Below are positions 1 through 64,000 of a stretch of DNA of 64,000 nucleotides, one piece after another. Within the stretch, counting starts at the first letter, position 1. Each line of letters starts with the position of its first letter. The notes beneath the pieces are model-generated. The model saw nothing but the letters and a program-made list of their open reading frames with translations, did no database searches and was not told where the DNA came from. This DNA comes from Candidatus Omnitrophota bacterium (GTDB lineage: Bacteria > Omnitrophota > Omnitrophia > Omnitrophales > Aquincolibacteriaceae), in contig JAKLFP010000010.1 of assembly GCA_022711115.1 (NCBI GenBank), forward strand, positions 14,330-78,329, given 5' to 3'. The translations under genes and the position numbers were made by a program.

Positions 1-1
1 C

Positions 2-2682
<2,681 letters not shown>

Positions 2683-2685
2683 GCC

Positions 2686-3420
2686 ATGGATACTCTTAAT
2701 CCCATTCCCCAGCACGTTGCGATCATCATGGATGGCAATGGCCGTTGGGCCAAACAGCAGGGATTGATGCGTGTAAAGGGGCATGAGATCGGGGCTCAGC
2801 GAGCCGAAGAAATCATGAAAGCGGCTCAGGACAAAGGTATCCGTTTCCTGACGCTTTACGCCTTTTCCAAAGAAAACTGGCGCCGACCCAAAATGGAAAT
2901 AGAATTTTTAATGGGGCTTCTTTCTTCCTATCTGGATAGTCGGTTGGAAAAGATTGTTCAAAACAATATCGTATTTAATGTGATTGGCGAAATTCAAGAC
3001 CTTCCGGATTCCTTACAAAAAAAACTCATCAAGACCATGGAAGCCTCAAAAAATAACACAGGTCTTGTTGTGACCTTCGCCTTAAGTTATTCAAGCCGTC
3101 GGGAGATTTTGCTGGCCTGCCGGAAGATTGCAACCCAGGCGGCGCAAGGGGAGTTGAAGCCTTCGGAGATTTCGGAAGAGACGATATCCGGGAATCTTTA
3201 TACTGCCAACATGCCGGACCCAGACCTCTTGATTCGTACCAGCGGGGAATATCGGATCAGCAATTTTCTTTTATGGCAGATTTCTTACGCGGAACTTTAT
3301 ATCACGTCGAAATTCTGGCCGGATTTTACCCGCGAGGAATTTGATAAGGCCATCGAAGATTACCAAAAACGGGAAAGACGTTTCGGACATACATGCGCGG
3401 CGGGTGGAGGAAATCCATGA
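2686..3420 (+). CDS. uppS: undecaprenyl-diphosphate synthase (cis-isoprenyl transferase)
   Basis: HVAIIMDGNGRWA and FSKENWRRP motifs typical of UPP synthase. Confidence 0.93.
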   Translation: MDTLNPIPQHVAIIMDGNGRWAKQQGLMRVKGHEIGAQRAEEIMKAAQDKGIRFLTLYAFSKENWRRPKMEIEFLMGLLSSYLDSRLEKIVQNNIVFNVIGEIQDLPDSLQKKLIKTMEASKNNTGLVVTFALSYSSRREILLACRKIATQAAQGELKPSEISEETISGNLYTANMPDPDLLIRTSGEYRISNFLLWQISYAELYITSKFWPDFTREEFDKAIEDYQKRERRFGHTCAAGGGNP

Positions 3421-4214
3421 ACCAGCTCACAAAACGATTGCTAATTTCCTTGGTTTTTATTTCCATAGCGATTGCGGCTATTTTTTTTATGCCTCATTGG
3501 TTCTTTTTTCTGGTCATCGAGGCATTTATTTTGTTGGGGCTGAATGAATTTTTTTCGCTTGCGGAACAAAAAGGACTCATTATCCATCGCGGGTTCGGGC
3601 TTTTCTTCGGTGCGATTCTCCCGTTTTCCGGATATTCGTCGATGCAACCCACCGTTTTATTGATGGTTTGCGTGGCGCTTTTCATATTTCTTTTCCACCG
3701 CCGCTCTCCGGATCGTACGATCACAAGTGTTTCCGTCAGTGTTTTCGGGATCATCTACGTGTCCTGGTTTTTCTCTTATCTGATTAAGATCAAGCTCCTT
3801 CCAGAGGGTTCGGCCTGGGTGTTCTATACCCTCCTGCTCGTCAAGGCCGGAGACGCCGCGGCCTATTTTATCGGGAAAAAATTCGGAAAAACAAAACTTC
3901 TCGAACATGTCAGCCCGAAAAAGTCCATGGAAGGTGCTGTCGGCCAGATGCTGGCGACCATTTTATTGTCCGTTTGTTCCGGTGTTTATTTGAATGTGTC
4001 GGTCATCCATCTTTTAATTCTCGGGGTCTTGGTTGGAGCTTTGTCTCTTTTAGGGGATCTTGCGGAAAGTCTGATCAAACGCGATGCCGGGGTGAAAGAT
4101 TCCGGCGCGATTCCAGGGCTCGGTGGCATGCTGGATATCATGGACAGTTTGCTTTTTACGGTTCCATGCGTTTATTTTTATCTGACCGTTATTCTTGGTC
4201 TTGAAAAACTATGA
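3417..4214 (+). CDS. cdsA: phosphatidate cytidylyltransferase
   Basis: Polytopic membrane protein directly after uppS. Start reassigned to the ATG at 3417 (GGTGGAGG RBS, ATGA overlap with the uppS stop). Conserved uppS-cdsA-dxr-rseP synteny. Confidence 0.85.
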   Translation: MNQLTKRLLISLVFISIAIAAIFFMPHWFFFLVIEAFILLGLNEFFSLAEQKGLIIHRGFGLFFGAILPFSGYSSMQPTVLLMVCVALFIFLFHRRSPDRTITSVSVSVFGIIYVSWFFSYLIKIKLLPEGSAWVFYTLLLVKAGDAAAYFIGKKFGKTKLLEHVSPKKSMEGAVGQMLATILLSVCSGVYLNVSVIHLLILGVLVGALSLLGDLAESLIKRDAGVKDSGAIPGLGGMLDIMDSLLFTVPCVYFYLTVILGLEKL

Positions 4215-5353
4215 AAAACCTCGTTATCCTCGGATCTTCGGGTTCAGTGGGAGAGAATGCTCTCCATGTTGTGCGGATTCACCCGGAACGTTTTTCTGTT
4301 AAGGCGCTGGCGGTCAAAAAGAACATCGAAAAACTCTACGAACAGGCCCGCGAATTCCATCCCAAGCTTGTTTGCATCTATGATCCTCAAAAAGCCAAAG
4401 AGGCCGCTTCCAGGTTCAGGAGGTTGGGCATTCGCGTCGTTTCCGGGGATGATGGCCTTTTGGAAGTCGCGACGCTTTCCGGAGTGCATGAAGTGATCTG
4501 CGCCATGGTGGGGGCGGTGGGGTTGAGGCCGATTTTCGCCGCGGTCCATGCGAAAAAAAATGTGGCAATAGCAAACAAAGAGCCTCTTGTCATGGCGGGG
4601 AAGCTGCTTTTGAGCGAAGCGAAAAAATGCGGTGTGGGGGTGCTTCCGATCGACAGCGAACATTCCGCGTTGTGGCAATGTCTTGAAAAACAGGATCCGG
4701 CTTTTGTTAAAAAACTTATCATCACATCTTCGGGCGGACCTTTCCGGAATCGCAAAGGGTCTTTGTCCGGGATCACGCCGTTGCAGGCGTTAAAACATCC
4801 GAAATGGAAAATGGGGCCGAAGATTACGATTGATTCTGCGACGCTCATGAACAAAGGGCTGGAAGTGATCGAGGCTTCGAATCTCTTTCATGTGCCCACG
4901 GAAAAGGTCGAAGTGGTAATCCATCCGGAAGCGATCGTGCATGCCTTAGTGGAGTTTGTGGATGGATCGCATTTTGCCCATCTCGGCGTGACGGATATGT
5001 GCCTTCCGATTCAGTATGCCATGAGCTATCCGGAGAGGCTGGTCAATCACTTGCCGCATCTGGATCTTGTGCGTCTGAAGGCGTTTCACTTTGAAAAGCC
5101 GGATCCGAAGCGTTTCCCGTGTCTTGAACTGGGTTACACCGCAAGCCGTATCGGCGGGACGATGCCGGCTGTGCTGAATGCGGCCAATGAGATTGCCGTG
5201 GAGGCTTTTTTAAACCGGCATATTGGATTTTTGGAAATCCCAAAGATCATTGAAAAAACCATGAGCGCACATCATTTAATCAAAACGCCAACACTTGCGG
5301 ATATTTTTGCGGCAGATGCCTGGGCCCGCGAAACCGCTGAGGAATTACAATGA
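4211..5353 (+). CDS. dxr: 1-deoxy-D-xylulose 5-phosphate reductoisomerase
   Basis: ILGSSGSVG NADPH-binding N-terminus and DXR-family core; 380 aa. Confidence 0.95.
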   Translation: MKNLVILGSSGSVGENALHVVRIHPERFSVKALAVKKNIEKLYEQAREFHPKLVCIYDPQKAKEAASRFRRLGIRVVSGDDGLLEVATLSGVHEVICAMVGAVGLRPIFAAVHAKKNVAIANKEPLVMAGKLLLSEAKKCGVGVLPIDSEHSALWQCLEKQDPAFVKKLIITSSGGPFRNRKGSLSGITPLQALKHPKWKMGPKITIDSATLMNKGLEVIEASNLFHVPTEKVEVVIHPEAIVHALVEFVDGSHFAHLGVTDMCLPIQYAMSYPERLVNHLPHLDLVRLKAFHFEKPDPKRFPCLELGYTASRIGGTMPAVLNAANEIAVEAFLNRHIGFLEIPKIIEKTMSAHHLIKTPTLADIFAADAWARETAEELQ

Positions 5354-6537
5354 ATCATTTGCCGCAAATTTTGAATTTCTTAATTTCTATTCTACCGGCT
5401 CTTATCGTTTTTGGAGTTTTGATCATCGTTCATGAGTGGGGCCATTTCATCGCTTGTCGTTTATCTAAGGTTCGGGTCGAAAAATTCTCGATCGGTTTCG
5501 GTCCGGAACTTTTCCATTGGCAATCCAAAGAAACGCGATTTTCTCTTTCCATTCTCCCTCTGGGAGGTTTTGTCAGTCCTGCGGGGGAAGAGGCTTCTAA
5601 GGTCGGTCCTGAAGGGCCGAAACCCGGAGATTTTCTAGCCGCCTCCACCCTTTCAAGGATCTTTATTATTGCTTCCGGGGTGTTGATGAATTACGTCCTT
5701 GCCTTCGTTGTTTTTTGGTGTGTTTTGATGATCGGACAGCCTGTTCCGGGCACCGTGGTGGGCGGTTTTGTAAAGGGTTATTCTGCCGAGAACAGTTTTC
5801 TTCGCGTGAACGATAAGATTCTGAAAGTGAACGATCAATCGGTGACGACTTTTAAAGACATTTTGGATCAACTGAATAATGCTCAAACTGAGATGATCAA
5901 GCTGAATGTTGAACGACCCCAAACGAACGGAACACCGGAGTTTTTAATCATTCAGATCAAGCCTAAAGTTGAGACCGTGACAGATGTTTTTGGCAAAAAA
6001 GGTCAGCTTAAGAGGATGGGAATTATGCCTGACGGAAAAGCGGTTGTTTATGAACGGTATGAACCTTTTCCGGCCCTGAAGAAAGCTTGGGAACTGGAAG
6101 TTTTTCATACGGTGTTGACCCACAAAGCGATTTTTTATCTGATCACAGGTCAACTTTCAACCAAAAATCTTATGGGACCGCTTGGAATTATCCAAATAAG
6201 CGGTCAAGCGGCAAAAGCGGGGATTGTGACTTTGCTGCAGCTTTTAGCGATCTTGAGTATTTCGCTCGCTGTGATCAACCTTTTACCGTTTCCGGCGCTG
6301 GACGGCGGTCATTTGATCTTTCTTTTAATCGAACTCGTTACGGGGAAACGCATCAGCCCCGTGGTGCAGGAAAAGATCACCACCGTTGGTTTTTTTCTGC
6401 TGATGGCTCTGATGGTTTTTGTGATTTATAATGATCTCGACAATATGCGCGTGATCGACGGAATAAAAAATGCTTATCAATTTGTGGTAGGGGAAATAGG
6501 AAAGTTTTATGCGCTGGTCCAAAACACTCATTCCTAG
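5350..6537 (+). CDS. rseP: RIP zinc metalloprotease (site-2 protease)
   Basis: HEWGH (HExxH) within TM1, an internal PDZ-like region, and a C-terminal LDGG motif; 395 aa membrane protein. Confidence 0.9.
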   Translation: MNHLPQILNFLISILPALIVFGVLIIVHEWGHFIACRLSKVRVEKFSIGFGPELFHWQSKETRFSLSILPLGGFVSPAGEEASKVGPEGPKPGDFLAASTLSRIFIIASGVLMNYVLAFVVFWCVLMIGQPVPGTVVGGFVKGYSAENSFLRVNDKILKVNDQSVTTFKDILDQLNNAQTEMIKLNVERPQTNGTPEFLIIQIKPKVETVTDVFGKKGQLKRMGIMPDGKAVVYERYEPFPALKKAWELEVFHTVLTHKAIFYLITGQLSTKNLMGPLGIIQISGQAAKAGIVTLLQLLAILSISLAVINLLPFPALDGGHLIFLLIELVTGKRISPVVQEKITTVGFFLLMALMVFVIYNDLDNMRVIDGIKNAYQFVVGEIGKFYALVQNTHS

Positions 6538-8191
6538 TCTTCGAAATGTTCCGAAGGATGCCGAGGCGATCAGCCATCAGCTTGCGTTGCGGGCAGGATT
6601 GATCCGGCAACTGTCTTCCGGGGTTTATAGTTATCTGCCGCTTGGTTTTCGCGTATTGCTCAAGATCATTCAAATCATCCGTGAAGAAATGAATCGCGCG
6701 GGTGCTTGTGAAGTCCTGCTGCCGGCGCTTCATCCTGCCGAGATCTGGAAGAAATCCGGGCGATACGAAACGCTCGGAGAAGACAAAATCGCATTAAAAA
6801 ATCGTGCAGGGCATGAGTTTGTGCTTGGCCCCACGCATGAAGAAGTCATTACAGATCTTGTCGGTACCAACATCAAATCTTTCCGCGACCTGCCGCTCAA
6901 TCTCTATCAGATCCAGACCAAATTTCGCGATGAGGCCAGGCCGCGTTTTGGTGTGATTCGAACCAAAGAATTCATCATGAAGGACGCGTATAGTTTTGAT
7001 GCCGATGAAAAAGGTCTGGATGTGAATTATCAGAAAATGTCCGAAGCCTATCACCGGATCTTCACCCGCTGCGGCTTGAAGTTTCAAGTCGTGAATGCGG
7101 ATACGGGAATGATGGGCGGCAAGATGAGTCAGGAATTTATGGTGATTTGTCCTTATGGAGAGGATCGTGTAGCGAGCTCTGAACATGGATATCTGGCAAG
7201 TCAGGATATTGCCATGCGAGGAAACCCAAGCCTCACAACTCCCGCGCCGAAATCCGGAAAACCCGAAATGTTTGATACGCCCAATCTTCGGACAATTGAT
7301 GAGATTTCGCATCGTTACAAAATCCAACCATCGCATATGATCAAGACCTTGATCTATATGGCAGATGGCAAGCCCATCGCGGCTCTTGTGACAGGGGATA
7401 GTGAAGTCAATGAAGGAAAGCTTCGTAAGCTATTATCATTAAAAGAGTTGCGTCAAGCTGACGGGCATGAAATTTTAGAAGCGACAGGTGCTCCTGTTGG
7501 ATTTGCCGGTCCTGTTGGCCTCAAAATTCCTGTTTATGCGGATTGGGATATTCTCGGGATTGCGGATGCTGTGACAGGTGCGAATCAGAAAGATAAGCAT
7601 TTGAAAAATGTCACGATCGGCCGTGATTTTAAGCCGACAGCGACCGGTGACATCCGTTTTGTGAAAGACGGGGATTCTGCCCCGGATGGCAAAGGCAAAC
7701 TGGTACTTACGACCAGCATGGAGATCGGGCATATTTTTAAATTGGGAACACGCTATACCGAATCCATCGGAGCCTTTTTCTTAGATGAAAAAGGTGAGCG
7801 GAAACCCGCGATCATGGGTTGTTATGGCATTGGCGTGAATCGCATTCTTGCCGCAGCGATCGAACAACATCATGATATCAAAGGCATTCAATGGCCGGAA
7901 GCGATTGCTCCTTTTCATTGCGAAATCATTACCATCAATCAAACCGATGAGAAAGTTGTGAAGGTCGCGAGTGATCTTTATCACGAGCTTACGGCTGCCG
8001 GTAGAGAAGTCCTTTTTGACGACCGCGATGAGCGTGCCGGCGTCAAATTTAATGATGCGGATCTTGTCGGTATTCCCAAGCAGATTATTATCGGTGAACG
8101 TAACCTTGCGCAAGGAAAAGTCGAGATCAAAAATCGACGGACAGGCGAAACCCAACTTGTAGATATTGCTTCACTGAAATCCCACCTTTAA
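6509..8191 (+). CDS. proS: proline--tRNA ligase
   Basis: Class II aaRS motifs. N-terminus MRWSKTLIP...SHQLALRAGLIRQ is typical of ProS. 560 aa, with a C-terminal anticodon-binding domain. Confidence 0.95.
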   Translation: MRWSKTLIPSLRNVPKDAEAISHQLALRAGLIRQLSSGVYSYLPLGFRVLLKIIQIIREEMNRAGACEVLLPALHPAEIWKKSGRYETLGEDKIALKNRAGHEFVLGPTHEEVITDLVGTNIKSFRDLPLNLYQIQTKFRDEARPRFGVIRTKEFIMKDAYSFDADEKGLDVNYQKMSEAYHRIFTRCGLKFQVVNADTGMMGGKMSQEFMVICPYGEDRVASSEHGYLASQDIAMRGNPSLTTPAPKSGKPEMFDTPNLRTIDEISHRYKIQPSHMIKTLIYMADGKPIAALVTGDSEVNEGKLRKLLSLKELRQADGHEILEATGAPVGFAGPVGLKIPVYADWDILGIADAVTGANQKDKHLKNVTIGRDFKPTATGDIRFVKDGDSAPDGKGKLVLTTSMEIGHIFKLGTRYTESIGAFFLDEKGERKPAIMGCYGIGVNRILAAAIEQHHDIKGIQWPEAIAPFHCEIITINQTDEKVVKVASDLYHELTAAGREVLFDDRDERAGVKFNDADLVGIPKQIIIGERNLAQGKVEIKNRRTGETQLVDIASLKSHL

Positions 8192-8250
8192 AATCATCGT
8201 CAAAAGGCTTCTCCGCTTTGTTTTCCCCGGATGCATGATAAAATGAATTT

Positions 8251-9354
8251 ATGATGCGTCAGAAAACATCCTCGTTTTATGGATCCAAAAAAATCATCCA
8301 TATCGACATGGATGCATTTTTTGCGGCCGTCGAACAGCGAGATCAGCCGGCACTTAAAGGCAAGCCTGTGATCGTGGGCGGGAACCCTCAAAGCCGCAGC
8401 GTGGTAAGCACTTGCTCTTACGAAGCCAGAAAATTCGGCATTCATTCCGCAATGCCAACCGCTCAAGCCAAGCGTCTCTGTCCCCAAGGAATTTTTTTAT
8501 ACCCGAATTTTGAGAAATACAGAGCTGTTTCCAAAACCATTATGTCCATTTTGAATACTTATACACCTTTGGTGGAACAAGTCTCTCTGGATGAAGCGTA
8601 TTTGGATGTTACGGAGAACCGCTTTAACATCGAAGATCCCGTGACGCTCGCAAAACTGATCAAACAACACATCTTTGCAGTCACACACCTGACAGCGTCC
8701 GCGGGTGTGGCCCCCAATATGTTTCTTGCGAAGATTGCGTCGGATATGAAAAAGCCCAATGGAATCACCGTTGTTCCCCTGGAAAAAGTGCCGGATTTTC
8801 TCCGGGACCTACCAGTGCGAAAAATACCCGGTGTGGGGCCCCGTACTGAGGAAATCCTGAGCAAGATGAATATTAAAACCTGCGGGGAACTCAAAGATGT
8901 TCCCTTCAAGAGCCTTTGTGAAAAGTTCGGGAAATGGGGCATGGAGCTTCACCGCAAAGCACATGGCGAAGAGGACCGTGAAGTCAACCCCTTTTGGGAA
9001 CGTACTCAACTAAGTGCCGAAGAGACCTTTGCGAAAGATATAACCGACATTTCCTGGCTTAAGAGAAAACTGGCGCAACTTGCGGAGAATGTTTTTCATG
9101 ATTTACAGCAAGAGGGTCGGACAGGCAAGACGATCGTGCTCAAAGTGAAATACCATGATTTTGAACAGATTACGCGTTCGAAAACTTTGTCGTTGCCGCC
9201 GCGGGATTGGTATGTTCTTCATGAAACCGCCTGTGATCTGCTGAAAAAGAAAACCTTGGCCGGCAAAAAACCGATTCGGCTGCTTGGACTGGGGGTTAGC
9301 GGTTTGAAAAGCCCAAAGGAAGCAGCTCTCACCAGTCAAAAAGAACTATTTTGA
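8251..9354 (+). CDS. dinB: DNA polymerase IV (Y-family)
   Basis: IIHIDMDAFFAAVEQRD and SLDEAYLD catalytic motifs; 367 aa. Confidence 0.93.
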   Translation: MMRQKTSSFYGSKKIIHIDMDAFFAAVEQRDQPALKGKPVIVGGNPQSRSVVSTCSYEARKFGIHSAMPTAQAKRLCPQGIFLYPNFEKYRAVSKTIMSILNTYTPLVEQVSLDEAYLDVTENRFNIEDPVTLAKLIKQHIFAVTHLTASAGVAPNMFLAKIASDMKKPNGITVVPLEKVPDFLRDLPVRKIPGVGPRTEEILSKMNIKTCGELKDVPFKSLCEKFGKWGMELHRKAHGEEDREVNPFWERTQLSAEETFAKDITDISWLKRKLAQLAENVFHDLQQEGRTGKTIVLKVKYHDFEQITRSKTLSLPPRDWYVLHETACDLLKKKTLAGKKPIRLLGLGVSGLKSPKEAALTSQKELF

Positions 9355-9538
9355 TTTCCTTCCCATTCCCCGCAACGGGTAACAAAACAGTTTTTCCCGC
9401 AAACAGTACGCCGTGAAGCAATACACCAATAATTTTGAAAGATAAAATCTTCTCGATAAAAACCGTCTCTTTGTTGAAAAAAAGAAGAGGATTTCCTGAA
9501 AGCATTTAAAAAAGGTATGAATATAAAACACTCTCGTT

Positions 9539-11236
9539 TCAAGATTGTGGAAATTCCGCTGCTGCGATTGCTTTTTCAAAAAGACGCATAGCCTCTTTTT
9601 CTTGTCCTGCATCACGGCGAATATACCCGAGCAGAACATAAAAAAAAGGATTTTGGGGATCCCTTTGGATCGCATTTCTAAGCAACTGGGTAGCTGAGGA
9701 GGTTTGCCCTGTTTTTCTTAAAGAAATAGCCCAATCGGGAAGAAATGTTTTTGAATCGAGATGTTTGATTAACAACGCGGCAAGGGAAGCTGATTCTTGA
9801 TAAAAAAGTTTTTTTGTGTCGGTGTCTAATCGGGAGTAGCAATTGGTCATGTTGTTTAAAACGGCAAGATCGCCTAGTCCCAATGCGATCGCTTTATGAT
9901 AATGCATGAGAGCCAATCGATCATTTTTAATGCCTTCCCCGGCGTAAGCCTCTCCTAAAGCAACATGAGGCAGTATTTTTTCAGAGGATTCTTTAAGGTC
10001 ATTTCCCCATAACGCGAAAGGACTTCTCCAGAACTCATTTCTGGAATAAGTTAAAAAAGAAAAGACCAAAATGATCAATAAAGCAATCGCTAAAAAGCGT
10101 GTGGCAGAGCGGATGATGGCCCATAACGCGAATGATAAAAAAAGAGTGAATCCAAACATCGGGAGATAAAGACGGTGTTCAAAAATGACGTCGCGGATAG
10201 GAATAATCGAAGATTCAACGCTTAAGGTCAAAAAAAACCAGAGAATGCCAAAAGCGAGCAGCGGTTCTTTTTTAAAAAGAGCGATGGCGAATAAAAAAAT
10301 ACTTCCAAGAAGCAGCAAGGCCGACCACGTGTCCGGATCTCCGGGGAAAACGGAAGGGAGGTAACCGTGACTGACGCATTGGTGGATCGGTAGAAGAAGA
10401 AGTCGCAGATAGGTCCTGAGAACTCGGAATTGAGTTAAAAGATAATCCCAACGGGACATGTCCGTGTCTGCTTTTGGAAGGATATTCGTCATGGTTTCTG
10501 GATGAAAGAAGGGCAAGATAAATTTCCCGCTGAAAAAAATCGGGATGACCGGCAAAAGAACGGCAAAAGGCAACCAGCGGAAGAATTTTTTTGTGAGGGA
10601 TTCTTTTTGGGAAAGCGGGAAAAAACAAAAATCCGCAAGGAGAATCATAAAAGGAATTGTAAAACTGATTTCCTTGGTAAGCATGGCCAATCCAGTGAAG
10701 ACGAGAGAAAAGATGTAAAACCTTTTTTGTTCAAGTCTCGCTTTCAAGTACATCAGAAGGGCTGTGATGTAAAAGAGGGTTGCCAGTGTAGCTGTCCGTT
10801 GGACAATATAAGTAACCGCCTGGGTTTGAAGCGGGTGCACTGCAAAAAAGAGGGCCGTGATTAGTGAGAAGGCATTTTGCTGTGATGAAGGGAGACGGTC
10901 CTGCATGGCGGGTGTGCGGAGAATCATGCGTGTCGTTTCGAAGACCGCGAGTGAAGCAAGCAAATGGATCAACAAATTGATGAGATGATAGCTCCAAGTG
11001 TTTTCACTGGCGAAAGCATATTGCAAGGCGAAGCTAAAGGCTGTGATGAATCGGGCATGAGTGAAATCCCAGATTAATCCCAGGTTTAGCGGTGAATGTA
11101 CGATGGGATAATTGGTTAAGATGTAATGAAAGTCGTCCAAATGAAAAGGCACAATCAGTGTGTTGCTGTAAACAGCGATTCCGAAGAGAACGATGAGGAG
11201 GATAGCTGTTTGGAAGCGTATGATTTCTTTTTGCAT
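9539..11236 (-). CDS. TMTC-like polytopic membrane protein (PMT_2/DUF1736-type N-domain) with C-terminal TPR repeats
   Basis: About 10 predicted TM helices in the N-terminal 400 aa, followed by TPR-like repeats. Paralogous to the next gene. Confidence 0.6.
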   Translation of the reverse strand: MQKEIIRFQTAILLIVLFGIAVYSNTLIVPFHLDDFHYILTNYPIVHSPLNLGLIWDFTHARFITAFSFALQYAFASENTWSYHLINLLIHLLASLAVFETTRMILRTPAMQDRLPSSQQNAFSLITALFFAVHPLQTQAVTYIVQRTATLATLFYITALLMYLKARLEQKRFYIFSLVFTGLAMLTKEISFTIPFMILLADFCFFPLSQKESLTKKFFRWLPFAVLLPVIPIFFSGKFILPFFHPETMTNILPKADTDMSRWDYLLTQFRVLRTYLRLLLLPIHQCVSHGYLPSVFPGDPDTWSALLLLGSIFLFAIALFKKEPLLAFGILWFFLTLSVESSIIPIRDVIFEHRLYLPMFGFTLFLSFALWAIIRSATRFLAIALLIILVFSFLTYSRNEFWRSPFALWGNDLKESSEKILPHVALGEAYAGEGIKNDRLALMHYHKAIALGLGDLAVLNNMTNCYSRLDTDTKKLFYQESASLAALLIKHLDSKTFLPDWAISLRKTGQTSSATQLLRNAIQRDPQNPFFYVLLGYIRRDAGQEKEAMRLFEKAIAAAEFPQS

Positions 11237-11253
11237 AAAGATCCTACAATTAT

Positions 11254-13182
11254 CTAACGCGGGTTTTCTTTATTTGTCTGAATTAATCGGTATAGTCTCT
11301 GCGCTATTTCTTTTTGCCCTATAACTTCCATTTTTTTAATTTGTTCTTTTACCAAATGGATATCGCCTTGCTGTAAATAAATTTCTCCCAATGCTAACAC
11401 GGGGTCCGGATAAGTCGGGTCCAAAGCGCATGATTTTTTTAAAAACCGGACGGCTTCTTCCGGTTTTCCGTTATTTTTAAAAATGATCCCAAGCTGGCAA
11501 TAAGCCGGGGCATAATAGGGATTTATTCTCATTACTTTTATAAACTGCGTCACTGAATTTTTAATGTCACCTTTTTTTTGGTAGGCCACACCCAAATTGT
11601 AATGTCCGATTGCAAAATACGGCTTGATTTTTATAGCTTTTTGCAAGTTCGCAATGGCACGGTCGACGTCATTTTTTTCGCTATAAAGAACTGATAAATT
11701 ATTTAAAACATCGGCTTGCTGCGGATCAATTTCAATAGCTTTGTTGTAGAGCATTAAGGCTTTTTCTTTATCACCTTCAGTGTTGTATAAAATGCCTAAG
11801 TTGTAATAACCCCGGGGATCTAAAGGATCTTTTTCTATTATTTTCTCATAGTATTCTCTGGCTTTTTCGAAATCCTTTTTTTCCAAATAAGCCCTGGGTA
11901 AATTAATATAGCCCCTTTTTTTATCGGGTGATTTTTGCATCACATCTTCCCAGAGCGAAACTTCCGTTCTCCAAACATAGTTTCGGGCATAAGTGAGCGA
12001 GGAAAAGGTGAGAATCATCATGGCGGCAATGGCAACGAAAAGCGGGGTCTTTAGAAAGAAAAATAGTGTGGTGGCTAGAAAAATCGCACACCCGGCAAGG
12101 GGAAGATACATGCGATGTTCGGCGATGACGTCATTAAGCGGAATGATAGTTGATTCCACGCTTAAGGTCAGGAAAAACCAAAATAGGGTGAATGCAACCA
12201 ATCGGTTTTTCTTAATCATCCAGATTCCCATGAGGAACAATCCTGATAGTAATAAAAAACATAATAAAGTTTTTGGTTCCAGCAAAGAATGGGCAATCGG
12301 ATAGTCGTAATCAACATTTTGATGAATGGGGAATAGCAATAGCCTTAGATACGTGCATAAGACGTTAAATTCCGTTAACAAATATTCCAGGCGTGAAAAT
12401 ACATTTTTTTGAGCTAACGGGTTCGGAAAAAATTGATGGGGTGACGTGTACAAGGTGTTCCCGCTGCTCATAAGGGTCAAGCAGGGTATGATGATTAACA
12501 GCAATAGAAAAGGGAATAATTTTGTAAAAATCTTTCTTTTATTACCCGAAAATCCGAAAAATAAACATTCAATGAGTCCCAGCATCAAAGGTAAGGTGAA
12601 TGCGATCTCCTTGCAGAACATGGCCAAAACAGCCATGGCAAAGGCTAAATAAAAATGCACTTTTTTTCCATCTAGCCTTTCTTTTAAATAAAAAATGATC
12701 GTTCCAAGATAAAAAAAAGTCGCCAGAGAAGTTGAGCGTTGAAAGATGTAGGTGACAGCCTGGGTTTGAAGCGGATGTGAGAGAAATATCAAAGCGCTGA
12801 AAACAGACAAATAATGTGAAGCGTTCTGAGAATATTTTCCAAGCATTTGGGGGGTCGACAGAAGCAATAAAACCAAAAAATAAACCAAAAACGAGTTTGA
12901 CATATGTATGGCAAAATTTAAGAGATGGAAACCGAAAACTTGGTGCAGACTTATGCAGTTGTTGAGTGCGAACGATAGATGACAGAGGAACCTTGTCTTC
13001 TCATTAAAGTTCCATATGGCCGGGATATTCGAAAGGTTATAAACGGTCCAGTTTTTTAAAATGCGTGGGATGGCATCAAATTGAAAAGGAACATTCCAAG
13101 AGTTGGAGTAGATAAGAGCGCCTAATCCTAGAAGAAGCGCCAGGATCATGTAGTGCCTTATTTTTTCTGAAAATTCTTTCAT
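11254..13182 (-). CDS. TMTC-like polytopic membrane protein with C-terminal TPR repeats (paralog)
   Basis: Same architecture as 9539-11236. The C-terminal about 230 aa has clear TPR repeats (YYNLGILYNTEGDKEKAL..., HYNLGVAYQKKGD...). Separated from its paralog by 17 bp on the same strand. Confidence 0.65.
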   Translation of the reverse strand: MKEFSEKIRHYMILALLLGLGALIYSNSWNVPFQFDAIPRILKNWTVYNLSNIPAIWNFNEKTRFLCHLSFALNNCISLHQVFGFHLLNFAIHMSNSFLVYFLVLLLLSTPQMLGKYSQNASHYLSVFSALIFLSHPLQTQAVTYIFQRSTSLATFFYLGTIIFYLKERLDGKKVHFYLAFAMAVLAMFCKEIAFTLPLMLGLIECLFFGFSGNKRKIFTKLFPFLLLLIIIPCLTLMSSGNTLYTSPHQFFPNPLAQKNVFSRLEYLLTEFNVLCTYLRLLLFPIHQNVDYDYPIAHSLLEPKTLLCFLLLSGLFLMGIWMIKKNRLVAFTLFWFFLTLSVESTIIPLNDVIAEHRMYLPLAGCAIFLATTLFFFLKTPLFVAIAAMMILTFSSLTYARNYVWRTEVSLWEDVMQKSPDKKRGYINLPRAYLEKKDFEKAREYYEKIIEKDPLDPRGYYNLGILYNTEGDKEKALMLYNKAIEIDPQQADVLNNLSVLYSEKNDVDRAIANLQKAIKIKPYFAIGHYNLGVAYQKKGDIKNSVTQFIKVMRINPYYAPAYCQLGIIFKNNGKPEEAVRFLKKSCALDPTYPDPVLALGEIYLQQGDIHLVKEQIKKMEVIGQKEIAQRLYRLIQTNKENPR

Positions 13183-13281
13183 CTTTGGCGTTTTCCCCGG
13201 CGTTGCTTGTTGCCGAAATTCTAATTCATGAGAGAATCTTTAGTTGCGAATTTAAAGTAAAATATTATACTAAACAAACTT

Positions 13282-14697
13282 ATGGAACAAACGTTATTCG
13301 AAAAAATATGGAACACCCATGTCGTAAAGACCTTCCCGGACGGAACGGTGCTTCTCTACATCGACCGCCAATTGGTCCATGAGGTGACGAGTGCGCAGGC
13401 TTTTGAAGGCTTGCGTCTTTCGGGACGCAAGGTACGTCATCCGGAATTGACGTTTGCGACCATGGATCACAATGTGCCGACCGATGCTGATCGTTTCCAT
13501 ATCAAGGATTTGGTTGCGAAGGCGTCACTGGAAGCGCTTTCCAGAAATTGTAAGGAATTTGGCATTACCCTTTATGACTTGCACAGCGACAAACAAGGTG
13601 TGGTCCACATCGTCGGGCCTGAACTTGGAATCACTTTGCCGGGGACTACGATCGTTTGTGGTGATTCTCATACGGCCACGCACGGAGCCTTCGGGGCCTT
13701 AGCGTTCGGGATCGGAACTTCGGAAGTGGAACATGTGCTTGCCACCCAGTGTCTTTTACAGAAAAAGCCGAAAACATTTAAAGTGGAATTTACAGGCCAA
13801 GCAAAATATCCGGTCACGGCCAAGGACCTTATTTTGAAGCTGATCGGGATGATCGGCACTGCCGGAGGGACTGGTTTCGTTATCGAATTCTGCGGGGAAG
13901 CGATTCGCGCTCTTTCCATGGAGGCCCGTATGACCCTTTGCAACATGGCCATTGAGGCCGGGGCGCGTGCTGGCATGATCGCACCAGACGATGTCACTTT
14001 TCAATATATCGCTTCAGGCAATCGACCTTTTGCGCCAAAGGGAAAAGACCTTGAGAAATGCATGGCTTATTGGAAAATGCTGCCGACCGATGCAGGCGCG
14101 AAATTTGATCGTGAACTTTCGATCAATGCCTCCCAAATCGCTCCACAAGTGACTTGGGGGACGAGTCCGGGTATGGTTGCAGATGTGACGGATTGCGTTC
14201 CAGAACCGGATCAGGTTAAAGGGTACAGTTGCGCGGATGTGGAAAAGGCTTTGAAATACATGGGGCTCAAGGCAGGTATGCCGATCACAGATATCAAAAT
14301 CGATACGGTTTTTATCGGGAGTTGTACCAACGGTCGCATTGAAGATCTGCGAGCTGCGGTCAAATACCTCAAAGGTCAAAAAGTTGCTTCGGGAGTTCGC
14401 GTCTTAGTGGTGCCGGGTTCGCAGCAGGTAAAGAGACAAGCGGAAGCGGAAGGTCTGGATAGGATTTTCCTGGAAGCCGGTTGCGAATGGCGCGAAGCTG
14501 GTTGCAGTATGTGTCTTGCCATGAATCCGGACCAATTGAAACCTGGAGAGCGTTGCGCCTCAACATCCAATCGTAATTTTGAAGGACGGCAAGGGAAAGA
14601 TGGGCGAACGCATCTTGTGAGTGCTGAGATGGCCGCTGCGGCTGCGGTCGCGGGGCATTTTGTGGATATTCGAAAATGGCCGGAGGTGCATTCATGA
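13282..14697 (+). CDS. leuC: 3-isopropylmalate dehydratase large subunit
   Basis: Aconitase-family motifs ([41 protein letters not shown]); 471 aa. Confidence 0.95.
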
Positions 14698-15335
14698 AAG
14701 CCTTTGAAAATTTCCGGGGTTTGATCTTGCCTTTGGATCGTGCCAACGTGGATACCGATGCCATTATCCCGAAGCAATTCCTGAAGTCCGTTTCCCGAAC
14801 AGGGTTTGGTGAAGCCCTTTTTCATGACTGGCGGTATCTTCCTGACGGGAATCCCGATCCTCAATTTGTCTTGAATCAGGAAGATTACCAAAATGCGACC
14901 ATCCTGCTTGCCAGGAACAACTTTGGTTGCGGTTCCAGCCGCGAGCATGCGGTCTGGGCTATTTGTCAGTATGGCTTTCGAGTTGTGATTGCACCTTGGT
15001 CCGGAGAAGGCAAACATCGAATTCCGGGTTTTGCAGATATTTTTCGCAATAACAGTGTCAAAAACGGCCTTTTGACCATCGAGCTTTCTCCGGAAAACGT
15101 AGAAAAGATTTTTCAGTCTATTTTTCAAAACCCTGGTTTGGAGGCAACGGTCCATTTAGAAGAGCAGACCGTTACCTTGCATGTTCCCCAGAACCAGACA
15201 TTTCATTTCGACATCGATCCCACCGTCAAAGCACGTTTTCTTCAAGGGCTTGATGACATCGGTATTACCCTTAAAGAGGAGAAGTGCATTGCTGCTTTCG
15301 AAAAAAAGCATCAAACGCAATTCTTTCCCATTTGA
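14694..15335 (+). CDS. leuD: 3-isopropylmalate dehydratase small subunit
   Basis: LeuD/aconitase swivel domain ([11 protein letters not shown]). Start reassigned to the ATG at 14694 (GGAGGTG RBS, ATGA overlap with the leuC stop). Confidence 0.9.
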
Positions 15336-15486
15336 TCTGAGCTTCAAAGCCATCGGAAAAAGTCGCAACTCCAATTCTATCTTTTGTTAAGAAAAGCCTC
15401 AGTACAGCCGAAAAATGAATACGCCTATCTATGGCAGATCTCTCGGTAGGTCTGTCCTAGTGTCCTGAACCATTGACGGCAAAGGG

Positions 15487-16689
15487 ATGACTTTTATGGA
15501 AAAACTCAAAGATAAGACTACGCAAAGCAATCTTACTAATTCACAAGGTGTTTCAGCCCATCGGGTTTCAAAAAAATCCTTTTCTTTATGGGGATTTTTA
15601 AACGTTGCAGGACCGATGGCAGGCAGTGGAGAACATGGGAAGACGCTTTTGAAGGAACCTTCCAAGGGACCCGTTTTTCAAAACAGCCCCTCTAGCAATA
15701 CTTCCAAAGTGAGAAAGTGGGTGGGTTTGGAAGAGAAGGTTGTTCGGGATTATAAGAGGAAAAGCTTGTTCCCTTTTGAAAAATCAGTTCCGGCAACTAA
15801 GCCGGCGGCAAATGTTATAAAATCCCCGGCGTTGGAAAAACAAAAGACTGCGGATGCCTTTATCGCTCAAACAGTCACACTATCTTCAAGCCCACTTTCG
15901 AGACCTATAGGTCCAGTGACAAAAAAAAAGGAATCTGTCGTATGGATCTTTTTAACGTTTTTAATTCTAGCGGGACTTCCGATCGGGACTTTTGTTTTAT
16001 TTCATCCCGAAAAATTCCGCATTAAGACGGAAAGGATTTCGCAGGAAATGCTGGCAACACTAGCTTCAACGCAGGCTGAGAATAAAAAGCTGGAGAACGT
16101 CTACAGCAAACTTCAAAATGTGTCTACAGATCAACGCAATGAGATCCGTCGGCTCAATTTCGAATTGAGAAATTTATCAGAAGAGCTGAAATCGGTTCGG
16201 AAGAAAGAAACAGTTCTAAGCGCCAACGAGAAAAGCTATCGCAGTGAATTAATGCGGATTACGGCCCAATATGAGATTCAGCTTGATACGATGCGCCAGC
16301 AAATAGCGGGTCGGGATGAAATTATTATGGCGCTCAAAGCGCAGATAAAAGCTTTTGAAAAAATAATCGATGAAAGCGGTTTTGCCGGAGTGGCGGGAGC
16401 TGCTTCTCATATGGCTGTGCGCGGGCAGGCTTCAATGTCTTTCCAAGATAACCCTTCTGCAAACGGGAAAGTGACTCTCATTCACGACCGATATCGTTTC
16501 ATTGTGATCAATATGGGGGCCCAACAAGGCGCCCGTTTCGGGCAGAGGGTGAATATTTATCAAGAAGGAAGAAAAATTACGGAAGGTGTTGTGGACAGGG
16601 TCTATCCGACGATTTCTGCCGTCACGATTTCGGACCGATTTGGTTTGAGTATGATACGGGAAGGGGATGCCATTTCTTTTTCGAATTAA
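15487..16689 (+). CDS. hypothetical single-pass membrane protein with a long coiled coil; possible pilus-locus accessory
   Basis: One TM segment (WIFLTFLILAGLPIGTFVLF), a heptad-rich coiled-coil region, and a conserved-looking C-terminal beta-rich domain. Lies immediately upstream of pilM. Confidence 0.45.
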   Translation: MTFMEKLKDKTTQSNLTNSQGVSAHRVSKKSFSLWGFLNVAGPMAGSGEHGKTLLKEPSKGPVFQNSPSSNTSKVRKWVGLEEKVVRDYKRKSLFPFEKSVPATKPAANVIKSPALEKQKTADAFIAQTVTLSSSPLSRPIGPVTKKKESVVWIFLTFLILAGLPIGTFVLFHPEKFRIKTERISQEMLATLASTQAENKKLENVYSKLQNVSTDQRNEIRRLNFELRNLSEELKSVRKKETVLSANEKSYRSELMRITAQYEIQLDTMRQQIAGRDEIIMALKAQIKAFEKIIDESGFAGVAGAASHMAVRGQASMSFQDNPSANGKVTLIHDRYRFIVINMGAQQGARFGQRVNIYQEGRKITEGVVDRVYPTISAVTISDRFGLSMIREGDAISFSN

Positions 16690-16711
16690 AAAGATCTAAA
16701 GGCTAAGGGAT

Positions 16712-18238
16712 ATGGGAAAAGGTGTTGGTGTTTATATCGGCTACAGTGAGATAGTCGCCGTCTCTGTGGAAAAAAAATCGAGCGGCACGAAGGTTAAGAA
16801 TTTTGTGATCGAACCCATCCAGGCTGAGGGGATGCCAGAATCTGATGGCGGAAAATCCAGCAAAATCAAAAAAGTCAGTATTGTATCGAGTGCGATTAAA
16901 AGAGCTCTAGAAAAGATTAAAGAGCCCGGGGCGTATGTCAATGCGGCCCTGAGTCCTTCTCAGTCGGTGACGCGTCATTTTATCATGCCGACTGTACCGA
17001 AAAAGGATGAGGCTGGAGCGGTTTTTTTTGAGGCTAGCCGTTATATTCCTTTCAAACTTTCCGAATCTATTCTTGATTATTATGCGCAGTTGACCCATAA
17101 GAATGTTTTTTCTGTGATGGTGACAGCCGTGAGGCACGAGATTCTTCAAGCATGCCTTGAAGATCTTCGCGGGGCTTCAGCCAATGTGCTCATGATCGAA
17201 CCCGTTTATTGTGCTGTTGGCCGCGCGCTTCGGGCGTTTAACATGATCGGCAAGACCAAAACTTACGGTTTCATTGTGTTGCAGCAAGACGGAAACGTCA
17301 ATATCACGCTTACAGCCAATGGAATTGTTTATCTTTCCCGGGATTTTATTTTGAGTGGAAATATAGACGAAGATAAAAGTCGTTTCTATGAAGAAGTCAA
17401 AGCTTCGATTGATTACTTTTATAAAATGACCGGAGGCGAGGCGGTCGGGCAGATTTTTTTAACAGGTTCCGGAAATTTAACAACGTGGGTGGAGCATCTT
17501 GAAAGTTCTTTTGGTTATAAGATCCGGTTTGACGTTGCTCATTTTCCCAATGAAAAGAATATTTCTCAGGAAAAACAAAATGTCATTCTTATCGCTTATG
17601 GTTTAGCGCTTTGGTCTCTCAAGTATCCTTCTCCGTTAGGGAATATTAAACTTCTTCCCAAAGACGAACGAAAATCATCACTATCAAGCTTTCTGAGTTT
17701 TCTTTTCTTGGAATGTCTCGCAATCTTTTTAATATTTCTCTTCGTTCGCTTTGTTGCTTTTGAAACCTATTTTTTTCAGCTCAAGGGACAAAATAATTCT
17801 ATCTTAGAACCTTTAAGACGAGAAGACCCTCAAATGATTTCTCTGCCGCTTGCGGAGCTTCAGTCCGAAAAAAGCAAGCTCGATTCGCGGGCAAAACAAT
17901 TGAGTAATTTTTTAGCGAGCAAAACACTCTATTCGTCATTTTTTTCAGCGCTCGGGCACGGTGTGCCCAAAGCTATTTCAGTGGATTACATAACCTTTGA
18001 GAATGGAGAAGGTAAAACGCATGGGAAAAAAGGGAAACCCAAAAAACGCATGAACTTAAAAGGGCTTTGTTTTCTTCAAAGCGCCGAGAAAGAAGTGGCG
18101 ACTATCAATGCTTGGATAAAAAAAGTTTCCGAACAAAAAGTAATGGCCGAATATTTCACAGAAATCAAAATAGAAGAAATTGCGCGCGAAAAGTACAAGG
18201 ACAAAGATTTGACCAAATTCCAGATTTTAGCGGAGTAA
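16712..18238 (+). CDS. pilM: type IV pilus assembly protein PilM fused to a PilN-like TM/coiled-coil module
   Basis: N-terminal about 300 aa actin-like PilM fold. It is followed by a TM helix (FLSFLFLECLAIFLIFLFV) and a coiled-coil periplasmic segment typical of PilN. No separate pilN gene is present. Confidence 0.75.
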   Translation: MGKGVGVYIGYSEIVAVSVEKKSSGTKVKNFVIEPIQAEGMPESDGGKSSKIKKVSIVSSAIKRALEKIKEPGAYVNAALSPSQSVTRHFIMPTVPKKDEAGAVFFEASRYIPFKLSESILDYYAQLTHKNVFSVMVTAVRHEILQACLEDLRGASANVLMIEPVYCAVGRALRAFNMIGKTKTYGFIVLQQDGNVNITLTANGIVYLSRDFILSGNIDEDKSRFYEEVKASIDYFYKMTGGEAVGQIFLTGSGNLTTWVEHLESSFGYKIRFDVAHFPNEKNISQEKQNVILIAYGLALWSLKYPSPLGNIKLLPKDERKSSLSSFLSFLFLECLAIFLIFLFVRFVAFETYFFQLKGQNNSILEPLRREDPQMISLPLAELQSEKSKLDSRAKQLSNFLASKTLYSSFFSALGHGVPKAISVDYITFENGEGKTHGKKGKPKKRMNLKGLCFLQSAEKEVATINAWIKKVSEQKVMAEYFTEIKIEEIAREKYKDKDLTKFQILAE

Positions 18239-18248
18239 AAAGATTTAA

Positions 18249-18785
18249 ATGGCGCTATTACAAATAAAAGAACGACAAAAAGAAATCCTGGTTAAAGGCG
18301 CTGCAGGTGTCCTGACGCTTGTGCTCTGCTATCTTTTTATGATCCATCCCGTATTCAGCCAAATCAGGTTTCTCAAGGGAAATATCTCCGAATCTCAGGA
18401 AAGAATAAAACTTAGTGCCGCGATAAAAGAACAAAAGAAAAAGATGGTGAAAATGGAAGAAGGTTTAGCCTCGCTTCAAGAGCGGGCTATGATTCTTGGA
18501 AGAATTTCAGATCTGGCCAATAAAGCTAAAATGGATGTGCAATCTCTTACCCCTAAAACTCAGGCAGAAGGTAATTATACGAAGTTGACCGTGGAAGTGG
18601 ATGGTAAATCATCCTTTCTGGCCTTCCATCGCTTTTTACAAGAAGTGGAGAAAGCAGATCTTCCGCTTAATGTTAGAGATGTGTCGGTGCTCCGACAGCG
18701 TTTCGAAAATCAACCAAAAGAATCCCGGAATTTACAAGTGCACTTGATATTGGAAACCTATCTGATGCAAAACAAGAAAAAATAA
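18249..18785 (+). CDS. pilO: type IV pilus assembly protein PilO-like
   Basis: N-terminal TM helix plus coiled coil; 178 aa; position between pilM/N and pilP. Confidence 0.65.
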   Translation: MALLQIKERQKEILVKGAAGVLTLVLCYLFMIHPVFSQIRFLKGNISESQERIKLSAAIKEQKKKMVKMEEGLASLQERAMILGRISDLANKAKMDVQSLTPKTQAEGNYTKLTVEVDGKSSFLAFHRFLQEVEKADLPLNVRDVSVLRQRFENQPKESRNLQVHLILETYLMQNKKK

Positions 18786-18786
18786 A

Positions 18787-19290
18787 ATGTCTAGAAAAAA
18801 ATTGTGGTTTTTTTTAATTGTGTTCATGGGGGTGATGTTGCGGACTGTTTTTGTATGCGCAGAGTTGCCGGAGCCTTTACAGAAACAAAATGATGCTGAG
18901 GGGAAGGCAGACGTTGAGAGTTTTATCCAAAATGTTTCAGGACAGGTGCTGCAGGATCCTTTTGCGGATAGTTTCGGTATAGATGAACCTGTTGTTGCCG
19001 CAACCGACAAACCTGCAACCCCACAGATCACCGCGGTTCTTCAGGGGATCGGATCTGGCCAGGAGGATGCTTATGCTATCATTAGCGGAGACATTTACTA
19101 CTTGGGGGAAGAAAAAAATGGTATTAAATTGCTTGAGGTTCACAAGGGATGGGTCGATGTACTACTGAACGGTATTTCGAGCAAGCTCCAGTTGTATCCG
19201 GAGGAAGATCTTAAGAAGGCCCGCAGGGGACGCGTGAAAAGAGCGGCTGCGGGAGCTTCATCTTCGAATAATTCTGGAAATAAATTTTAA
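18787..19290 (+). CDS. pilP: type IV pilus assembly protein PilP-like (signal peptide/lipoprotein-like)
   Basis: Signal peptide with a Cys (VFVCAELPE); 167 aa; precedes the secretin. Confidence 0.55.
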   Translation: MSRKKLWFFLIVFMGVMLRTVFVCAELPEPLQKQNDAEGKADVESFIQNVSGQVLQDPFADSFGIDEPVVAATDKPATPQITAVLQGIGSGQEDAYAIISGDIYYLGEEKNGIKLLEVHKGWVDVLLNGISSKLQLYPEEDLKKARRGRVKRAAAGASSSNNSGNKF

Positions 19291-19319
19291 AAATAAAATA
19301 AATCGGGGTATTTAAAAAA

Positions 19320-21137
19320 ATGAAAAAACAAATGTTGCAGACAAGAAAAAGTCTTCTTTTTTTGTTTTTTCTTCTTGTCATTCTTTCCGGTATTTTAAAA
19401 ACGGAAAGTGCCCTGGCAGAAGAAAAAAAATCAGCTTCTGCTTCGGATGCGATGTCGCAAGTGATGCCGGATGTCAAAGCGGAAAAGACGGTTCAGGGGA
19501 GATATTACCTGGATTTCAAGGCGGCTTCTCTGATCAATGTTCTCAATGTGCTTTCTTCCTTAAGCGGTATTAATTTTGTGGCAGGACGTGAATTAACGGA
19601 CAGACAGGTCAATATGATTCTGGATAATGCCAGTCTTGACGATGTTTTGCAGGCCATCGCTAGAGGCTGTAATGTGGACTATGATTTTCTTCCCGGAAAG
19701 AATATTTATCTTTTTAGGGCAGCCGCGGATGGGCCTGAGAAACCGGCGCTGGTGACGCGAGTATTCAAGCTTTATTATCTTCAGGTGAGTGAGATGAAAG
19801 AAATTTCCGTTTCAGATTCCTCTTCCGGCAGTAGTTCCGACTCCAGTTCCGGTTCCGGTTCCAGTTCTGGCTCCGGCTCTTCTTCGGGCGGTGCTATGGG
19901 AGGCACATCGTCTTCAAGCTCGGAAAATGACCTCACCAGTTCTGCAATCTATAAAGCGATTGAAAAAATACTCTCTGAACGCGGGAAAGTATCCGTGGAT
20001 GATCGCTCCAACAGTTTAATTGTTACCGATAGCGAGGACCGGTTAAGGATGATTGAGGCTGCGATCGTGCAATTGGATCGTCCTCTTGATCAAGTGCTTA
20101 TTAACGTGATTCTCGTGGAAACCTTTGAGGACTTGGACAGGGAACTTGGGATCCAATGGGGAGACCCTCAAACGGGTGTTTTTGGAACGATCAGTGGCGG
20201 ATCACAGACAACCACCTTTCCATTCTTATCTGAAGGCGATACGACCTTGAATAACTCTATGTATGGCAGGGATATATGGAGCGGTATATGGAAAGGAGCT
20301 CAGCAGATACCCAAGCAATTCAATCCCGGCCATGCCACAGGGGATGTCACTGATGGAACACGAGATTTCACTTCTTTTCAGATTCAGATTAAAGCCATGG
20401 AGAATGCTACCAAGCTGAAAATTCTGGCGAAGCCAAAGATCCTTGTGCTGGACAATCATCCGGCGCTTGTCAAAATTGCAACGGACACGGCGATTGGCAC
20501 CACTTCGACGACAGCCTCGGCAGGAGGGTCAGCAGGGACATCGACCCAGAGCGCCGAAAGAACGGAGACCGGGACGATTCTTCGCGTGACACCGCTTATT
20601 AATACCGGAAACCGCATTACGATGACAGTGGAACCGATTTTTTCGACGGTAGATGTTTCCGCCATTCAAGTGGGTGATTTCCCAGCGCAGGATCCCACGG
20701 TGCGCACGGCTCGTACGACGATGATGGTCAATGATGGCCAGACGATCGCACTTGGGGGGCTTTTGATGAGTAACCAGTCTAATGAAAATCGAAAAGTACC
20801 TTTTTTTGGAAATATCCCTGGGATCGGAAAAGCCTTTTTTACTAGTAATTCCAAGAAACTCAAAGACCGGGAACTCATTCTTTTTGTAACGCCCTATATT
20901 ATTCGCGATCCATCCGTGCTTGAGACGTCCAATGCGCCTGAGAAACGAATGAGTTTTGATAATGAGACAGCGCCATTTTGGAAAGTGAAACAAAAGGAAT
21001 GGTATAGAGAAATGAAAGACGGCGCACCCAAATCGACGGAATTTGACCAGTATTTTGATGTTCGAAAAAAGGTCATGGATTCGGTGCTGACGACGCTGAA
21101 CGACGGCGGGCAGGTAGCAGCCAAGGCGTCTAAGTAA
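19320..21137 (+). CDS. pilQ: type IV pilus secretin PilQ
   Basis: Secretin C-domain motifs (GGLLMS...VPFFGNIPGIGKAF...ELILFVTPYIIRD), signal peptide, N-domains, and a Ser/Gly-rich linker. Confidence 0.9.
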   Translation: MKKQMLQTRKSLLFLFFLLVILSGILKTESALAEEKKSASASDAMSQVMPDVKAEKTVQGRYYLDFKAASLINVLNVLSSLSGINFVAGRELTDRQVNMILDNASLDDVLQAIARGCNVDYDFLPGKNIYLFRAAADGPEKPALVTRVFKLYYLQVSEMKEISVSDSSSGSSSDSSSGSGSSSGSGSSSGGAMGGTSSSSSENDLTSSAIYKAIEKILSERGKVSVDDRSNSLIVTDSEDRLRMIEAAIVQLDRPLDQVLINVILVETFEDLDRELGIQWGDPQTGVFGTISGGSQTTTFPFLSEGDTTLNNSMYGRDIWSGIWKGAQQIPKQFNPGHATGDVTDGTRDFTSFQIQIKAMENATKLKILAKPKILVLDNHPALVKIATDTAIGTTSTTASAGGSAGTSTQSAERTETGTILRVTPLINTGNRITMTVEPIFSTVDVSAIQVGDFPAQDPTVRTARTTMMVNDGQTIALGGLLMSNQSNENRKVPFFGNIPGIGKAFFTSNSKKLKDRELILFVTPYIIRDPSVLETSNAPEKRMSFDNETAPFWKVKQKEWYREMKDGAPKSTEFDQYFDVRKKVMDSVLTTLNDGGQVAAKASK

Positions 21138-21155
21138 GAAAGGAATTAGAAAGGC

Positions 21156-22856
21156 ATGCGACTCAATGTCCTTTTGGGAGAGTTGCTCATTGAGCGGAAG
21201 CTCATTACTTCCGCGCAACTTCAAAGGTCTCTTGAGGAACAGAAAACTTCCAAGGAACCTATCGGACAAATCCTCATCAAGAATAAGTTTATCACCGAAG
21301 AAGTTCTTCGTCGGGTTCTTGCCGAGCAGCTGGGCGTTTCTTTTCTTGCCCCCGAACAATTAAAACCGCGGACGGACCAGCGCCTTAAAGAATACTTTTC
21401 TATGGAATTTGCCCTGCAGCATATGGTGCTTCCTCTGGAACGAAAGGGACGCGTTCTGAAAGTGGCGTTGGCCAAAATGCCGGACATGATCTTTATTGAT
21501 AATCTGCGCAAGATCACAGGACTAGATATTCTCACCGTACTATCCTCGGAAAACGAACTTAAAAAAGCCATTGAGGCTTATTACCAAAGCACGAATCTTC
21601 AAGAGGCTATTTCTTCCTCCGCGGTCGACGAGCTGATCGAAAAAGAATATGTCCAGGAAAGGGTGATTGACGACCAGGTGCAGCTTGAAGCGACGATTGC
21701 AGAAGCCGAAAAAGCGCCTGTGGTCAGACTTGTGGATATGATGATTAAAAAAGCGTTGGAAGATCGTGCCAGCGATATCCATATTGAACCTTCAAGAGAT
21801 AAAATCACCATTCGTACCCGCATCGATGGTGTCCTCTACGAACTGCCCCCTCCTCCCAAGCAACTTCATAATGCCTTGGTTTCACGCATCAAGATTCTTT
21901 CCAAAATGGACATTGCAGAAAAGCGTATCCCGCAAGATGGCTCTTTTTCTCTTAAGTATGAGGATCGCAGGATAGATGTCCGCGTATCCACCATCCCGAT
22001 TATTTTTGGAGAAAAAGTCGTCATGCGTATTTTGGACAAACGTATGGAACTTTTGAACATGGAAAGCCTTGGTTTTGAACCCGACCAGCTGCGGCTTTTT
22101 GAGGAAGCCATCAACAGGCCGTATGGACTTATTTTTGTGACGGGCCCGACAGGAAGCGGTAAAAGTACGACACTTTACGCGGCTTTAAACAAATTATATT
22201 CTCCGGAGACAAACATTCTTACCATTGAAGATCCGGTGGAGTATCAGATCGCAGGTATCAATCAAGTCCAGGTGAAATCCGAAATCGGACTTACTTTCGC
22301 GGCGGGTCTTCGTGCATTTCTACGTCAGGATCCCGACGTGATTCTTGTGGGAGAAGTGCGTGATCTTGAGACTGCTGAAATTTGCATCCGCGCATCACTG
22401 ACAGGTCATCTTGTGCTTAGTACGTTGCATACGAATGATGCCATCAGTGTCCCGACGCGTCTTATTGACATCGGCATCCAACCTTATCTTGTGGCGGGAA
22501 GTTTAGGACTTGTCGCAGCCCAGCGTCTGATCCGTGTTCTTTGTCCGGATTGCAAAGAGCCTTACAAAGTCGATTCCAAAATAAAGGATGACTATAAGCT
22601 CAAAGCCGACACACTTTATAAAATGAAGGGTTGTCCCAAATGCCGAGGAATTGGTTATTGGGGACGCGCGGCTATTTACGAAGTTTTTCTGGTGGATGAA
22701 GACGTCCGCCGGCTCATTAATAAGGACTCCAATCTTGTGCAGATGAGGCAGCTTCAAAAAGAAAAAAAATATGATACCCTTTTCCAGAATGGCCTCAAAA
22801 AAGTGGAAAAAGGCATTACGACTTTGGAAGAAGTGTTGAGCGTGGCGTATGAATGA
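21156..22856 (+). CDS. pilB: type IV pilus assembly ATPase PilB (GspE family)
   Basis: N-terminal MshEN/GSPII domain; Walker A GPTGSGKST; Asp/His boxes; C-terminal tetra-Cys (CPDC...CPKC); 566 aa. Confidence 0.93.
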   Translation: MRLNVLLGELLIERKLITSAQLQRSLEEQKTSKEPIGQILIKNKFITEEVLRRVLAEQLGVSFLAPEQLKPRTDQRLKEYFSMEFALQHMVLPLERKGRVLKVALAKMPDMIFIDNLRKITGLDILTVLSSENELKKAIEAYYQSTNLQEAISSSAVDELIEKEYVQERVIDDQVQLEATIAEAEKAPVVRLVDMMIKKALEDRASDIHIEPSRDKITIRTRIDGVLYELPPPPKQLHNALVSRIKILSKMDIAEKRIPQDGSFSLKYEDRRIDVRVSTIPIIFGEKVVMRILDKRMELLNMESLGFEPDQLRLFEEAINRPYGLIFVTGPTGSGKSTTLYAALNKLYSPETNILTIEDPVEYQIAGINQVQVKSEIGLTFAAGLRAFLRQDPDVILVGEVRDLETAEICIRASLTGHLVLSTLHTNDAISVPTRLIDIGIQPYLVAGSLGLVAAQRLIRVLCPDCKEPYKVDSKIKDDYKLKADTLYKMKGCPKCRGIGYWGRAAIYEVFLVDEDVRRLINKDSNLVQMRQLQKEKKYDTLFQNGLKKVEKGITTLEEVLSVAYE

Positions 22857-24174
22857 ATCTGGGGATATCTTGGGGCAGGGGAGCCATCCGCCCGTGAGCC
22901 ATATCACTTATCTTTGCATGGTTCGGCTTCGCCATATGCCCGATCAGGTCAAAAAAATTGTCATTGAGGCCCAAAGCAGGGAAGAAGCTGTCCAGAAGCT
23001 TATTAATCAGGGGCTGGTTGTGGTGTCCGTCAAGGAAACAAGTAAAAAGGCTTCCGGTATTTTGGATATCTTCTCATTCGGAGTTTCTACCGACAGTAAA
23101 AAACCGATCGCGAAATTTTCAATGCCGTTACTTCAAAAAGTGAACACGCGCGAGGTAATTTTTTTCGCCATTCAACTTTCGACGTTGCTCAAGGCAGGCG
23201 TCCCGCTGCTGAGGTCTCTCGACATTATCCAAAAAGGACTTTCGAATGTTTCCTTTAAAGCGATTATCCAATCCATGAAAAAAAGAGTTTCGGCAGGCAC
23301 CACTTTGAGTTTGGCGATTCGGGACTATGAGAATGTGTTTCCATGGGTCTGGGCGAATATGATTGAAGTCGGGGAGGCGACAGGAAAACTCCCGCAGTGT
23401 CTTGATGAAATTGCGGCGTATCAAGAATCCGCGGCGCGTATCAAGGGCAAGGTGATCACGGCATTTATGTATCCTGGGATACTATCGGTGGCGGTAGTGT
23501 GTGCTCTGATTTTTTTAATGATTGCGGTTGTCCCAAAATTTACCATTATCTTTACGGAGCAGAAATTGCAATTGCCATTTATCACGCAAGTGGTAATAGG
23601 GATCAGTAATTTAGTAAGGAATAATTTTCCCATTGTGGCTATTTTTGGCACCGTGATGACAATCTCCATTATTTATTTAAAAAAAATACCAAAGGTGCAG
23701 TTATTAATTGATACAGCCGTTCTTAATCTGCCTGTTTTTGGGACTATTTTTGTAAATGTTGCCGTAGTCCGGTTTTCCAGATCGCTCGGGACACTTCTTC
23801 GTTCAGGGGTGCAAATCCTGAGAGCGCTTGAGATAAGCGGGCGGCTTGTTGAAAATGAATTTATTGAGACGAGGATTAAGCAGGTTGCCGAGGCAGTGAA
23901 GAGCGGGCAGGGGCTTGGGGGCCAACTTGAGTCAAAAAAAGTTTTTCCGGTATTCATGTCACAGCTTATTACAGTCGGTGAAGAAAGCGGCGACTTAGAG
24001 CGATTCCTGGATCTTTTAGCTAATTACTATGAAGAAGGGGTCGATACATTTCTTGCCAGATTGACCACCTTGCTAGAACCATTTCTTCTGATTTTTATGG
24101 GAGGCATTATAGGGACCATTGTTATTTCCTTATTTTTGCCCATTGTTCAACTATCGACAGGAGCAGGAGTATAG
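22849..24174 (+). CDS. pilC: type IV pilus platform protein PilC (GspF family)
   Basis: Two T2SSF repeats and 3 TM segments; 441 aa; overlaps the pilB stop. Confidence 0.88.
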   Translation: MNESGDILGQGSHPPVSHITYLCMVRLRHMPDQVKKIVIEAQSREEAVQKLINQGLVVVSVKETSKKASGILDIFSFGVSTDSKKPIAKFSMPLLQKVNTREVIFFAIQLSTLLKAGVPLLRSLDIIQKGLSNVSFKAIIQSMKKRVSAGTTLSLAIRDYENVFPWVWANMIEVGEATGKLPQCLDEIAAYQESAARIKGKVITAFMYPGILSVAVVCALIFLMIAVVPKFTIIFTEQKLQLPFITQVVIGISNLVRNNFPIVAIFGTVMTISIIYLKKIPKVQLLIDTAVLNLPVFGTIFVNVAVVRFSRSLGTLLRSGVQILRALEISGRLVENEFIETRIKQVAEAVKSGQGLGGQLESKKVFPVFMSQLITVGEESGDLERFLDLLANYYEEGVDTFLARLTTLLEPFLLIFMGGIIGTIVISLFLPIVQLSTGAGV

Positions 24175-24206
24175 TTAGCTTTAGAATTTATATTTTATCT
24201 CAAATA

Positions 24207-24234
24207 TTGCTTTTTCGCTATAAGGTGCTATACT
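24207..24234 (+). promoter_or_regulatory. candidate sigma70-type promoter for the pilin operon (-35 TTGCTT, 16-nt spacer, -10 TATACT)
   Basis: Hexamers read directly in the AT-rich 130-bp gap upstream of the first pilin gene. A palindrome TTGAATAATTCAA follows at about 24247-24259. Confidence 0.3.
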
Positions 24235-24303
24235 TTGAATAAGAAGTTGAATTATTCAAAGCTTCTTAAATAAATATAAAATATAGAATTAGGGAGGATA
24301 AAG

Positions 24304-24762
24304 ATGAATAGAAAGAGAAAAAATCCAAAAGGTTTTACGCTTGTTGAAATTTTGATTGTGGTTGTTATCTTGGCTATTTTGGCAGCGATGCTTTTGCCGA
24401 GGTTCATAAACCAATCTGAAAATGGGTATATCGCGGACGCCCAAAACATGCTTGGTTCACTGAGAAGTTCTTATATCACGGTTGTGGACTCAAGTCTTGC
24501 AACTCCTGTGGCTTTTGGAAATGCGAGTCTTATCAATGCGGCCACCATGGCGACGTGGGGCATGAAACCACTGACTGCGGTTCCAACGGTATGGACCTAT
24601 GCGTGTACTGCTGCAGGAGCTTGTACGGCGACAAGAGTAGGGGGTACTGAAAATGGCGGGACCATTAGGCTGGATGTGAATGGCACTTGGACTTGCACTA
24701 ATGCTGCAGGAGTCGGCTATACTGCCCAGGCAGATCCAACGAAAGGTTGTAAGCCGGCTTAA
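24304..24762 (+). CDS. type IV pilin (prepilin, class III signal peptide)
   Basis: Leader MNRKRKNPKG followed by FTLVEILIVVVILAILAA (G-F cleavage site, Glu5); C-terminal Cys pair; strong AGGGAGGA RBS. Confidence 0.9.
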   Translation: MNRKRKNPKGFTLVEILIVVVILAILAAMLLPRFINQSENGYIADAQNMLGSLRSSYITVVDSSLATPVAFGNASLINAATMATWGMKPLTAVPTVWTYACTAAGACTATRVGGTENGGTIRLDVNGTWTCTNAAGVGYTAQADPTKGCKPA

Positions 24763-24925
24763 GGAAATATCTAGGATGTGATTCAGGCAAGTTGGCAACA
24801 AGGTCCATCGGTGATTTTATAAGACATGTTTTTAACAAAAACGTGCAGTGGGGTGGCAGTACTAAGATGATTTTTGGGAAAAATTAAAATTATTTCAGCA
24901 GAATATTGCGGAAAGAAGGTGCTCA

Positions 24926-25381
24926 ATGGCAATAAATAAGAAACAGAGGTATCAACGTGGTTTTACGCTTGTTGAAATTCTGATTGTTGTTGTTATCCTG
25001 GCTGTTTTGGCAGCGATGGTCGTGCCGAGGTTTATAGACAAATCTGAAAACGGATTTATTGCAGATGCACAAAACTTGCTTGGCTCGCTGAGGAGTTCCT
25101 ATGTAATGGTGACGGATTCAGATTTGACAACGCCGTTGGCTCTAGCAAACGCCGATCTTGCAAGTACAAGCGCTATGGCGACGTGGGGCATGCAACCACT
25201 GGCAGCTGCGCCGACTAGATTTAGTTTTGCCTGTACTGCTGCAGGAAGTTGTACGGCGACAAGGACGGGGGGTAGTTACACAGGAGGCACCATCAATTTA
25301 AGTGAAAGTGGGACTTGGACTTGCGGTGGCGGCAGATATGTTCTTCAGTCAGATCCAAGGAAGGGTTGTAAGCCTGTTTAA
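24926..25381 (+). CDS. type IV pilin (close paralog of the preceding gene)
   Basis: MAINKKQRYQRG leader then FTLVEILIVVVILAVLAAM. The C-terminus DPRKGCKPV matches DPTKGCKPA of pilin 1. Followed by a strong terminator. Confidence 0.9.
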   Translation: MAINKKQRYQRGFTLVEILIVVVILAVLAAMVVPRFIDKSENGFIADAQNLLGSLRSSYVMVTDSDLTTPLALANADLASTSAMATWGMQPLAAAPTRFSFACTAAGSCTATRTGGSYTGGTINLSESGTWTCGGGRYVLQSDPRKGCKPV

Positions 25382-25400
25382 AAAATTGTCCGGCATTGTG

Positions 25401-25436
25401 GCAGGCTGACCATATGGTCAGCCTGCTTTTTTTTTG
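25401..25436 (+). terminator. rho-independent terminator after the second pilin gene
   Basis: Perfect 11-bp stem GCAGGCTGACC/GGTCAGCCTGC with a 4-nt loop, followed by a T9 tract. Confidence 0.75.
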
Positions 25437-25716
25437 TTGACTGCTTGTAACTTTGAGAAAGTGTCTAGATTAGAACAATATCATTCTTACTAATACCAAT
25501 ATGGAATTTAAAAACACGATAATGCGATTTGGAAGTGTCCTTTATCCAGTTAAGCGTCGATGCGGATAGAGCCAATAATGAGCATAGGTGAGGAATTGCA
25601 AAGCATGGTTTCTTTATCTAGCTTATGTCAATGTGAATAAATTTAAGCTGTCAACTAGTAAAAACAATCAAAATGTGTTATTATTCTTATAGGCCTTTAT
25701 ATAAAAGGGGTGGAAT

Positions 25717-26127
25717 ATGGAAAAACTAAATAAGGGTTTTACACTAGCGGAGCTTTTAATTGTGGTGGTCATTATTGGCATTTTAGGCGGGATGGCGCTC
25801 CCACGCTTTTATCCTCAACAGGAAAAAGCACAAGTCGCAGAGGCGGTATCGATATTAAGTGCTATCCGTCAAGGAGAAGCGGCCTATGCGCTAGAACATA
25901 ACGGAAGTTTTCTGGCTCTCAGCAGTGCATCGGCTAATACTGAGTGGGTGAAAATTGGCATAGAAAAGCCTAACATGACCAAATTTACTTATTCGGTCAA
26001 TAGTGCTACTCGTACGGCAACCGCAACACGGGCTGCGGCAGTGGCGACTTATGGGAATACTACCATCACATTAGCTGAAGATGGGACATGGGGCGGGAAC
26101 CATGTTTTTAAACCGACTAATGTTTAG
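25717..26127 (+). CDS. type IV pilin / minor pilin
   Basis: MEKLNKG leader then FTLAELLIVVVIIGILGGMALP; 136 aa. Confidence 0.85.
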   Translation: MEKLNKGFTLAELLIVVVIIGILGGMALPRFYPQQEKAQVAEAVSILSAIRQGEAAYALEHNGSFLALSSASANTEWVKIGIEKPNMTKFTYSVNSATRTATATRAAAVATYGNTTITLAEDGTWGGNHVFKPTNV

Positions 26128-26163
26128 AGTTTGAGAGGCTTCTTTCAGTTAAAAGAGGACCCT

Positions 26164-26589
26164 ATGCGTTTGCAAAGGAAAAAAGGTTTTACGTTGGTTG
26201 AGCTTCTTATCGTGACGGCAATTTTAGGCCTTTTGGCGGCCATGGCGCTTCCAAGAATCCTTGATCCCACCGGCAAGGTAAAGACAACGGAAGCGATCAA
26301 CATTATGAGTGCTATCCGGCGTGGTATGCTGGTCTATTATGATGCGAATCGTTCATGGCCGAATATCTCGGTAAGTACTGATTTCCCAAGAATCTTAGGT
26401 GTTACTTACAGTACGCCTAATTGCGGATGGACTTTTTCCACGGCTGCATCTGGCGCAACTGCTGTTGTGACGGCCACTCATGATGGCGGTACTGGGACGC
26501 TGACGCTTGATGTGGTGAGCGGCGGATGGGGTGGCACCGGTGATTATAATCCGGTCAACGGAAAATACTGGCCCAACTTGGGAACATGA
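26164..26589 (+). CDS. type IV pilin / minor pilin
   Basis: MRLQRKKG leader then FTLVELLIVTAILGLLAAMALP. Start moved to the internal ATG so that the leader length is typical of prepilins. Confidence 0.8.
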   Translation: MRLQRKKGFTLVELLIVTAILGLLAAMALPRILDPTGKVKTTEAINIMSAIRRGMLVYYDANRSWPNISVSTDFPRILGVTYSTPNCGWTFSTAASGATAVVTATHDGGTGTLTLDVVSGGWGGTGDYNPVNGKYWPNLGT

Positions 26590-26691
26590 ACCTATGCAGG
26601 GAAAAAACTCAAGTTTTTTAATGATTAAAAATTTTTTTCGCTTTTTCTTTTTTATGCTAACCACTTTTCCTAAAATCATCTGTTCCACACT

Positions 26692-27429
26692 ATGCCCGAG
26701 AACGCTATCCTGATCCTCGAACAGGATTCGGGAAATTGGCGGAAATTTCTTGTCGATTACTTCGCGGATGTTCCCGCAGTTGTCAGGACTGTTTCGCAAC
26801 TCACGCAAGGGGCCGTTTTGATGGACCGGATGTTACCTCAAGTGATGTTTGCGGAACCTGCTTTTTTGAATCGGTCTTTTCTTCAGAAGGTCAGGGTTCG
26901 TAAAAATACGGATCCTTCTTTCCGCAGTTATCTCCTCGGGGCCGATGCTTTAAAATATAAAGACATTTCTTTCGACGGGATTTTTCCCGTCATCCCGTCT
27001 GTTGCTGAATTTAACAAACGGTTTGTCGATACGCTTCCCATGCCGGAAATCATCAGGCTTTTGGTTGTTGATGACGAGGAGGAGATCGGGGCCCTTGTCC
27101 GTGATTATTTTGAGGGGCGTAAAGGTCCTGCTTTTGAGATTGATTGTGTCCCGAATGGGGCAAAGGCGCTGGCGGTCCTCGCGCATCAAAAACCTCATGT
27201 GATCGTTCTGGATGTCAAAATGCCGGTGATGGATGGCCGGGAATTTTATGCGAAATTCAAAGAAAGAAAACAGGATATTCCGGTGATTGTTTTCTTTGAT
27301 TCTGTTTCCGGGGAAGAGCTGATAGAGATTCGCAAGTTCGGAAATCCTGCCGTGCTCGAAAAAGGATGCCAGGGAAGTTCGCTCCACGCGTTGATGATGC
27401 TGGTCAAAAAACTCGTCTATTTCTCATGA
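26692..27429 (+). CDS. response regulator with canonical C-terminal receiver and degenerate N-terminal receiver-like domain
   Basis: The C-terminal half reads LLVVDDEEEIG...VLDVKMPVMDG...K, a CheY-like REC. The N-terminal 120 aa looks receiver-like but lacks the acidic pocket. Last gene of the pilus locus. Confidence 0.7.
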   Translation: MPENAILILEQDSGNWRKFLVDYFADVPAVVRTVSQLTQGAVLMDRMLPQVMFAEPAFLNRSFLQKVRVRKNTDPSFRSYLLGADALKYKDISFDGIFPVIPSVAEFNKRFVDTLPMPEIIRLLVVDDEEEIGALVRDYFEGRKGPAFEIDCVPNGAKALAVLAHQKPHVIVLDVKMPVMDGREFYAKFKERKQDIPVIVFFDSVSGEELIEIRKFGNPAVLEKGCQGSSLHALMMLVKKLVYFS

Positions 27430-29366
27430 AAAAAGTTGTTTTTATTCTCCTTGGATTTCTCCTTTCAGCCTCCCAGCCATTGTGGGCACAAGAAAAAATC
27501 CTGGATCGCAATGATTTCCTGGAGATGGTTCAGGAACAGGCATTCCGGTTTTTTGAGAAGGAGCATAATCCGGAGAACGGTCTTGTCCATGACCGTGCCT
27601 CCAACCAGGAAGGCGGCCATGAAAATTCTCCCGCGAGTATTGCCGCGACTGGATTTGCACTGACGGTTTATCCTGTGGCGGTGGAAAGGGGATGGATGAA
27701 CCGTGCTGCAGCATATGCCTTGACGGTTCGGACGCTCGAATTTTTTCTGAACGATGCGCCGCAGCACAACGGATTTTTTTATCACTTTTTGAATAGGCAG
27801 ACCGGCGAGCGCGTCAACCATTCGGAGCTTTCGCCGATTGACACAGCGCTGTTTCTGGCCGGCGCGCTTTTTGCGGCGGAATATTTTGATGATACCAAGA
27901 TCCGGGAGCTTGTCCAAAAAATTTACGAGCGAGTTGATTTCCCTTGGATGCTCAATCACGGCAAGCATTTTGCGCTTGCCTGGAGTCCTGAAGCGGGTTT
28001 CAGCAGGCAGCGGTGGGATCATTTTGACGAATCCATCCTGCTTTATGTGCTTGCCATAGGTTCCCCGGCCCATCCGGTTTCGGCAGACAGCTGGCATACG
28101 ATTTTACGGCCGGTAGGGAGTTATCAGAATTACCGGCTGATACAAATGCCGCCGCTTTTTGTACATCAGTATCCCCACATCTGGCTCGATCTTCGCAATA
28201 AAAACGACGGCACTGTAGACTATTTCCAGAATTCCGTGAACGCCACCCTCGCAAACCGGGCTTTTTGCATGGAGCAGGCAGCGAAGTTTTCGGGTTATGG
28301 GCCGAATTTTTGGGGATTAACGGCGTCAGAAGGTCCTGCCGGTTATCGGGCATATGGCGCCCCGCCGGGTTGGACGGCAGCTTTTGACGGAACGATCGCA
28401 CCGACGGCATGCGGAAGTTCGATCGTTTTTACGCCGGAAGAGTCGATGGCATGTCTTGAAAATATCTACAATCAGTACGGAGATAAAATGTGGGGAAGGT
28501 ATGGTTTTGCGGATGCCATCAATGTAGGGAAAAATTGGGTGAGCGATAAGGTGTTAGCTATTGACCAAGGACCTTTGCTCTTGATGATCGAGAATTATCG
28601 CACCGGATTCATCTGGAAATTTATGAGCCAGAGTGAACCGGTTCAAAAAGCATTTGAAAAAATCGGTTTTCGAAACGGCACACGGCCTATTCCTTGGCCT
28701 GATCCTCCGGAGTATCATGCGCGCTATGTGCCGGAGGGTATCCGAGTGGACGGATTTCTCAAAGATTGGCCTCACACCGAATTGATTGTTTTAAGGCCTG
28801 CGACACATCGGGAGTTCGGCGATTTCTCAGGAACTGAAGATCTCACGGCTACGATTCGCTTTGTATGGGACCAGGAACATCTGTATTTTGTAGCGAAAGT
28901 GAATGATCCTGATGTGGTCGTCAAAAGGTCTGCTAAAAACATCTGGCGGGACGATCTTTTCGAGATTTTTGTAGATCCGGAAGGGGATGGTTTTTTTTGG
29001 CAGGATTCGCGTGATTTCCAGCTGGGGTTCCGTCCCGGTAAGGGCGATCGCCCTGTTGAAGTTTGGTCATGGTTCCAGGGCGGTGAAGATCCGTCTCAAA
29101 ACGGGAAGGTTCTTGTAAAAAGTTATACGGATGAAAAAGGTTATATTGTGGAAGGTGCAATTCGCTGGGACTATTTGGGGATGAACCCGAAAACCGGGGA
29201 TGTTCTAAGAATCAGTCCGGCGCTCCATGAGGTTGATAGAAAAGGGGCGGATGGAAAACTGCAGTGGTTTTTCCGGAATGAAGAGAAATTTCAGCGTTTT
29301 GCTCTCGGGAAAATCATGCTCACTCAAGAAGGGCGGCTTCAAGATGCGAAAAACAAAAATCTCTGA
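27426..29366 (+). CDS. secreted six-hairpin glycoside hydrolase (DUF3131/GH144-like) with C-terminal CBM9-like domain
   Basis: Signal peptide MKKVVFILLGFLLSASQPLWA. Central region resembles the DUF3131 / endo-beta-1,2-glucanase family (pattern recall, not searched). C-terminal about 190 aa resembles CBM9/DOMON-like domains. Start set at the internal ATG 27426, overlapping the upstream stop. Confidence 0.55.
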   Translation: MKKVVFILLGFLLSASQPLWAQEKILDRNDFLEMVQEQAFRFFEKEHNPENGLVHDRASNQEGGHENSPASIAATGFALTVYPVAVERGWMNRAAAYALTVRTLEFFLNDAPQHNGFFYHFLNRQTGERVNHSELSPIDTALFLAGALFAAEYFDDTKIRELVQKIYERVDFPWMLNHGKHFALAWSPEAGFSRQRWDHFDESILLYVLAIGSPAHPVSADSWHTILRPVGSYQNYRLIQMPPLFVHQYPHIWLDLRNKNDGTVDYFQNSVNATLANRAFCMEQAAKFSGYGPNFWGLTASEGPAGYRAYGAPPGWTAAFDGTIAPTACGSSIVFTPEESMACLENIYNQYGDKMWGRYGFADAINVGKNWVSDKVLAIDQGPLLLMIENYRTGFIWKFMSQSEPVQKAFEKIGFRNGTRPIPWPDPPEYHARYVPEGIRVDGFLKDWPHTELIVLRPATHREFGDFSGTEDLTATIRFVWDQEHLYFVAKVNDPDVVVKRSAKNIWRDDLFEIFVDPEGDGFFWQDSRDFQLGFRPGKGDRPVEVWSWFQGGEDPSQNGKVLVKSYTDEKGYIVEGAIRWDYLGMNPKTGDVLRISPALHEVDRKGADGKLQWFFRNEEKFQRFALGKIMLTQEGRLQDAKNKNL

Positions 29367-29982
29367 TTCTGAAGAAGAAAAAATCCAGACAACGGCAAGT
29401 ATTGATATAGGGACAACGATCCGGTATTTGCGCGAAGAAAATAAATTGAGCGGTATCGCGCTTTGCCGCCGGGCGAAAGGGCTTAATCCCAAGACGTTGA
29501 CAGCGCTCGAAAAGGGCCGGATCAAAAATCCTTCCATCGCGACATTAGAGCTTCTGGCGAAGGGGTTCGGCGTGACCGTGAGCGGTCTTTTTCGCCAGGC
29601 GGAACTTCGACAGCAGGAATATTTTTCATTGGGTTCCCCAAAAGGATATTACAAGATCGATTTCTCTTCGCAGGGTATTCAGCTGATTTCTTTTACGCCG
29701 ATTGCGGAAGATTTCTTTTGTGGGAAAATGATCGTTGAAGGACAAAGAGGATTCGGTGAAAAGCTTTTGGGGAACATCGGGACTTTTTTTGCCATGACTT
29801 TAATCGGACAATTGGAAGGGAAGGTTGAGGGGAAAAGCATCTTGCTGAAGGAAGGGGATAATCTTTTTGTAAAAGGGGGTATGAAATTTCAGATGACGAA
29901 CACTCTTCAGCGAAATGCGACACTTCTTTTAGTTGCAGTCCCTTCCTGTTTTAAAGGGAAAACTTTTTTAAAAAATAACTGA
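29344..29982 (+). CDS. XRE-family HTH transcriptional regulator with C-terminal cupin domain
   Basis: HTH_3-like segment IRYLREENKLSGIALCRRAKGLNPKTLTALEKG, then a beta-rich C-terminus. Start moved to the internal ATG (MRKTKISD); the upstream part of the ORF overlaps the preceding gene in another frame. Confidence 0.7.
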   Translation: MRKTKISDSEEEKIQTTASIDIGTTIRYLREENKLSGIALCRRAKGLNPKTLTALEKGRIKNPSIATLELLAKGFGVTVSGLFRQAELRQQEYFSLGSPKGYYKIDFSSQGIQLISFTPIAEDFFCGKMIVEGQRGFGEKLLGNIGTFFAMTLIGQLEGKVEGKSILLKEGDNLFVKGGMKFQMTNTLQRNATLLLVAVPSCFKGKTFLKNN

Positions 29983-30144
29983 TAAAAACTGGTTATGCTC
30001 TAGCAGTACTTTACAGGATCGAGCAAAATGGATCCGGGAAGGTTGTAAGTGTTTTTGTCATCAAGACATGGCATCTTTCTGTCGATAAATTACCAGCGAT
30101 GTATTGTGTCTCAACTTGTGATAAAATTATATTAATAAAAACTT

Positions 30145-32223
30145 ATGAAAAAAGCCTTTTTACTTCTTTTAGGGTCTTTTAGTTTTTTTACGCTATCGGT
30201 TTTTCCTCTAACGCTAGAGGCCGCCGAATCTCCTGTCAATCCCTCCACAGTTCATGTAGTGACCGAAGATGAAATGCGGGTGAGTCCGGGCCTAAGCAGT
30301 TTTTCTTCCGGACAAAGCCCCCAGATTTATTCTCCGGTCCAATCCCAAGGTGCTAATGACATCCAAGTCGGTTATGTGGCCTCTCAACATGAGACAAAAA
30401 GTGCCAATCCTCAAGCCAGGAAAAAGGAAAAGACGGAGCTGGTGAAACAGGAAAAGGAGAATAAGAAACGAGAAAGAATGGAGAAAGCCGCAAGGAAAAA
30501 AGAAAAAAGGGAACGCATCAAGGCAGAGCGGCAGGAAAAAAGAGGAAAATTCAAAAAAAACCGTGAGGAAAAAAACAAAAAAAGATTGAGCGACAAAGCC
30601 ATGCAGCAGGCCATTGAAATGCAGGTCGCGGCTTCTCGTGCGGAACGAATCCAGCAAATGCCTTATCTTGACAAGATTTATATCCAGTCACAAATCACCC
30701 CGCTTAAGATCCAGCAAAAGGAAGAGTTCCTGAAAGGCGGACCCAAGGACCTTCAAGACATCATTGCGCGCGCCCGATCGGTCAACACGAAGGCAAAAGC
30801 CGATTATGAAAACATTGCGTTATACCATCGTCGCTTGATTCAATCTTTCCGGAAGCTTTTTCCGGATGTTTCTCTGAATATGAATAACAGAGAAGGCAGC
30901 TTGAGCGGGTTGCCAGGGATTCCTGAGACTTATACCGGCGTTGATTGGCATGTGGTGCTTCGGCAGCCTCTTTTCAACGGAGGGATTCTTTGGAACACGT
31001 TTCTTCAGGAAAAGGCGAATCTAGAAGCGGCCAAAAAGAATTTTGACAAAACCAACACGGAGATTGTATACGACCTTTCCCGTGTTTATTTTGAATATCA
31101 GCGGACGCTCCAAACGGTGGAAGAACATAAGGCCATGGTAGAAAAAATGAAGCGCTTTGCGGAGATGTCGGAGAATAAATTCCAGCAAAAAATTATTTCC
31201 GAGATCGAACATCTGAATGTGCAGTCACTTTACAGCCAGATGCAGTTTGATCTCGAATCTGCCCATCAGGAACTTGAGCTCGCAAAGCTGGACGTCCAAA
31301 AGAACCTTGATCTTTCTCCGAACGACGCATTATCCATGGCGAAGGTTTATGACTTAAGCCCTCTGTTTCAGAATGTTTCTTCGGGACCGGAGGGGAAGAT
31401 GCTGGAAGATGCTGCTAAGGTATTGCCGAGTGTGTTTAAGGGGGATGAAAAAGCGCCGGAACTTTCCAAAATGATCGATCTTTCTTACGGGAATCGTGCC
31501 GAACTCCAGGTGGAAGCCGCCAAACTTCAGGCTGCCCGTCTTGGAGAAAAAATCCGATGGGGAGAATTCCTGCCCAAAGCCTATTTAACTTACGAAATCG
31601 GAGCTCTGGGAGAGGCCGATCAAAAGGGCCCATACAGTGATATCACGCATGCTGCCAATCCGATATATTCCAACAAGCCTACTCCGAAAAGAGATTGGCG
31701 GTTTCTGATCGAAATGAACTGGAATCTTGGCGGAAATAAAGTAGGCTATACCTATGAGAGGACATCGAAAGCACCTTCTCTTACTCAATATGAATCCCAA
31801 CGCGGTACGCAAGCGAGAACCAATGGCATGACCTTTGGCGTGTTGGATGGATTAGATGCGTTTGTCACCACGAAACAGGCGGAGGTTGATAAACTGAACC
31901 AGGTTTTTGAACTGGAAAAAGCCGAAAAACAGGTGCTGCAGGATGTGAAACAGGGTTATTACGATTTTCAGAAGGCCGCGATCCAGATGCGTTCGACGGT
32001 CAAACGGCTGGAATATCGGAAACGCTTGCGTGATTTTGCGGAGCACCGGCTGAGTAAAAAAGAAATCGAATTGTCCGAATACCTGCAGGCAGAATCGGAT
32101 CTGACCCGCGAAAAAGCGGAGCTTCATAAGGCCCTCAGGGATTATTTTATGGCGAAAGCGTCATTGAATCATGCCATCGGGATTCAAGATTTTTATAGTA
32201 TTGAGATTCCCGATAAACAATAA
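30145..32223 (+). CDS. outer-membrane efflux factor (TolC/OEP family) with long N-terminal extension containing a Lys/Glu-rich charged segment
   Basis: Signal peptide. About 150-aa extension including KKEKTELVKQEKENKKRERMEKAARKKEKRERIKAERQEKRGKFKKNREEKNKK. The C-terminal about 450 aa has the two-repeat OEP architecture. Followed by MFP and RND genes. Confidence 0.75.
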   Translation: MKKAFLLLLGSFSFFTLSVFPLTLEAAESPVNPSTVHVVTEDEMRVSPGLSSFSSGQSPQIYSPVQSQGANDIQVGYVASQHETKSANPQARKKEKTELVKQEKENKKRERMEKAARKKEKRERIKAERQEKRGKFKKNREEKNKKRLSDKAMQQAIEMQVAASRAERIQQMPYLDKIYIQSQITPLKIQQKEEFLKGGPKDLQDIIARARSVNTKAKADYENIALYHRRLIQSFRKLFPDVSLNMNNREGSLSGLPGIPETYTGVDWHVVLRQPLFNGGILWNTFLQEKANLEAAKKNFDKTNTEIVYDLSRVYFEYQRTLQTVEEHKAMVEKMKRFAEMSENKFQQKIISEIEHLNVQSLYSQMQFDLESAHQELELAKLDVQKNLDLSPNDALSMAKVYDLSPLFQNVSSGPEGKMLEDAAKVLPSVFKGDEKAPELSKMIDLSYGNRAELQVEAAKLQAARLGEKIRWGEFLPKAYLTYEIGALGEADQKGPYSDITHAANPIYSNKPTPKRDWRFLIEMNWNLGGNKVGYTYERTSKAPSLTQYESQRGTQARTNGMTFGVLDGLDAFVTTKQAEVDKLNQVFELEKAEKQVLQDVKQGYYDFQKAAIQMRSTVKRLEYRKRLRDFAEHRLSKKEIELSEYLQAESDLTREKAELHKALRDYFMAKASLNHAIGIQDFYSIEIPDKQ

Positions 32224-32340
32224 CGAACTTTTATACTAACTACTGCGTTATTGCCATTTTATGGGTTCGCAGGAAGGTACCGTTAACCCATAAAAGTAAC
32301 CGTTAAGCGGTACTAAAAAGAATCAAACGCGGAGTCCAAA

Positions 32341-33756
32341 ATGGAAATCAATAAACCTGAAGGATCAGAAAGTGACAAGCCTCAATTCCAGGAGAAACCT
32401 TTTTTAAAAGACCCGTTAAAACAACCGGGACCGTCCGTGGAAGGACCTTCCGGGTATCCCTTTTCCCCGAATAAAAAACGTCTTGTGATTATCGGCGTTA
32501 GTGTTGCTTTAATTGTCCTTCTTTTTGCCGGGAAAATGGTGATGGATCTTTTTAAGGGTCCCAAGGTTCCGTTGACCCAGACCATGGCGCAACAACAGCA
32601 GGCAGTGAAGGATGCGCCCGTAGCGGTGAAAGGTTTCAAGGCCGGACGATTTAATTATGAGGATACACTCAATGTTCTTGGGAACATCAAAGGATCGATG
32701 GAGCTCAAGCTTAGTTTCGAGATTCCCGGCGTGATCAGTTCGATTAATTACAAAGAAGGGGAGCATTATGAAGAAGGCGCCCTTCTTGTTTCTTTGAAGC
32801 AGGATGATATTCTTCTGAGACTTAAACGCGCGCAGGCGGGTCTTAACAAAGCGGAATCTCAAGCCAAGGTCATTGAAAATGAAGTTGCGGAGAATGAAAA
32901 ACTTCTCAAGATGGGAGCTATCCCGCAATCCACTGTGGACAAGAAAAAGCTTGAACTGGATGCGGCAAAGTATGAGACCGAAGCTCAGAGGCTTGAAATG
33001 AAAGCAAACGAGTCCTTTCTTGAGAAGTCCAATCTTTATGCCCCCTCTTCGGGGATGTTGGGAGAATTGAACATTGAAGAAGGGGAAAACATCAGTCAGA
33101 GCACGTTGATCGGGACTCACATTAATACGGAATACGTCTACGCAGAGTTTGGCATCGTAGAACGCGATGTGCAAAAAATCACATTGGGCCAGAAGGCCAA
33201 GGTCTTTGTCGATGCGTTTCCGGATAAAACTTTTGAAGGTGTGATTGAAAATATCGCACCGCAGATCAGCGGGACAAGCCGCACGTCAACAGCCAAAGTC
33301 CGTGTGGAAAATCCGGAAGGAGTGTTAATACCGGGTATGTTTGCCCGTGTCAGGATCATGCTCTACAGCAAAAAAGACGCCTTGGTTATTCCGACGGACG
33401 CCATTCAGGGCGGGGAAGGCGAAAAATTTATTTATGTGGTAAAGCAGAAACAGCTCGAAGGGGGTGCCATGCCGGAGGCCCTTGTGGCTCCTGCTGAGCC
33501 TGTCGCCAAAGGCATCAGAGACATGTTTACTTCTAAAAAAGACCAGAAGAAACAGTTGTCTGAAAAAGCGGCTTCTCAAAAAATTGAAGACGGTACGGTC
33601 GAAAAAAGGCCCGTAACGGTCGGATACACGCGTTCGGATTATTCCCAGATCGACGCCGGGCTGACCGAAGGTGAAATTGTTGTCATGACCGGTTTTGAAA
33701 GACTGGAGGATGGAAAGAAGGTCCGCCTTGTTGAGACCCAAGAAGCGGAGCTTTAG
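32341..33756 (+). CDS. RND efflux membrane fusion protein (periplasmic adaptor, HlyD family)
   Basis: N-terminal TM anchor, coiled-coil hairpin, and lipoyl/beta-barrel domains (VRVENPEGVLIPGMFARVRI); 471 aa. Confidence 0.85.
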   Translation: MEINKPEGSESDKPQFQEKPFLKDPLKQPGPSVEGPSGYPFSPNKKRLVIIGVSVALIVLLFAGKMVMDLFKGPKVPLTQTMAQQQQAVKDAPVAVKGFKAGRFNYEDTLNVLGNIKGSMELKLSFEIPGVISSINYKEGEHYEEGALLVSLKQDDILLRLKRAQAGLNKAESQAKVIENEVAENEKLLKMGAIPQSTVDKKKLELDAAKYETEAQRLEMKANESFLEKSNLYAPSSGMLGELNIEEGENISQSTLIGTHINTEYVYAEFGIVERDVQKITLGQKAKVFVDAFPDKTFEGVIENIAPQISGTSRTSTAKVRVENPEGVLIPGMFARVRIMLYSKKDALVIPTDAIQGGEGEKFIYVVKQKQLEGGAMPEALVAPAEPVAKGIRDMFTSKKDQKKQLSEKAASQKIEDGTVEKRPVTVGYTRSDYSQIDAGLTEGEIVVMTGFERLEDGKKVRLVETQEAEL

Positions 33757-33759
33757 GCA

Positions 33760-36700
33760 ATGAGTTTACCGGAATTTTCGATCAAGAAAAAAGTAACCGT
33801 TTTCATGATGACGGCTTTGCTTTTCTTGATGGGAGTCTTGTCGTTTGTTCGTCTTCCGCAAGAACTTTTCCCTCCTATTACTTTTCCGCAGGTGACGGTC
33901 GTCACGGATTATTCGAACGCTGCGCCGGAAGAGATTGAAACGCTTATCACCCGCGTGATCGAAGAAGCGATCGGATCTGTTGCCGGCATGAAACGCAGCG
34001 AATCGATCTCGAGAGAAGGCCGCAGTACGATCACCGTGTCCTTTAATTGGGGGCAGGACATTGATTTTGCGGCCCTTGCGCTCAGAGAAAAAATCGATCT
34101 GATCAAGGAGAGACTTCCCAAAGAGGCTTCGGACCCCGTAGTTTTAAAGTTCGATCCGCTCTCCAAACCTATTTTGATTATTTCCGTGACCGGACCTGAG
34201 ATCCCGCCCGTGCGTTTGAAATTTTTAGCTGAAAAAATGATCAAGGACCGTCTGGAAAAAGTGGAAGGGGTTGCCTCGGTCAGTATTTCCGGCGGTGTGA
34301 ACCGTGAAATTCTTGTGGATGTGGATCAGCCGCGTCTTCAGGCGAACAATCTTTCACTTCTTGAGATCGTGAATTCCCTGGATGAAGCGAATGTGTCCTA
34401 TCCGGCCGGGAGTATCAAAAAAGGCCTTTATGAATATCTGATACGTACGGTTGGAGATTTCCGTTCGCCGAATGAGATTGGTTATGCGGTAGTCGGTGTT
34501 GATACCGTTGATAAAGGAAGACGTGAAGACACCAGCTTTGTGGAACGTGACAAGAGCGAGGGCCCTCGTGAGACGATCGAAAGGTTTCGTGAGGAAGTCA
34601 TCAAGAGGATGCTGGAAAAACGGCTTGTGCTCGTCAAGGATGTTGCGAAGGTCACCGACGGTCGAGCTGAGATCACCAGTATTTCCCGTTATAACGGTGA
34701 AGCCAATATTTCTCTTTCGATTCAGAAACAATCCAATGCGAATACGATCAAGCTGGTGGAGCAATTAAAAAAGGAATTGGCCGGTTTACAGGATGACCTT
34801 ACGTCGCGGGGCCTCAAAGCAAAAATTATTTATGATCATTCTATTTTTATCAGGAATAGCCTGGATGACCTGGCCATGCAGGCCATGTTGGGAAGTGTTT
34901 TTGCACTGATCTCGTTGTTTCTTTTTTTAAGGTCTTTCGCCATGGCGGTGCTGGTTGTCTTTTCGGTGCCCATGACGATCCTTGGTGTTTTTTTGTGTAT
35001 GTCGCTTGGGAAGGTGACGTTGAACATGATGTCCCTTGGAGGTCTTGCGCTCGCGATCGGTATGATCACCGATACGAGTATTGTCGTGTTGGAAAATATT
35101 TTTCGCAAACGTCAAGAAGGCGCAAAACCGGAAGAAGGAGCGATTGAAGGTGCTACCGAGGTCATTTGGCCGGTGGTATCTTCGAACTTAACATCGATCG
35201 CTGTATTTTTCCCTCTCATTGTGTTCGTGCCGGGTATTGCCGGGCAGTTCTTTAAAGACCTTTCCTGGGCCATCATTTTTTCCCAGATCTTTTCCACGAT
35301 CATCCCGCTGACGCTGATCACCATGCTTTCGATCTATGTGATAGTCAAACAGCAGGAATATAAACCTATCAGCTTAACGGGTTCCCTGGATCAGTACCTC
35401 TTGAGCCTCCCGACGCCGCAGATGCAGAACCAAACCATGATTGCCATCCTTGTCGCGGCGTTTATTTTACTGGCATCCACTTTTCTGATCGTTCCGACCA
35501 TGGATTGGGAAGTGCTGCCCAAGGTGGACCAGGGGCAGCTTTATGCGAAAGTGGATATGCCGCTTGGCACAAGGCTTCAGATTACGGATGAGCTTTGCCG
35601 GAAATTGGAAGAGATCATCAGCGATGAACCTGAGGTCAGAGACATTGCGGTGGCTGTGGGGAGCGAACGAGGTGCCAAGGGCAAGGGGGAGATCAAGATT
35701 GAAGCGCTGCGGCCTTCACAGGCGATGATCCTGATAAGTTTGCACGAAAAAAGAAAGCGATCTTCGGCGCGTGTCATGGCCTCGATCGCCAAAAAAATGA
35801 AAAAACTTGAAATAGAAAAAAAGAACATCCGTATTGAATTGGCCCTTCAAGGGAATGAGTTCGCAACGGTTGGGACATCGATCAAACCGATTATTCTGGA
35901 AGTGAAGGGTTATGATTTTCAAACCATGGAAGCGACCGTGGAGCACTTGAAGAGGCGTTTGGCCGAAATCCGCGGGGTAATTGATATCGGCAGTGATATG
36001 GGAGAGAAGTCTCCGGAGACAAAACTGGATATTAAGAAAGATCGAGCGGCTCTTTACGGGATCTCCGCGATGGATATCTCTTTGACCGCGAAGGCTGCTA
36101 TTGAAGGAGTGGTCGCAACGGAATATCGTGAAGCAGGACGGGAAGTGGATGTACGCGTGCGTTTGTCCAAAGAGGACCGTGCCAATATCAGTAATTTAAG
36201 CAATCTTCTTCTTTATTCAAAAACATTGGATATTCACGTCCCTCTCAAAGAGATTGCGAAGATCAAACAAGGGCTTGGTCCCAGTGAGATCAAGCGTCTC
36301 GACCAGGAAAGAACGGTCACGATCTCCGCAGACATCGATAGGAGCCGGCAGGACAAAGATGTCCTCTCGGACGTTCGTAAGCTGCTGGCGAGTCTCAAGA
36401 TTCCTGAAGATATTCCCCAGGATTTTCAGGTCAAACTCTCCGGCAAGGCAAAAGAGATAAGCGAGAATTTTGGAAGCGTGATCTTCGCGTTTATTCTGGC
36501 AGTATTGCTTGTTTATATGATCATGGCGGCTCAATTTGAGTCCTTTCTCCAGCCGCTGATCATTATGGTGACCGTTCCGCTTTCTTTTGGCGGCGCGATC
36601 ATCGCCTTGAAAATTACCGGAAACTCCTTGAATGTGATATCGCTTTTGGGTCTGGTTCTTTTGGGCGGTGTGGTCGTCAACAACGGTATCATCCTCATGG

Positions 36701-37017
36701 AGTACATCAACCAGTTGCGGGCCGAAGGGATGGAGCTTGTCGAAGCGGTTTGGCTTTCGGTGCGGACCCGTACCCGGCCTGTCTTGATGTCATCCGTGAC
36801 GACTATTCTTGGCATGCTGCCGGTTGCGGTAGGGATCGGGACCGGTGGGCCTGCCATTCTGTCGCCGCTTGCCGTAACGGCCATGGGCGGTCTTTTTTCT
36901 TCGACGCTTTTAACCTTGATTGTCCTGCCTTGCCTGATGATCCTTGTGACTCGGTTTATAGAATCCCATTTTGGCATCGAGGAGGAAACCATAGAGGGGG
37001 AAGCGGGCGCTTCTTAA
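33760..37017 (+). CDS. RND multidrug efflux transporter (AcrB/HAE1 family)
   Basis: 1085 aa, 12 TM helices, two large periplasmic loops; N-terminus FSIKKKVTVFMMTALLFLMGVLSF is typical of AcrB. Confidence 0.9.
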   Translation: MSLPEFSIKKKVTVFMMTALLFLMGVLSFVRLPQELFPPITFPQVTVVTDYSNAAPEEIETLITRVIEEAIGSVAGMKRSESISREGRSTITVSFNWGQDIDFAALALREKIDLIKERLPKEASDPVVLKFDPLSKPILIISVTGPEIPPVRLKFLAEKMIKDRLEKVEGVASVSISGGVNREILVDVDQPRLQANNLSLLEIVNSLDEANVSYPAGSIKKGLYEYLIRTVGDFRSPNEIGYAVVGVDTVDKGRREDTSFVERDKSEGPRETIERFREEVIKRMLEKRLVLVKDVAKVTDGRAEITSISRYNGEANISLSIQKQSNANTIKLVEQLKKELAGLQDDLTSRGLKAKIIYDHSIFIRNSLDDLAMQAMLGSVFALISLFLFLRSFAMAVLVVFSVPMTILGVFLCMSLGKVTLNMMSLGGLALAIGMITDTSIVVLENIFRKRQEGAKPEEGAIEGATEVIWPVVSSNLTSIAVFFPLIVFVPGIAGQFFKDLSWAIIFSQIFSTIIPLTLITMLSIYVIVKQQEYKPISLTGSLDQYLLSLPTPQMQNQTMIAILVAAFILLASTFLIVPTMDWEVLPKVDQGQLYAKVDMPLGTRLQITDELCRKLEEIISDEPEVRDIAVAVGSERGAKGKGEIKIEALRPSQAMILISLHEKRKRSSARVMASIAKKMKKLEIEKKNIRIELALQGNEFATVGTSIKPIILEVKGYDFQTMEATVEHLKRRLAEIRGVIDIGSDMGEKSPETKLDIKKDRAALYGISAMDISLTAKAAIEGVVATEYREAGREVDVRVRLSKEDRANISNLSNLLLYSKTLDIHVPLKEIAKIKQGLGPSEIKRLDQERTVTISADIDRSRQDKDVLSDVRKLLASLKIPEDIPQDFQVKLSGKAKEISENFGSVIFAFILAVLLVYMIMAAQFESFLQPLIIMVTVPLSFGGAIIALKITGNSLNVISLLGLVLLGGVVVNNGIILMEYINQLRAEGMELVEAVWLSVRTRTRPVLMSSVTTILGMLPVAVGIGTGGPAILSPLAVTAMGGLFSSTLLTLIVLPCLMILVTRFIESHFGIEEETIEGEAGAS

Positions 37018-37022
37018 AATCG

Positions 37023-40000
37023 ATGGGTCTTCCCAGTTTTTCAATTAAACGCCCGGTTTTGACCGGGATTTTGTATGCCGCTATCGTCATTTTAGGTCTC
37101 ATCTCTCTTTCCCGACTCAAGGTGGAACTTTACCAAGGCCAAAGCATGAGTATCATCAGCATTGTGGTTCGTGCGCGCGGCGGTCTTCCATCCGAGGATG
37201 TCGAAAAAATGATCACCAAACCCATCGAAGAAGCCATCGGAACCGTCGGCCACATGAAGGGTCTTTATTCCAGTTCCCGTGAAGCGGAATCGCGCGTGAC
37301 CATGGAATTTGAGCCTGGAACGAACATGAATTTTGCCTCCCTTGAGATTCGAGAAAAATTCGCGCGCGTCAAGCCGTTATTGCCCAAAGAAATCGAAAAA
37401 CCGGTCATTGCCAATTACGACGATGCCCAATCCGCCATTGTATCTTTTGCCGTGACATCGGAGACGTTGTCGCCGGAGCAGATCCGCGAGGTGGTGGATG
37501 TGAAGCTCAAACCTGTGGTGAGCCGTGTGGATGGCGTGGCAAGTGTGGAAGTGTACGGTGGCCGCGAACGAAAGATTCTTGTGGAACTCGATCGGGACAA
37601 GATGGTGGCCTATAACATTTCCATTGAAAGGGTGATGGATGTTCTCGGGCAGAGCAATATCAATCTTCTTGCCGGCAATGTGGGCACCGGAAAATACGAA
37701 TTTGCGATCCGGAGCATGGGGGCCTTTTTGTCCGTGGAAGATATCGGGGAAATCGGAGTGAAGGCGACCCGCCAGGGTTCGATCATTCCTCTCAAAGAGA
37801 TAGCGACCATCAAAGATTCTTACATGGAAGCTACGGATCAGGCGCGCCTGAACCTTGAACAGAATGTGACCGTCTATATCAAAAAGGCGAGTCTTGCGAA
37901 CACGCTTGACGTTGCAAAAAATCTGGACAAGGTTCTGGATGCTTTTGAAGAGGATCAACACGGAAATTTAAAGATCGTTTATGTCAGCAACAAAGCGGAA
38001 ACCATCGAACGTGCCATCAACGATGTCAAAGAGGCCCTTTACATCGGACTTTTCCTGACCATGGGAGTGATTTATGTCTTCATCCGCAACTGGGTCCTTT
38101 CAGCGATCATTCTTGTGGTCATTCCGTGTTCTTTGATCACAACCTTTATCTTTATGGCGGCTTTCGGGATCAGCCTTAATGTGATGACGCTGAGCGGGCT
38201 TGCCTTGTCGATCGGGATTTTGGTAGATACCGCAGTCGTGATCATGGAGAACATCTTTTCCAAAAAGGAAAAAGGGCATGCGGACCTTTATGCGATCCGC
38301 GAGGGCAGCGAAGAGGTGTGGTTGCCCCTGTTGACTTCGCTTTTGACCATGCTGGTCGTGTTTTTGCCGCTTGTCCTGATCAACAAAACCATCCAGCTGA
38401 CCTATTGGGGATTTGCCTTCACGATATGCGTGTCCTTGATTGCATCTTTTTTTGCCGCGCTGATGCTTATTCCCATGATGATCCGTCAGTTCGGGATTGC
38501 GGCGCTGAACAGACACCGGCCGGACACAGCCAATACTTTTATTGAGAAATCACGCGAAAGGTATGTGAAAGCCATACGCTGGTGCATTGCCAAGCGGAAG
38601 CTTGTGGTTTTAACGGTGATTCTCCTTTGCGGGATAGCCGTGTGGCGTCTTATCAAGACTCCTTTCGATCTTCCCTCAACTTTTGAAGAAAATGAATTTG
38701 CGGTCGTGACTTTCCCTTTGGCTGGCGCCCGCCTGGAAACTAATGATGAGGTCATGAAAAAACTCGAGGGCATTTTAAGCCAGATTCCGGATGTGACGCT
38801 TTTTTCCACGACCGTCAGCAGGGATGATCTCCGTCTTTTTATCCGTCTCAAACCCGCCCGAAAAAGGACCTATTCGAAAGATGAGATTATGAAGCTGATC
38901 GACGAAAAGGGAAATGCGGCCATCAAAGAGGTCCATCCGGACTATAGTCTGATTGTGGATGAAGGGGCAGGTTCTTCGGAGTCTAAAAAACTGATCGTAA
39001 ACATCTATGGGCAGGACGGCGACGAACTTGAAAGACTTGCCAAGGCCTTTGCGCAAAAAATGTCCAAGGTTCCGGGGCTTACCAATCTTGTGATGACCGA
39101 CCTTCGCAAACGGCCGGAATATGCACTGGTGGTGGATAAAGGCAAGGCGGCCATGTATGGACTTTCGGTGAGGAAGGTGGCAGATACCATGCATGCCCAA
39201 ATCCGAGGCATGAGGCCCACCAAATTCCATGAACTGACCAAAGGGCAGGAGATAGAAACCATCACGCGCCTGCAAGCGATCTATCGGCAAAAACTGGAAG
39301 ATCTCGGGCAGATCTATGTGGAGACGAAGGATAATACCACGATTCCGATTAGTGAGATTGCCAATTTCTATCCCAGCACAGGCCCGCAAACGATCGACCG
39401 GAGGGATAAACACCGGTACGTGTTTGTCAAAGGGGATATGAAAAAGCCCATGGAGCAAATCGCTCAAGACGTGAAAAAGGCATTGAAGGATGTCAAACTT
39501 CCCGATGATTATTACTGGCGTTTTGCCGGTTCCTATGATGATATGATGGCCAGCAAGAGCCAATCGACGCTGGCGTTGCTGCTGACTTTCTGTCTGGTTT
39601 ATATGGTGATGGCCTGTCTTTTTGAAAACTATCTTTATCCTCTTCTCATTATGAGCAAAATTCTTCTGAATTTTATTGGTGTTTGGATCGCTCTAGCGGG
39701 TGGCCCGATCGGGGCGTTACAGCAAATGGCTCATGGCGCCAGCAGTTTTCCTTTATTCGGAGGGCTCTTTGTCCCATTGGATTTGATGCTCCAGAAAACC
39801 TTGGAATTTTTTCAGCAAATCCCTTTTTTCGGGGGCCTTTTCATCCAAAGGCCCTTAAGCACGCAGGCTTTGATCGGGATGATCATGTTGGCGGGGTATT
39901 CGGTGAATGCCGCGATCCTCTTGGTGGATCATGCGCTCCATCTGTCTAAAGAAGAAAGCAAGGAAGAGCGTTTTATCCAGGCGGGAGTCGACCGTCTTCG

Positions 40001-40262
40001 GCCGATCATGATGACAGCACTTGCCGCGATTCTCGGATTTTTGCCGATGGCATTAAATTTGGGATCTGCCAGTGATCTATGGTCGCCTTTGGCGGTAACG
40101 ATCATCGGCGGACTCATCAGTTCGACGACCCTGATTCTTTTTGTTTTGCCCGCGTTGGTCATGCTGACGGATGACATTCAGAAATTTATAAAAACTTTTT
40201 TTGCGGCAATCATCGAGAGACTTCCTTTTCATCAAGTTCGCAGAGTAGCTTCCAGTTCTTAA
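37023..40262 (+). CDS. second RND efflux transporter (AcrB-like paralog)
   Basis: Start reassigned to the ATG at 37023 (MGLPSFSIKRPVLTGILYAAIV...), 6 nt after the stop of the first pump. 1079 aa RND topology. Confidence 0.88.
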   Translation: MGLPSFSIKRPVLTGILYAAIVILGLISLSRLKVELYQGQSMSIISIVVRARGGLPSEDVEKMITKPIEEAIGTVGHMKGLYSSSREAESRVTMEFEPGTNMNFASLEIREKFARVKPLLPKEIEKPVIANYDDAQSAIVSFAVTSETLSPEQIREVVDVKLKPVVSRVDGVASVEVYGGRERKILVELDRDKMVAYNISIERVMDVLGQSNINLLAGNVGTGKYEFAIRSMGAFLSVEDIGEIGVKATRQGSIIPLKEIATIKDSYMEATDQARLNLEQNVTVYIKKASLANTLDVAKNLDKVLDAFEEDQHGNLKIVYVSNKAETIERAINDVKEALYIGLFLTMGVIYVFIRNWVLSAIILVVIPCSLITTFIFMAAFGISLNVMTLSGLALSIGILVDTAVVIMENIFSKKEKGHADLYAIREGSEEVWLPLLTSLLTMLVVFLPLVLINKTIQLTYWGFAFTICVSLIASFFAALMLIPMMIRQFGIAALNRHRPDTANTFIEKSRERYVKAIRWCIAKRKLVVLTVILLCGIAVWRLIKTPFDLPSTFEENEFAVVTFPLAGARLETNDEVMKKLEGILSQIPDVTLFSTTVSRDDLRLFIRLKPARKRTYSKDEIMKLIDEKGNAAIKEVHPDYSLIVDEGAGSSESKKLIVNIYGQDGDELERLAKAFAQKMSKVPGLTNLVMTDLRKRPEYALVVDKGKAAMYGLSVRKVADTMHAQIRGMRPTKFHELTKGQEIETITRLQAIYRQKLEDLGQIYVETKDNTTIPISEIANFYPSTGPQTIDRRDKHRYVFVKGDMKKPMEQIAQDVKKALKDVKLPDDYYWRFAGSYDDMMASKSQSTLALLLTFCLVYMVMACLFENYLYPLLIMSKILLNFIGVWIALAGGPIGALQQMAHGASSFPLFGGLFVPLDLMLQKTLEFFQQIPFFGGLFIQRPLSTQALIGMIMLAGYSVNAAILLVDHALHLSKEESKEERFIQAGVDRLRPIMMTALAAILGFLPMALNLGSASDLWSPLAVTIIGGLISSTTLILFVLPALVMLTDDIQKFIKTFFAAIIERLPFHQVRRVASSS

Positions 40263-40315
40263 AATCTAAAATCGGCTTTTCAACCCGTTTTGAAGGACGG
40301 TGAGAGGAGAAAACA

Positions 40316-40909
40316 ATGAAAGAAGATCAGAAGATTGAAGCAATTCGACGGTCCAATCAAAGGAAGGTGAGAAATATTCTTATTCACCGGCCCATGCAGC
40401 GGGAATTTTCATTTATGCTGATCGCGCTTTTCATGGTGTCTTCCGCGGCCATTGCGTGGGTGATCCATCAAACCATCCGGGATGCCGCGTTCGGCGGCGG
40501 GTTCTATTTCGGGAAGGTGAATCCTTTTCAGATCCTTTCGGATGTCAGCTACCAGATCATCATCAGGGTCACATTGGTGTTGATTTTCACGCTCATCCTG
40601 ATCGGCAGCTACGGGATCACTTTCTTGCATCGTGCGGCCGGTCCGGTTTTTCGCTTTCGTCAAACCCTGCTGAAGATCAATCGCGGAGAATTACCCTCCG
40701 AGATTACTCTTCGCGAGGGAGACTTTTTTCATGAAGTGGCGCAGGACATCAATGTCATTATCAAGCGCCTGAAACTAACCCACGAGAAGATGACAGAACT
40801 TAAAACGAAATTAAACGATGCCCATCATCTGGCCACTTCCGATGAATTGAGACGAAAAATCGAAAATATGCAAGCCATGCTTGATTCTTTTTCCAAAGAA
40901 GCTATTTGA
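40316..40909 (+). CDS. small membrane protein with two TM helices and a HAMP-like domain
   Basis: Two TM helices, then an amphipathic AGPVFRFRQTLLKINRGELP...FFHEVAQDINVII segment resembling HAMP. No output domain. Confidence 0.5.
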   Translation: MKEDQKIEAIRRSNQRKVRNILIHRPMQREFSFMLIALFMVSSAAIAWVIHQTIRDAAFGGGFYFGKVNPFQILSDVSYQIIIRVTLVLIFTLILIGSYGITFLHRAAGPVFRFRQTLLKINRGELPSEITLREGDFFHEVAQDINVIIKRLKLTHEKMTELKTKLNDAHHLATSDELRRKIENMQAMLDSFSKEAI

Positions 40910-41128
40910 AATGATGTGAAGATGGAGCCATGAGTGTGGTTTTTTTTTGGATAGAGCCACAAAACTTCAGAGCTTTTCATCGATAAAAAAGTCTTTCAAG
41001 ACTATTTTTTGCTATATTTAAGTCAGTTTTGATATTTGGCTAAAAGCTTTTCCTAGAATGAACGATCATCTTTCTTCCATAAAAAGCAATTCATAAAAGC
41101 AGAAGCAACTAATTTTTTTTCTGCTCTT

Positions 41129-41160
41129 GCAAATAAGTTTTTAAAAGGGTATACTTCACA
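41129..41160 (+). promoter_or_regulatory. candidate sigma70-type promoter (TTGCAA ... TATACT) for the secreted-protein gene
   Basis: Hexamers in the AT-rich 295-bp gap; AAGGAG RBS 8 nt before the ATG at 41205. Confidence 0.3.
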
Positions 41161-41204
41161 CAACCCTCGCCAATAAGTAATTTCCATGAAAGGAGTAACA
41201 ATAA

Positions 41205-41831
41205 ATGAAGAAGCTGAATTTGATTGCAATGCTGTTGTTTGTTGCGGTGATAGTTCTCGGTTTTGGGGCTATCGCGCATGCGGCTGATCCTGTAGTGCCT
41301 GCTGCGAGTTCCGGTAATGAGCTGATGCTCGCGGATTTCGATACTGGAGATAAGCCGAATAATGTCGGCGGTGATTTCGGTGCTTGGGATAAGGACCCTA
41401 ACGATGATACCCAAGGATGTCAGTTGTCCTTCGAGACGGATGATGCCAAGGGGGAAACGGGCGGCTATTCGATCCGTTTGAACTATGATGTCGACTCTCC
41501 GAATCCTGCTTATAACGGTTTCTGGATGAAATTGAATGGCGAGGATGCTACCGCTTACAACACCCTGAATTTCTTTGTGAAGGGTGACGCAAAAGTCGGT
41601 TTCACCAAACGCTTCAAGATCGAACTCAAGGATATGACCAACAAGCCTTCCGCTTACATTGTGAGCGGTGTGACGGATCAGTGGCAAAAGGTTTCGATCC
41701 CGTTCGAAAAATTCCGCAGAATTGAAAACTGGAATTCTTTGAACGAATTTGTCATCGTTTTTGATGACATCAACACGAGTCCGAAGACCGGCTCCATTTT
41801 GGTTGACGATATCTCGCTTTCGAAGCAATAA
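41205..41831 (+). CDS. secreted hypothetical protein (signal peptide; beta-sandwich-like)
   Basis: Signal peptide MKKLNLIAMLLFVAVIVLGFGAIAHA; Asp/Gly-rich beta-strand-like sequence; monocistronic with its own terminator. Confidence 0.6.
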   Translation: MKKLNLIAMLLFVAVIVLGFGAIAHAADPVVPAASSGNELMLADFDTGDKPNNVGGDFGAWDKDPNDDTQGCQLSFETDDAKGETGGYSIRLNYDVDSPNPAYNGFWMKLNGEDATAYNTLNFFVKGDAKVGFTKRFKIELKDMTNKPSAYIVSGVTDQWQKVSIPFEKFRRIENWNSLNEFVIVFDDINTSPKTGSILVDDISLSKQ

Positions 41832-41864
41832 TCGAAGCGTTTTACGTTATCGACGGTTTTTAAA

Positions 41865-41898
41865 ATAGCCGACCCTAAAAAGGTCGGCTATTTTATTT
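41865..41898 (+). terminator. rho-independent terminator
   Basis: Stem ATAGCCGACC/GGTCGGCTAT with loop CTAAAAA, followed by TTTTATTT. Confidence 0.75.
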
Positions 41899-41997
41899 GG
41901 AGCTCAAGTTTTCTTAGAGACTTTTTTTACGTAACCTGTTGTTAAATTTAGACTTAAAACTTTAAAAAGGCCGTTTTTTGTCGATAATAAAAATACC

Positions 41998-43581
41998 ATG
42001 ACTGACACCGGGGAAAAGGGAAAATCCGAGAACGAATTTGTTGTCAAGGCAAGCCGGATCTTGCTGGCCAAACGCTGGCAGGTGCTCCGTCTGATCACGC
42101 AGGTCCAGGACTATTCCCGCTATATGCCCAACGTGAAAGAGTGTAAGGTCTTGAGCCGCAATCGCAATCGCGTCGTGACTCTTTGGAAAGTCGAGATGGG
42201 GAGGATCCCGATCTCCTGGCAAGAAGAAGATACCTTGGACTTCCGGGATTTCCAAATTCACTTCAAAACCATCGATGGGGATCTGGAGAAATTCGAGGGC
42301 TATTGGAAACTCCAGGAGCATCCTTCGGGAGGTACCGAGGTTTTTGTGGAAGCGACCATCCGTCTGGGCATTCCCATCGTTGAAAATATTGTCGGGGGTA
42401 TGGTCGCGGAACGGGTCAAAAAGAATTTAGAAGCCATCCTCCGGGCTTTCGAAGAAGCCCTCACGGCCCGCCGTTATCAAAAAATCCGTTCCCGAGGCAG
42501 TCATGATATCAAAGGTTTTGGGGTGATCGGTCATCCTTACAATTTGAAGCATCTTGTCCAATACCTTAAATCCTTCAATCCGGCAATGCGGGTCCCGTCG
42601 CCGGAATTTCTTTCGAAAGTTTTTGAATTGATGCCGTCTTATGTGACGCATGAAATTAAAAAGTTCCAGGCGGCGAGCGGGAAAAATGTCCATGGCTCTT
42701 TCATCATGTGCAATATCATTCCCGATATGCTGGATAAGGATATCGAGCAAGTCGTCCGCAAAGTAGTGGAATCCTGCAAGGTGGCGGAAAAACTCGGCCT
42801 GGGCATCGTTGCGCTCGGAGGGTTTACTTCGATTGCGGGTGAAAAATACGGCGATCAGTTTCGACAACTTATCAATGTCCCGGTGACAACCGGGAACACC
42901 CTGACGGCTGCCATGGCGGTCGAAGGTGTCTTGAAAGCGGCGCGTTTGCGGGGTTTAGATCTTTCCCAAGCCAAGGTGACTGTGATCGGGGGCGTTGGCG
43001 ATATCGGAAGTGCCTGTGCTCGTTCTTTTGCGCGCAAAGTTAAAGAGATAACCATTACAAGCCGGAGTGCCGAACATCTTGAAAAAGCCCGCTTCATGCT
43101 GGACGGTTTTCCCGCTAAATTTTCCGGCAGTCACGACAATAATGCGGCCGTGCGGGATGCGGACATCGTCATTGCCGCCGCGAGCGCGTCGCAATCGATT
43201 GTGGAGATCTCCAGTTTTAAGTCAGGGGCCATTGTGTGCGATATCGGCTATCCAAAAAACATCGCTTACGCCGATACGGATCGAGAGGACATTCTTATTT
43301 TTGCGGGCGGGATTTGTTCCTTGCCGCAGGAATTGAATTCGGGTTTTGATATCGGTCTGCCTTCTTCCAAGGTACTCTACGGCTGTTTCTCGGAGGCCAT
43401 TGTCCTTTCCCTGGAAGAGCGTTACGAGAATTATTCGTGGGGAAAAGGCAATATCACCGAGGAAAAGATGGCGGAGATCCTTGCCATGGCCCGCAGGCAC
43501 GGTTTTGAGCTGGCGCCCTTTTTCTGGGGGCACCGGCAATTGAGCGACGAAGAGATTCAGGCCATTAAGGTAAAATCATGA
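41998..43581 (+). CDS. SRPBCC (polyketide-cyclase/START-like) domain fused to an acyl-ACP reductase (AAR)-like NAD(P)H-dependent domain
   Basis: N-terminal 140 aa has a Polyketide_cyc2-like pattern. C-terminal about 340 aa shares a run of motifs with cyanobacterial AAR as I recall it: GVIGH, ALGGFTSI, TTGNT, VIGGVGDIGSA, DIGYPKN, YGCFSEA and YSWGKGNITEEKMAEILAMARRHGF. No search was run. Confidence 0.65.
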   Translation: MTDTGEKGKSENEFVVKASRILLAKRWQVLRLITQVQDYSRYMPNVKECKVLSRNRNRVVTLWKVEMGRIPISWQEEDTLDFRDFQIHFKTIDGDLEKFEGYWKLQEHPSGGTEVFVEATIRLGIPIVENIVGGMVAERVKKNLEAILRAFEEALTARRYQKIRSRGSHDIKGFGVIGHPYNLKHLVQYLKSFNPAMRVPSPEFLSKVFELMPSYVTHEIKKFQAASGKNVHGSFIMCNIIPDMLDKDIEQVVRKVVESCKVAEKLGLGIVALGGFTSIAGEKYGDQFRQLINVPVTTGNTLTAAMAVEGVLKAARLRGLDLSQAKVTVIGGVGDIGSACARSFARKVKEITITSRSAEHLEKARFMLDGFPAKFSGSHDNNAAVRDADIVIAAASASQSIVEISSFKSGAIVCDIGYPKNIAYADTDREDILIFAGGICSLPQELNSGFDIGLPSSKVLYGCFSEAIVLSLEERYENYSWGKGNITEEKMAEILAMARRHGFELAPFFWGHRQLSDEEIQAIKVKS

Positions 43582-43691
43582 GACTGTTAGCCAATGGCTT
43601 ATCGCCTATAGCCCATAGCACGTAGCCGCCAATCGCCTCAATCTTTGACTAGAGTCTATAGGCTAGGAGCTAAGATCGAGAGTCTGATCTT

Positions 43692-46157
43692 ATGACAAAC
43701 ATCATGCATGTTTTTGAACTCAACTTCTATGCCGTGCCCCTTGTCGTGGTCGGGCTTCTGATGTTTCTGACCGGGCTTTACATTTTTCTCCACAACAAAC
43801 ACTCCCGCGCGAACTTCTCCTTTTTCCTGATCTGCCTTTGCGGTCTTTTTTGGTTTTTCGGAAATGCCGCGACCTATTCGGCGCGCACGCCGGAAGCCGC
43901 GCTCGCTTTTTACAGGGCGGTCACGTTTTTGGGCGTGGCCCTGATCGCGCCCTGTGTTTATTATTTTTCCGCAAGCTGGTTGAATCTTTTTGATAAGCAA
44001 AAGGCCGGCGTGCGGACCGCGCTTTTCTTGGGGGCTGCTTTTTATATTGTAGGGCTTTTTTCTCCAAGAAGTTTCCCCGGCGTCCGGCATTATTTTTGGG
44101 GCTACTATCCGGTCTATGGGCCGCTGAATTACTATTTTCTCGGCTATTTTTATCTGGTGCTGGCCAATGCGTTCTATAATTTTTTCAGGGCCTATTTCAA
44201 AGAACCGCGGGGTGTTCGCCGTACCCAGATCCGATTGATCACGCTCAGCTTTGTGGTGGCCTTTTTCAGCTCGCTTGATTATCTGCCGAAGCTGCTCTCT
44301 TATCCGGTTTATCCGCTGGGTTTTCTCCTCGTCTTTTTGTGGATCCTGATCGTGGCCTACGCCATCATCAAATACAGGGCCATGGATATCGAAACCGTGG
44401 TCCACAAGACCTTGATGTGGCTGGCCACCTCGGCGGTGGCGGTGGTGCCGTTCCTGGCAGTGATCTACGGGTTTGAAAAGATCCGGAATCCTTCCTCGAA
44501 CTTGCTTTCGACACTTTATTATTTTACGGTTTCGATCGCTTTTTATTTTTATTTCCGGGCCATCCAGCCGCGGCTGGACCATTGGTTCCAGCGCCGGCGC
44601 ACGAACCTGCTGGCGATTCTTGAGCAATTCTCCAAGGAGCTCGTGCATTTGAAGAACCTGCGCGACCTTCTGCAAAACTTCGCCCGCATGCTCCGGAACA
44701 AACTTTTTGTCCGCAGGCTTTCGGTCTACCTGTTGGATGAGAAAAAAGGGGAGTTTGTTCCCGCGATCGCCAAGGGGCTGCGCAGCTTAAAACCCTTTCC
44801 CAAGGGGCATCCCTTTTTTTCGTGGCTCGAGAAAACGGATGCCGTGGTGGTTGGGGAACTTGTGCTGGCGGATCCCTCCGTCGAAACGTTCAAAAAAGAA
44901 TTAGAAGATTATTTTCAGGCAACCCAATCCTTTTTAAGCGTGCCCTTTGTGCTCGGCGGGAAATTGATCGCCCTAGCGAACCTCGGCAAAAAAGCAAATC
45001 TGCGCCGGTATGGTTTTGAAGAAGTCCAATTTTTCGCCAAACTGAAAGCGCCGCTTACCATTGCCTTTTCGAATTCCATGCAGTTTGAGAATATTTCCGA
45101 ACTTTACAACCAGGTCCGCAAGATGAGCGAAGAACTGAAGCAATGGAACATCGAGCTGGAACAGCGCGTGGAAGATCGGACGCGCGAGTTGGTGAAAACC
45201 CAGGACCAGCTAGTGCAGGCCGAAAAACTCGCGACGCTCGGCACGCTTGCCGGCGGCGTGGCGCATGAGATCAACAATCCCTTGACGGCAGTTCTGACCA
45301 ACGCGCAGATCCTCAAAATGACGGCGGACGAAGATGTCCGGGAATCGCTGGACCTGATCGAGGAGGGCGCGAAGCGGTGCCAGCAGATCGTCCAAAAGCT
45401 CATGAAATACGCGCGTAAGACCGCGGAAGAGGCGCCGCACAAGGAAGTGGATCTGAATGAAGTGGTGCAAGGGACGTGCGCGCTTCTGGGGTTTCAATTT
45501 CAGCAAGAGAATATCGAGATTGAGACCAAGCTGGGCCAGATCCGCCGCGTGATGGGAATCGGCAATGAGCTGGAGCAGGTGCTTACGAACCTTCTTGTGA
45601 ACGCCCGGGATGCCATTAAGTCCAATCCTCAATCAAAAGATTTAAAGGTTAATGGGACTAGTCCTGGCAACCTTCAGTCAGAAGAAGATAGATGCCAGGG
45701 CAAATCCCATTCTCCATCAAAAGATTTAAAGGTTAATGGGACTAGTCCTGGCAACCTTCAGTCAGAAGAAGATAGATGCCAGGGCAAATCCCATTCTCCA
45801 TCAAAAGATTTAAAGGTTAATGGGACTAGCCCTGGCAACCTTCAGTCAGAAGAAGATAGATGCCAGGGCAAGTCTGCAAGAAGCCAAGGCCGGATTGTGG
45901 TCGAAACCCGCGGGAAGGGAGCCATGGTGGAACTTGTGGTCACGGACAACGGCATCGGTATTCCCAAAGGAAACCTCAAAAAGATCTTCGATCCCTTTTT
46001 TACGACCAAAGAGGTCGGTTCCGGTACTGGGTTGGGGCTTGCGGTCAGTTACGGCATCCTGAAGCGGCATAATGCTTCCGTGAGCGTTGATTCTTCGCCC
46101 GGCAAAGGTACTACCTTTGTGCTTTGCTTTCCCCGAAAGCAACAAGGTGAATCATGA
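43692..46157 (+). CDS. sensor histidine kinase (7TM N-terminal sensor, GAF-like, HisKA, HATPase_c) carrying an in-frame 3x28-aa repeat insertion
   Basis: 7 TM helices N-terminally; H-box [13 protein letters not shown]; N-box [10 protein letters not shown]; G-boxes DNGIGIP and GSGTGLGL. Three copies of [28 protein letters not shown] lie between the N box and G1 box. Confidence 0.85.
45633..45884 (+). repeat. 3 x 84-bp near-perfect in-frame tandem repeat inside the kinase ATP-binding domain
   Basis: Units start at about 45633, 45717 and 45801. A single T/C difference (actagtcct vs actagccct) separates copy 3 from copies 1-2. Confidence 0.9.
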
Positions 46158-46199
46158 AATGTCCTAGTGTTCAATTGGGATTTCATGTCCAATTCGCCA

Positions 46200-46255
46200 T
46201 TAAAAATTCAAAGGTTAATTGGACTAGCCCTGGTGACCTTCAGTTAGATGAAAAA
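46200..46255 (+). repeat. diverged partial copy of the 84-bp repeat unit in the intergenic region
   Basis: caaaggttaattggactagccctggtgaccttcagttagatg aligns to the intragenic unit aaaggttaatgggactagtcctggcaaccttcagtcagaag at about 80 percent identity. Confidence 0.6.
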
Positions 46256-46319
46256 AAACAGGGGCATAACACTACCTTCACGCTCCGGTTTCCTGCGGCT
46301 CATTCATCCACCCAAAAGT

Positions 46320-47807
46320 ATGAATCCGTATAATTTTTCCATTTTGTGCTTTGGTTTTTGTTCCCTCCTCTTGGGACTTTTTGTCTGGCTCAAACGGCAG
46401 GATCGTGTCGGCCAATTGTATTTTGTGTTGTCTTTTTTTTATGCTGGTTGGGCGCTGCCATTTTCTATAAAAATCAGTGATAATATTTCCTATGCTGCGG
46501 CGTTATACGCAGCACGCATGGCGAATTGTTCCGCGGCATTTATCCCAACTGTTTGGCTTCATTTTTGTTTGGTTTATACCAAAAGAGATGAAACCCATAA
46601 AAAAATACTTAAACTTTTTTACGCAATACCGCTGCTCATTCTTGCTGTTTCTTTTACACCGTGGTTTGTCCCGGGGCTCAGACCTATTCTCAGTTTTAGA
46701 CACTATGCAACCCCGGGTATTTTTTATTATTTGATGACATTGAATTATTTTATAGTTATTCCGCTGGGCTTTAACCAGTTATTTGACAAGATGAAAGAGG
46801 TTTCAAGAGAAGAAAGGGAACAACTTTTAGGACTTTTTTTCTCGGCCTTTATTGGCTATTTGGGAGGCGCCTTAACTTTTTTGCCGATCTATGGCATTTC
46901 ATTCCCTCAAGAAGGTATGTTTCTGTTGCCGATTTATCCCTTTGCTCTGACGTACTTTATGATTAAGCAGAAGATCTTCGACATCGAGGAGTTGGCCCAG
47001 GCGGCTCATCGGGACAAGTTAACAGCGATCGGGGTTTTGGCGGCGAGCATCAATCATGAGATCAAAAATCCGCTTTTTATTATCAAGGGACTCGCGGAGA
47101 ATTGTCTGGAGCGGCAAAAGGAAGGTGTTTTTTCCAATAAAGAAAAAGCCCTGGAGAGCGCCAACGACGCGATGAAAAGGAGCGTCGAGCAAGCGGACCG
47201 GGCGATGGATATCATCCGTAGGTTGTCGCTTTTTGCCAAGGCCGGGATCGACAGTGAGATCAAATTCGAGTTTGTGAAGATCGCGGAAGTGCTTGAAAAT
47301 ATTTTGCCGCTGATCCGTTATGAACTAGCAGCGAAAAATATCGTACTGACCCGTGACATTCCGCCCAATATTCCCGAAGTCCGCGCGGACCGGCGTTATC
47401 TTGAGGAGATTCTTTTCAACCTGCTAGTGAATGCCTGCCAGGCTGTCAGGGAAACCGGACGGGAAGGGGAGATCAAAGTGACCGCGGCCGTCATTGCGAG
47501 GGAACGAAGCGACCGAAGCAATCTCCCAATTCCGGACCTTAATAAAACGGGATCGCTGCGGCCCAAAAATGGCCTCGTGATGACAACTCCTGACAAGGTC
47601 CTTATCACGATCCAGGACAACGGCCCCGGGATCCCTGAAGATAAAATCAAAGACGTTTTCCGCCCCTTTTACACCACCAAAGCCGAGGGCACCGGTCTAG
47701 GTCTTTACATCACCAAACAGCTTGTTGAAAAAATCGGTGGACGGATATCTGTTGAGTCCCAGCAAGGCATTGGCACGACTTTTAAAGTTATCCTGAAGGC
47801 AGCCTGA
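46320..47807 (+). CDS. sensor histidine kinase (7TM N-terminal sensor, HisKA, HATPase_c), paralog
   Basis: Start set at MNPYNFSILCFGF by analogy with the next paralog. H-box LAASINHEIKNPL; G-boxes DNGPGIP and GTGLGLYI. Confidence 0.85.
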   Translation: MNPYNFSILCFGFCSLLLGLFVWLKRQDRVGQLYFVLSFFYAGWALPFSIKISDNISYAAALYAARMANCSAAFIPTVWLHFCLVYTKRDETHKKILKLFYAIPLLILAVSFTPWFVPGLRPILSFRHYATPGIFYYLMTLNYFIVIPLGFNQLFDKMKEVSREEREQLLGLFFSAFIGYLGGALTFLPIYGISFPQEGMFLLPIYPFALTYFMIKQKIFDIEELAQAAHRDKLTAIGVLAASINHEIKNPLFIIKGLAENCLERQKEGVFSNKEKALESANDAMKRSVEQADRAMDIIRRLSLFAKAGIDSEIKFEFVKIAEVLENILPLIRYELAAKNIVLTRDIPPNIPEVRADRRYLEEILFNLLVNACQAVRETGREGEIKVTAAVIARERSDRSNLPIPDLNKTGSLRPKNGLVMTTPDKVLITIQDNGPGIPEDKIKDVFRPFYTTKAEGTGLGLYITKQLVEKIGGRISVESQQGIGTTFKVILKAA

Positions 47808-47810
47808 GCC

Positions 47811-49187
47811 ATGAATCCGTATAACTTCTCAGTCCTGTGTTTCGGTTTTTGCAGTTTGCTTCTCGGAATTTTCGTTTGGCTTAAGCGGCAAGATTATGTT
47901 GGGCGACTTTATTTTGCTTTATCCTTTTTTTATGCTGGTTGGGCAATTTTTATATCGATTAATCTTAATAATGACATTTCGCCGGACCTCGGTCTTCTTA
48001 TGGGGCGATTAGGGAATGGCTTTGCTATTTTTATTTCCATTATTTGGTATCATTTTGTTTTGGTTTATACAGGATTTATTGAAAAACATTACAAGTTGGT
48101 GAAGTTTTTTTACATCATCTCGATACTAACATTTTGTTTTGTGTTTTCACCTTGGTTTATTCCAAAGACAGCAACTATAGTTGGTTTTAAGCATTACTCG
48201 CAAGCTGGACCAATCCATTATTTTTTTTCATTCTTATTTTTCATTCTAGTCACACTAAGTTTTATTGAATTGCACCGGAAAATAAAGAACTCTTTCGGAT
48301 ATGAAAGAGCGCAATTCAAAGGACTTTTTTGGACAGCCCTTTTGGGGTATCTCGGAGGGAGTCCGGCTTTTCTTCCGATTTATGGGATTCCCATGCCCCA
48401 ATATTGTCTCTTTTTAATGCCCCTTTATCCATTCATGTTGGCTTACTTCATGACCAAACAAAAACTCTTCGATGTGGCGGAATTGGCCCAAGCGGCGCAT
48501 AGGGATAAACTTTCGGCAATTGGTTTATTGGCAGCCAGTATAAATCACGAGGTCAAAAATCCATTATTTGTCATTAAAGGCATGACAGAAACACAGTTGG
48601 AACGTTTGCATGACCCGACGCAGTCAACAGAAAAGTTAAGAGAAATGCTAGAAAAAACCCTTCAGCAGGCGGATCGGGCGCTTGGAATTATTCGAAGCTT
48701 TTCTGAGTATGCAAAAAGGCAAAGCTCGCGAACATTCGATAAACAAATGCTCGATATTCGAGAAGTTATTGACAATATTATTCCGTTTGTGCGCAGCGAG
48801 TTGGCTTTGGACTCTATTCACCTAGAGTTGAATATACCGGCAAAAACCATGATCTGTGCGGACCAGCAATCCATGGAAGAAATCTTTCTGAATTTAATCG
48901 TGAATGCCTGCCAGGCGATAAAAAGCACTAATAAAACGGGTGAGATTGAGATTTCATCAGAGAAAGAAGATCCGTGGATCAGGATTGCAGTGCGAGATAC
49001 CGGGCCGGGATTGTCACAGGATCAGCTTTCAAGGATCTTTGAGCCATTTTACACAACAAAAGTATCAGGGACAGGCCTTGGACTTTATGTGGTCAAGCAG
49101 CTTGTCGAGAAAAATCAAGGCAGGATTGAGGTAGTTTCAAAGATCGGCGTTGGGACCACCTTTACCCTTATCTTTTCGCAACACTAG
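47811..49187 (+). CDS. sensor histidine kinase (7TM N-terminal sensor, HisKA, HATPase_c), tandem paralog
   Basis: MNPYNFSVLCFGFCSLLLGIFVWLKRQ is almost identical to the N-terminus of the preceding gene. H-box LAASINHEVKNPL. Noticeably lower GC than the upstream paralog. Confidence 0.85.
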   Translation: MNPYNFSVLCFGFCSLLLGIFVWLKRQDYVGRLYFALSFFYAGWAIFISINLNNDISPDLGLLMGRLGNGFAIFISIIWYHFVLVYTGFIEKHYKLVKFFYIISILTFCFVFSPWFIPKTATIVGFKHYSQAGPIHYFFSFLFFILVTLSFIELHRKIKNSFGYERAQFKGLFWTALLGYLGGSPAFLPIYGIPMPQYCLFLMPLYPFMLAYFMTKQKLFDVAELAQAAHRDKLSAIGLLAASINHEVKNPLFVIKGMTETQLERLHDPTQSTEKLREMLEKTLQQADRALGIIRSFSEYAKRQSSRTFDKQMLDIREVIDNIIPFVRSELALDSIHLELNIPAKTMICADQQSMEEIFLNLIVNACQAIKSTNKTGEIEISSEKEDPWIRIAVRDTGPGLSQDQLSRIFEPFYTTKVSGTGLGLYVVKQLVEKNQGRIEVVSKIGVGTTFTLIFSQH

Positions 49188-49352
49188 TTAATTCAATGGG
49201 TTATAGGACTTTTCTTTAAGGGATGGCTCTATTTAGCCGATATAACACTAGTGAGTTTTGTTTAATTTGGTGTGCTGACGATACAATCAACAAGAGAAGT
49301 TATTTAACATTTCGTTTAAAAAACCTTTGATAAATTACAATTTAAAAACAAT

Positions 49353-50180
49353 ATGTTGTTCGAAAATATGAAAACAGCCATAGAGGATTTTTTTTATAAA
49401 AAAGTTATTCGCAATATATTAATGCTCAGCAATTTTGGGCGACGTAGCGTTTTAGGAGAAGCTGCTTCGGGTTATAATTTTGACTATATGTATGAAAATA
49501 AACCGCACGGTTTTTTAGGAATAGGATATTTAATTGATAAAATGTTGCTTAATTTACCAGCTGTTCAAGCAACCAGACTCCGGCGTGTAAATATTGTCAA
49601 AATTGTAAGCAACGAGATCGAAAACCATAGGTTACAAGGAAAAACAACGAAAATTTTAGATTTAGCATGTGGCGCAGGCCGATATCTGTCAGATATTGTA
49701 AAGATTTTTTCCAAGAATAAGATAGAGATTGTAGGAATTGATTACGATAATAAATCATTAAAATTAGCTAAAAATCTCAGTGAAAAAGAAGGTATCTCAA
49801 AGGAACAAATCAGATTTGTTAAAGGGAATGTCTTTAGGCTGAGTATTCTAAAAAAATTGGGAAAACGAGTTGATTGGCGACCTAACATTGTTATTGCATC
49901 AGGGCTGACCGTTTATATTGATGATGATGAAGTGATAAATATGCTAAAACAAATTTATGAAGGGTTAGCTCACGATGGATGCATATTAATCGATAGCCAG
50001 GAAAGCAATCCAAGTCGCAAGTTGATGGAAAAGGTTTTAAAGACCAAGCAAGGAGCTTGGATTCTTTACTATAGGTCTCCAGCACAATGGCGGCATTGGT
50101 TACATAAATGTGGGTTCAGAGATATCGTTATTAGTTGTGATCAATGGAAAATGTACAACCTATGTTCAGCGCGAAAATGA
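49353..50180 (+). CDS. class I SAM-dependent methyltransferase
   Basis: Motif I ILDLACGAGRYL plus downstream acidic and IASG motifs. Low-GC gene. Confidence 0.7.
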   Translation: MLFENMKTAIEDFFYKKVIRNILMLSNFGRRSVLGEAASGYNFDYMYENKPHGFLGIGYLIDKMLLNLPAVQATRLRRVNIVKIVSNEIENHRLQGKTTKILDLACGAGRYLSDIVKIFSKNKIEIVGIDYDNKSLKLAKNLSEKEGISKEQIRFVKGNVFRLSILKKLGKRVDWRPNIVIASGLTVYIDDDEVINMLKQIYEGLAHDGCILIDSQESNPSRKLMEKVLKTKQGAWILYYRSPAQWRHWLHKCGFRDIVISCDQWKMYNLCSARK

Positions 50181-50554
50181 TGGCAGTATCAAAACCAACA
50201 ATTTTATTAATAGATGATGATCAATTGGTGTTGCGCTCCTTGGCAAAAGCCTTGGAAAAGGCTGGTTATAATGTGTTAGCAGTAGATGGGTACGATACAG
50301 CGATGGCTGCCATTCATGATAAAAATTTTGACTTAGTTTTGTCGGATATTCGTATGCCAGGAAAGAACGGTGTTGATACTGCGAAAGAAATCCAAGATAG
50401 TTTAATTGCAAATGGTAAGAAAGATTTACCGATTATATTTATAACGGGCTATAGTGGCGATGAAGAAAAGTTGCAGACGCCTTTATTGGGAGAAACATTA
50501 TACAAACCTGTAGATATAAATCGTTTACTAACTATAATTCGGGATTATCTATGA
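50177..50554 (+). CDS. single-domain response regulator (CheY-like receiver)
   Basis: ILLIDDDQLVLRSL...LVLSDIRMPGKNG...K. Start moved to the ATG overlapping the methyltransferase stop (ATGA). Confidence 0.8.
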   Translation: MMAVSKPTILLIDDDQLVLRSLAKALEKAGYNVLAVDGYDTAMAAIHDKNFDLVLSDIRMPGKNGVDTAKEIQDSLIANGKKDLPIIFITGYSGDEEKLQTPLLGETLYKPVDINRLLTIIRDYL

Positions 50555-51798
50555 AAAATCGGGTTGCTGTTACAGGAATAGGCATTGTGAGTCCCATCGG
50601 AATTGGGATTGATAATTTTTGGAAGGCGACAATTTCTGGTGAATCTGGAGCAGGAGAAATTACATTATTTGACGCGTGTAATTATGCTACAAAAATTGCG
50701 GCAGAAGTGAAGAATTTTAATCCAGCGGACTTTATGCTTCCGGAAGTTTACAGAAAAACTGATAGGTTTGCTCAATTTGGAGTTGCTGCTGCAAAAATGG
50801 CTATTGAGGAATCAAGATTAGAAGGAGCTTATGATCTGCAACAGAATCGCATACCAGTTATTATTGGCTCAGGGTTAGGTGGAAGTTTATTTCATGAGGA
50901 ACAAATTTTTCAATTGATTGGGACTCAAGAGCCAAAAAAAGTGCTTTCGAGCTCTGTTCCCCGAATTACTCCAAATGCCGTATCAGCGTTTATTGCCATG
51001 CAATATAAATTTCGCGGAACTAATTTGACTATTTCAACGGCATGTTCTTCAGCAGGGAATGCGATTGCCTTGGCTGCCCAACAGATTGAAAATGGAAAAA
51101 CGGATATTGTGATTACAGGGGGAGTAGAATGTCCCATAACCCCCTTTACTTATGCAGCCTATCAATCTCTTCGGGTATTATCAAAGGGCTTACAAGGGGC
51201 CAAGAAGGCGTCTCGGCCGTTTGATAAAAAAAGAGATGGCTTTGTGTTAGGAGAAGGTGCTGGCATTTTAGTGTTGGAGAACTATGAAAAAGCGTGTTCA
51301 AGAAAAGCTATTATTCATGCCGAACTAAAAGGTTATGGAAGTAATTGTGGCGCTTTTCATATGGCTGCACCTGATCCTAGTGGAGCAGATGCAGCCGCAG
51401 TTATGCGTGAAGCTATAATGCATGCTGGGATTTCAACAGTAGAAATTGACTATATTAATGCACATGGGACAGCTACTCAAGCGAATGATGTATGTGAAGC
51501 AAAAGCTATTAATATGGTTTTTGAAGAAGGTGGGAAAAAACCTTTTGTTAGTAGCACAAAATCTCAAATAGGTCATACGATAGGAGGTGCAGGAGCAATA
51601 GGTGCTATTGCGGCTATTTTGGCTGTCAAAAATGATATTATTCCTCCTAATATTAATTGTGATGAGTTAGATGACCAATGCAATATTAATGTGGTTCAAG
51701 AAAAAGCGTTGCACGCTCGTACGATCAATGCCATTTCAAATTCTTTTGGTTTCGGATCTAATAATACGGCCTTAGTTTTTGGAAAAGCGGAATACTAA
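50551..51798 (+). CDS. beta-ketoacyl-ACP synthase II-like condensing enzyme (KAS, FabF/FabB type)
   Basis: Active-site TACSS Cys, plus His motifs NAHGTAT and GHTIGGAGA; 415 aa. Confidence 0.88.
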   Translation: MKNRVAVTGIGIVSPIGIGIDNFWKATISGESGAGEITLFDACNYATKIAAEVKNFNPADFMLPEVYRKTDRFAQFGVAAAKMAIEESRLEGAYDLQQNRIPVIIGSGLGGSLFHEEQIFQLIGTQEPKKVLSSSVPRITPNAVSAFIAMQYKFRGTNLTISTACSSAGNAIALAAQQIENGKTDIVITGGVECPITPFTYAAYQSLRVLSKGLQGAKKASRPFDKKRDGFVLGEGAGILVLENYEKACSRKAIIHAELKGYGSNCGAFHMAAPDPSGADAAAVMREAIMHAGISTVEIDYINAHGTATQANDVCEAKAINMVFEEGGKKPFVSSTKSQIGHTIGGAGAIGAIAAILAVKNDIIPPNINCDELDDQCNINVVQEKALHARTINAISNSFGFGSNNTALVFGKAEY

Positions 51799-51826
51799 AA
51801 TCATGAATGTGAAGGGAGTTACGATT

Positions 51827-52108
51827 ATGACGGATTCACTGCAAAGAAAAGAAATTTTACAAAGACTGGAAAAAATTTTTAGTAACCTTTTGCGATCAAT
51901 GCAGGAAAAAGATCTTAAAAAGCGTCCTATTATTTCTTTTGATACTGACATAGCAAAGGATCTTTCAATTGATTCTGTAGAAACACTCGATTTACTCAAT
52001 AGCATAGAAGAGGAATTTGAAGTGAGTCCTGATTTACATGTAGCTAACACAAAGCGGAAAGTCGGCCAGATTGTTGATTACATAATAGAATTGCAAGAGC
52101 AAAAATAA
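51827..52108 (+). CDS. acyl carrier protein (dedicated, ACP-like)
   Basis: DLSIDSVETLDLLNSIEEEF phosphopantetheine-attachment Ser in a DSxE context. Start chosen at the ATG preceded by a GAAGGGAG RBS. Confidence 0.7.
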   Translation: MTDSLQRKEILQRLEKIFSNLLRSMQEKDLKKRPIISFDTDIAKDLSIDSVETLDLLNSIEEEFEVSPDLHVANTKRKVGQIVDYIIELQEQK

Positions 52109-52131
52109 ATTTTGTTAAATGAGAAAATAAA

Positions 52132-52911
52132 ATGGCTATTAATAAAAAAGTTGAAGAAGAGAATAAGATTTGGATATTAGAAATCGATAATCCTCCGATG
52201 AATAATTTAAATCCTGTTGTGGTCGACGGACTTAGTCGAGAAATTAAAAGTTTTAATGAAGATGCTGTCGCTCGTTCAATGGTCATAACAGGGGCTGGTG
52301 AAAGAGTGTTTATCGGTGGGGTAGCGATTGAGGAGATTAGGAAAATAAAGTCTTCAGATCAAGGGATGATTCTAGCGAAAAAAGGACAAGAATTATGTAA
52401 TCAGATAGAAAATTCCGAAAAACCTATTATTGCAGCTGTAAATGCCCTGTGCATTGGTGGAGGGACAGAAATCCTTTTGGCTTGCCATCTCCGTGTGGCT
52501 TCCGAGAAAACAAAATTTGGTCAACCAGAAATTGCGATGGGTTTTATGCCTGGTTTTGGTGGGACTCAACGATTGCCACGTGTAGTTGGAATTTCACAAG
52601 CGCGTCGCCTTATTTTATTGGGGGAAACTATCGACGCTCAAGAAGCATATCGAATAGGGTTAATTGATTTTCTTGTTTCTAAAGAAAAACTGCTATCAAC
52701 AGCTATGAATCTGGCCAAAAAAATAGCTGAAAAAGGACCAATAAGCATTTTAATGGCACAGCGCTCTATTCAAAAAGGCTATCAAATGAATTTAAAAGAC
52801 GGTCTTGATTTGGAACTGAAGTTATTCGGAGAGCTTTGCAAAACTGAAGACATGAAAGAAGGATTACAGTCTTTTATTGATCATCGAAAAGCTATTTTTA
52901 AGGGACGATAA
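52132..52911 (+). CDS. enoyl-CoA hydratase/isomerase (crotonase) family protein
   Basis: Crotonase oxyanion-hole region ALCIGGGTEILLACHLRVA and FGQPEIAMGFMPGFGGTQRL; 259 aa. Confidence 0.85.
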   Translation: MAINKKVEEENKIWILEIDNPPMNNLNPVVVDGLSREIKSFNEDAVARSMVITGAGERVFIGGVAIEEIRKIKSSDQGMILAKKGQELCNQIENSEKPIIAAVNALCIGGGTEILLACHLRVASEKTKFGQPEIAMGFMPGFGGTQRLPRVVGISQARRLILLGETIDAQEAYRIGLIDFLVSKEKLLSTAMNLAKKIAEKGPISILMAQRSIQKGYQMNLKDGLDLELKLFGELCKTEDMKEGLQSFIDHRKAIFKGR

Positions 52912-52917
52912 AATCTG

Positions 52918-53541
52918 ATGATAAGTGGAGTAATCTGCTTTGGTGATAGTATTTTAGCTGGGACAGGAGCATCATTTCGCGATAAAGGATGTGCCAAGCT
53001 ATTGAAGGCAAGATTAAAAATACCAGTCTCTTTGAAAGGAATTAATCGTAATACCAGCCAAGATGGTTTAATTCGCTTACAGCAAGATGTGCTAGACCAG
53101 AAGAATTTATCTCATGTGATAATCCTTTTTGGGAATAATGATTGTCGTTTTGTAGATTCTAACCGCTTTTCTGTTTCCCAAGATCATTTTATTGAAAATC
53201 TCAAAGAAATGGCCGCTAGCATTAAACGCAACCATCAAATCCCCATGTTTTGTAATTTACAGCCAATAGATTTTCCAATGCTATTTCAATTCATGCCGGA
53301 AGTTCAAAAAATTTATAGTGAAAACAAAATAAACCCCGAAGAACTTCAAGGGACATATAGTGATTTGATTGAAAATTTTGCTAAGAAGAGCGCCGAAATC
53401 TTAATCGATATTAGAACTCCATTAAAATGTAAAAAAAATGAAATTTTGGCAAAAGATGGACTGCATCCCAATGATTATGGCCATGAGATAATTGCGCAAA
53501 AGATTTTCGCTGAATTAAAAAAATACGATTCTACAATTTAA
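52918..53541 (+). CDS. SGNH/GDSL hydrolase (TesA-like thioesterase/lipase family)
   Basis: N-terminal block I ICFGDSILAG (catalytic Ser) and C-terminal DGLHPN block (catalytic Asp/His); 207 aa. Confidence 0.75.
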   Translation: MISGVICFGDSILAGTGASFRDKGCAKLLKARLKIPVSLKGINRNTSQDGLIRLQQDVLDQKNLSHVIILFGNNDCRFVDSNRFSVSQDHFIENLKEMAASIKRNHQIPMFCNLQPIDFPMLFQFMPEVQKIYSENKINPEELQGTYSDLIENFAKKSAEILIDIRTPLKCKKNEILAKDGLHPNDYGHEIIAQKIFAELKKYDSTI

Positions 53542-53577
53542 CTTTTGATTTATAACGAAACTCAGGAAAGCATCTCA

Positions 53578-55875
53578 ATGGCATTCTATATCCTGATAAC
53601 GGGACTTATTACCGCATCATATGCAGGCCTGGGCCTTTTCGTTTTTTTAAATGATCGAAGGAAATTTCTTTTTCGAATTTTTTTGTTATTTTGTTTGTCC
53701 GTCGCCTTATGGGCGTTTGGATATTTTATAACTCTCTTATCTCATATTACTTATCCAGTCGCAATTTTATCTAGCCGTATTTCGCATGCCATTGGGGCTT
53801 TTATTCCGATTACCTTTTTGCACTTTGTCTTGTCGTTTCTTCGCATTGATACTAATCATCGCCGACTTTTGCAAAACGGTTATATTGTATCCACAATTAT
53901 GTTCGGCATTGCACTAACACCATATGTGGTAAGCGATGTGGTGCAAAAGATGGATATTCGATTTTATCCCGAAAAAGGGTTATTTTATCCAATATATGCG
54001 GCGCTTTATTTGGTTTATGCGCTTGGATTTGCTCAGTTTTATCTATTTAAATCTTTTTTGAGCGCTACCGGAATTAATAAAAAGCGACTTCTTTTCTTTA
54101 TAGTTTCAACATTTGTAGGTTTTATCGGTGGTGTTTCGCTTTTCTTGCTAATATTTAATATTCCTGTTCCTCCTTATGCTAGTTCACTTATTGTAATTTG
54201 GCCATTTGCAATGGCGTATACGATTATTAAATATCGCGAATTTAATATAGAAGTTATTATTAAAAGGACATTGGTTTTTACTGGAGTTTTTGGTTCAATC
54301 ATTGGCATTGTTGCTATTGTGACAACACTTGCTCAAAATTATTTGGGGCAATATCTTGGTATAGGGCTGTTGGCGCGACAGATTTTTAGTGTTTTGATTG
54401 CCATCTTGCTTTTTGATCCGATTCGAAAACTGCTGATTAATCTCACGGACAAATACCTTTTTCAGAAAAAGTACGACTACCACAAGCTGCTCAAGGACGC
54501 GTCGCGGGGGATGTCGAACATCGAGAGCCTGGAGCGGTTGCTGGGTCTGGTCGTGCACTTCGTGACCATGAAGATGCGCGTGAAGAACGCGGCGGTGTTG
54601 ATGCGGGAAGGGGGCATGGATCAGTTTCATCTGGTGTATCAGCGCGGGTACGATAAAAAACACGTTGCCCTGACGCTCTACAGTAATGACCCGCTGATCC
54701 ATTACCTGGAGAATCATCAGGAGGCCGTGGACATCGAAAGGGTGAAAGAACAAGTCGAATCCGCCTCCCACCAGCGCGACAGAAGCGAGGTCGCGTATGA
54801 TTATGAAGCGATTCGCGAACGGATGATCCAGTTGCAGGCCAGCTGTTGCGTGCCGAGTTTTTTGGGCAAGGAGCTCAAGAATGTTCTTCTGCTCGGCGAA
54901 AAAAAATCCGGCGAATATTATTCCAACGAAGACCTGAATCTGCTTTACACGCTGGCGCAGGAATCCGCGATTGCGATCGAGAATGCCTGGCTTTATGATG
55001 AGGCCAAGAAAAAATCCCGAGAACTCGAACACATCAATGAGCAATTGGAACATTCCAAAACGCTTTTGATGAAAGCCTTGCAAGAAGCCGAAGGCGCGAA
55101 CAAACAGCTTCAGGACACACAGGCACAGTTGATCCACGAGCAGAAAATGGCGACCCTGGGCCGTCTGGCCGCGTCCGTGGGGCATGAAGTCAACAACCCA
55201 CTGACCATTCTGTCCATGAACGTGTCGCGCGTGATCCTCAAGTACCGGAAAAACCCGGATATGAAAGTGATCGAGATCCTGGATGTTTTTGACAAGATGG
55301 AAAAAAATATCGAGCGCATCAAAGCCGTGGTGAACACACTGACCGGGCTCCTCAAGAAATCCGAAAAAGGAAAATTCGAACCGCTGTCGCTCAAGCTGAT
55401 CCTGGAAGAAACCCTGCCGCTCGTGCAGTTCCAGACCTATCTGGACAATCTTTCGGGCACGGAAGTGGATTTCAACGTGCCGGGCAATATCCCGCTTATT
55501 CGCGGCGATCTGGAGCGTTTGCAGGAGGTATTTCTCAATCTTTTCATCAATGCCTATCATGCCATGGCCGGGAAGCGGCACCGCAAGATCGCGGTGGCTG
55601 CCGAGATCGACCCGCAGGACTCAAAGATGGTGGCGATCCATTTCAGGGACAACGGTTCGGGCATGACCGAAGATGTCATCAAAAAGGTCTTCAATTACGG
55701 TTTCACCACCAAACCGCTAGGCAAAGGATCAGGGCTCGGCCTGTATATGTGCAAGTACATCATTGAGCTTCACGGCGGGACGATTGTGGTGCAAAGCAAA
55801 GTCGGGGAGGGGACGACGTTCACGCTGACGCTGCCGATCTACGAGGAGTCTCCGGCGCTGAAGGCGCGAAGCTAG
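53578..55875 (+). CDS. sensor histidine kinase (7TM N-terminal sensor, GAF-like, HisKA, HATPase_c); compositionally chimeric
   Basis: ATG at 53578 with an AGGAAAG RBS; the ORF-track start at 53545 is a TTG. H-box LAASVGHEVNNPL; G-boxes DNGSGM and GSGLGLYM. GC jumps from about 35 to about 60 percent near nt 54450. Confidence 0.85.
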   Translation: MAFYILITGLITASYAGLGLFVFLNDRRKFLFRIFLLFCLSVALWAFGYFITLLSHITYPVAILSSRISHAIGAFIPITFLHFVLSFLRIDTNHRRLLQNGYIVSTIMFGIALTPYVVSDVVQKMDIRFYPEKGLFYPIYAALYLVYALGFAQFYLFKSFLSATGINKKRLLFFIVSTFVGFIGGVSLFLLIFNIPVPPYASSLIVIWPFAMAYTIIKYREFNIEVIIKRTLVFTGVFGSIIGIVAIVTTLAQNYLGQYLGIGLLARQIFSVLIAILLFDPIRKLLINLTDKYLFQKKYDYHKLLKDASRGMSNIESLERLLGLVVHFVTMKMRVKNAAVLMREGGMDQFHLVYQRGYDKKHVALTLYSNDPLIHYLENHQEAVDIERVKEQVESASHQRDRSEVAYDYEAIRERMIQLQASCCVPSFLGKELKNVLLLGEKKSGEYYSNEDLNLLYTLAQESAIAIENAWLYDEAKKKSRELEHINEQLEHSKTLLMKALQEAEGANKQLQDTQAQLIHEQKMATLGRLAASVGHEVNNPLTILSMNVSRVILKYRKNPDMKVIEILDVFDKMEKNIERIKAVVNTLTGLLKKSEKGKFEPLSLKLILEETLPLVQFQTYLDNLSGTEVDFNVPGNIPLIRGDLERLQEVFLNLFINAYHAMAGKRHRKIAVAAEIDPQDSKMVAIHFRDNGSGMTEDVIKKVFNYGFTTKPLGKGSGLGLYMCKYIIELHGGTIVVQSKVGEGTTFTLTLPIYEESPALKARS

Positions 55876-56055
55876 ACTTCAGACCACGGACGACAGACTA
55901 TAGACTGCAGACCCTAGATGGCAGATTTCAGAGCTGGAGGAAGTTGTCATTGCGAACGTTCCCCGCAATTCGTTGGACGAATCCGTCCGAGAAATTTGGC
56001 AGAAAGTGAAGCAATCTCGCAATATTCAGGCTTAAAGAATTAATAAAAAATAAAA

Positions 56056-56096
56056 AAGAGATTGCCATGCCATCAAAACGAGGCTCGCAATGACAG
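56056..56096 (+). repeat. hairpin repeat family copy A (GAGATTGCCAYGYC...CTCGCAATGACA)
   Basis: aagagattgccatgccatcaaaacgaggctcgcaatgacag, 9 nt upstream of the GIY-YIG start codon. Confidence 0.6.
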
Positions 56097-56104
56097 AGTA
56101 ACCT

Positions 56105-56386
56105 ATGTCAAAAAAAGGTTATGTTTATATTTTATCGAACTCTTCCAATACAGTTTTATATACCGGGGTAACATCAGATCTTTGGGCGCGAGTGGGTGAG
56201 CATAAACAAAAGTTAGTGAAGGGATTCACAAAACGGTATAATGTTACTAAGCTTGTCTGGTTTGAAGAATTTGGATCGATTCATGAGGCAATTGCGTCAG
56301 AAAAGAAAATAAAAGCAGGATCCAGAGCTAAAAAAATAAAATTGATTAAAACTCTGAATCCTGAATTTAGAGATTTAGCATTATAG
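56105..56386 (+). CDS. small GIY-YIG nuclease-domain protein (YhbQ/UPF0213-like)
   Basis: KGYVYIL...LYTGVT...FTKRYNVTKLVWFEEF is a GIY-YIG core; 93 aa. Confidence 0.8.
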   Translation: MSKKGYVYILSNSSNTVLYTGVTSDLWARVGEHKQKLVKGFTKRYNVTKLVWFEEFGSIHEAIASEKKIKAGSRAKKIKLIKTLNPEFRDLAL

Positions 56387-56390
56387 TTTT

Positions 56391-56433
56391 AAGAGATTGC
56401 CACGCCCCTCAAAACGGGGCTCGCAATGACAAA
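56391..56433 (+). repeat. hairpin repeat family copy B
   Basis: aagagattgccacgcccctcaaaacggggctcgcaatgacaaa, 5 nt after the GIY-YIG stop. Confidence 0.6.
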
Positions 56434-56479
56434 CAGGAGAAAAGTCGCAGTTTGTGGTTAGCGGTCTGGAGTTTTTAGT

Positions 56480-56836
56480 ATGAAAAAAATACTGATTGTG
56501 GATGATGAAGTCGGGATCGTGCAGGAGATCAAGGAATTCCTGACCGAAGAAGGCTATGACGCTTATACGGCGGATACAGCCAAGGAAGGGATCCGTCTGA
56601 TCCAGGAATTGAAACCGGATGTGGTTTTTATTGATGTGAAACTGCCGGATGCGTCCGGGATCGACGTGCTGAAGGCGTGTAAGGAAGAGTCTCCCAGAAC
56701 CAAGACCGTCATGGTGACGGGCTATGTGGATCAGAATTTGATGGATGAGGCCGAAGCGGTCGGGCGTGACGCGTTTCTTCAAAAACCTTTTGACCTTGTC
56801 CGCATCACCGAAGAAATCGAACGGTTGCTTGGCTAG
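56480..56836 (+). CDS. single-domain response regulator (CheY-like receiver)
   Basis: ILIVDDEVGIV...VVFIDVKLPDASG...K; 118 aa. Confidence 0.85.
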   Translation: MKKILIVDDEVGIVQEIKEFLTEEGYDAYTADTAKEGIRLIQELKPDVVFIDVKLPDASGIDVLKACKEESPRTKTVMVTGYVDQNLMDEAEAVGRDAFLQKPFDLVRITEEIERLLG

Positions 56837-56929
56837 ACTATAGGCCATCACTATAGACTGGAGACGGCAGACTGAGGCATGTCATCGCGAGCGAAGCGTG
56901 GCGATCTCCTGGCTATCGAAGTCGGTAAA

Positions 56930-57208
56930 ATGAAAAAAGGTTATGTCTATATTTTAGCAACTCCCTCCAACAAAGTTCTTTATACGGGCGTTACCGCAGA
57001 TCTTTGGGATAGGGTGACTCAACATAAAGACAAAACGGTCGAAGGGTTCACAAAACGTTACAACGTTACCAAATTGGTTTATTTTGAAGAATTCACATCC
57101 ATCATGGATGCGATCTCAGCGGAGAAAAAAATAAAAGCTGGATCCAGAGCTAAAAAAATAGAGTTGATTAAAACATTGAATCCTGCATTTAAGGATCTAG
57201 CGCAATAA
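56930..57208 (+). CDS. small GIY-YIG nuclease-domain protein (YhbQ/UPF0213-like), paralog
   Basis: MKKGYVYILATPSNKVLYTGVTADLW...FTKRYNVTKLVYFEEF. Start moved to the internal ATG to match its paralog. Confidence 0.8.
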   Translation: MKKGYVYILATPSNKVLYTGVTADLWDRVTQHKDKTVEGFTKRYNVTKLVYFEEFTSIMDAISAEKKIKAGSRAKKIELIKTLNPAFKDLAQ

Positions 57209-57210
57209 TT

Positions 57211-57253
57211 AGGAGATTGCCACGCCCTAAAAGACAGGGCTCGCAATGACAAA
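57211..57253 (+). repeat. hairpin repeat family copy C
   Basis: aggagattgccacgccctaaaagacagggctcgcaatgacaaa, immediately after the GIY-YIG stop. Confidence 0.6.
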
Positions 57254-57285
57254 AAGGGAAAAGCTTCAGACGGAGGTTTTCAATT

Positions 57286-57822
57286 ATGAATTTTATTCAA
57301 ACAGAAATTCCGGGTGTGATCCTGATCGAGCCCAAGGTCTTTCATGACCCGCGCGGCTTTTTTTATGAAAGTTACCGCAGAAAACTTTTCGCGGCCAACG
57401 GGATCAAGGACCATTTTGTCCAGGACAACATCAGCTCGTCGGCCAAAGGAGTTTTGCGCGGCCTTCATTATCAGATTGCGCCACGGGCTCAGGCGAAGCT
57501 GATGCGTGTGATCAAAGGGTCTGTTTACGATGTTGTTGTGGATATCCGGCCACGGTCCAAAACTTTCGGCAAATTTGTCGCGGTCACGCTTTCTGCGGAA
57601 AACAGAAAGTTACTTTATATCCCCAAAGGTTTCGCGCACGGTTTTTGCGTTCTGGAAGACGGCACGGAATTCATGTACAAGGTTTCGGACTATTATTCAC
57701 CCGAACACGAGCGAGGCATCCTCTGGAGTGATCCGGGTCTGGCGATCCCTTGGCCGAAGTTGGATCGCGCATTCATCCTTTCCGAGAAAGACAAAAAATA
57801 CCCTACCCTCAGCAGCTTATAG
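57286..57822 (+). CDS. rfbC: dTDP-4-dehydrorhamnose 3,5-epimerase
   Basis: Cupin RmlC motifs (FHDPRGFFYESY, RGLHYQ, DGTEFMYKVSDYY); 178 aa. Confidence 0.92.
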   Translation: MNFIQTEIPGVILIEPKVFHDPRGFFYESYRRKLFAANGIKDHFVQDNISSSAKGVLRGLHYQIAPRAQAKLMRVIKGSVYDVVVDIRPRSKTFGKFVAVTLSAENRKLLYIPKGFAHGFCVLEDGTEFMYKVSDYYSPEHERGILWSDPGLAIPWPKLDRAFILSEKDKKYPTLSSL

Positions 57823-57898
57823 CCGATAGCTCATGGACAATAGCTAATAGCTCATAGCTTTTAGCTATAAGCTAGAGTCTAGGGTCTCAAGTCTAGAG

Positions 57899-58330
57899 CT
57901 ATAGGTTTTCTTTCGGCGTGATATTCCAGTGATACAGGATTATGGAGGAACCTTGGGGGCCGATGTCGAGGGTGATTTGGGTTTCCGGTTTATCCTGAAA
58001 ACACATTTTGGAAGATTTTTGGCAGTAATAAATATCCGCCTTGAGCGCGAGGATGGCATGTCCCGGTCTTGTCTTGAGCGTGATCTTAAAAGTATTGCCG
58101 GAGAGTTTTGGCAATGGCTTCGGAATTTCAACAATGTCGGGATTGGCGGTCTGGCAGGCGATTGAATGAGGGGCCTGCGGGATGAGCTCGTAGCCCTTGG
58201 GAAGATAAAGCTTCACCGTTAAGGTTGTGTCTCCTTGCTGTACCTGAAAAGCCGTTGCCTCTGTCTGTGTGATTGACAGAAGCAACAGGAACAAACTTGA
58301 AAGGATGATTTTCCCGAAATATTTTTTCAT
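57899..58330 (-). CDS. secreted hypothetical protein
   Basis: Signal peptide MKKYFGKIILSSLFLLLLSITQTEA; 143 aa. Confidence 0.55.
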   Translation of the reverse strand: MKKYFGKIILSSLFLLLLSITQTEATAFQVQQGDTTLTVKLYLPKGYELIPQAPHSIACQTANPDIVEIPKPLPKLSGNTFKITLKTRPGHAILALKADIYYCQKSSKMCFQDKPETQITLDIGPQGSSIILYHWNITPKENL

Positions 58331-58480
58331 TTTAAGGAACCTTTAAAGTATTATCAATGGAATGAGAAGCTTTCTCAAGGAGAAAAACAACAGGCGACAG
58401 ACTGGCGACTCAAAGTCTGCCATCGCGAGCCGAAGGCGAAGCGATCTCTTATCAATGATTAAAATAATAAGGAATTAATA

Positions 58481-58533
58481 AAAGGAGATTGCCACGTCGC
58501 TCCTTTGGAGCTTCTCGCAATGACAAAATGACC
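58481..58533 (+). repeat. hairpin repeat family copy D (longer inner stem GGAGC/GCTCC)
   Basis: aaaggagattgccacgtcgctcctttggagcttctcgcaatgacaaaatgacc, upstream of the DUF167 gene. Confidence 0.55.
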
Positions 58534-58571
58534 GATTCCGTCTTCGCGAGCCAAATGCGGCAAAAGACGCC

Positions 58572-58802
58572 ATGAAGCTGACGATCAAAGTTAAAACGAA
58601 CGCTAAAGAGAACAGAGTAGAGAATACTGCGGACGGGGGATGGCGCGTTCTGGTGAAGGCCCCGCCGCAAGAAGGGCGCGCGAATGAAGCGGTCATCGAG
58701 GCGCTCGCGGGCCATTTCCGCGTTCCTAAAAGCCGGATTGCGATCATCGGGGGTTTCAAAAGCAAAACTAAAGTTGTTCGAGTCGGAGCGTGCGAGTGCT
58801 GA
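58572..58802 (+). CDS. DUF167 (YggU-like) family protein
   Basis: IKVKTNAKENRVE...VKAPPQEGRANEA...L...IIGG..S..K is a typical DUF167 pattern; 76 aa. Confidence 0.75.
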   Translation: MKLTIKVKTNAKENRVENTADGGWRVLVKAPPQEGRANEAVIEALAGHFRVPKSRIAIIGGFKSKTKVVRVGACEC

Positions 58803-58921
58803 TTTTTAGACCACAGACGGCAGACCACAGACAAGAGGCCCAACATCTCAAAAGAGCTTTCAGACTGCAGTCATCAGTCTGTAGTCTGATGGCAATAGTA
58901 TTTATGGTAAAATAGATTCAT

Positions 58922-61270
58922 ATGTTCCGACAGATTGCAGAATTTATCTACCATTTTCGCTGGCCCGTTTTTCTGGCCATGATCCTCAGCCTTTTTTTTG
59001 CCGGCATCGCGCTTTCCCATCTGACGGTGGATCCCTCCATGGAGCCGCTTTTCATCAAAAAATCTCCCGAATACAAGTATTATCAGGAATACCGCCAGAA
59101 ATACGGCAGCGACCAGATGATCGCCGTTGCAATGTCGACGAGCGACCTGTTCACGGAACCGAACCTCAAGGTGCTCAAGAACATTACGGAAGGCATTTCA
59201 AGCTACGAACAAGTAGAACGTGTCATGAGTCTCGCGAACATTCAGGACATCAAGCATAAAGGGCTCGGGGTCAAGATGGTCCCGGCGCTTCAGGGGGTTT
59301 TTGAGAAAGAAAGGACGTTTGAAGAGGCTAAAAGGGACATCCTCCGCAATGAACTTTATCTCAATAACCTGGTTTCCAAGGACGGGAAGATCGCCAATGT
59401 CCTGGTCTATCTGAAGCCGGCGGAAAAGGATTCCGTGACCGGTGATATTTTTATTGAAAAACTCAAAGATTATCTCAATGATTTTGAGCGGCCGGACCTG
59501 AAATTCTACATGGCCGGGGCGCCGGTTGAACAATATGAATTTATCAGGCTGATCCAACGCGACCAGCTTGTTTTTGTGCCTATGATCGCTTTGGTCCTGA
59601 TCGTGATGACCTTCTGGATCTACCGGAGTTTTACGTGCATGATCCTTTCGATGTCGATCGTTTTTATAACCCTTCTCTGGACGCTTGGGACCATCGCGGG
59701 TTTGGGGCAGCAACTCAATCTGATGACGTCGCTTCTCGCGCCCGTGATCATGATTGTCTCGGTGATCAATTCGACCTACCTGATCAATCTCTTTTTTGAG
59801 ATCCGTCCGCATCACACGAGCCTTAAAGAATCCGTGATCCGGACCATCGAACAACTCGGCTTGCCGTGTTTTCTGACGCATTTTACGGCGATTCTGGGGT
59901 TCGGATCGCTCGCTTTGAATCCGATCCCCGCCATCCAGAGTTTCGGGATTTTTGCCGCGCTCGGGACGTTTTATTCTTACATCGTGGAGATCATCATGAC
60001 CACGCTGTTGCTGCCGATCTTGCCATACCGGCCGCTGAAAGTGGATCTGCGCAGCGATCGGCACTTTTTTAACCGGGTTTTTCTTGGGTTTCTCGAGAAA
60101 TTCGAATACCGGTGGAGGTGGTGGATCCTGATCACCACTTTTCTTGTGCTTGTTTTTTCCCTCGAGGGGATCCGGAAGATCGAAGTGGACACGAACATCG
60201 TCAAGCAGATGAAGCCGGACCTGCCGCTGGCGGTCGCGACCAAATTTATCGATGATCGTCTTACGGGCGTCTATTCCCTCGGATTTGTTTTCCGGCGCAA
60301 GGACGGTGAGAGCATGGTGGATTACAAGGCCCTGACCCTCCTGGATCAATTCAAAACCTATCTTGAGAAAGAGCCGGGGATCGCGAAGGTCAACAGCATC
60401 ACCACGCTTATCAAAAAGATCAATGAAGCCCGCAAGGACGATCCTGACGCCTATCTCATTCCCGATAAATCCATTCTTCTCAAGCTCTATTTTAAAGGGA
60501 TGGTGGCTTCCGAGGACCCGGAGCTTTATAAAATGATCTCCCCGAATTTTAAAGAGATCCGGATGGAGGCGCGGATGCGCGCGATCGGAACCACGCAGGG
60601 AGCTTTATTAGAAGAACGGGTCCGTGAATATCTGGAAAGGAATCTGAGCGGTTTCTTCGAGTATAAGTTGACGGGCAATGTGGTGCTGCTTGGAAAGATC
60701 GCCAAGAGTCTTGTGCATGAGCAGACACGAAGTTTTTTGTTTGCCTTTATTTCGATTCTGATCGTGATTGTCTTGATCTTCCGTTCGATCCGTTTGGGTC
60801 TTTTGGCGGCCATCCCGAATGTTTTTCCGATTCTGGCGGTCTATGGGATCATGGGGTTTGCCGGGATCGAGCTTTCGACCGCGACGGCCATGATCGCGAG
60901 CATCGTCTTGGGTCTGGTGGTGGATGCCTCGATCCAGTTCCTGTACCGGTTTCGCAAGGAATTCCAGCACCGTTCGCATTATATCCAGTCCCTGCATCAT
61001 ACTTACCGCAATATGGGGCTGTCTATGGTCGTTTCGACGCTGATCCTTTGTCTTGGTTTCGCTTCGAGCGTGTTCGCCAGTTTTCGCATCACGGTTCATT
61101 TCGGAGCCCTGACGAGCCTGACGATCTTTTTGGCGCTCTTGTGTTCGCTTTTGGTGCTTCCGGTGTTTTTGACCATGGTCAAACCCTTCGGCCCGCAGCG
61201 GCTTTTTAAGCGAAAGGTTTCGGGCAAGGAATCTATTTCGGAGCATGCGGGGCCGGTGAAGGACGTTTAG
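58922..61270 (+). CDS. MMPL/RND-superfamily exporter (two 6-TM bundles with periplasmic domains; HpnN-like architecture)
   Basis: 782 aa with 12 predicted TM helices in a 1+5 / 1+5 arrangement; RND/MMPL-like TM4 region. Confidence 0.75.
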   Translation: MFRQIAEFIYHFRWPVFLAMILSLFFAGIALSHLTVDPSMEPLFIKKSPEYKYYQEYRQKYGSDQMIAVAMSTSDLFTEPNLKVLKNITEGISSYEQVERVMSLANIQDIKHKGLGVKMVPALQGVFEKERTFEEAKRDILRNELYLNNLVSKDGKIANVLVYLKPAEKDSVTGDIFIEKLKDYLNDFERPDLKFYMAGAPVEQYEFIRLIQRDQLVFVPMIALVLIVMTFWIYRSFTCMILSMSIVFITLLWTLGTIAGLGQQLNLMTSLLAPVIMIVSVINSTYLINLFFEIRPHHTSLKESVIRTIEQLGLPCFLTHFTAILGFGSLALNPIPAIQSFGIFAALGTFYSYIVEIIMTTLLLPILPYRPLKVDLRSDRHFFNRVFLGFLEKFEYRWRWWILITTFLVLVFSLEGIRKIEVDTNIVKQMKPDLPLAVATKFIDDRLTGVYSLGFVFRRKDGESMVDYKALTLLDQFKTYLEKEPGIAKVNSITTLIKKINEARKDDPDAYLIPDKSILLKLYFKGMVASEDPELYKMISPNFKEIRMEARMRAIGTTQGALLEERVREYLERNLSGFFEYKLTGNVVLLGKIAKSLVHEQTRSFLFAFISILIVIVLIFRSIRLGLLAAIPNVFPILAVYGIMGFAGIELSTATAMIASIVLGLVVDASIQFLYRFRKEFQHRSHYIQSLHHTYRNMGLSMVVSTLILCLGFASSVFASFRITVHFGALTSLTIFLALLCSLLVLPVFLTMVKPFGPQRLFKRKVSGKESISEHAGPVKDV

Positions 61271-61438
61271 CACAAGCGACTGTCATCCAAAATTGAATAC
61301 GGCAGACGAAGGCCCGGCAACGGTTCTTTTCCAGAAAAAAGTAGCAGAGGATTTGAGGAATCGCTATAATGAATTCTCCTCAGGACAATCTGCAGCGGAT
61401 CGAGCCTCTGGATATCTTGCTTGAAGTCATGAGAAAGG

Positions 61439-62980
61439 ATGTCGATGTTATATTTTTTTCATCAAAAAACCGTTAGCTGGGTTCTTTTGTTTTTTGTTGC
61501 CGGAACCCTGTTGCTTTTTCCCGGGTATGCGGTGGCAGCGCAAAGAAGTTCCGATTTCATGAACGTGACATCGAACAAGGATTCGATCGAGGGGACGATG
61601 GGATGCCAGGGCCTTACATCTTCCGACAACGTCCTTTGTGTTGAAAAAGTCATGCCGAAGAAAATCCAGGTCGGGAAGCAGTTCGATTACACGATCAAAG
61701 TGACCAATCTTGCCGAATGCGGTGTTGACGATGTTGTGATTACTGAGAGAATTTTGGAGAAATTCGCCATCCTGAATGCCAATCCCGAATCGACCAAGAG
61801 CGGCGGAAATACCGCGGAATGGGCGCTGGGTTATTTGGGGCCCAAAGAATCAAAGCTCATCACGATTACAGGTTCGACGCAAGATCCTAAAGTGACGACC
61901 GCTTGCACGAAAGCCGTCTATCATCCGCTTCTTTGCCTTCGTCCTGAAGTCCTTGAATCGGATTTGAAGGTGACCCTCAAGGCGCCGGAACGGACTCTTA
62001 TCTGTGATCCCATCCCGGTAAACATCACGGTGGCGAATACCGGGAAGGTCGCAACGGAAAACGTCAAAGTGACGCTGGTGCTGCCGCAAGGACTGACCAT
62101 GAGTGACGATAAAGCCGGTCAGACCATCATGATCGGGACATTGCCGGGAGGTGGCGCGTCTAAAAGCTATGACCTGAGCCTGAAGGCTTCGAAGCCTGGG
62201 ACTTATCCCCATAAAGCGACTGTCGAAGCAGAAGGTGGCTTGATTATGACGGCGGTTCCTTCGACGACGGTGGTGGCTCAACCCGTGATCAAAGTAAGCA
62301 TGACCGGTCCGGCGAAAGTTCTTGTCAGTAAAGATGCGGAGTATAAGGTCACCGTTGAAAATGCGGGGAATGCGGATGCCGCGAACACCCTGGTCACATC
62401 GCAAGTGCCTTTCGGCATGAAGTTTGTATCCGCCAGTAACGGCGGCGTCATGGCGGACGGTAAAGTGACTTGGAATCTGGGGATTCTCGGCAGTCAGAAA
62501 TCCGTGAGTGTTCATATGCTCTACCGGGGGGAGAAAGAAACCTCAGCGCAACCCAAAGTGACGGTCGCAGGGACCTGTTGCCAGGAGACTTCGGCAACGG
62601 TCAAGACCGAGGTGCAGGGGATTCCGGTCCTTCTTTTTGAATCCGGGGATAGTGAGGACCCGGTGGCGGTCGGCGGTTACGAAAATTTCCATGTCACGCT
62701 TGAGAATCAGGGCTCCGCGGCTGCAAAAAATGTGGTGGTCAAAATCAATCTGGAAAAGAATTTCGAGTATGTCTCTTCCAAAGGCCCGACGGTCGCGAAG
62801 GCCGAGAACTCCAAAGAGATCGAGTTCGCTCCTTTGGCCTCACTGGAACCGAAGCAAAAAATGACCTGGGAGATCCGGGCCAAGGCTGTGGAAGAAGGGG
62901 ACCATCTTTTCCGGGTCAAGGTCAAAAGCGATTCGAATGAAAGGCCGATCGAAAAAACAGAATCCACGCATGTCTTTTGA
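61439..62980 (+). CDS. secreted DUF11-repeat (conserved repeat domain) protein
   Basis: Signal peptide. At least three DUF11-like Ig-fold repeats (VTVANTGKVATENVKVTLVLPQGL, VTVENAGNADAANTLVTSQVPFGMKFV, VTLENQGSAAAKNVVVKINLEKNFEYV). Confidence 0.7.
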   Translation: MSMLYFFHQKTVSWVLLFFVAGTLLLFPGYAVAAQRSSDFMNVTSNKDSIEGTMGCQGLTSSDNVLCVEKVMPKKIQVGKQFDYTIKVTNLAECGVDDVVITERILEKFAILNANPESTKSGGNTAEWALGYLGPKESKLITITGSTQDPKVTTACTKAVYHPLLCLRPEVLESDLKVTLKAPERTLICDPIPVNITVANTGKVATENVKVTLVLPQGLTMSDDKAGQTIMIGTLPGGGASKSYDLSLKASKPGTYPHKATVEAEGGLIMTAVPSTTVVAQPVIKVSMTGPAKVLVSKDAEYKVTVENAGNADAANTLVTSQVPFGMKFVSASNGGVMADGKVTWNLGILGSQKSVSVHMLYRGEKETSAQPKVTVAGTCCQETSATVKTEVQGIPVLLFESGDSEDPVAVGGYENFHVTLENQGSAAAKNVVVKINLEKNFEYVSSKGPTVAKAENSKEIEFAPLASLEPKQKMTWEIRAKAVEEGDHLFRVKVKSDSNERPIEKTESTHVF

Positions 62981-63033
62981 GCAGAAGGTTGAAACTGTGA
63001 AGGATTTTCTAACCAATAAGGGAGGGTAAATAT

Positions 63034-63207
63034 ATGAACACCATTTTAGGACTGATTGTTTTGGCGCTCGACATCATTGCGATCGTCGATTGTGCAAAAA
63101 GCGGGGTCTCCACAGGCAAAAAGGTCCTTTGGATCATTTTGATTCTGGTCCTGCCGTTGATCGGTATGATTCTGTATTTCCTTGTGGGTAAGAAAAAGGC
63201 CGCATAA
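63034..63207 (+). CDS. small PLDc_N-domain membrane protein (57 aa)
   Basis: MNTILGLIVLALDIIAIVDCAKSGVSTGKKVLWIILILVLPLIGMILYFLVGKKK has the PLDc_N hallmarks (D..AI...W..L.LPLIG..YF). AAGGGAGGG RBS; below the ORF-track size cutoff. Confidence 0.7.
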   Translation: MNTILGLIVLALDIIAIVDCAKSGVSTGKKVLWIILILVLPLIGMILYFLVGKKKAA

Positions 63208-63224
63208 AAAAGTTACACCACAAA

Positions 63225-63265
63225 GGCCGTGGCGGGGAAATGCCTGTCACGGCCTTTTTTCTTTT
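63225..63265 (+). terminator. rho-independent terminator
   Basis: GGCCGTG...CACGGCC stem followed by TTTTTTCTTTTT. Confidence 0.65.
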
Positions 63266-63333
63266 TGGGATGTCTTTATTTTTTAAAGGGTTTCCTGTAG
63301 AATGTGCCACCTTGTTGCAGTTATTATCAGGAT

Positions 63334-63408
63334 GCTGGTGTAGCTCAGGGGTAGAGCAGCTGTTTTGTCCGCCAGAGGCGGATGCGTCCTTTGGCGCATA
63401 AACAGCGG
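63334..63408 (+). pseudogene. tRNA-Thr 5'-half fragment (acceptor 5' strand through anticodon) with 31-nt hairpin insertion; lacks T-arm and 3' acceptor strand
   Basis: GCTGGTGTAGCTCAGGGGTAGAGCAGCTGTTTTGT matches the intact tRNA-Thr 37 nt downstream except in the D-loop. It is followed by CCGCCAGAGGCGGATGCGTCCTTTGGCGCAT, then AAACAGCGG, then unrelated sequence. Confidence 0.6.
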
Positions 63409-63440
63409 AATGATTTTAGCTTTATTATTTCGGTTTAATT

Positions 63441-63513
63441 GCTGGTGTAGCTCAGTTGGTAGAGCAGCTGTTTTGTAAACAGCGGGTCGGGGGTTCAAAT
63501 CCCTCCACCAGCT
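63441..63513 (+). tRNA. tRNA-Thr (anticodon UGU)
   Basis: Cloverleaf folded by hand: acceptor GCTGGTG/CACCAGC, D-arm GCTC-AGTTGGTA-GAGC, anticodon stem GCTGT/ACAGC with loop TTTGTAA, T-arm GGGGG-TTCAAAT-CCCTC. Confidence 0.85.
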
Positions 63514-63602
63514 GATATGGCGTTCATTGAAAGTTAATTTTTGCACTTGCACATGAAGTGCAAGTGCGGCTTCGGCAGAACCTAGAAGGTTCTATCCGAT
63601 CC

Positions 63603-63686
63603 GGGGAGTTGCCCGAGCGGCCAAAGGGGACAGACTGTAAATCTGTTGGCTTTTAGCCTTCAGTGGTTCGAATCCACTACTCCCCA
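63603..63686 (+). tRNA. tRNA-Tyr (anticodon GUA), type II with long variable arm
   Basis: Acceptor GGGGAGT/ACTCCCC, anticodon stem ACAGA/TCTGT with loop CTGTAAA, long variable arm, T-arm AGTGG-TTCGAAT-CCACT. Confidence 0.85.
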
Positions 63687-63843
63687 GTCTTATTTTAAAA
63701 TATTCTGAAAACAAAAGCGGAAAAATGGCAGTCCTGCAACAAACAGTAACTGTCATCCCATATTCAGAATTTCTTCAGCGGGACCGATACACTATCCGTA
63801 GAGAAGTTGAGGTGCCGTTGGGTCTCAAGCGAGGGAGGAGCTT

Positions 63844-64000
63844 ATGGAAAGTGCCAATGATCAAGCGCCCGGAATTTTGACTAGGGAAGACATCATGAAT
63901 GATCCATACAAACGGGAACTTATTTTGAAGCTTCACGAAGAACTTTTTGAGTTTTGCCAGCCGCCGGAAAAAGCTTCCGAATCAAAGCTTTTCGACGGTT
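63844..64000 (+). CDS. hypothetical protein, 5' portion (runs off window end)
   Basis: GGGAGGAG RBS 5 nt before the ATG; open to the end of the window. No recognisable motif. Confidence 0.35.
   Translation, partial: MESANDQAPGILTREDIMNDPYKRELILKLHEELFEFCQPPEKASESKLFDG

Follow-up and report, generated by a model that had tools for sequence, protein, structure and literature searches.

What does a block of low-GC DNA do in the midst of sensor-kinase genes of an Omnitrophota bacterium, and is it functionally bound to those kinases? The stretch analysed here (the window; 64,000 nucleotides, with all features given below on its + strand) had been predicted to carry an AT-rich, horizontally acquired lipid synthesis-and-sensing locus at 49.2-54.45 kb. 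The compositional claim was confirmed. The low-GC island (49188..54444; 5257 nt), which runs from the spacer after the kinase gene HK3 through six cassette genes into the kinase gene HK4, whose first ~900 nt (membrane region) it includes, has a GC content of 0.362 vs 0.468 for the remainder of the window; windows of the same length elsewhere average 0.465 (sd 0.020, minimum 0.419), placing the island at z = -5.2. The six cassette genes have a third-position GC (GC3) of 0.255-0.307, compared to a mean of 0.496 (sd 0.078) for the 39 other ORFs (Mann-Whitney p = 8.6e-5). Within the HK4 gene, GC3 rises from 0.16-0.40 to 0.90/0.70 at ~54445, coinciding with the boundary between the membrane and cytoplasmic domains. 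Membrane-protein coding bias was ruled out as the cause of the low GC3, as the native HK1 membrane region and an MMPL transporter gene have GC3 values of 0.54-0.76. We compared the window to ~50 related loci, Omnitrophota nearly throughout, and found GC3 breakpoints at the same kinase domain boundary in the window, L018 and L007.

We then examined the cassette genes, whose predicted identities (methyltransferase, receiver, FabF-type condensing enzyme, acyl carrier protein (ACP), crotonase and SGNH hydrolase) were all borne out by Pfam. The first encodes a SAM-dependent methyltransferase (49353..50180; Methyltransf_20, PF12147; 115 bits, cut-off 21) homologous to the C-terminal domain of E. coli YnbC (BLASTP E = 4e-26), itself a fusion of hydrolase and methyltransferase encoded in the ynbABCD lipid operon. 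Its AlphaFold2 (AF2) model (pLDDT 91) finds its nearest folds in 3ocj and in small-molecule O-, C- and S-methyltransferases, not CheR, and its 106 homologues, almost all from Omnitrophota, include proteins fused to Hydrolase_4 or to a FabK-like NMO domain. The gene of a single-domain response regulator (the module receiver; 50177..50554; Response_reg 75 bits) overlaps its neighbours on both sides, sharing nucleotides with the methyltransferase stop codon at its start (ATGATG) and, at its end, with the start of the FabF-like beta-ketoacyl-ACP synthase II (KAS; 50551..51798; ketoacyl-synt N and C, 170 and 124 bits). The KAS scores 464.5 bits against TIGR03150, below the cut-off of 493.75, and 460 against PRK07314, above the cut-off of 387; its Cys-His-His triad (C165/H305/H342) is intact, as predicted, with C165, H305, K337 and H342 invariant across 10 orthologues. 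The dedicated ACP (51827..52108; 93 aa; PP-binding 31 bits) bears the attachment serine in a DSVE motif, scores 40.5 bits against TIGR00517 (below the cut-off of 70) and shares 70% identity with its counterpart, likewise of 93 aa, in L001, a locus with the same cassette type.

Two parallels drawn in the original prediction failed at this point. The crotonase-family protein (52132..52911; ECH_1 199 bits), an enoyl hydratase/dehydratase or isomerase, had been likened to RpfF, the DSF synthase, with its paired catalytic glutamates as the check. Both are present (E113/E133, invariant in orthologues, together with G109/G110); they are a feature of all hydratases. Its top PDB match is a short-chain enoyl-CoA hydratase (5z7r, 189 bits; DspI, 5wyb, 120 bits), and the 60 top-ranking PDB matches and 25 top-ranking NCBIfam families include no RpfF/DSF-synthase entry. 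By sequence, its nearest relatives are ordinary short-chain enoyl-CoA hydratases, and the comparison to RpfF is weak. The serine hydrolase (52918..53541; Lipase_GDSL_2 70.5 bits), an esterase or thioesterase, retains S11/N73/D75; across 16 orthologues, S11, G72, N73 and D75 do not vary. Its proposed TesA identity was rejected (NCBIfam TesA model 22 bits, cut-off 270); no TesA chain is found among its PDB sequence matches, the best of which is 3p94, and it has no signal peptide. Homology thus identifies it as a generic cytoplasmic SGNH hydrolase. Nor is the cassette a self-contained biosynthetic route, as it encodes no ketoreductase, enoyl reductase, malonyl transferase or phosphopantetheinyl transferase.

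A methyltransferase adjoining a receiver-fused or receiver-paired hydrolase and a membrane sensor kinase recalls CheR/CheB adaptation, in which the enzyme would add methyl groups to a protein, be it the kinase or some other, and the hydrolase would remove them under receiver control. We consider this very improbable: the methyltransferase fold is not CheR-like (Pfam CheR 20.6 bits, cut-off 27), family members occur in lipid operons without a nearby kinase (YnbC; L040, L044, L045), the fusion of hydrolases to methyltransferases suggests that the two act in turn on a single substrate, and KAS, ACP and crotonase would be left without a role.

The cassette had been thought to lie between two orphan 7TM kinases, one per flank. 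Instead, three kinases lie upstream and one downstream, all scoring above the HisKA_7TM cut-off (4/4), and they are not orphans, given the receiver inside the cassette and a second at 56480-56836. By Pfam, HK1 (43692..46157) is a 7TM-GAF-HisKA-HATPase kinase, and HK2 and HK3 (46248..49187; 46248-47807 and 47811-49187) are short 7TM-HisKA-HATPase kinases without GAF, of a tandemly expanded clade, with as many as four copies in a row in L009, L027 and L038. HK4 starts 3 nt from the SGNH hydrolase stop. Its membrane sensor region (53545..54444; ~300 residues; HisKA_7TM 41 bits), part of the exchanged low-GC unit, is predicted by hydropathy to form ~9 hydrophobic helices with short loops (AF2 model pLDDT 86), and neither hydropathy nor the model shows an extracytoplasmic domain. 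The cytoplasmic GAF-HisKA-HATPase core (54445..55875; HATPase_c 82 bits) has native composition (GC3 0.56-0.90). Downstream, the single-domain receiver RR2 (56480..56836; Response_reg 91 bits), 77-80% identical to its L001 and L018 orthologues, is likely the output partner of HK4; no DNA-binding response regulator is encoded within the window.

Is the cassette linked to the kinase, or merely beside it? Among non-redundant loci whose sequence continues for 5 kb or more on the downstream side of the methyltransferase (n = 23), we found a same-strand 7TM kinase starting within 7 kb in 23/23, across 40-79% divergence. A hydrolase and a receiver each lie near the methyltransferase in 31/35 loci. 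Judged by gene content and order, the conserved core is the methyltransferase, a serine hydrolase and a receiver, followed immediately by a 7TM kinase. One subclade adds KAS, ACP and crotonase, which are dispensable in most related loci. The 23/23 linkage supports a functional tie between the cassette and the adjacent 7TM kinase.

We next asked how HK4 compares between related loci. L018 has the neighbourhood of the window (reductase-like gene and HK1 through to HK4 core, RR2, RmlC and MMPL), but carries a cassette with an alpha/beta hydrolase. The HK4 membrane region is 80% identical to that of L001 and 32% to that of L018, while the core is 89% identical to both. In 50-aa blocks, HK4 of the window and L018 share 24-38% identity over residues 1-250 and 78-100% over residues 300-776. 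The flanks of L001 are no closer kin than those of L018 (flanking MMPL identity to the window 76% and 78%, respectively). A second, independent mosaic is seen in L013 vs L027/L009 (membrane region 16-26%, core 60-94%), and two tandem kinases of L005 are 100% identical over their last ~430 aa and only 26-44% over their first 300. In kinase trees, membrane regions cluster by cassette type, whereas catalytic cores form a tight mixed clade; cassette type also sorts the methyltransferase and module-receiver trees, and the RR2 tree sorts by genome. The exceptions are the L003 sensor, which falls outside the type-A clade, and the L034 methyltransferase, which groups with the SGNH-only type. Methyltransferase identity correlated with that of the membrane region (rho = 0.53, permutation p = 5e-4); for the kinase core, no clear correlation emerged (rho = 0.15, p = 0.06). 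On these alignments and trees HK4 is a mosaic, with a membrane region that follows cassette type and a core and partner receiver that follow the genome. Co-variation of the membrane region, but not the core, with the cassette is the prediction of a synthase/receptor pair.

These breakpoints inside the kinase, both compositional and phylogenetic and located at the domain boundary, speak against an ordinary accessory fatty-acid or secondary-lipid operon inserted horizontally into a kinase-rich region with no functional link. Such an insertion would account for a composition sharply unlike the flanks and for the many paralogous kinases in the window, and the methyltransferase of L054 lies beside an IS3-type transposase in a defence-gene region. 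Already disfavoured by the invariant downstream kinase, the 3-nt spacing to HK4 and the joint variation of sensor, methyltransferase and module receiver, this reading retains hardly any probability. Exchange of the cassette unit between genomes is supported, because at this syntenic site L018 and L038 have another cassette; both cassette types also coexist in single genomes. A recent acquisition cannot be read from the low GC, because the relative L053, with proteins 76-86% identical to those of the window, is low-GC too.

Together, these results suggest, with roughly even confidence, that this Omnitrophota two-component locus is a fixed chassis joined to an exchangeable, matched lipid-product/membrane-sensor unit. 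The chassis would be the HK4 cytoplasmic core and RR2. The exchangeable unit, which has the composition of accessory genes, would consist of the YnbC-like methyltransferase, a serine hydrolase (SGNH here), a dedicated receiver and the ~nine-helix HK4 membrane region, with condensing enzyme, ACP and crotonase added in the window's version. Lipid or small-molecule chemistry is inferred from the intact KAS, ACP and crotonase, the methyltransferase fold, YnbC homology, the fusions and neighbouring FadL genes. We propose that KAS, ACP and crotonase (as dehydratase or FabM-like isomerase) modify a fatty-acyl chain while the dedicated ACP carries it, with reductases borrowed from primary fatty-acid synthesis; the hydrolase would free the acid, and the methyltransferase would convert it to a neutral methyl ester or methylate a related lipid carboxylate. 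The product, presumptively such an ester, would enter membranes and, as ligand, be read by the matched membrane region. HK4 may then phosphorylate two receivers, RR2 to give the output and the module receiver to feed back on the hydrolase; the module receiver's clade includes receiver domains fused to the alpha/beta hydrolase of the other cassette type. Chemistry, ligand, phosphotransfer wiring and a possible cell-to-cell role are all proposals. We found no known product or experiment for any member of the Methyltransf_20 methyltransferase or HisKA_7TM families.

A sensor region travelling with lipid-making genes is what one would expect if the cell made its own lipid signal and carried a receptor to match. 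The unit resembles Phc in logic (lipid product and matched membrane sensor) and agr/comQXP in polymorphism; the trees of PhcB and PhcS divide according to signal type, independent of strain phylogeny (PMC11960443). The predicted synthesis-and-sensing locus is partly supported, with the tie to a 7TM kinase and the sensor co-variation in its favour and the RpfF and TesA parallels lost.

Against a diffusible signal, the YnbC context rather suggests membrane-lipid or glycolipid modification. A self-directed homeostasis or remodelling system with DesK-like logic, in which the enzymes modify the cell's own lipids, the kinase senses lipid or membrane state and the receivers tune the enzymes without release, is possible, if doubtful. 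YnbC belongs to a phospholipid/glycolipid operon, the L003/L004 unit itself contains PlsC-type acyltransferase and HAD genes, PlsC genes adjoin distant methyltransferase-family members in L041 and L045, and the kinase lacks an extracytoplasmic domain. A receiver in an enzyme operon, fused to or co-encoded with a hydrolase, places enzymes under phosphorylation control and fits a pure output role too. However, alternative cassettes with matched sensors at one syntenic site in close relatives, coexisting in single genomes, are more typical of diversifying signal/receptor pairs, and both the accessory composition and the FadL-type porin genes adjoining several loci weigh against homeostasis.

Those porins (Toluene_X/FadL directly upstream of the unit in L009, L013, L025 and L027, nearby in L038) are equally expected of foreign-compound uptake. 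An exogenous hydrophobic compound, such as host or prey lipids or esters, might be imported, detected by the membrane region and detoxified or assimilated by esterase and methyltransferase; the hydrolases are generic esterases, and a catabolic pair should also show sensor/enzyme co-variation. We regard this as unlikely, as a condensing enzyme paired with its own ACP belongs to anabolism, not catabolism, the conserved unit lacks oxidative or beta-oxidation genes, CoA ligase and transporter, and the window cassette has no adjacent FadL gene.

Returning to the exchangeable lipid-product/sensor unit, a possible lipid exporter is the MMPL/HAE3 RND transporter (58922..61270; MMPL 125 bits; TIGR00921 210 bits) with a sterol-sensing-type domain, which adjoins both cassette types (L001, L018) and is not cassette-specific. 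Upstream, an SRPBCC (lipid-binding) domain fused to an acyl-ACP-reductase-like domain (41998..43581; Polyketide_cyc 73 bits; TIGR04058 168 bits, below the cut-off of 450) forms with HK1 a second enzyme and 7TM-kinase pair, syntenic in L001, L018, L038 and L053. The HK1 gene contains an in-frame 3 x 84-bp repeat.

The low-GC stretch upstream of the kinase HK4 was found to encode the six protein families named in the original prediction (Pfam, NCBIfam), with catalytic residues invariant among orthologues. In order, this cassette comprises a Methyltransf_20 methyltransferase (49353-50180), a single-domain receiver (the module receiver; ~50177-50554) whose start overlaps the methyltransferase stop, a FabF-like condensing enzyme (KAS; 50551-51798), an ACP (51827-52108), a crotonase (52132-52911) and an SGNH hydrolase (52918-53541). 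HK4 (53545-55875; 776 aa, 7TM + GAF + HisKA + HATPase) starts 3 nt after the SGNH gene, its membrane region occupying 53545-54444 and its core 54445-55875. The first 41 kb of the window hold housekeeping, pilus/secretion and RND efflux genes. While the cassette had been predicted to lie with a kinase on each side, and is indeed flanked by 7TM kinases, three of these are upstream (HK1-HK3) and one is downstream. Neither are the kinases orphans, as had been proposed: one receiver is encoded within the cassette and another, RR2, at 56480-56836.

All four kinases scored above the HisKA_7TM (PF16927) cut-off of 28.6 bits (HK4, 41.1; HK3, 34.7; HK2, 61.0; HK1, 59.0), and HATPase_c matches of the window 7TM kinases were 82-90 bits. 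The HisKA match of HK4 reached 21.4 against a cut-off of 26.9, and its H-box, HEVNNPL, is present. The HK4 membrane region consists of about nine hydrophobic helices with short loops (model pLDDT 86). A structure search with this model gave only weak, generic 7-helix GPCR matches (E at least 0.01; TM 0.3-0.46), with no informative solved relative among them.

Detectable methyltransferase homologues numbered 106, almost all of them metagenomic, and the closest named relatives were all from Omnitrophota, so that the window almost certainly comes from a chromosome of this phylum. Scanning one genome per species gave 43 loci, mostly from Candidatus Omnitrophota (Omnitrophica) or unclassified, which were mapped by phmmer, with the proteins of the window and some from the loci themselves as queries, together with the Pfam calls of their contigs. 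Four elements make up their invariant core: the Methyltransf_20 methyltransferase, a serine hydrolase, a receiver and, immediately downstream, a large 7TM kinase of ~680-800 aa. A further receiver usually comes next, and a REC-REC protein and an HTH-cupin gene in divergent orientation are often found there too. A hydrolase was nearby in 31/35 loci and a receiver in 31/35, and a same-strand 7TM kinase started no more than 7 kb downstream of the methyltransferase in every non-redundant locus with at least 5 kb of downstream sequence (23/23). Cassettes of type A add KAS, ACP and crotonase to the core, with an SGNH hydrolase (the window, L001, L003, L007, L011-L014, L034, L053 and L055); type S has the methyltransferase and SGNH hydrolase only; and type B, the commonest, carries an alpha/beta hydrolase (Hydrolase_4), often fused to a C-terminal receiver. 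Types A and B occur at different loci within some single genomes. In the hydrolase-only type, fewer than 20 nt separate the methyltransferase stop from the kinase start in 10 of 14 loci. The six-gene set had been predicted to co-occur with HisKA_7TM kinases; the kinase linkage held throughout, whereas the six genes are not the invariant core, and the crotonase is missing from most related loci.

Two type-B loci, L018 and L038, share the neighbourhood of the window (an acyl-ACP-reductase-like gene, HK1, short kinases, cassette, HK4 core, RR2 and RmlC, and in L018 also an MMPL gene) and have type B at the site where the window and L001 have type A. Between the window and L001 (A versus A), identity was 80% in the HK4 membrane region (residues 1-280), 89% in the core (last 440 aa) and 76% for MMPL; between the window and L018 (A versus B), the core (89%) and MMPL (78%) were just as similar, but the membrane region was only 32% identical. 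In consecutive 50-residue blocks, HK4 identity to L018 was 24, 26, 24, 26, 38 and 58% over blocks 1-6 and then 90, 78, 78, 88, 100, 96, 98, 90, 84 and 76%, the switch point falling just past the last membrane helix, at the site of a jump in GC3 in the window. RmlC and RR2 were ~77-83% identical to the window in L001 and L018 alike. By MMPL identity (85%), L001 and L018 are nearer relatives of one another than of the window, and cassette type therefore cuts across the phylogeny of the flanks.

A second, independent case came from comparing L013, of type A, with the type-B loci L027 and L009: cores were 60-94% identical and membrane regions 16-26%, while L027 and L009 were 60-70% identical to each other in the membrane region. 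All three loci have a FadL-type gene upstream. Porin genes of this kind would suit a locus that senses and processes an exogenous hydrophobic compound, an explanation we regard as improbable since KAS and ACP are anabolic. In L005, two tandem kinases (5937-8135 and 10804-13032), each adjoining a different methyltransferase, are 100% identical over their last ~430 residues and only 26-44% over their first 300, a pattern that points to a recent event, gene conversion or duplication, confined to the core.

Neighbour-joining trees of the membrane regions of the downstream kinases formed clades by cassette type, with type S sister to type A, whereas a tree of the last 250 residues placed the window, L001 and L013 in a tight, mixed A/B clade with L018, L038, L009, L027, L021 and L028. 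Across 23 loci, methyltransferase identity followed membrane-region identity (Spearman 0.53; permutation (Mantel) p = 5e-4) and core identity only faintly (Spearman 0.15; p = 0.06). The methyltransferase tree also sorts by cassette type, as do the module receivers, which form one clade that includes those fused to the type-B hydrolase; RR2-type receivers form a separate clade, sorted by genome. Two exceptions were found: the L003 sensor lies outside the type-A clade, and the methyltransferase of L034 falls among those of type S. Assembly chimeras were ruled out as the source of the mosaics because intact mosaic ORFs recur across independent assemblies (L001, L002 and L010; L053; and a cluster of 99%-identical methyltransferases on four contigs). 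Together, our results show that the enzymes, the receiver and the membrane sensor region are both inherited and exchanged as one unit, set on a kinase core and output receiver that are conserved. The coupling of cassette to sensor is thus borne out, both by the unbroken linkage to a downstream 7TM kinase and by intragenic breakpoints at the membrane/core boundary, and these same two observations make coincidental insertion of the cassette beside a kinase a highly improbable account.

The window has an overall GC content of 45.9%. As predicted, the cassette is compositionally distinct: 49188-54444 has 36.2% GC against 46.8% in the rest of the window (z = -5.2 relative to same-length windows elsewhere; mean 46.5%, sd 2.0, minimum 41.9%). 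GC3 was 0.255-0.307 in the six cassette genes, compared with a mean of 0.496 (sd 0.078) in 39 other ORFs (Mann-Whitney p = 8.6e-5). Within the HK4 gene, GC3 was 0.16-0.40 over the first 900 nt and 0.90/0.70 from ~nt 54445. A codon effect of hydrophobic proteins does not account for these values, since native membrane-protein genes (the HK1 membrane region and MMPL) have GC3 of 0.54-0.76. An internal GC3 step within the kinase gene is also present in L018 and L007.

L053 has the same low GC3 (0.27-0.37 versus 0.62), the start of HK4 included, and its proteins are 76-86% identical to those of the window in flank and cassette alike; the low GC of the window is therefore not evidence of a recent event, and recent horizontal acquisition was rejected as its sole reading. 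Within the group of the window, L053 and L001, cassette and flanks diverge in parallel, and L001 has no compositional anomaly. Either low-GC versions have been repeatedly re-introduced or AT-richness is maintained in an accessory unit. Three findings support an exchange of the unit between genomes: one type replacing another at a syntenic site, compositional breakpoints inside genes and, in L054, a relative's methyltransferase that adjoins an IS3 transposase. Direct repeats, an integrase and tRNA genes were looked for around the island as boundaries and none was found; one weak 26-nt inverted repeat (49003/55393, 81% complementary) was taken as chance. A promoter/terminator consensus scan gave no guidance, with 37 sites against 27.6 expected and none in the 165-nt spacer before the methyltransferase gene. 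For the original prediction of horizontal acquisition, the distinct composition and the discordance of cassette type with the flanks count in favour, and the parallel divergence of cassette and flanks, the low GC3 of L053 and the lack of a bounding integrase or repeats do not.

We then considered the enzymes individually. The methyltransferase matched Methyltransf_20 (PF12147) at 115.2 bits (cut-off 21; profile positions 41-309). The solved fold nearest to its AF2 model (pLDDT 91) was 3ocj, an uncharacterised Bordetella protein (TM 0.71), followed by small-molecule methyltransferases (SibL, RedM, DsyB, SgvM and ChlM) and not protein methyltransferases. A PDB sequence search with the window protein gave only marginal matches (2-ketoarginine methyltransferase, E ~1e-4), and one with a canonical Methyltransf_20 family member gave none. 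From its profile matches, the KAS is FabF-like (464.5 bits against a cut-off of 493.75 for the FabF equivalog TIGR03150; 460 against 387 for the subfamily model PRK07314), and its C165/H305/H342 triad is invariant among orthologues.

The crotonase had been likened to RpfF, a dual dehydratase/thioesterase of 3-hydroxyacyl-ACP, yet its best matches were ordinary short-chain enoyl-CoA hydratases (5z7r, 189 bits), and no RpfF- or DSF-synthase-named entry was present among the best 60 PDB sequences or the best 25 NCBIfam families listed. It scored 238 bits against NCBIfam PRK05809, below the equivalog cut-off, and 120 bits in the PDB sequence matches against 5wyb, which we take to be DspI of P. aeruginosa. 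Both catalytic glutamates are present, a pair common to all hydratases. The proposed TesA identity of the SGNH hydrolase likewise did not hold: it scored 22.4 bits against TesA model NF007819 (cut-off 270), no TesA chain was among its PDB matches, and it has no signal peptide, as the GDS motif starts at residue 9. It belongs to the superfamily by PF13472 (70.5 bits; cut-off 32.9). Nor is the pathway self-contained, as had been suggested. Genes for a ketoreductase, an enoyl reductase, a malonyl transferase and a phosphopantetheinyl transferase are all missing from the cassette, which must therefore draw on primary fatty-acid synthesis.

The methyltransferase is related to the C-terminal Methyltransf_20 domain of E. 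coli YnbC (26% identity over 239 aa, E = 4e-26; BLASTP), a protein annotated as a 'bifunctional alpha/beta hydrolase/class I SAM-dependent methyltransferase'. In YnbC this domain is fused to a Hydrolase_4 domain, the Pfam family of the type-B cassette hydrolase, and the latter matched the YnbC N-terminal domain weakly (E = 6e-4); the SGNH partner in the window is unrelated to it. Hydrolase_4-Methyltransf_20 fusions also occur in Planctomycetota and Verrucomicrobiota, and a PilZ-Methyltransf_20-Hydrolase_4 fusion in L036, the genome with such a fusion bearing the title 'uncultured Elusimicrobia sp.'. PilZ, a c-di-GMP-binding domain, is found at the N-terminus of Methyltransf_20 in L016 and L030, and in L043 Methyltransf_20 is fused to a FabK-like NMO domain. 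The hydrolase-methyltransferase fusions argue for successive action on one lipid-type substrate. In E. coli (NZ_CP141085.1, our L056, 1545-6125), the genes around ynbC are ynbA (CDP-alcohol phosphatidyltransferase), ynbB (encoding a paralogue of CdsA) and ynbD (PAP2 phosphatase), a lipid-biosynthesis context that parallels the lipid-type enzymes of the cassette. YnbB has been implicated in the synthesis of the glycolipid MPIase (PMC6362211). YnbC has no adjacent kinase, whereas in the window the methyltransferase-hydrolase pair is joined to a two-component system. This context, and the PlsC and HAD genes of some loci, would fit a locus devoted to self-directed membrane-lipid homeostasis; set against the alternative matched cassettes at one site and the accessory-gene composition of the cassettes, we judge such a role rather unlikely. 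In literature searches, 'Methyltransf_20' and 'PF12147' were mentioned by no paper, 'HisKA_7TM' occurred only in two census/review papers on archaeal (and eukaryotic) histidine kinases, and nothing relevant joined Omnitrophota and quorum sensing. The Omnitrophota loci may offer a lead to YnbC function.

Several known systems resemble this arrangement in part. In the Ralstonia Phc system (PhcB, PhcS, PhcR/PhcQ), the product of which is a 3-hydroxy fatty-acid methyl ester, a single operon contains the methyltransferase gene and, directly after it, those of a membrane kinase and receivers; the same order was seen in 23/23 loci here, a likeness of gene arrangement. PhcB and PhcS, encoded in the phcBSR operon, have phylogenies that split by signal type independently of strain phylogeny (PMC11960443). 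Synthase and sensor are split by type in our loci too, by the trees and the identity correlation. Unlike Phc, the present unit comes in every case with a serine hydrolase and a receiver of its own, to which the window version adds KAS, ACP and crotonase; as sensor it has a GAF-containing HisKA_7TM kinase with ~9 helices, its receivers are single-domain or REC-REC, and the phylum is Omnitrophota. The DSF family (RpfF/RpfC/RpfG; DspI) similarly has a crotonase with two catalytic Glu near a polytopic sensor kinase, and by this analogy a 2-enoic fatty acid is a conceivable intermediate of the cassette. However, the window crotonase is closer to hydratases as judged by match lists, it is absent from most related loci, and the kinase is not a hybrid REC-HPt protein. 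No HD-GYP regulator of the Rpf kind was found among the window genes tested; HK4 has only 7TM, GAF, HisKA and HATPase regions, and the receivers are single-domain.

In the agrBDC and comQXP pherotypes, the signal-making genes and the membrane sensor part of the kinase are variable, and the catalytic part of the kinase and the response regulator are conserved. The same mosaic pattern is seen here in the window/L001/L018, L013/L027/L009 and L005 comparisons, the trees, the Mantel test and the GC3 breakpoints. The agr and comQXP signals are modified peptides, whereas the window cassette encodes lipid/ester enzymes only; moreover, the types here differ in gene content and not in sequence alone, and both can coexist in one genome. 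By analogy, then, the logic of the locus resembles Phc and its cassette polymorphism resembles agr/comQXP. On this reading it would be a signal synthase paired with a membrane kinase and subject to pherotype-like exchange, built from different enzymes in an uncultivated phylum.

Methyltransferases are also paired with serine esterases in CheR/CheB and BioC/BioH. The CheB esterase is controlled by the receiver fused to it, and in many related loci the hydrolase too has such a fused receiver. A CheR/CheB-like protein methylation system could be imagined on these grounds, but we give it very little credence: the methyltransferase fold is nearest to small-molecule methyltransferases, relatives without a kinase exist, and KAS, ACP and crotonase genes are present. 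In addition, the methyltransferase scored below cut-off against the CheR profile (20.6 bits; cut-off 27), the cassette hydrolases are SGNH or Hydrolase_4 and not CheB, and there are neither chemoreceptor nor biotin genes here. BioC methylates malonyl-ACP for elongation by fatty-acid synthesis enzymes, and BioH later removes the ester; such a scheme would also use KAS and ACP, as in type A, although the match to BioC TIGR02072 was only 26 bits (cut-off 185). DesK likewise is a polytopic kinase that lacks an extracytoplasmic domain and whose gene accompanies that of a lipid-modifying enzyme, as HK4 accompanies the cassette enzymes. It exerts transcriptional control of a desaturase via a DNA-binding regulator; the present loci instead have receiver-only regulators and other enzymes, and their sensor region is swapped together with those enzymes.

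We propose that the cassette enzymes would produce a fatty-acyl derivative of hydrophobic character. For type A, chain tailoring by the private KAS, ACP and crotonase might involve extra elongation and 2,3-dehydration or FabM-like isomerisation, followed by release of the acid through the SGNH enzyme and its esterification by the methyltransferase. The matched sensor region would detect the product within the membrane, and HK4 would phosphorylate RR2 as output. HK4 may also phosphorylate the module receiver, which is proposed to control the hydrolase because of the receiver-hydrolase fusions. We put an even chance on this matched synthesis and membrane sensing of a lipid product through HK4, RR2 and the module receiver. 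That the molecule acts between cells is possible, though we are inclined to doubt it. Equally tentative is the fuller reading of a hitherto unrecognised Omnitrophota class of lipid autoinducers, in which a YnbC-like hydrolase/methyltransferase, optionally with private KAS, ACP and crotonase, would make a fatty-acyl methyl ester or a lipid akin to it, with the HisKA_7TM membrane domain as receptor, and synthase and receptor domain would be swapped, pherotype-like, on a constant kinase chassis. The original idea of a lipid-signal locus is thus better founded than before in its coupling to a sensor, having shed the RpfF and TesA analogies and the self-contained pathway.

Omnitrophota are a widespread phylum of ultra-small, uncultivated and possibly host-dependent bacteria. 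If the proposal is true, this would be the first signal/receptor system proposed for them; it would supply a ligand class for the uncharacterised HisKA_7TM sensor domain and a biochemical lead for the uncharacterised YnbC/Methyltransf_20 family, found even in E. coli. The autoinducer reading, if true, would provide a first function for both the HisKA_7TM and Methyltransf_20/YnbC families. Exchange of synthase and sensor-domain cassettes, known from Firmicutes peptide pherotypes, would then extend to lipid-type chemistry in a distant phylum. Since the cores are 70-100% identical and the sensor regions differ, the natural chimeras mark where specificity must lie, and the hypothesis can therefore be tested by heterologous expression and domain swaps with no need for cultivation.

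Other features of the region were also recorded. A fusion of SRPBCC and acyl-ACP-reductase-like domains (the latter 168 bits against TIGR04058, below cut-off) recurs just upstream of an HK1-type 7TM-GAF kinase (41998-46157 in the window; also L001, L018, L036, L038, L043 and L053), forming with HK1 a second pair of enzyme and 7TM kinase. Window and L018 HK1 were 28-40% identical in the membrane region compared with 84-92% in the core. The HK1 ATPase domain contains an 84-bp unit repeated three times in tandem and in frame (45621-45871; 97% matches), adding 3 x 28 residues missing from the L001 and L018 orthologues (821 versus 740 aa), and a fourth copy, 86% identical, is in the HK1-HK2 spacer (46202-46252). 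Short GAF-less 7TM-HisKA-HATPase kinases stand in tandem arrays directly upstream of the cassette, two in the window (46248-49187) and up to four elsewhere (L009, 2370-7700; L027; L038, 2654-8622); they group in a clade of their own, irrespective of cassette type.

Five copies of the 11-mer GTCATTGCGAG are present in the window (47490, 56084, 56420, 57240 and 58514) against 0.02 expected. The 11-mer is part of a short repeat flanking a pair of GIY-YIG paralogues (56105-56386 and 56879-57208), which are inserted around RR2 and missing from the syntenic L001, and one copy of GTCATTGCGAG lies in frame within an insertion in the HK2 ATPase domain. Further upstream, after a pilus/secretion block (PilM-like, secretin, T2SSE ATPase and T2SSF), are four tandem type IV pilin-like genes (24304-26589) with the N-terminal motif GFTL[VA]E[IL]LIV, and at 26692-27429 a protein with a C-terminal receiver domain is encoded.

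Follow-up and report, generated by a model that had tools for sequence, protein, structure and literature searches.

A GC step within an Omnitrophota sensor kinase gene as the probable border of an exchangeable sensor and lipid-enzyme module

Histidine kinases evolve in a modular fashion, with a conserved transmitter and exchangeable input domains, and the DNA that a host has acquired is commonly AT-richer than its core. In the staphylococcal agr system the hypervariable segment comprises the signal-production genes together with the membrane sensor part of the kinase, while the cytoplasmic part of the kinase and the response regulator are conserved, so that the variable region has one of its borders within the kinase gene (PMC10482373). 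In the Bacillus comQXPA system the cytoplasmic domain of ComP is conserved and its N-terminal multi-TM domain markedly more variable, changing in step with comQ and comX upstream (PMC4008528; we found no statement on composition in that paper, and the term "GC content" occurs 0 times in it). Here we describe the histidine kinase gene HK4, which lies in a 64,000-nucleotide stretch of a Candidatus Omnitrophota contig (the window), and compare its locus with these systems.

HK4 (53578..55875, + strand, from the ORF list; there is an alternative TTG start at 53545) encodes a 765-aa histidine kinase with the domain order HisKA_7TM, two further TM segments, GAF-like, HisKA and HATPase_c. Pfam profiles match HisKA_7TM (PF16927) at aa 9-224 with 41.2 bits (cut-off 28.6) and HATPase_c (PF02518) with 82 bits (cut-off 26.4), and a hydropathy scan finds about nine hydrophobic segments in the sensor, the last of which spans approximately aa 279-287. 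The N, G1 and G2 boxes (N654/N658, D691-N692-G693-x-G695 and G715...G721) are invariant across 46 HK4 homologues. The Pfam HisKA profile scores 21.4 bits, below its cut-off of 26.9; the H-box S533-V-G-H536-E-V-N-N-P-L, with the phospho-acceptor H536, is invariant in the homologue alignment, and the DHp-CA region aligns with the structures of FixL (2.5e-29) and ZraS (1.5e-27). GAF_3 scores 24.2 bits, under its cut-off of 27, and PF13492 is a precomputed assignment for some of the homologues. With HATPase_c, DHp and HisKA_7TM all present, HK4 is a class I (HisKA-type) sensor histidine kinase. This same architecture is found in over 100 full-length homologues in Omnitrophota, so that any replacement would be allelic or modular within one positional orthologue, and not the graft between different kinases that had been suggested from the sequence of this gene.

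The composition of HK4 changes abruptly within the reading frame. A maximum-likelihood change point separates a GC3 of 0.30 up to codon 288 from 0.72 after it (best estimate nt 54442; 2-LL support interval 54364..54472, + strand), with an LLR of 66.2 compared with at most 8.8 in 500 permutations, and it falls where the last TM helix ends. It divides the gene into a variable, type-specific sensor half with about nine TM segments (53578..54441, + strand; GC 0.36, GC3 0.30) and a conserved transmitter half (54442..55875, + strand; GC 0.53, GC3 0.72) that comprises a juxtamembrane segment and the GAF-like, HisKA (H536) and HATPase_c domains. The initial annotation had described a sharp step at about nt 54450, where the last TM helix ends, and both the step and its position are real, the hydrophobic segment ending at about aa 287; the N-half as drawn there (53578-54450) has a GC of 0.36 and a GC3 of 0.30. 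Its other compositional claims need adjustment. The C-half was put at about 60 percent GC and measures 53%, values of 0.60-0.63 being reached in some 90-nt windows only. Nearly every codon was said to end in G or C, which describes codons 297-346 (54466..54615, + strand; GC3 0.96), the highest 50-codon GC3 in the window, and not the remainder of the C-half (0.53-0.87). Nor is the C-half set far apart from all other genes by its GC-richness; it stands at the top of a continuous range, level at the 300-codon scale (GC3 0.71) with the downstream transporter MMPL (0.71) and the paralogous kinase HK1 (0.70), and its four-fold-site GC of 0.85-0.87 compares with 0.81 in HK1, 0.85 in the receiver RR2 and 0.77 in MMPL. 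The within-gene GC3 range of HK4 (0.61) is the largest in the window, with all other genes at or below 0.43. The larger compositional anomaly is a low-GC3 block at 49353-54441 (GC3 0.25-0.31, against the approximately 0.5 typical of window genes) and not the HK4 C-half, which is largely the outcome that the annotation had itself named as counting against a GC-rich anomaly.

The window is not alone in having the step, which occurs widely in the phylum and is not of recent date. Orthologues step at the identical codon (GC3 from 0.41 to 0.74 at locus L001, and from 0.40 to 0.75 at L002), and those at 78-81% identity keep the step at the same codon although their synonymous (four-fold) sites are near saturation, which argues against the recent event proposed earlier. 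Over 98 loci the difference in GC3 between C-half and N-half ranges from -0.04 to +0.42 (median 0.16) and is greater than 0.1 in 67. Across loci, the GC3 of the N-half correlates with that of the upstream genes (r=0.87) and the GC3 of the C-half with that of the downstream genes (r=0.83), and the corresponding correlations with genes on the opposite side are 0.46 and 0.30. To judge by parsimony-polarised changes, each half seems to be near its own equilibrium GC3, approximately 0.34 and 0.69 respectively.

Conservation also changes at the junction. Amino-acid conservation within the clade jumps from about 0.45 to more than 0.89, and genomes that differ in sensor type go from 0.56-0.65 to 0.84 in nucleotide identity. 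The GC3 spike at codons 297-346 lies directly 3' of the junction and is a candidate anchor for homologous recombination; across the clade this region has a mean GC3 of 0.82-0.88 and an amino-acid identity of 0.96-0.97. Exact runs of at least 20 nt shared by genomes with different sensor types are densest at the spike, with 70 of the 258 longest runs located in aa 288-350, and synonymous codon identity is highest in the junction-proximal stretch (ratio 1.44-1.59). RNA structure was discounted as a cause of the spike, the predicted folding of 54440-54640 being unremarkable (z=-0.29), and consensus scans for an internal promoter or terminator at the junction gave background levels.

The histories of the two halves were compared after aligning the HK4 loci by tblastn and global alignment, and 82 unique full-length orthologues were analyzed for mosaicism using identity-rank and parsimony arguments. 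The transmitter half is 86-94% identical within the close clade and about 70% identical across the phylum, and it holds most of the invariant columns of the homologue alignment (A1). Sensor identities between the window and members of its clade are 0.24-0.38, apart from loci with the same sensor type (L003, 0.80; L002, 0.69; L001, 0.59; L005, 0.56). The 82 orthologues contain at least 45 sensor types and 40 transmitter clades; thirteen sensor types occur in the transmitter clade of the window (at least 85% identity, 24 members), and of the 17 sensor types with more than one member, 11 are found in two or more transmitter clades. Both halves have the same nearest neighbour in only 16 of the 82 orthologues. 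N-half identity is below 0.45 in 273 of 298 pairs whose C-half identity is at least 0.85, and C-half identity is below 0.75 in 54 of 83 pairs whose N-half identity is at least 0.5. The best C-half relative of the window (L004, 0.91) has an unrelated sensor (0.37), and L005, whose C-half is distant (0.71), nonetheless has the same sensor type (0.56).

All close relatives, whether of the sensor half or of the transmitter half, are from Omnitrophota. A HMMER search with the sensor family returned 3027 representative proteins, the closest being a fragment at 79% and two others at 52% and 42%, and the N-half alone returned three fragments from a word-indexed database. In a three-taxon comparison, MMPL with the HK4 C-half, the upstream cassette, and the HK4 N-half each yield a different topology, and as the cassette and sensor topologies differ within a single cassette type (KS-ACP-ECH-GDSL), the module is itself mosaic. 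A metagenome scan found no same-species genomes with other modules, the closest different-module relative being about 90% identical in the C-half, and we therefore infer exchange from phylogenetic incongruence. Judged from these alignments, HK4 is a mosaic with a polarity opposite to that first proposed, in that the AT-rich sensor is swappable and the transmitter conserved. The idea of domain-level recombination thus survives insofar as the boundary is genuine and the histories of the halves are decoupled, but the exchangeable part is the sensor together with the cassette, and the transmitter is vertically conserved.

The low-GC3 cassette upstream of HK4 (49353..53541, + strand; GC3 0.25-0.31) encodes, from Pfam and NCBIfam assignments, a Methyltransf_20 methyltransferase, a receiver-only RR, a FabF-like KS, an ACP, a crotonase (ECH) and a GDSL hydrolase, and is syntenic in L001, L003 and L005. 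The ECH matches are to generic enoyl-CoA hydratase models only, all under cut-offs. An ECH linked to a sensor kinase recalls DSF-type lipid signalling, in which an RpfF-type crotonase with a catalytic Glu pair and acyl-ACP thioesterase activity works with a sensor kinase (RpfC), and we treat this as a lead only. Sensor type is strongly linked to the upstream genes. A homologous upstream gene is present in 56 of 63 same-sensor-type pairs compared with 126 of 2863 different-type pairs (odds ratio 174), and the linkage is seen both inside the clade of the window (12/12 versus 9/219) and between clades (42/48 versus 117/2623). The lipid or acyl enzymes found upstream differ with sensor type.

The locus has recognizable flanks on both sides. 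The conserved left-flank kinase HK1 (43692..46157, + strand; GC3 0.62) has the same architecture as HK4, and gene conversion between these two paralogues was discounted, as they are only 25% identical. Two tandem paralogous HisKA_7TM kinases, HK2 and HK3 (46248..49187, + strand), lie inside the variable lower-GC3 region, and their presence varies between loci; both have a weaker GC3 step of the HK4 kind. In these paralogues a low GC3 does not always go with hypervariability. The sensor of HK1 varies and is nevertheless rich in GC3; that of HK2 is poor in GC3, although the window and L001 share a conserved version, and HK2 has a GC3 step of its own and no conservation step. To the right of HK4, the conserved stand-alone receiver RR2 (56480..56836, + strand; GC3 0.61) lies, in the majority of full-length loci, 2.3-2.8 kb beyond the start of HK4 and is likely to be the cognate partner of HK4, and a right-flank core (57286..61270, + strand; GC3 0.59-0.67) contains an RmlC epimerase (57286-57822) and the MMPL/HAE3 RND transporter (58922-61270). 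In 18 short-form loci, HK1 is followed directly by a short HK4 composed of two TM segments and the cytoplasmic half, without the cassette and without the 7TM sensor, and there is no clear step in those examples with a 65-101-aa anchor. No integrase or recombinase gene is present at 43.7-57.8 kb, where the genes encode kinases, enzymes, receivers and GIY-YIG proteins, no tRNA gene adjoins the variable region (the nearest are at 63.4-63.7 kb), and no long direct repeats were found bracketing 46-54.5 kb. A classical integrative genomic island was therefore rejected.

The explanation that we favour, with a probability of roughly 0.7, is that the HK4 step is the fixed border of an exchangeable AT-rich module, composed of the sensor and the lipid-enzyme cassette, against a conserved core transmitter. 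HK4 would form the right-hand border of a hypervariable region whose position is conserved across Candidatus Omnitrophota, within a conserved frame of HK1, the variable region, and then the HK4 transmitter, RR2, RmlC and MMPL. Each type-specific module would combine a receiver and a small number of enzymes that modify lipids or acyl groups with the multi-TM HK4 sensor, placed in frame with the transmitter. Modules have been exchanged among lineages, which has decoupled sensor type from transmitter phylogeny. The right-hand crossover probably occurs in the ultra-conserved stretch just past the last TM helix, LTDK[FY]LFQKKYDYHKLLKDASRGMSNIESLE..., where genomes that differ in their modules appear to share their longest exact nucleotide matches; the left-hand anchor and the crossover mechanism are presumptive. 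The compositional step arises because its two sides belong to different evolutionary compartments, the synonymous sites of the module being AT-rich like the remaining variable region, and those of the transmitter GC3-rich like the conserved flanks. As for function, the gene content suggests that the GAF-like/HisKA/HATPase core could signal to RR2, and that the swappable sensor may couple this core to a product or substrate of the resident lipid-modifying cassette. The AT-richness of the module could be a property of an accessory gene pool, or could reflect a lack of GC-biased gene conversion (gBGC) or of selection within the module. One cassette type has a GC3 of 0.28, 0.40 and 0.60 in three genomes, and together with the apparent near-equilibrium state of the segments this is a poor fit to a composition simply inherited from a donor.

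Other explanations for the step differ considerably in plausibility. The strongest of these is a possibility to which we assign appreciable weight, though well below even odds, and it is compatible with the swappable module as a sub-mechanism. In bacteria, gBGC has been proposed and GC3 is associated with recombination (PMC4450053); the core would be pushed GC-ward by gBGC, most strongly at the junction-proximal anchor, and the module, which would rarely find a recombination partner, would relax to an AT-biased mutational equilibrium. The coincidence of the GC3 spike with the peaks of nucleotide identity, exact runs and synonymous codon identity just past the junction is consistent with this, as are the segment-to-segment variation in equilibrium-like substitution fluxes and the finding that no locus of the 98 has a C-half minus N-half difference below -0.04. 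The hypervariable but GC3-rich sensor of HK1 and the conserved but GC3-poor sensor of HK2 are not, and gBGC in bacteria is itself debated.

A cause acting in situ, with no transfer, is unlikely. AT-ending slow or rare codons could assist membrane insertion, or the sensor and cassette could be poorly expressed, with accuracy-driven GC-ending codons in the transmitter. The 7TM part is indeed lower in GC3 in three of the four HisKA_7TM kinases of the window, the HK2 step comes without a conservation step, the halves seem to be near separate equilibria, and the sign of the difference is all but constant among the 98 loci. A TM-domain codon effect nevertheless fails as a general rule, as both HK1, with the architecture of HK4, and MMPL, with 12 TM segments, are GC3-rich, and the soluble cassette enzymes equal the sensor in AT-richness. 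Translational-accuracy codon bias was similarly rejected as the main cause, since column conservation is unrelated to GC3 within either half (C-half 0.74 versus 0.71, p=0.68). The range of GC3 spanned by a single cassette type also argues against a cause in situ, and recombination would still be needed to account for the phylogenetic incongruence.

The event originally envisaged, in which a high-GC donor recently supplied the GAF-HisKA-HATPase transmitter to a sensor that was either resident or borne on an island, is very improbable. It would account for a sharp step at a domain boundary, and for the transmitter half and its spike having the highest gene-level (0.72) and local (0.96) GC3 in the window. 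However, the composition of the transmitter is that of the resident conserved flanks (HK1, RR2 and MMPL), leaving no call for a high-GC donor, and the transmitter is vertically conserved in the clade and co-varies with the downstream core; moreover, orthologues with near-saturated four-fold sites carry the step, and every close relative of either half is from Omnitrophota.

Least credible of all are an artefact and an overlapping gene. A chimeric assembly or binning error that fused two organisms within HK4 might be suspected from the metagenomic origin of the sequence and the abruptness of the step, but a misjoin is refuted by the exact HK4 protein on four ENA contigs of 50-200 kb, one of which (L161) is identical to the window along 14.3 kb, and by a 230-kb JGI contig (L160) from a separate sample with just 5 nt differences, as well as by the unbroken reading frame and the same step in dozens of independent assemblies. 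A 428-aa antisense ORF (54295..55581, - strand) does exist, as had been noted, but we judge it to result from codon usage and not to be a gene. Its codons align exactly with those of HK4, such that its stops correspond to sense TTA, CTA and TCA codons, and it is expected wherever these are avoided; their number is inverse to GC3 (1-8 in close relatives, and 23-30 in low-GC orthologues), and the ORF is interrupted, at varying places, in relatives including L004, L010 and L013. An antisense gene limiting codon choice in the C-half is thus scarcely credible in spite of the long stop-free frame and the somewhat raised synonymous conservation of the C-half.

With the fixed border of an exchangeable module as the preferred explanation, the intragenic GC step is reinterpreted as a reusable module border, and a joint step in composition and conservation just past the last TM helix could serve as a sequence marker for exchangeable sensor modules in uncultured phyla. 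Should sensor and lipid-enzyme cassette truly be matched, the locus could be used to find the inputs of an otherwise uncharacterised, extremely conserved Omnitrophota kinase, and with one transmitter joined to 45 or more sensor variants it would be a natural set for studying how sensors couple to the kinase core. The AT-richness of the module is also a clean test case for foreign origin as opposed to recombination-dependent forces such as gBGC, and its persistence at near-saturated synonymous sites could discriminate between them.

The comparison with described systems is closest for architecture. As in agr, the variable region ends where the sensor meets the transmitter, and a given sensor type goes with particular genes upstream; as in comQXPA, the multi-TM sensor varies together with the upstream genes and the cytoplasmic half is conserved. 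The resemblance to a pherotype locus of the agr or comQXPA kind extends to architecture only, with variable upstream genes and sensor next to a transmitter and regulator that are conserved. Among the cassette genes we recognised neither a peptide precursor nor a processing enzyme, and the enzymes encoded there (FabF-like KS, ACP, crotonase, GDSL hydrolase and a SAM methyltransferase) are generic; the HK4 locus does not have the peptide precursor or AgrB-like protease of agr, and the linked genes are instead lipid or acyl enzymes and a receiver. The kinases also belong to different families, HK4 being HisKA-type, AgrC HPK10, and ComP a HisKA_3 kinase that senses an isoprenylated peptide. Variation at HK4 is between species across the phylum (at least 45 types), whereas agr has four intraspecific groups and the comQXPA polymorphism is likewise intraspecific. 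A bolder proposal, which we put forward as speculative and rather doubtful, is that the locus is a phylum-wide pherotype-like system, in which dozens of interchangeable modules of enzymes and matching sensor dock in frame onto one ultra-conserved kinase core (the HK4 transmitter signalling to RR2) beside an MMPL lipid exporter, and each Omnitrophota lineage makes and senses its own envelope lipid or lipid-derived signal, for self-, host or partner recognition or for envelope homeostasis; the modules would dock at a recombination hotspot, where biased gene conversion would have left the GC3 spike as its footprint. In more general terms, the locus resembles sensor shuffling and AT-rich accessory regions, in that the module is AT-richer than the core flanks and appears to be replaced by recombination in conserved flanking sequence. 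It differs from accessory regions in general by having no integrase, tRNA or long flanking direct repeat, by a border that lies inside an ORF and is reused phylum-wide, and by a compositional landscape that persists between orthologous loci despite near-saturated synonymous sites.

The histidine kinase gene HK4 (53578..55875, + strand; 765 aa, with an alternative TTG start at 53545) contains a real and significant compositional step between its sensor or N-half (53578-54450, + strand; GC 0.36, GC3 0.30) and its transmitter or C-half (54451-55875, + strand; GC 0.53, GC3 0.72), although the initial annotation partly overstated it. Across 30-codon segments, GC3 lies between 0.17 and 0.50 as far as nt 54477, reaches 0.80 for 54433-54522, and is 0.93-0.97 for the following two segments (54478-54612); G+C at four-fold sites is 36% in the N-half and 85% in the C-half. 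Likelihood analysis places the change point after codon 288 (nt 54442; support interval nt 54364-54472), with an LLR of 66.2 compared with at most 8.8 in 500 permutations. The GC3 switch thus matches the end of the membrane domain, the final hydrophobic segment terminating at about aa 279-287. Both the sharpness of the intragenic step and its position at the end of the last TM helix are thus as initially described, but the C-half is 53% rather than about 60 percent GC, and the statement that nearly all of its codons end in G or C applies to codons 297-346 (GC3 0.96) and not to its other codons. Nor is the C-half far more GC-rich than other genes in the window, as it lies at the top of a continuous range and is not an outlier: at a 300-codon scale GC3 is 0.71 for the C-half, 0.71 for the MMPL transporter gene of the conserved right flank, and 0.70 for the upstream paralogue HK1, and four-fold GC is 0.87, 0.77, and 0.81 respectively, with 0.85 for the right-flank receiver gene RR2. 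A block at 49353-54441 (GC3 0.25-0.31) is at least as deviant, a typical gene in the window having a GC3 of about 0.5.

Chimeric assembly of HK4 is excluded by an identical ENA contig (ERZ27257456 k141_862368, matching the window across 14.3 kb around HK4) and a near-identical JGI contig from another sample (Ga0116241_10000119, locus L160; 230 kb), which over the same 14.3 kb has only five clustered differences, at 55433-55438; in total, four ENA contigs, each 50-200 kb long and the identical one among them, encode the exact HK4 protein. The five differences turn Q619-T620-Y621 into P-D-H. In a 46-sequence alignment that includes the JGI variant (P0001), columns 619-621 are nearly invariant (at least 90%) and the adjacent Q617 and N624 are invariant; one of the records may carry a local assembly or sequencing error here, or a compensated micro-indel. 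The 428-aa antisense ORF, already regarded as spurious in the initial annotation, is rejected as a gene, being in codon register with the sense frame and disrupted at differing places in relatives, where its number of stops scales with GC3. Folding of the junction region revealed no unusual RNA structure.

HK4 has more than 100 full-length homologues (54-81% identity), the named ones mostly annotated as Candidatus Omnitrophota, and its architecture is therefore old and conserved and not a new fusion. Pfam HisKA_7TM and HATPase_c matches are above threshold, with GAF_3 and HisKA slightly under; FixL and ZraS are structural matches for the DHp-CA region, and among 46 homologues there is no variation in the H-box (H536) or in the N, G1, and G2 boxes. 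The cytoplasmic half (54442-55875) is about 70% identical phylum-wide and accounts for the majority of invariant columns in the 46-sequence alignment A1. Within the clade its identity is 0.88-0.94, compared with 0.81-0.84 for RmlC and 0.76-0.85 for MMPL, and such conservation beyond that of neighbouring housekeeping-type genes is uncommon in sensor kinases.

The step is inherited and widespread. In a separate ENA assembly, the orthologous locus L001 encodes an HK4 protein 78% identical to that of the window and is fully syntenic, with the shared order HK1, HK2, HK3, the upstream low-GC3 cassette (methyltransferase, receiver, KS, ACP, ECH, and GDSL), HK4, RR2, RmlC, MMPL, and DUF11. The compositional landscape is kept gene by gene between the two even though four-fold sites of the N-half are near saturation (identity 0.32), and at the same codon as in the window GC3 steps from 0.41 to 0.74 in L001 and from 0.40 to 0.75 in a second orthologue, L002. 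Scanning species-representative genomes and metagenomes gave 98 full-length HK4 loci (82 unique), in which the C-half minus N-half difference in GC3 ranges from -0.04 to +0.42 (median 0.16), exceeding 0.1 in 67 and being clearly negative in none; the window has the second-largest value. GC3 of the N-half correlates with that of the upstream genes (r=0.87) and GC3 of the C-half with that of the downstream genes (r=0.83), with only weak cross-correlations.

The two halves also have different relatives. About 18 clade members share 0.86-0.91 identity with the window C-half; the window N-half is 0.80 identical to L003, 0.69 to L002, 0.59 to L001, and 0.56 to L005 (whose C-half is only 0.71 identical), and 0.24-0.38 to all others. 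Within the close clade, pairwise amino acid identity climbs from 0.25-0.45 to 0.89-0.97 at the position of the GC3 step. With a 50% identity threshold, the 82 unique orthologues fall into 45 sensor types, 13 of them within the 24-member transmitter clade of the window, and 11 of the 17 multi-member types occur in several transmitter clades. Sensor identity is below 0.45 in 273 of 298 pairs with transmitter identity of at least 0.85, transmitter identity is below 0.75 in 54 of 83 pairs with sensor identity of at least 0.5, and the halves share a nearest neighbour in only 16 of 82 orthologues. Rate differences alone are unable to yield rank reversals of this kind. Among the window, L001, and L003 three topologies are seen: MMPL and the C-half group L001 with L003, the N-half groups the window with L003, and the cassette genes either pair the window with L001 or yield a star. 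HK4 is thus a mosaic, and the domain-level recombination boundary proposed in the initial annotation is present; the donor, direction, and age proposed there, a recent graft of a transmitter from a high-GC source, do not stand, the polarity being the reverse.

The sensor half and the upstream genes constitute one module. A homologous gene lies directly upstream in 56 of 63 same-sensor-type pairs versus 126 of 2863 different-type pairs, a pattern also seen within the transmitter clade of the window and between clades. Each sensor type comes with a few lipid- or acyl-related enzymes of its own, in most cases alongside a receiver protein. These enzymes include Methyltransf_20 methyltransferases, an alpha/beta-hydrolase-receiver fusion, 4HBT thioesterases with an ICMT-type membrane methyltransferase, a PlsC-type acyltransferase with a HAD hydrolase, and, in the window, FabF-like KS, ACP, crotonase, and GDSL. 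Eighteen loci (including L037, L042-L044, L046, L066, and L068) have a short HK4 and lack both the cassette and the 7TM sensor. There, at most a short spacer separates HK4 from an upstream ORF, and in the seven loci where this ORF was identified it is an HK1 orthologue (38-51% identity). The clearest short forms have two TM helices (an anchor of about 65-101 aa) followed by the conserved cytoplasmic half, and no clear GC3 step was seen in them; the short-form loci resemble an empty version of the variable site. We conclude that the locus is a phylum-wide hypervariable sensor-plus-cassette module, in frame on an ultra-conserved kinase core.

When genomes of different sensor type are compared, the sensor has a nucleotide identity of 0.35-0.56 and the sequence directly 3' of the junction one of 0.84. 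Exact matches of at least 20 nt are densest in this 3' stretch, and in 70 of 258 pairs the longest shared run falls within it (the longest run over all pairs having a median of 31 nt and a maximum of 104); the stretch is also the site of the GC3 spike and of the highest synonymous codon identity. It would serve as the right-hand anchor for homologous recombination, with the left anchor probably in HK1 or the spacer downstream of it. Searches around the variable region for an integrase, a tRNA, or flanking repeats were negative, and conversion between HK1 and HK4 is implausible because they are only 25% identical.

One candidate cause of the module's AT-richness is a recombination-dependent force such as gBGC (PMC4450053). 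It would explain why the GC of the module is never above that of the core and why GC3 spikes at the putative anchor, but the HK1 sensor is GC3-rich although variable, and the HK2 sensor is GC3-poor although conserved between the window and L001. Within HK2 (46248-47807) GC3 also steps up, from 0.32-0.43 to 0.60-0.70, near aa 240 at the 7TM/transmitter junction of this kinase, yet amino acid identity to the L001 orthologue is uniform (0.67-0.83); low GC3 is therefore separable from hypervariability. A codon effect of domain type is opposed by the GC3-richness of both MMPL and HK1, which has an HK4-like architecture, and by soluble cassette enzymes as AT-rich as the sensor, and one acting at site level by GC3 being unrelated to column conservation inside each half. 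A simple fading foreign signature fits poorly with a landscape kept at near-saturated synonymous sites and with window halves near equilibrium GC3 (N-half about 0.34, C-half about 0.69, from small counts of parsimony-polarised changes). GC3 of one cassette type is about 0.28 in the window, 0.40 in L001, and 0.60 in L003.

Several other features were observed in the region. HK1 contains an in-frame tandem repeat (45621-45871; three 84-bp copies, 97% matches, 28-aa unit) inserted between the N-box and G1-box of its HATPase region, where GC3 falls to about 0.33, and an additional 51-nt copy (86%) lies at 46202-46252 in the HK1-HK2 spacer directly before the HK2 start. HK2 and HK3 are tandem paralogues at their 5' ends (46320-46489 and 47811-47980; 170 nt, 70% identity). 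Two small low-GC3 GIY-YIG genes (56105-56386 and 56879-57208) lie on either side of RR2, the first between 26-nt direct repeats (56070-56095 and 56406-56431; 92%); the HK4-RR2 slot in L001 and L002 contains 23S_rRNA_IVP/bAvd-type genes and not GIY-YIG, and 56070-57208 is a second, small variable spot.

As a hypervariable module on a conserved kinase core, the HK4 locus has its nearest analogues in the agr hypervariable region, made up of agrB, agrD, and the part of agrC that encodes the sensor (PMC10482373), and in comQXPA, where ComP varies far more in its N-terminal membrane domain than in its cytoplasmic one (PMC4008528). In both, as here, the variable segment comprises production genes and the kinase sensor, and the transmitter and regulator are conserved. 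Those systems are further defined by a peptide signal, its processing enzymes, and demonstrated specificity; neither a peptide precursor nor a processing enzyme was recognised at the HK4 locus, which is agr- and comQXPA-like in layout and is not to be classed as a member of either.

Follow-up and report, generated by a model that had tools for sequence, protein, structure and literature searches.

At one locus of a Candidatus Omnitrophota bacterium, the DNA behind several stop codons turns into runs of TAG, CTAG and related short words, which raises the question of what these patches are and whether they do anything for the genes that they separate. The first-pass annotation listed seven such patches in the window (the whole analysed stretch of 64,000 nucleotides) and took their richness in TAG and CTAG as the trait that sets them apart. 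Below, we describe the patches as members of a wider class of seven-base repeats, follow them through related genomes and weigh the possible explanations.

A seven-base period behind the stop codons

The defining trait of the patches is a tandem period of 7 nt with the unit YAG[A/C][C/T]NN, not CTAG. Five of the seven listed patches are genuine, far above chance, and consist of imperfect 7-nt units (YAGACNN, TAGCYNN) that run from a gene's stop codon onwards (Table 1); their lag-7 identity amounts to 0.49-0.65 against 0.25 in shuffles (z per patch from 5000 shuffles). Among lags that are not multiples of three, the signal is confined to lag 7: the best score is 33 matches in a 42-nt window, and 79 windows of this length score 26 or more at lag 7, compared to none at lags 2, 4, 5, 8, 9, 10, 11 and 13. 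Period 7 was also called by TRF at 55874, 57814, 57872 and 58808. With 5-13 units each, the five arrays exceed the three head-to-tail copies that define the class of heptanucleotide tandem repeats; all of them lie between ORFs, as expected for this class, and several unit types (YAGACNN, TAGCTNA, TAGCCNN) coexist in the window. Because the region is 100% identical across four independent assemblies, the patches are not an assembly artefact and the arrays are not highly mutable over short periods.

All five periodic arrays begin at a stop codon, that of the minus-strand gene included, and in three of them (TAGACTT.., TAGACTA.., TAGCCGA..) the first heptad opens with the TAG stop of the gene itself. 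The claim that the patches start right after stop codons therefore stands for these five. The other two lack the period: patch 15424-15467 (lag-7 identity 0.16) starts 89 nt past the leuD stop at 15335, and patch 46158-46180 (0.25) belongs to an incomplete copy of an 84-nt repeat that is present inside the first kinase gene.

Table 1 Heptad arrays and neighbouring features
Feature	Position (strand)	Units or ends	Lag-7 identity (z)	Context
Array E	43579..43691 (+)	TAGCCNN, then GGCTA/AGCTA-containing units (partly inverted) and GAGTCTR	0.49 (5.9)	Between cyclase/dehydrogenase gene (41998-43581) and first kinase (43692)
Array A	55873..55935 (+)	Nine heptads: TAGACTT CAGACCA CGGACGA CAGACTA TAGACTG CAGACCC TAGATGG CAGATTT CAGAGCT	0.62 (6.7)	First unit is TAG stop of 7TM histidine kinase gene 53578-55875; 5' arm of split hairpin
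GIY-YIG cassette 1	55937..56431 (+)	Inverted ends GTCATTGCGA...TCGCAATGAC; flanking repeats D3, D5, D6		Gene 56105-56386; Pfam GIY-YIG E 9e-16
3' arm of array-A hairpin	56443..56479 (+)	Degenerate inverted: gcaGTTT gtgGTTA gcgGTCT ggaGTTT	0.53 (3.0)	37 nt; includes receiver Shine-Dalgarno GGAG (56466-56469), stops at ATG 56480
Array B	56834..56878 (+)	TAGACTA TAGGCCA TCACTA TAGACTG GAGACGG CAGACTG AGGC	0.53 (4.1)	First unit is TAG stop of receiver gene 56480-56836; cassette 2 follows
GIY-YIG cassette 2	56880..57250 (+)	Ends GTCATCGCGAG...CTCGCAATGAC		Gene ~56930-57208; Pfam GIY-YIG E 1.6e-13; 73% identical to cassette 1 (repeat D1)
Array C	57820..57901 (.)	~12-13 heptads; left, self-complementary TAGCTNA; right, YAGACNN on minus strand	0.65 (8.1)	Fills convergent spacer from rmlC TAG stop (57820-57822) to stop of minus-strand gene 57899-58330; right part directly past TAG of the latter
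Possible degenerate YAGAC/GTCT mini-hairpin	58385..58412 (+)	ggcgaCAGACTggcgactcaaAGTCTGcc		Weak, read by eye; 75% match to array A; adjoins gene-less cassette remnant 58413-58530
Array D	58800..58840 (+)	TGATTTT TAGACCA CAGACGG CAGACCA CAGACAA GAGGCCC	0.56 (4.2)	Starts at TGA of DUF167 gene 58572-58802
Partner hairpin of array D	58856..58893 (+)	CAGACTGCAGTCATCAGTCTGTAGTCTGATGG; inverted GTCTGNN		Local fold; upstream of MMPL gene's promoter-like TGGTAAAAT

The reported enrichment itself is real: TAG and CTAG reach 56 and 17 per kb in the patches, against 10 and 2.5 per kb in other intergenic DNA (a 6-7-fold difference) and 5 and 0.8 per kb in coding DNA, while CTATAG occurs six times in patches, six times in coding DNA and never in other intergenic DNA. 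The patches were also rightly described as non-random, rich in short palindromes and tied to a repeat phenomenon. This richness, however, is incidental and belongs to two of the unit families. Within the window itself, CAG or GAG (and CGG) often stands in place of TAG in the units, and CTAG/TAG is not the defining trait, because orthologous spacers of the relatives hold the same kind of array built from TAG-less units. Neither is CTAG specially avoided, as had been supposed: its 63 occurrences in the window are few by zero-order expectation (O/E 0.26) only and agree with a Markov expectation given the trinucleotides (O/E 1.1), which leaves the suggested link to restriction-modification unsupported. 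Stop codons in every frame do result in the window, because TAG recurs every 7 nt; they are absent from most unit families, and all three stop codons are used normally.

Hairpins between stop codon and start region

Most arrays are accompanied by a downstream inverted-complement array, and the two are predicted to form a long imperfect stem-loop, which fills the spacer up to the next ribosome binding site or start codon. The duplex of 55870-55940 with 56443-56479, whose pairing spans the ~500-nt GIY-YIG cassette 1, has a predicted energy of -41.2 kcal/mol (z -4.5), and that of array D with its partner -27.4 kcal/mol (z -3.6), each matched by none of 300 shuffles; array C folds as RNA at -33.5 kcal/mol (z -3.0). 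No gain over shuffles was found when array A (distal part), array B or array E was folded alone (z 0.13 for E). Similar values were obtained for arrays of relatives (z -5.2 in L010, -3.8 in L009, -3.2 in L013), and the mean z of 22 hairpins in orthologous spacers is about -4, so that by predicted folding the arrays form hairpins within operon spacers as at hupS-hupL of cyanobacteria. The receiver GGAG inside the 3' arm is predicted to pair with CUUC right past the kinase UAG. Taken as raw counts of predicted pairing, positions -16 to -5 are at least half paired in 38 of 54 spacers, and in 26 of these 38 the partner lies no more than 25 nt from the upstream stop.

No U tract follows the heptad hairpins; next comes a Shine-Dalgarno sequence with ATG or promoter-like sequence, and a reading as intrinsic terminators was rejected on this ground. 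A terminator scan of these hairpins gave a sole, weak match (58870-58893), and canonical U-tract terminators are found elsewhere in the window (25382.., 41870.., 63220..). Searching the whole window against Rfam 15 at gathering score returned two tRNAs only and no known structured RNA family at the arrays. As the genes lie on one strand without U-tract terminators between them, the arrays are probably transcribed within a polycistronic mRNA. One gene departs from this layout, namely 57899-58330 on the minus strand, convergent with rmlC.

Whether the pairing acts in RNA or in DNA was approached from several sides. A hint of pairing on the sense strand is that it is the more stable one in 16 of 22 hairpins, the energy difference between sense and antisense not being significant (Wilcoxon p 0.10; 0.26 on z-scores), and the excess of G-U over A-C in the stems (120 vs 95) is not significant either; on account of both tests, the arrays may be purely DNA-level palindromes. 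A second hint comes from orthologous hairpins, with three sequences per set, where one-sided changes more often preserve the pair than break it in the C-A manner (about 9 against 3); no both-sided compensatory changes were seen.

Conserved position, changing units

The synteny kinase-receiver-rmlC-orf143-DUF167-MMPL is conserved in the relatives compared, all of which are MAGs of Candidatus Omnitrophota. Heptad hairpins occur in the orthologous spacers of about 15 of them and also in a second clade; some species are without them. L010 and L025 have YAGAC arrays, orthologous to array B, after the stop of the receiver gene. The spacers also contain other units: at least ten families were found, most of them without TAG (for example, GGGGAAC, GCCACGN, GTACGGN, CAACGNN, GGGACTN and GGATGAN). 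Conservation in relatives thus applies to the position of the arrays and not to the sequence of their units. In 417 kb comprising the window and Omnitrophota relatives, 30 noncoding arrays were detected at lag 7, compared to 0-8 at lags 4, 5, 8, 10, 11 and 13; another 11 at lag 7 count as 'coding', several of which represent over-extended ORF starts (L010 9938, L025 1790). The period is not strictly seven, some arrays having an 8-nt unit (AGTGTCAR).

The two GIY-YIG cassettes are insertions, the first one lying within the array-A hairpin loop without being part of the heptad element, the second one adjoining array B. The idea that patches and GIY-YIG-flanking hairpins form one composite element does not agree with the relatives, most of which have the heptad hairpins without any cassette (cassette 1 itself is missing from most), nor with the position of cassette 1, which interrupts the hairpin. 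Small genes in such loops recur: GIY-YIG genes in the window and in L010, and genes of the family PF05635 (23S_rRNA_IVP) between heptad arms in L009 and L032 (E 8e-36 and 2e-38). Heptad loops would therefore seem to be places where small selfish genes insert.

Possible origin and role

We consider it somewhat better than an even chance (about 0.55) that the patches are heptad arrays born by slippage and acting as intercistronic RNA stem-loops. Of the two parts of this explanation, both the origin by replication slippage and the role as an intercistronic RNA stem-loop are likely, the latter with a neutral or selfish origin as a strong rival. Replication slippage in steps of 7 nt would create the arrays and drive their turnover, and both arms would be homogenised; slippage together with arm homogenisation is proposed as the reason why the period remains constant while the units differ between arrays and species. 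The stem-loops may protect or define segments of the mRNA, as candidate RNase III or 3'-exonuclease barrier sites. They may also pair the Shine-Dalgarno region of the following gene with the bases right behind the preceding stop codon; a ribosome that terminates there could then open the next start, which would amount to translational coupling.

The most serious competitor, to which we assign roughly one chance in three, is that the arrays are neutral or selfish DNA, i.e. slippage-prone heptanucleotide microsatellites or REP/MITE-like palindromes tolerated in intergenic DNA without a cellular role, their hairpin form merely making them harmless inside operons. It is favoured by the presence or absence of arrays at orthologous spacers, the minimal array-free ones measuring 24 (L023), 36 (L021) and 45 nt (L015), and by the whole replacement of unit families between species whose flanking proteins are about 78% identical. 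Even the close pair L013/L027 shares one spacer at 94% identity and has unrelated arrays in the next, and the same GCCACG hairpin that L009 has on one side of DUF167 is found on the other side in L013/L027. Arrays also run over the ends of genes, where they provide the stop codon, and the C-termini are variable past the conserved WEITPK motif; the non-significant G-U excess points in the same direction. Moreover, two papers treat an excess of heptamers as a general mutational bias in prokaryotes (PMC4679880, PMC4692102). Against neutrality, a hairpin of some kind persists in the DUF167-MMPL and orf143-DUF167 spacers of almost all species although the sequences turn over, the hairpins run precisely from stop codon to start region, and the four assemblies agree in the arrays. 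Neither are the full-length elements near-identical dispersed copies, as REPs are: a blastn search with eight family representatives against ~460 kb of related loci returned mostly orthologous copies and no near-identical high-copy family. None of the genes called in the 20-kb neighbourhood is a RAYT (IS200/IS605-like Y1) transposase.

Rather improbable, in our opinion, is that the heptad stem-loops, instead of being passive microsatellites, are a dedicated device, RNA or DNA, which is shared by the whole lineage and would be for mRNA what intervening sequences are for rRNA. If true, the periodic stems would be recognised and cut, for instance by RNase III or a heptad-register factor, which would split operon transcripts; they would be the specific targets on which mini-genes (GIY-YIG nucleases, 23S-IVS/Avd-like proteins) land, and the 7-nt register would be functionally read, beyond being a by-product of slippage.

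Binding of a protein in a 7-nt register is quite unlikely; the first-pass annotation had suggested binding arrays for a regulator or nucleoid protein. HutP binds UAG triplets separated by 4 nt, omega/ribbon-helix-helix repressors polymerise on 7-bp heptads of DNA, and cold-shock or S1 domains cover 6-7 nt. In arrays A-D, YAG recurs at a strict interval of 7 nt, which would suit the (UAG-N4)n of HutP sites, and without exception YAGAC arrays are found behind stop codons in the sense direction, also for the minus-strand gene; for TAACTGA heptamers, single-strand-binding candidates have been proposed (PMC4679880). What weakens the idea is the variety of unit sequences between arrays, with more than ten unit families across arrays and species, most without UAG, and some arrays with 8-nt units. 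For many arrays, folding predicts a double-stranded state in RNA. The arrays do not lie where HutP antiterminator sites do, being 3' of genes and not in a 5' leader overlapping a terminator; an omega/ribbon-helix-helix operator was rejected, given the lack of a single shared 7-bp unit and the position after stops instead of at promoters. No gene of either family is annotated in the 20-kb neighbourhood. Least credible of all are features specific to CTAG or TAG (clustered restriction-modification sites, all-frame stop 'insulators' or half of a composite with the GIY-YIG hairpins), which the local enrichment, the frame-filling stops and the interleaving with cassettes had brought to mind and which comparison with relatives (TAG-less orthologous arrays, cassette-free hairpins) largely refutes; the unremarkable CTAG counts also speak against them.

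Comparison with known systems

Slippage-born heptad stem-loops, as preferred here, can be set beside several known elements. The REP/BIME (REPIN) sequences of enterobacteria and pseudomonads are imperfect palindromes in intercistronic or 3' positions close to stop codons; their transcribed hairpins can stabilise the upstream mRNA, and mobile elements use them as insertion targets. The Omnitrophota hairpins are likewise palindromic, intercistronic, near stops and accompanied by insertions, but their arms are internally periodic at 7 nt. The intervening sequences of 23S rRNA, whose stems are cut by RNase III, also have a long stem and a loop that can carry a PF05635 gene, as in L009 and L032; in contrast, the heptad elements lie in an mRNA operon and their stems are built of heptads.

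Closer are the heptameric long SSRs. Among the long SSRs of prokaryotes, heptamers rank first in abundance, and slippage of the polymerase was proposed as their cause (Mrazek 2007, as summarised in PMC4679880 and PMC4692102). Known units are GGGAATC in Xanthomonas, GGGGAYT in Nostoc and TAACTGA in Beggiatoaceae and cyanobacteria; as in our case, they are intergenic, vary in length and sequence at the same gene pairs between related species and occasionally form inverted pairs, with polymerase slippage as the proposed origin (PMC4692102, PMC4679880). They differ in having one dominant unit per genome, where many families coexist in Omnitrophota, and one of them forms G-quadruplexes while TAACTGA is placed just upstream of start codons, whereas in Omnitrophota the dominant architecture joins a direct array with an inverted one in a stem-loop that reaches from the stop codon to the start region.

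The cyanobacterial STRR (hupS-hupL; Anabaena, Nostoc, Lyngbya) share with the Omnitrophota arrays the 7-nt unit, the imperfect tandem arrangement, several units per genome, the intergenic location within operons and the capacity to form hairpins (PMC2670836, PMC4692102). Membership of STRR in the strict sense was rejected: the STRR units CCCCAGT, TTGGTCA and CAACAGT are absent from the Omnitrophota arrays, which use YAGACNN, TAGCTNA, GGGGAAC, GCCACGN and others, and the relatives all belong to the phylum Candidatus Omnitrophota. Unlike STRR, these arrays begin at the stop codon itself, can be compared in orthologous spacers across about 15 species, and repeatedly host GIY-YIG or 23S-IVS-protein genes in their loops. 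For the 7-bp STRR hairpins between hupS and hupL, a role in transcript stability or translational coupling has been proposed (PMC2670836). We regard the heptad arrays as the Omnitrophota counterpart of the heptanucleotide STRR and long-SSR arrays of cyanobacteria, Xanthomonas and Beggiatoaceae, and their hairpins as much like the cyanobacterial heptanucleotide repeats, with the STRR hairpins as the closest known case.

Heptad arrays at gene ends

Several intergenic patches in the window, which has 46% G+C and comes from a Candidatus Omnitrophota bacterium, are tandem arrays of a 7-nt unit, here called a heptad. At lag 7, comparison within 42-nt scanning frames gave up to 33/42 matches, and 79 frames scored at least 26, a value reached by none at lags 2, 4, 5, 8, 9, 10, 11 or 13; TRF reported the same period independently. 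The first-pass annotation had described seven patches saturated with TAG and CTAG, beginning immediately after stop codons. Five of these are periodic (z = 4-8 for 7-nt periodicity against shuffles), whereas two are not: the patch at 15424-15467, which starts 89 nt beyond the leuD stop, and that at 46158-46180, which belongs to or adjoins an incomplete copy of an 84-nt repeat in the spacer before the second kinase and is not a heptad array. The observation is thus confirmed in part and re-described as hairpin-forming heptad arrays, and the interpretation given to it is likewise supported in part.

Arrays A, B and C each open with the preceding gene's own TAG stop as their first unit. Array C takes up the whole space between two convergent genes, reaching from the stop of rmlC to that of the minus-strand gene 57899-58330. 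The latter ends in ...WNITPKENL-TAG, after which its strand continues with CTCTAGACTTGAGACCCTAGACTCTAGC, a YAGAC array oriented in the sense direction of the gene.

Positions of heptad arrays, inserted elements and neighbouring features (window coordinates unless preceded by an L number, which denotes a related metagenome locus)
Feature	Position	Units or content
Array A, after fourth kinase (7TM histidine kinase, 53578-55875)	55873-55935	TAGACTT CAGACCA CGGACGA CAGACTA TAGACTG CAGACCC TAGATGG CAGATTT CAGAGCT
Array B, after receiver (56480-56836)	56834-56878	
Array C, after rmlC	57820-57901	TAGCCGA TAGCTCA TGGACAA TAGCTAA TAGCTCA TAGCTTT TAGCTAT ...
Array D, after DUF167 gene (58572-58802)	58800-58840	TAGACCA CAGACGG CAGACCA CAGACAA; preceded in register by TGATTTT with the TGA stop
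Array E, before first kinase (43692)	43579-43691	
GIY-YIG cassettes	55937-56431; 56880-57250	genes of 93 and about 93-109 aa
Gene-less remnant of a third cassette, upstream of DUF167	58413-58530	
PF05635 genes between heptad arms, kinase-receiver spacer	L009 7564-7935; L032 3104-3469	23S-rRNA-IVS protein, also bAvd-like
Degraded PF05635 gene, kinase-receiver spacer	L018 599-853	
8-nt arrays	L016 8229-8287, 8915-8995, 9522-9555; L009 12365-12523; L027 7949-7985	AGTGTCAR; inverted partner CTGATACN
Element of ~65 nt	L009 7466-7530; L027 9509-9575	AGACTGCYACCAAACCYCAATGGTTTGG...CCTGTCCGA..CGAGAC
84-nt unit, three copies in frame in first histidine kinase	45621-45871	28-aa unit
Partial fourth copy, directly before second kinase ATG	46200-46247	
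Extended -10-like box upstream of MMPL/RND-type gene	58894-58921	TG-N-TA(G/A)AAT
Stretch scoring poorly for codon usage	47811-53541	kinase, methyltransferase, receiver, ketoacyl synthase, ACP, enoyl-CoA hydratase, GDSL lipase
tRNA-Thr-like sequence upstream of tRNA-Thr (63441-63513)	63270-63400	GCTGGTGTAGCTCAG..GTAGAGCAGCTGTTTTGT
Second-clade contigs with direct-plus-inverted heptad hairpins	L046, L055, L058, L059, L061, L070, L085, L088, L090, L096, L105	

The enrichment of TAG and CTAG in the patches holds: TAG reaches 56/kb in them, whereas the remaining intergenic DNA has 10/kb and coding DNA 5/kb; for CTAG the three densities, in the same order, are 17/kb, 2.5/kb and 0.8/kb. As a defining trait these words fail, since units containing TAG are a minority among those of the relatives and the richness is therefore incidental. 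Nor was the special avoidance of CTAG, against which the patches had been set, borne out: observed over expected in the window is 0.26 at zero order, and 1.1 in a Markov model that allows for trinucleotide content. Stop-codon recoding was rejected, stop usage being normal (TGA 21, TAA 18, TAG 13). Annotators should accordingly treat such patches as a by-product of array composition and not as a restriction-modification or recoding signal.

The region is identical in four independent assemblies and hence neither an assembly artefact nor hypervariable on short time scales; no copy-number polymorphism between strains was seen in these four, and a metagenome scan yielded no near-identical strain. 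The rmlC protein is also encoded on identical metagenome contigs, and all close relatives of the MMPL gene (23/23) come from Omnitrophota MAGs.

Pairing of the arms

Array A is predicted to pair, through its first 35 nt, with the 37 nt ending at the receiver ATG (56443-56479) at -41.2 kcal/mol (z -4.5), an energy equalled by 0/300 shuffles. In this duplex the receiver Shine-Dalgarno GGAG is paired with CUUC, 3-7 nt past the kinase UAG. A GIY-YIG cassette of 495 nt, bounded by inverted ends of its own, separates the two arms and therefore sits in the loop of the heptad hairpin. Array D is predicted to pair with a GTCTG-containing hairpin at 58856-58893 (z -3.6), and array C is self-complementary (fold z -3.0). 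No convincing partner was found for array B, whose match beyond the second cassette is weak (z -1.9), or for array E, which folds no better than shuffles. The arms show no purine bias, merely a weak G excess in the 3' arms, and a scan for promoter and terminator consensus gave nothing informative on the arrays.

Orthologous spacers in relatives

The gene order kinase-receiver-rmlC-orf143-DUF167-MMPL is kept in ~15 Omnitrophota MAGs, with proteins ~70-85% identical to those of the window. Across 417 kb of the window and its relatives, 30 period-7 arrays lie in noncoding DNA, against 0-8 at control lags; a further 11 matches scored as coding, several of them over-extended ORF starts (for example, L010 9938 and L025 1790). 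In nearly all orthologous spacers an inverted-complement array comes after a direct one, and the units differ: CAGACNN/GTCTG, GGGACTN, GGGGAAC/GTTCCCC, GCCACGN/CGTGG, GTACGGN, CAACGNN, TAGCTNA, GGATGAN, AAGAGRC and CACAAGG all occur. An 8-nt family, AGTGTCAR, shows that the period is not strictly 7 in every family; it is often joined to a TCATCGCTCACTTCGTTCGCTA-like core.

The 5' arm typically starts within ~5 nt of the stop codon, often including it, and the 3' arm typically ends 0-17 nt upstream of the next start. Many of the relatives' arrays fold far better than shuffles (z -5.2 in L010, -3.8 in L009, -3.2 in L013), and 22 hairpins have a mean fold z of about -4. Past the conserved C-terminal WEITPK, it is array units that encode the variable tails of orf143 (KI*, QTAD*, QTRD*, TGNG*). 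The element is dispensable, since in some species the spacer is minimal and free of arrays (24 nt in L023, 36 nt in L021).

The same architecture was found in a second clade on soil and freshwater contigs (~56% G+C, rmlC 54-57% identical), with the units GAGGTTC/GAACYTC and CTGAGTT/GAACTCA and with 32 lag-7 arrays in 407 kb, compared to 0-4 for control lags. The contigs of this clade derive from soil, rhizosphere and freshwater metagenomes; some of their hairpins finish right at start codons, and the array AGCCTTC AGCGTTC AGCCGTC AGCGATC recurs in several of them.

Genes and possible mobile elements in the loops

In the window and its relatives the loop of the kinase-receiver hairpin is a recurrent insertion site. 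It holds GIY-YIG genes in the window and in L010, in the latter also a helix-turn-helix plus nucleotidyltransferase gene, and PF05635 genes in L009 and L032 (E 8e-36 and 2e-38), whose position between heptad arms recalls rRNA intervening sequences, which likewise combine a stem with an ORF. The suggestion that the patches and the hairpins flanking the GIY-YIG genes form one composite element is not supported, as most relatives have heptad hairpins without any such cassette.

In the GIY-YIG cassettes the inverted ends read GTCATYGCGAG...CTCGCAATGAC, and a 38-nt hairpin, AGATTGCCACGCC...GGCTCGCAATGACA, is conserved; the cassettes have the appearance of small mobile elements that landed in or next to heptad arrays. 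The ~65-nt element common to L009 and L027 sits within CAGAC arrays in different spacers; it could be a further mobile element of small size, or else a small RNA.

Other features of the region

The 84-nt unit of the first kinase lies between HisKA and HATPase_c. The -10-like box upstream of the MMPL gene, present in nearly all relatives (L006-L032), ends just ~5-10 nt before the ATG with no obvious Shine-Dalgarno, which suggests a leaderless or very short-leader mRNA. Under a model of codon usage built from long ORFs in the window and in its relatives, the genes of 47811-53541 score poorly, and this stretch is possibly a horizontal acquisition. The tRNA-Thr-like sequence repeats the 5' half of that tRNA, then diverges into an unrelated hairpin with no ARAGORN call, and looks like a disrupted or partial copy.

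Origin and possible role

We regard as established that the arrays have their period and lie at stop codons, that their arms pair, that their position is conserved while their sequence turns over, and that the loops have received insertions. For the overall surplus of heptamer repeats, replication slippage in 7-nt steps is given as the accepted cause (Mrazek 2007, as cited in PMC4679880 and PMC4692102); the arrays probably arose by such steps, to which homogenisation of the two arms would add.

Ordinary U-tract terminators exist elsewhere in the window; the heptad hairpins have no U tract and the genes are co-directional, so the arrays should be transcribed inside a polycistronic mRNA. An imperfect stem of 20-28 bp, reaching from stop codon to ribosome-binding site, could define or stabilise mRNA segments, or could couple downstream translation to upstream termination. 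As raw counts with no null model, 38/54 spacers have half or more of positions -16 to -5 paired, and for 26 of those 38 the pairing partner is no further than 25 nt from the upstream stop.

Tests for selection at the RNA level lean towards it and are not significant. G-U pairs stand to A-C mismatches in the stems as 120 to 95 (not significant), the sense strand is more stable in 16/22 hairpins (p ~0.1), and in two three-sequence alignments of orthologous hairpins changes on one side that keep the pair stand to C-A breaks as ~9 to 3, with no double compensatory change. Neutral or selfish DNA therefore remains a strong rival to a role of the stem in the mRNA. Binding by a protein that reads a 7-nt register is disfavoured by the diversity of the units, the existence of the 8-nt family and the lack of a candidate gene nearby.

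Comparison with known repeats

REPs were rejected because near-identical dispersed copies were not found in ~460 kb of related loci, intrinsic terminators because the hairpins have no U tract, and a known Rfam family because a scan of the whole window gave two tRNAs and nothing else; omega-type operators were likewise rejected as the identity of the arrays, and HutP sites were judged unlikely. Knowledge of heptanucleotide repeats goes back to 1990 (STRR), and according to Mrazek (2007, as cited in PMC4679880 and PMC4692102) no other long simple repeats are as abundant in prokaryotes. To our knowledge, neither the cause of the 7-nt preference nor any function has been established. Cyanobacterial STRR of 7-bp repeats form hairpins (PMC2670836) and are the closest precedent; arrays of GGGAATC in Xanthomonas and GGGGAYT in Nostoc include inverted pairs and differ at a given gene pair from one related species to another (PMC4692102), and in Beggiatoaceae TAACTGA arrays adjoin start codons (PMC4679880).

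The arrays of the window fit the descriptive criteria of the heptanucleotide-repeat class; unlike strict STRR, they lack cyanobacterial units and their host is not cyanobacterial. A literature search found no earlier description of heptad arrays in Omnitrophota, and the arrays belong to a known, functionally unexplained kind, newly described in this phylum. In six orthologous spacers of ~15 species the unit sequence turns over repeatedly while placement of the hairpin from stop codon to start region is kept. The operon offers a compact and clean system for comparative work on a long-standing question about heptamer repeats, one in which the proposed roles (stabilising or processing mRNA segments, coupling translation, serving as a target of selfish genes) can be tested directly.
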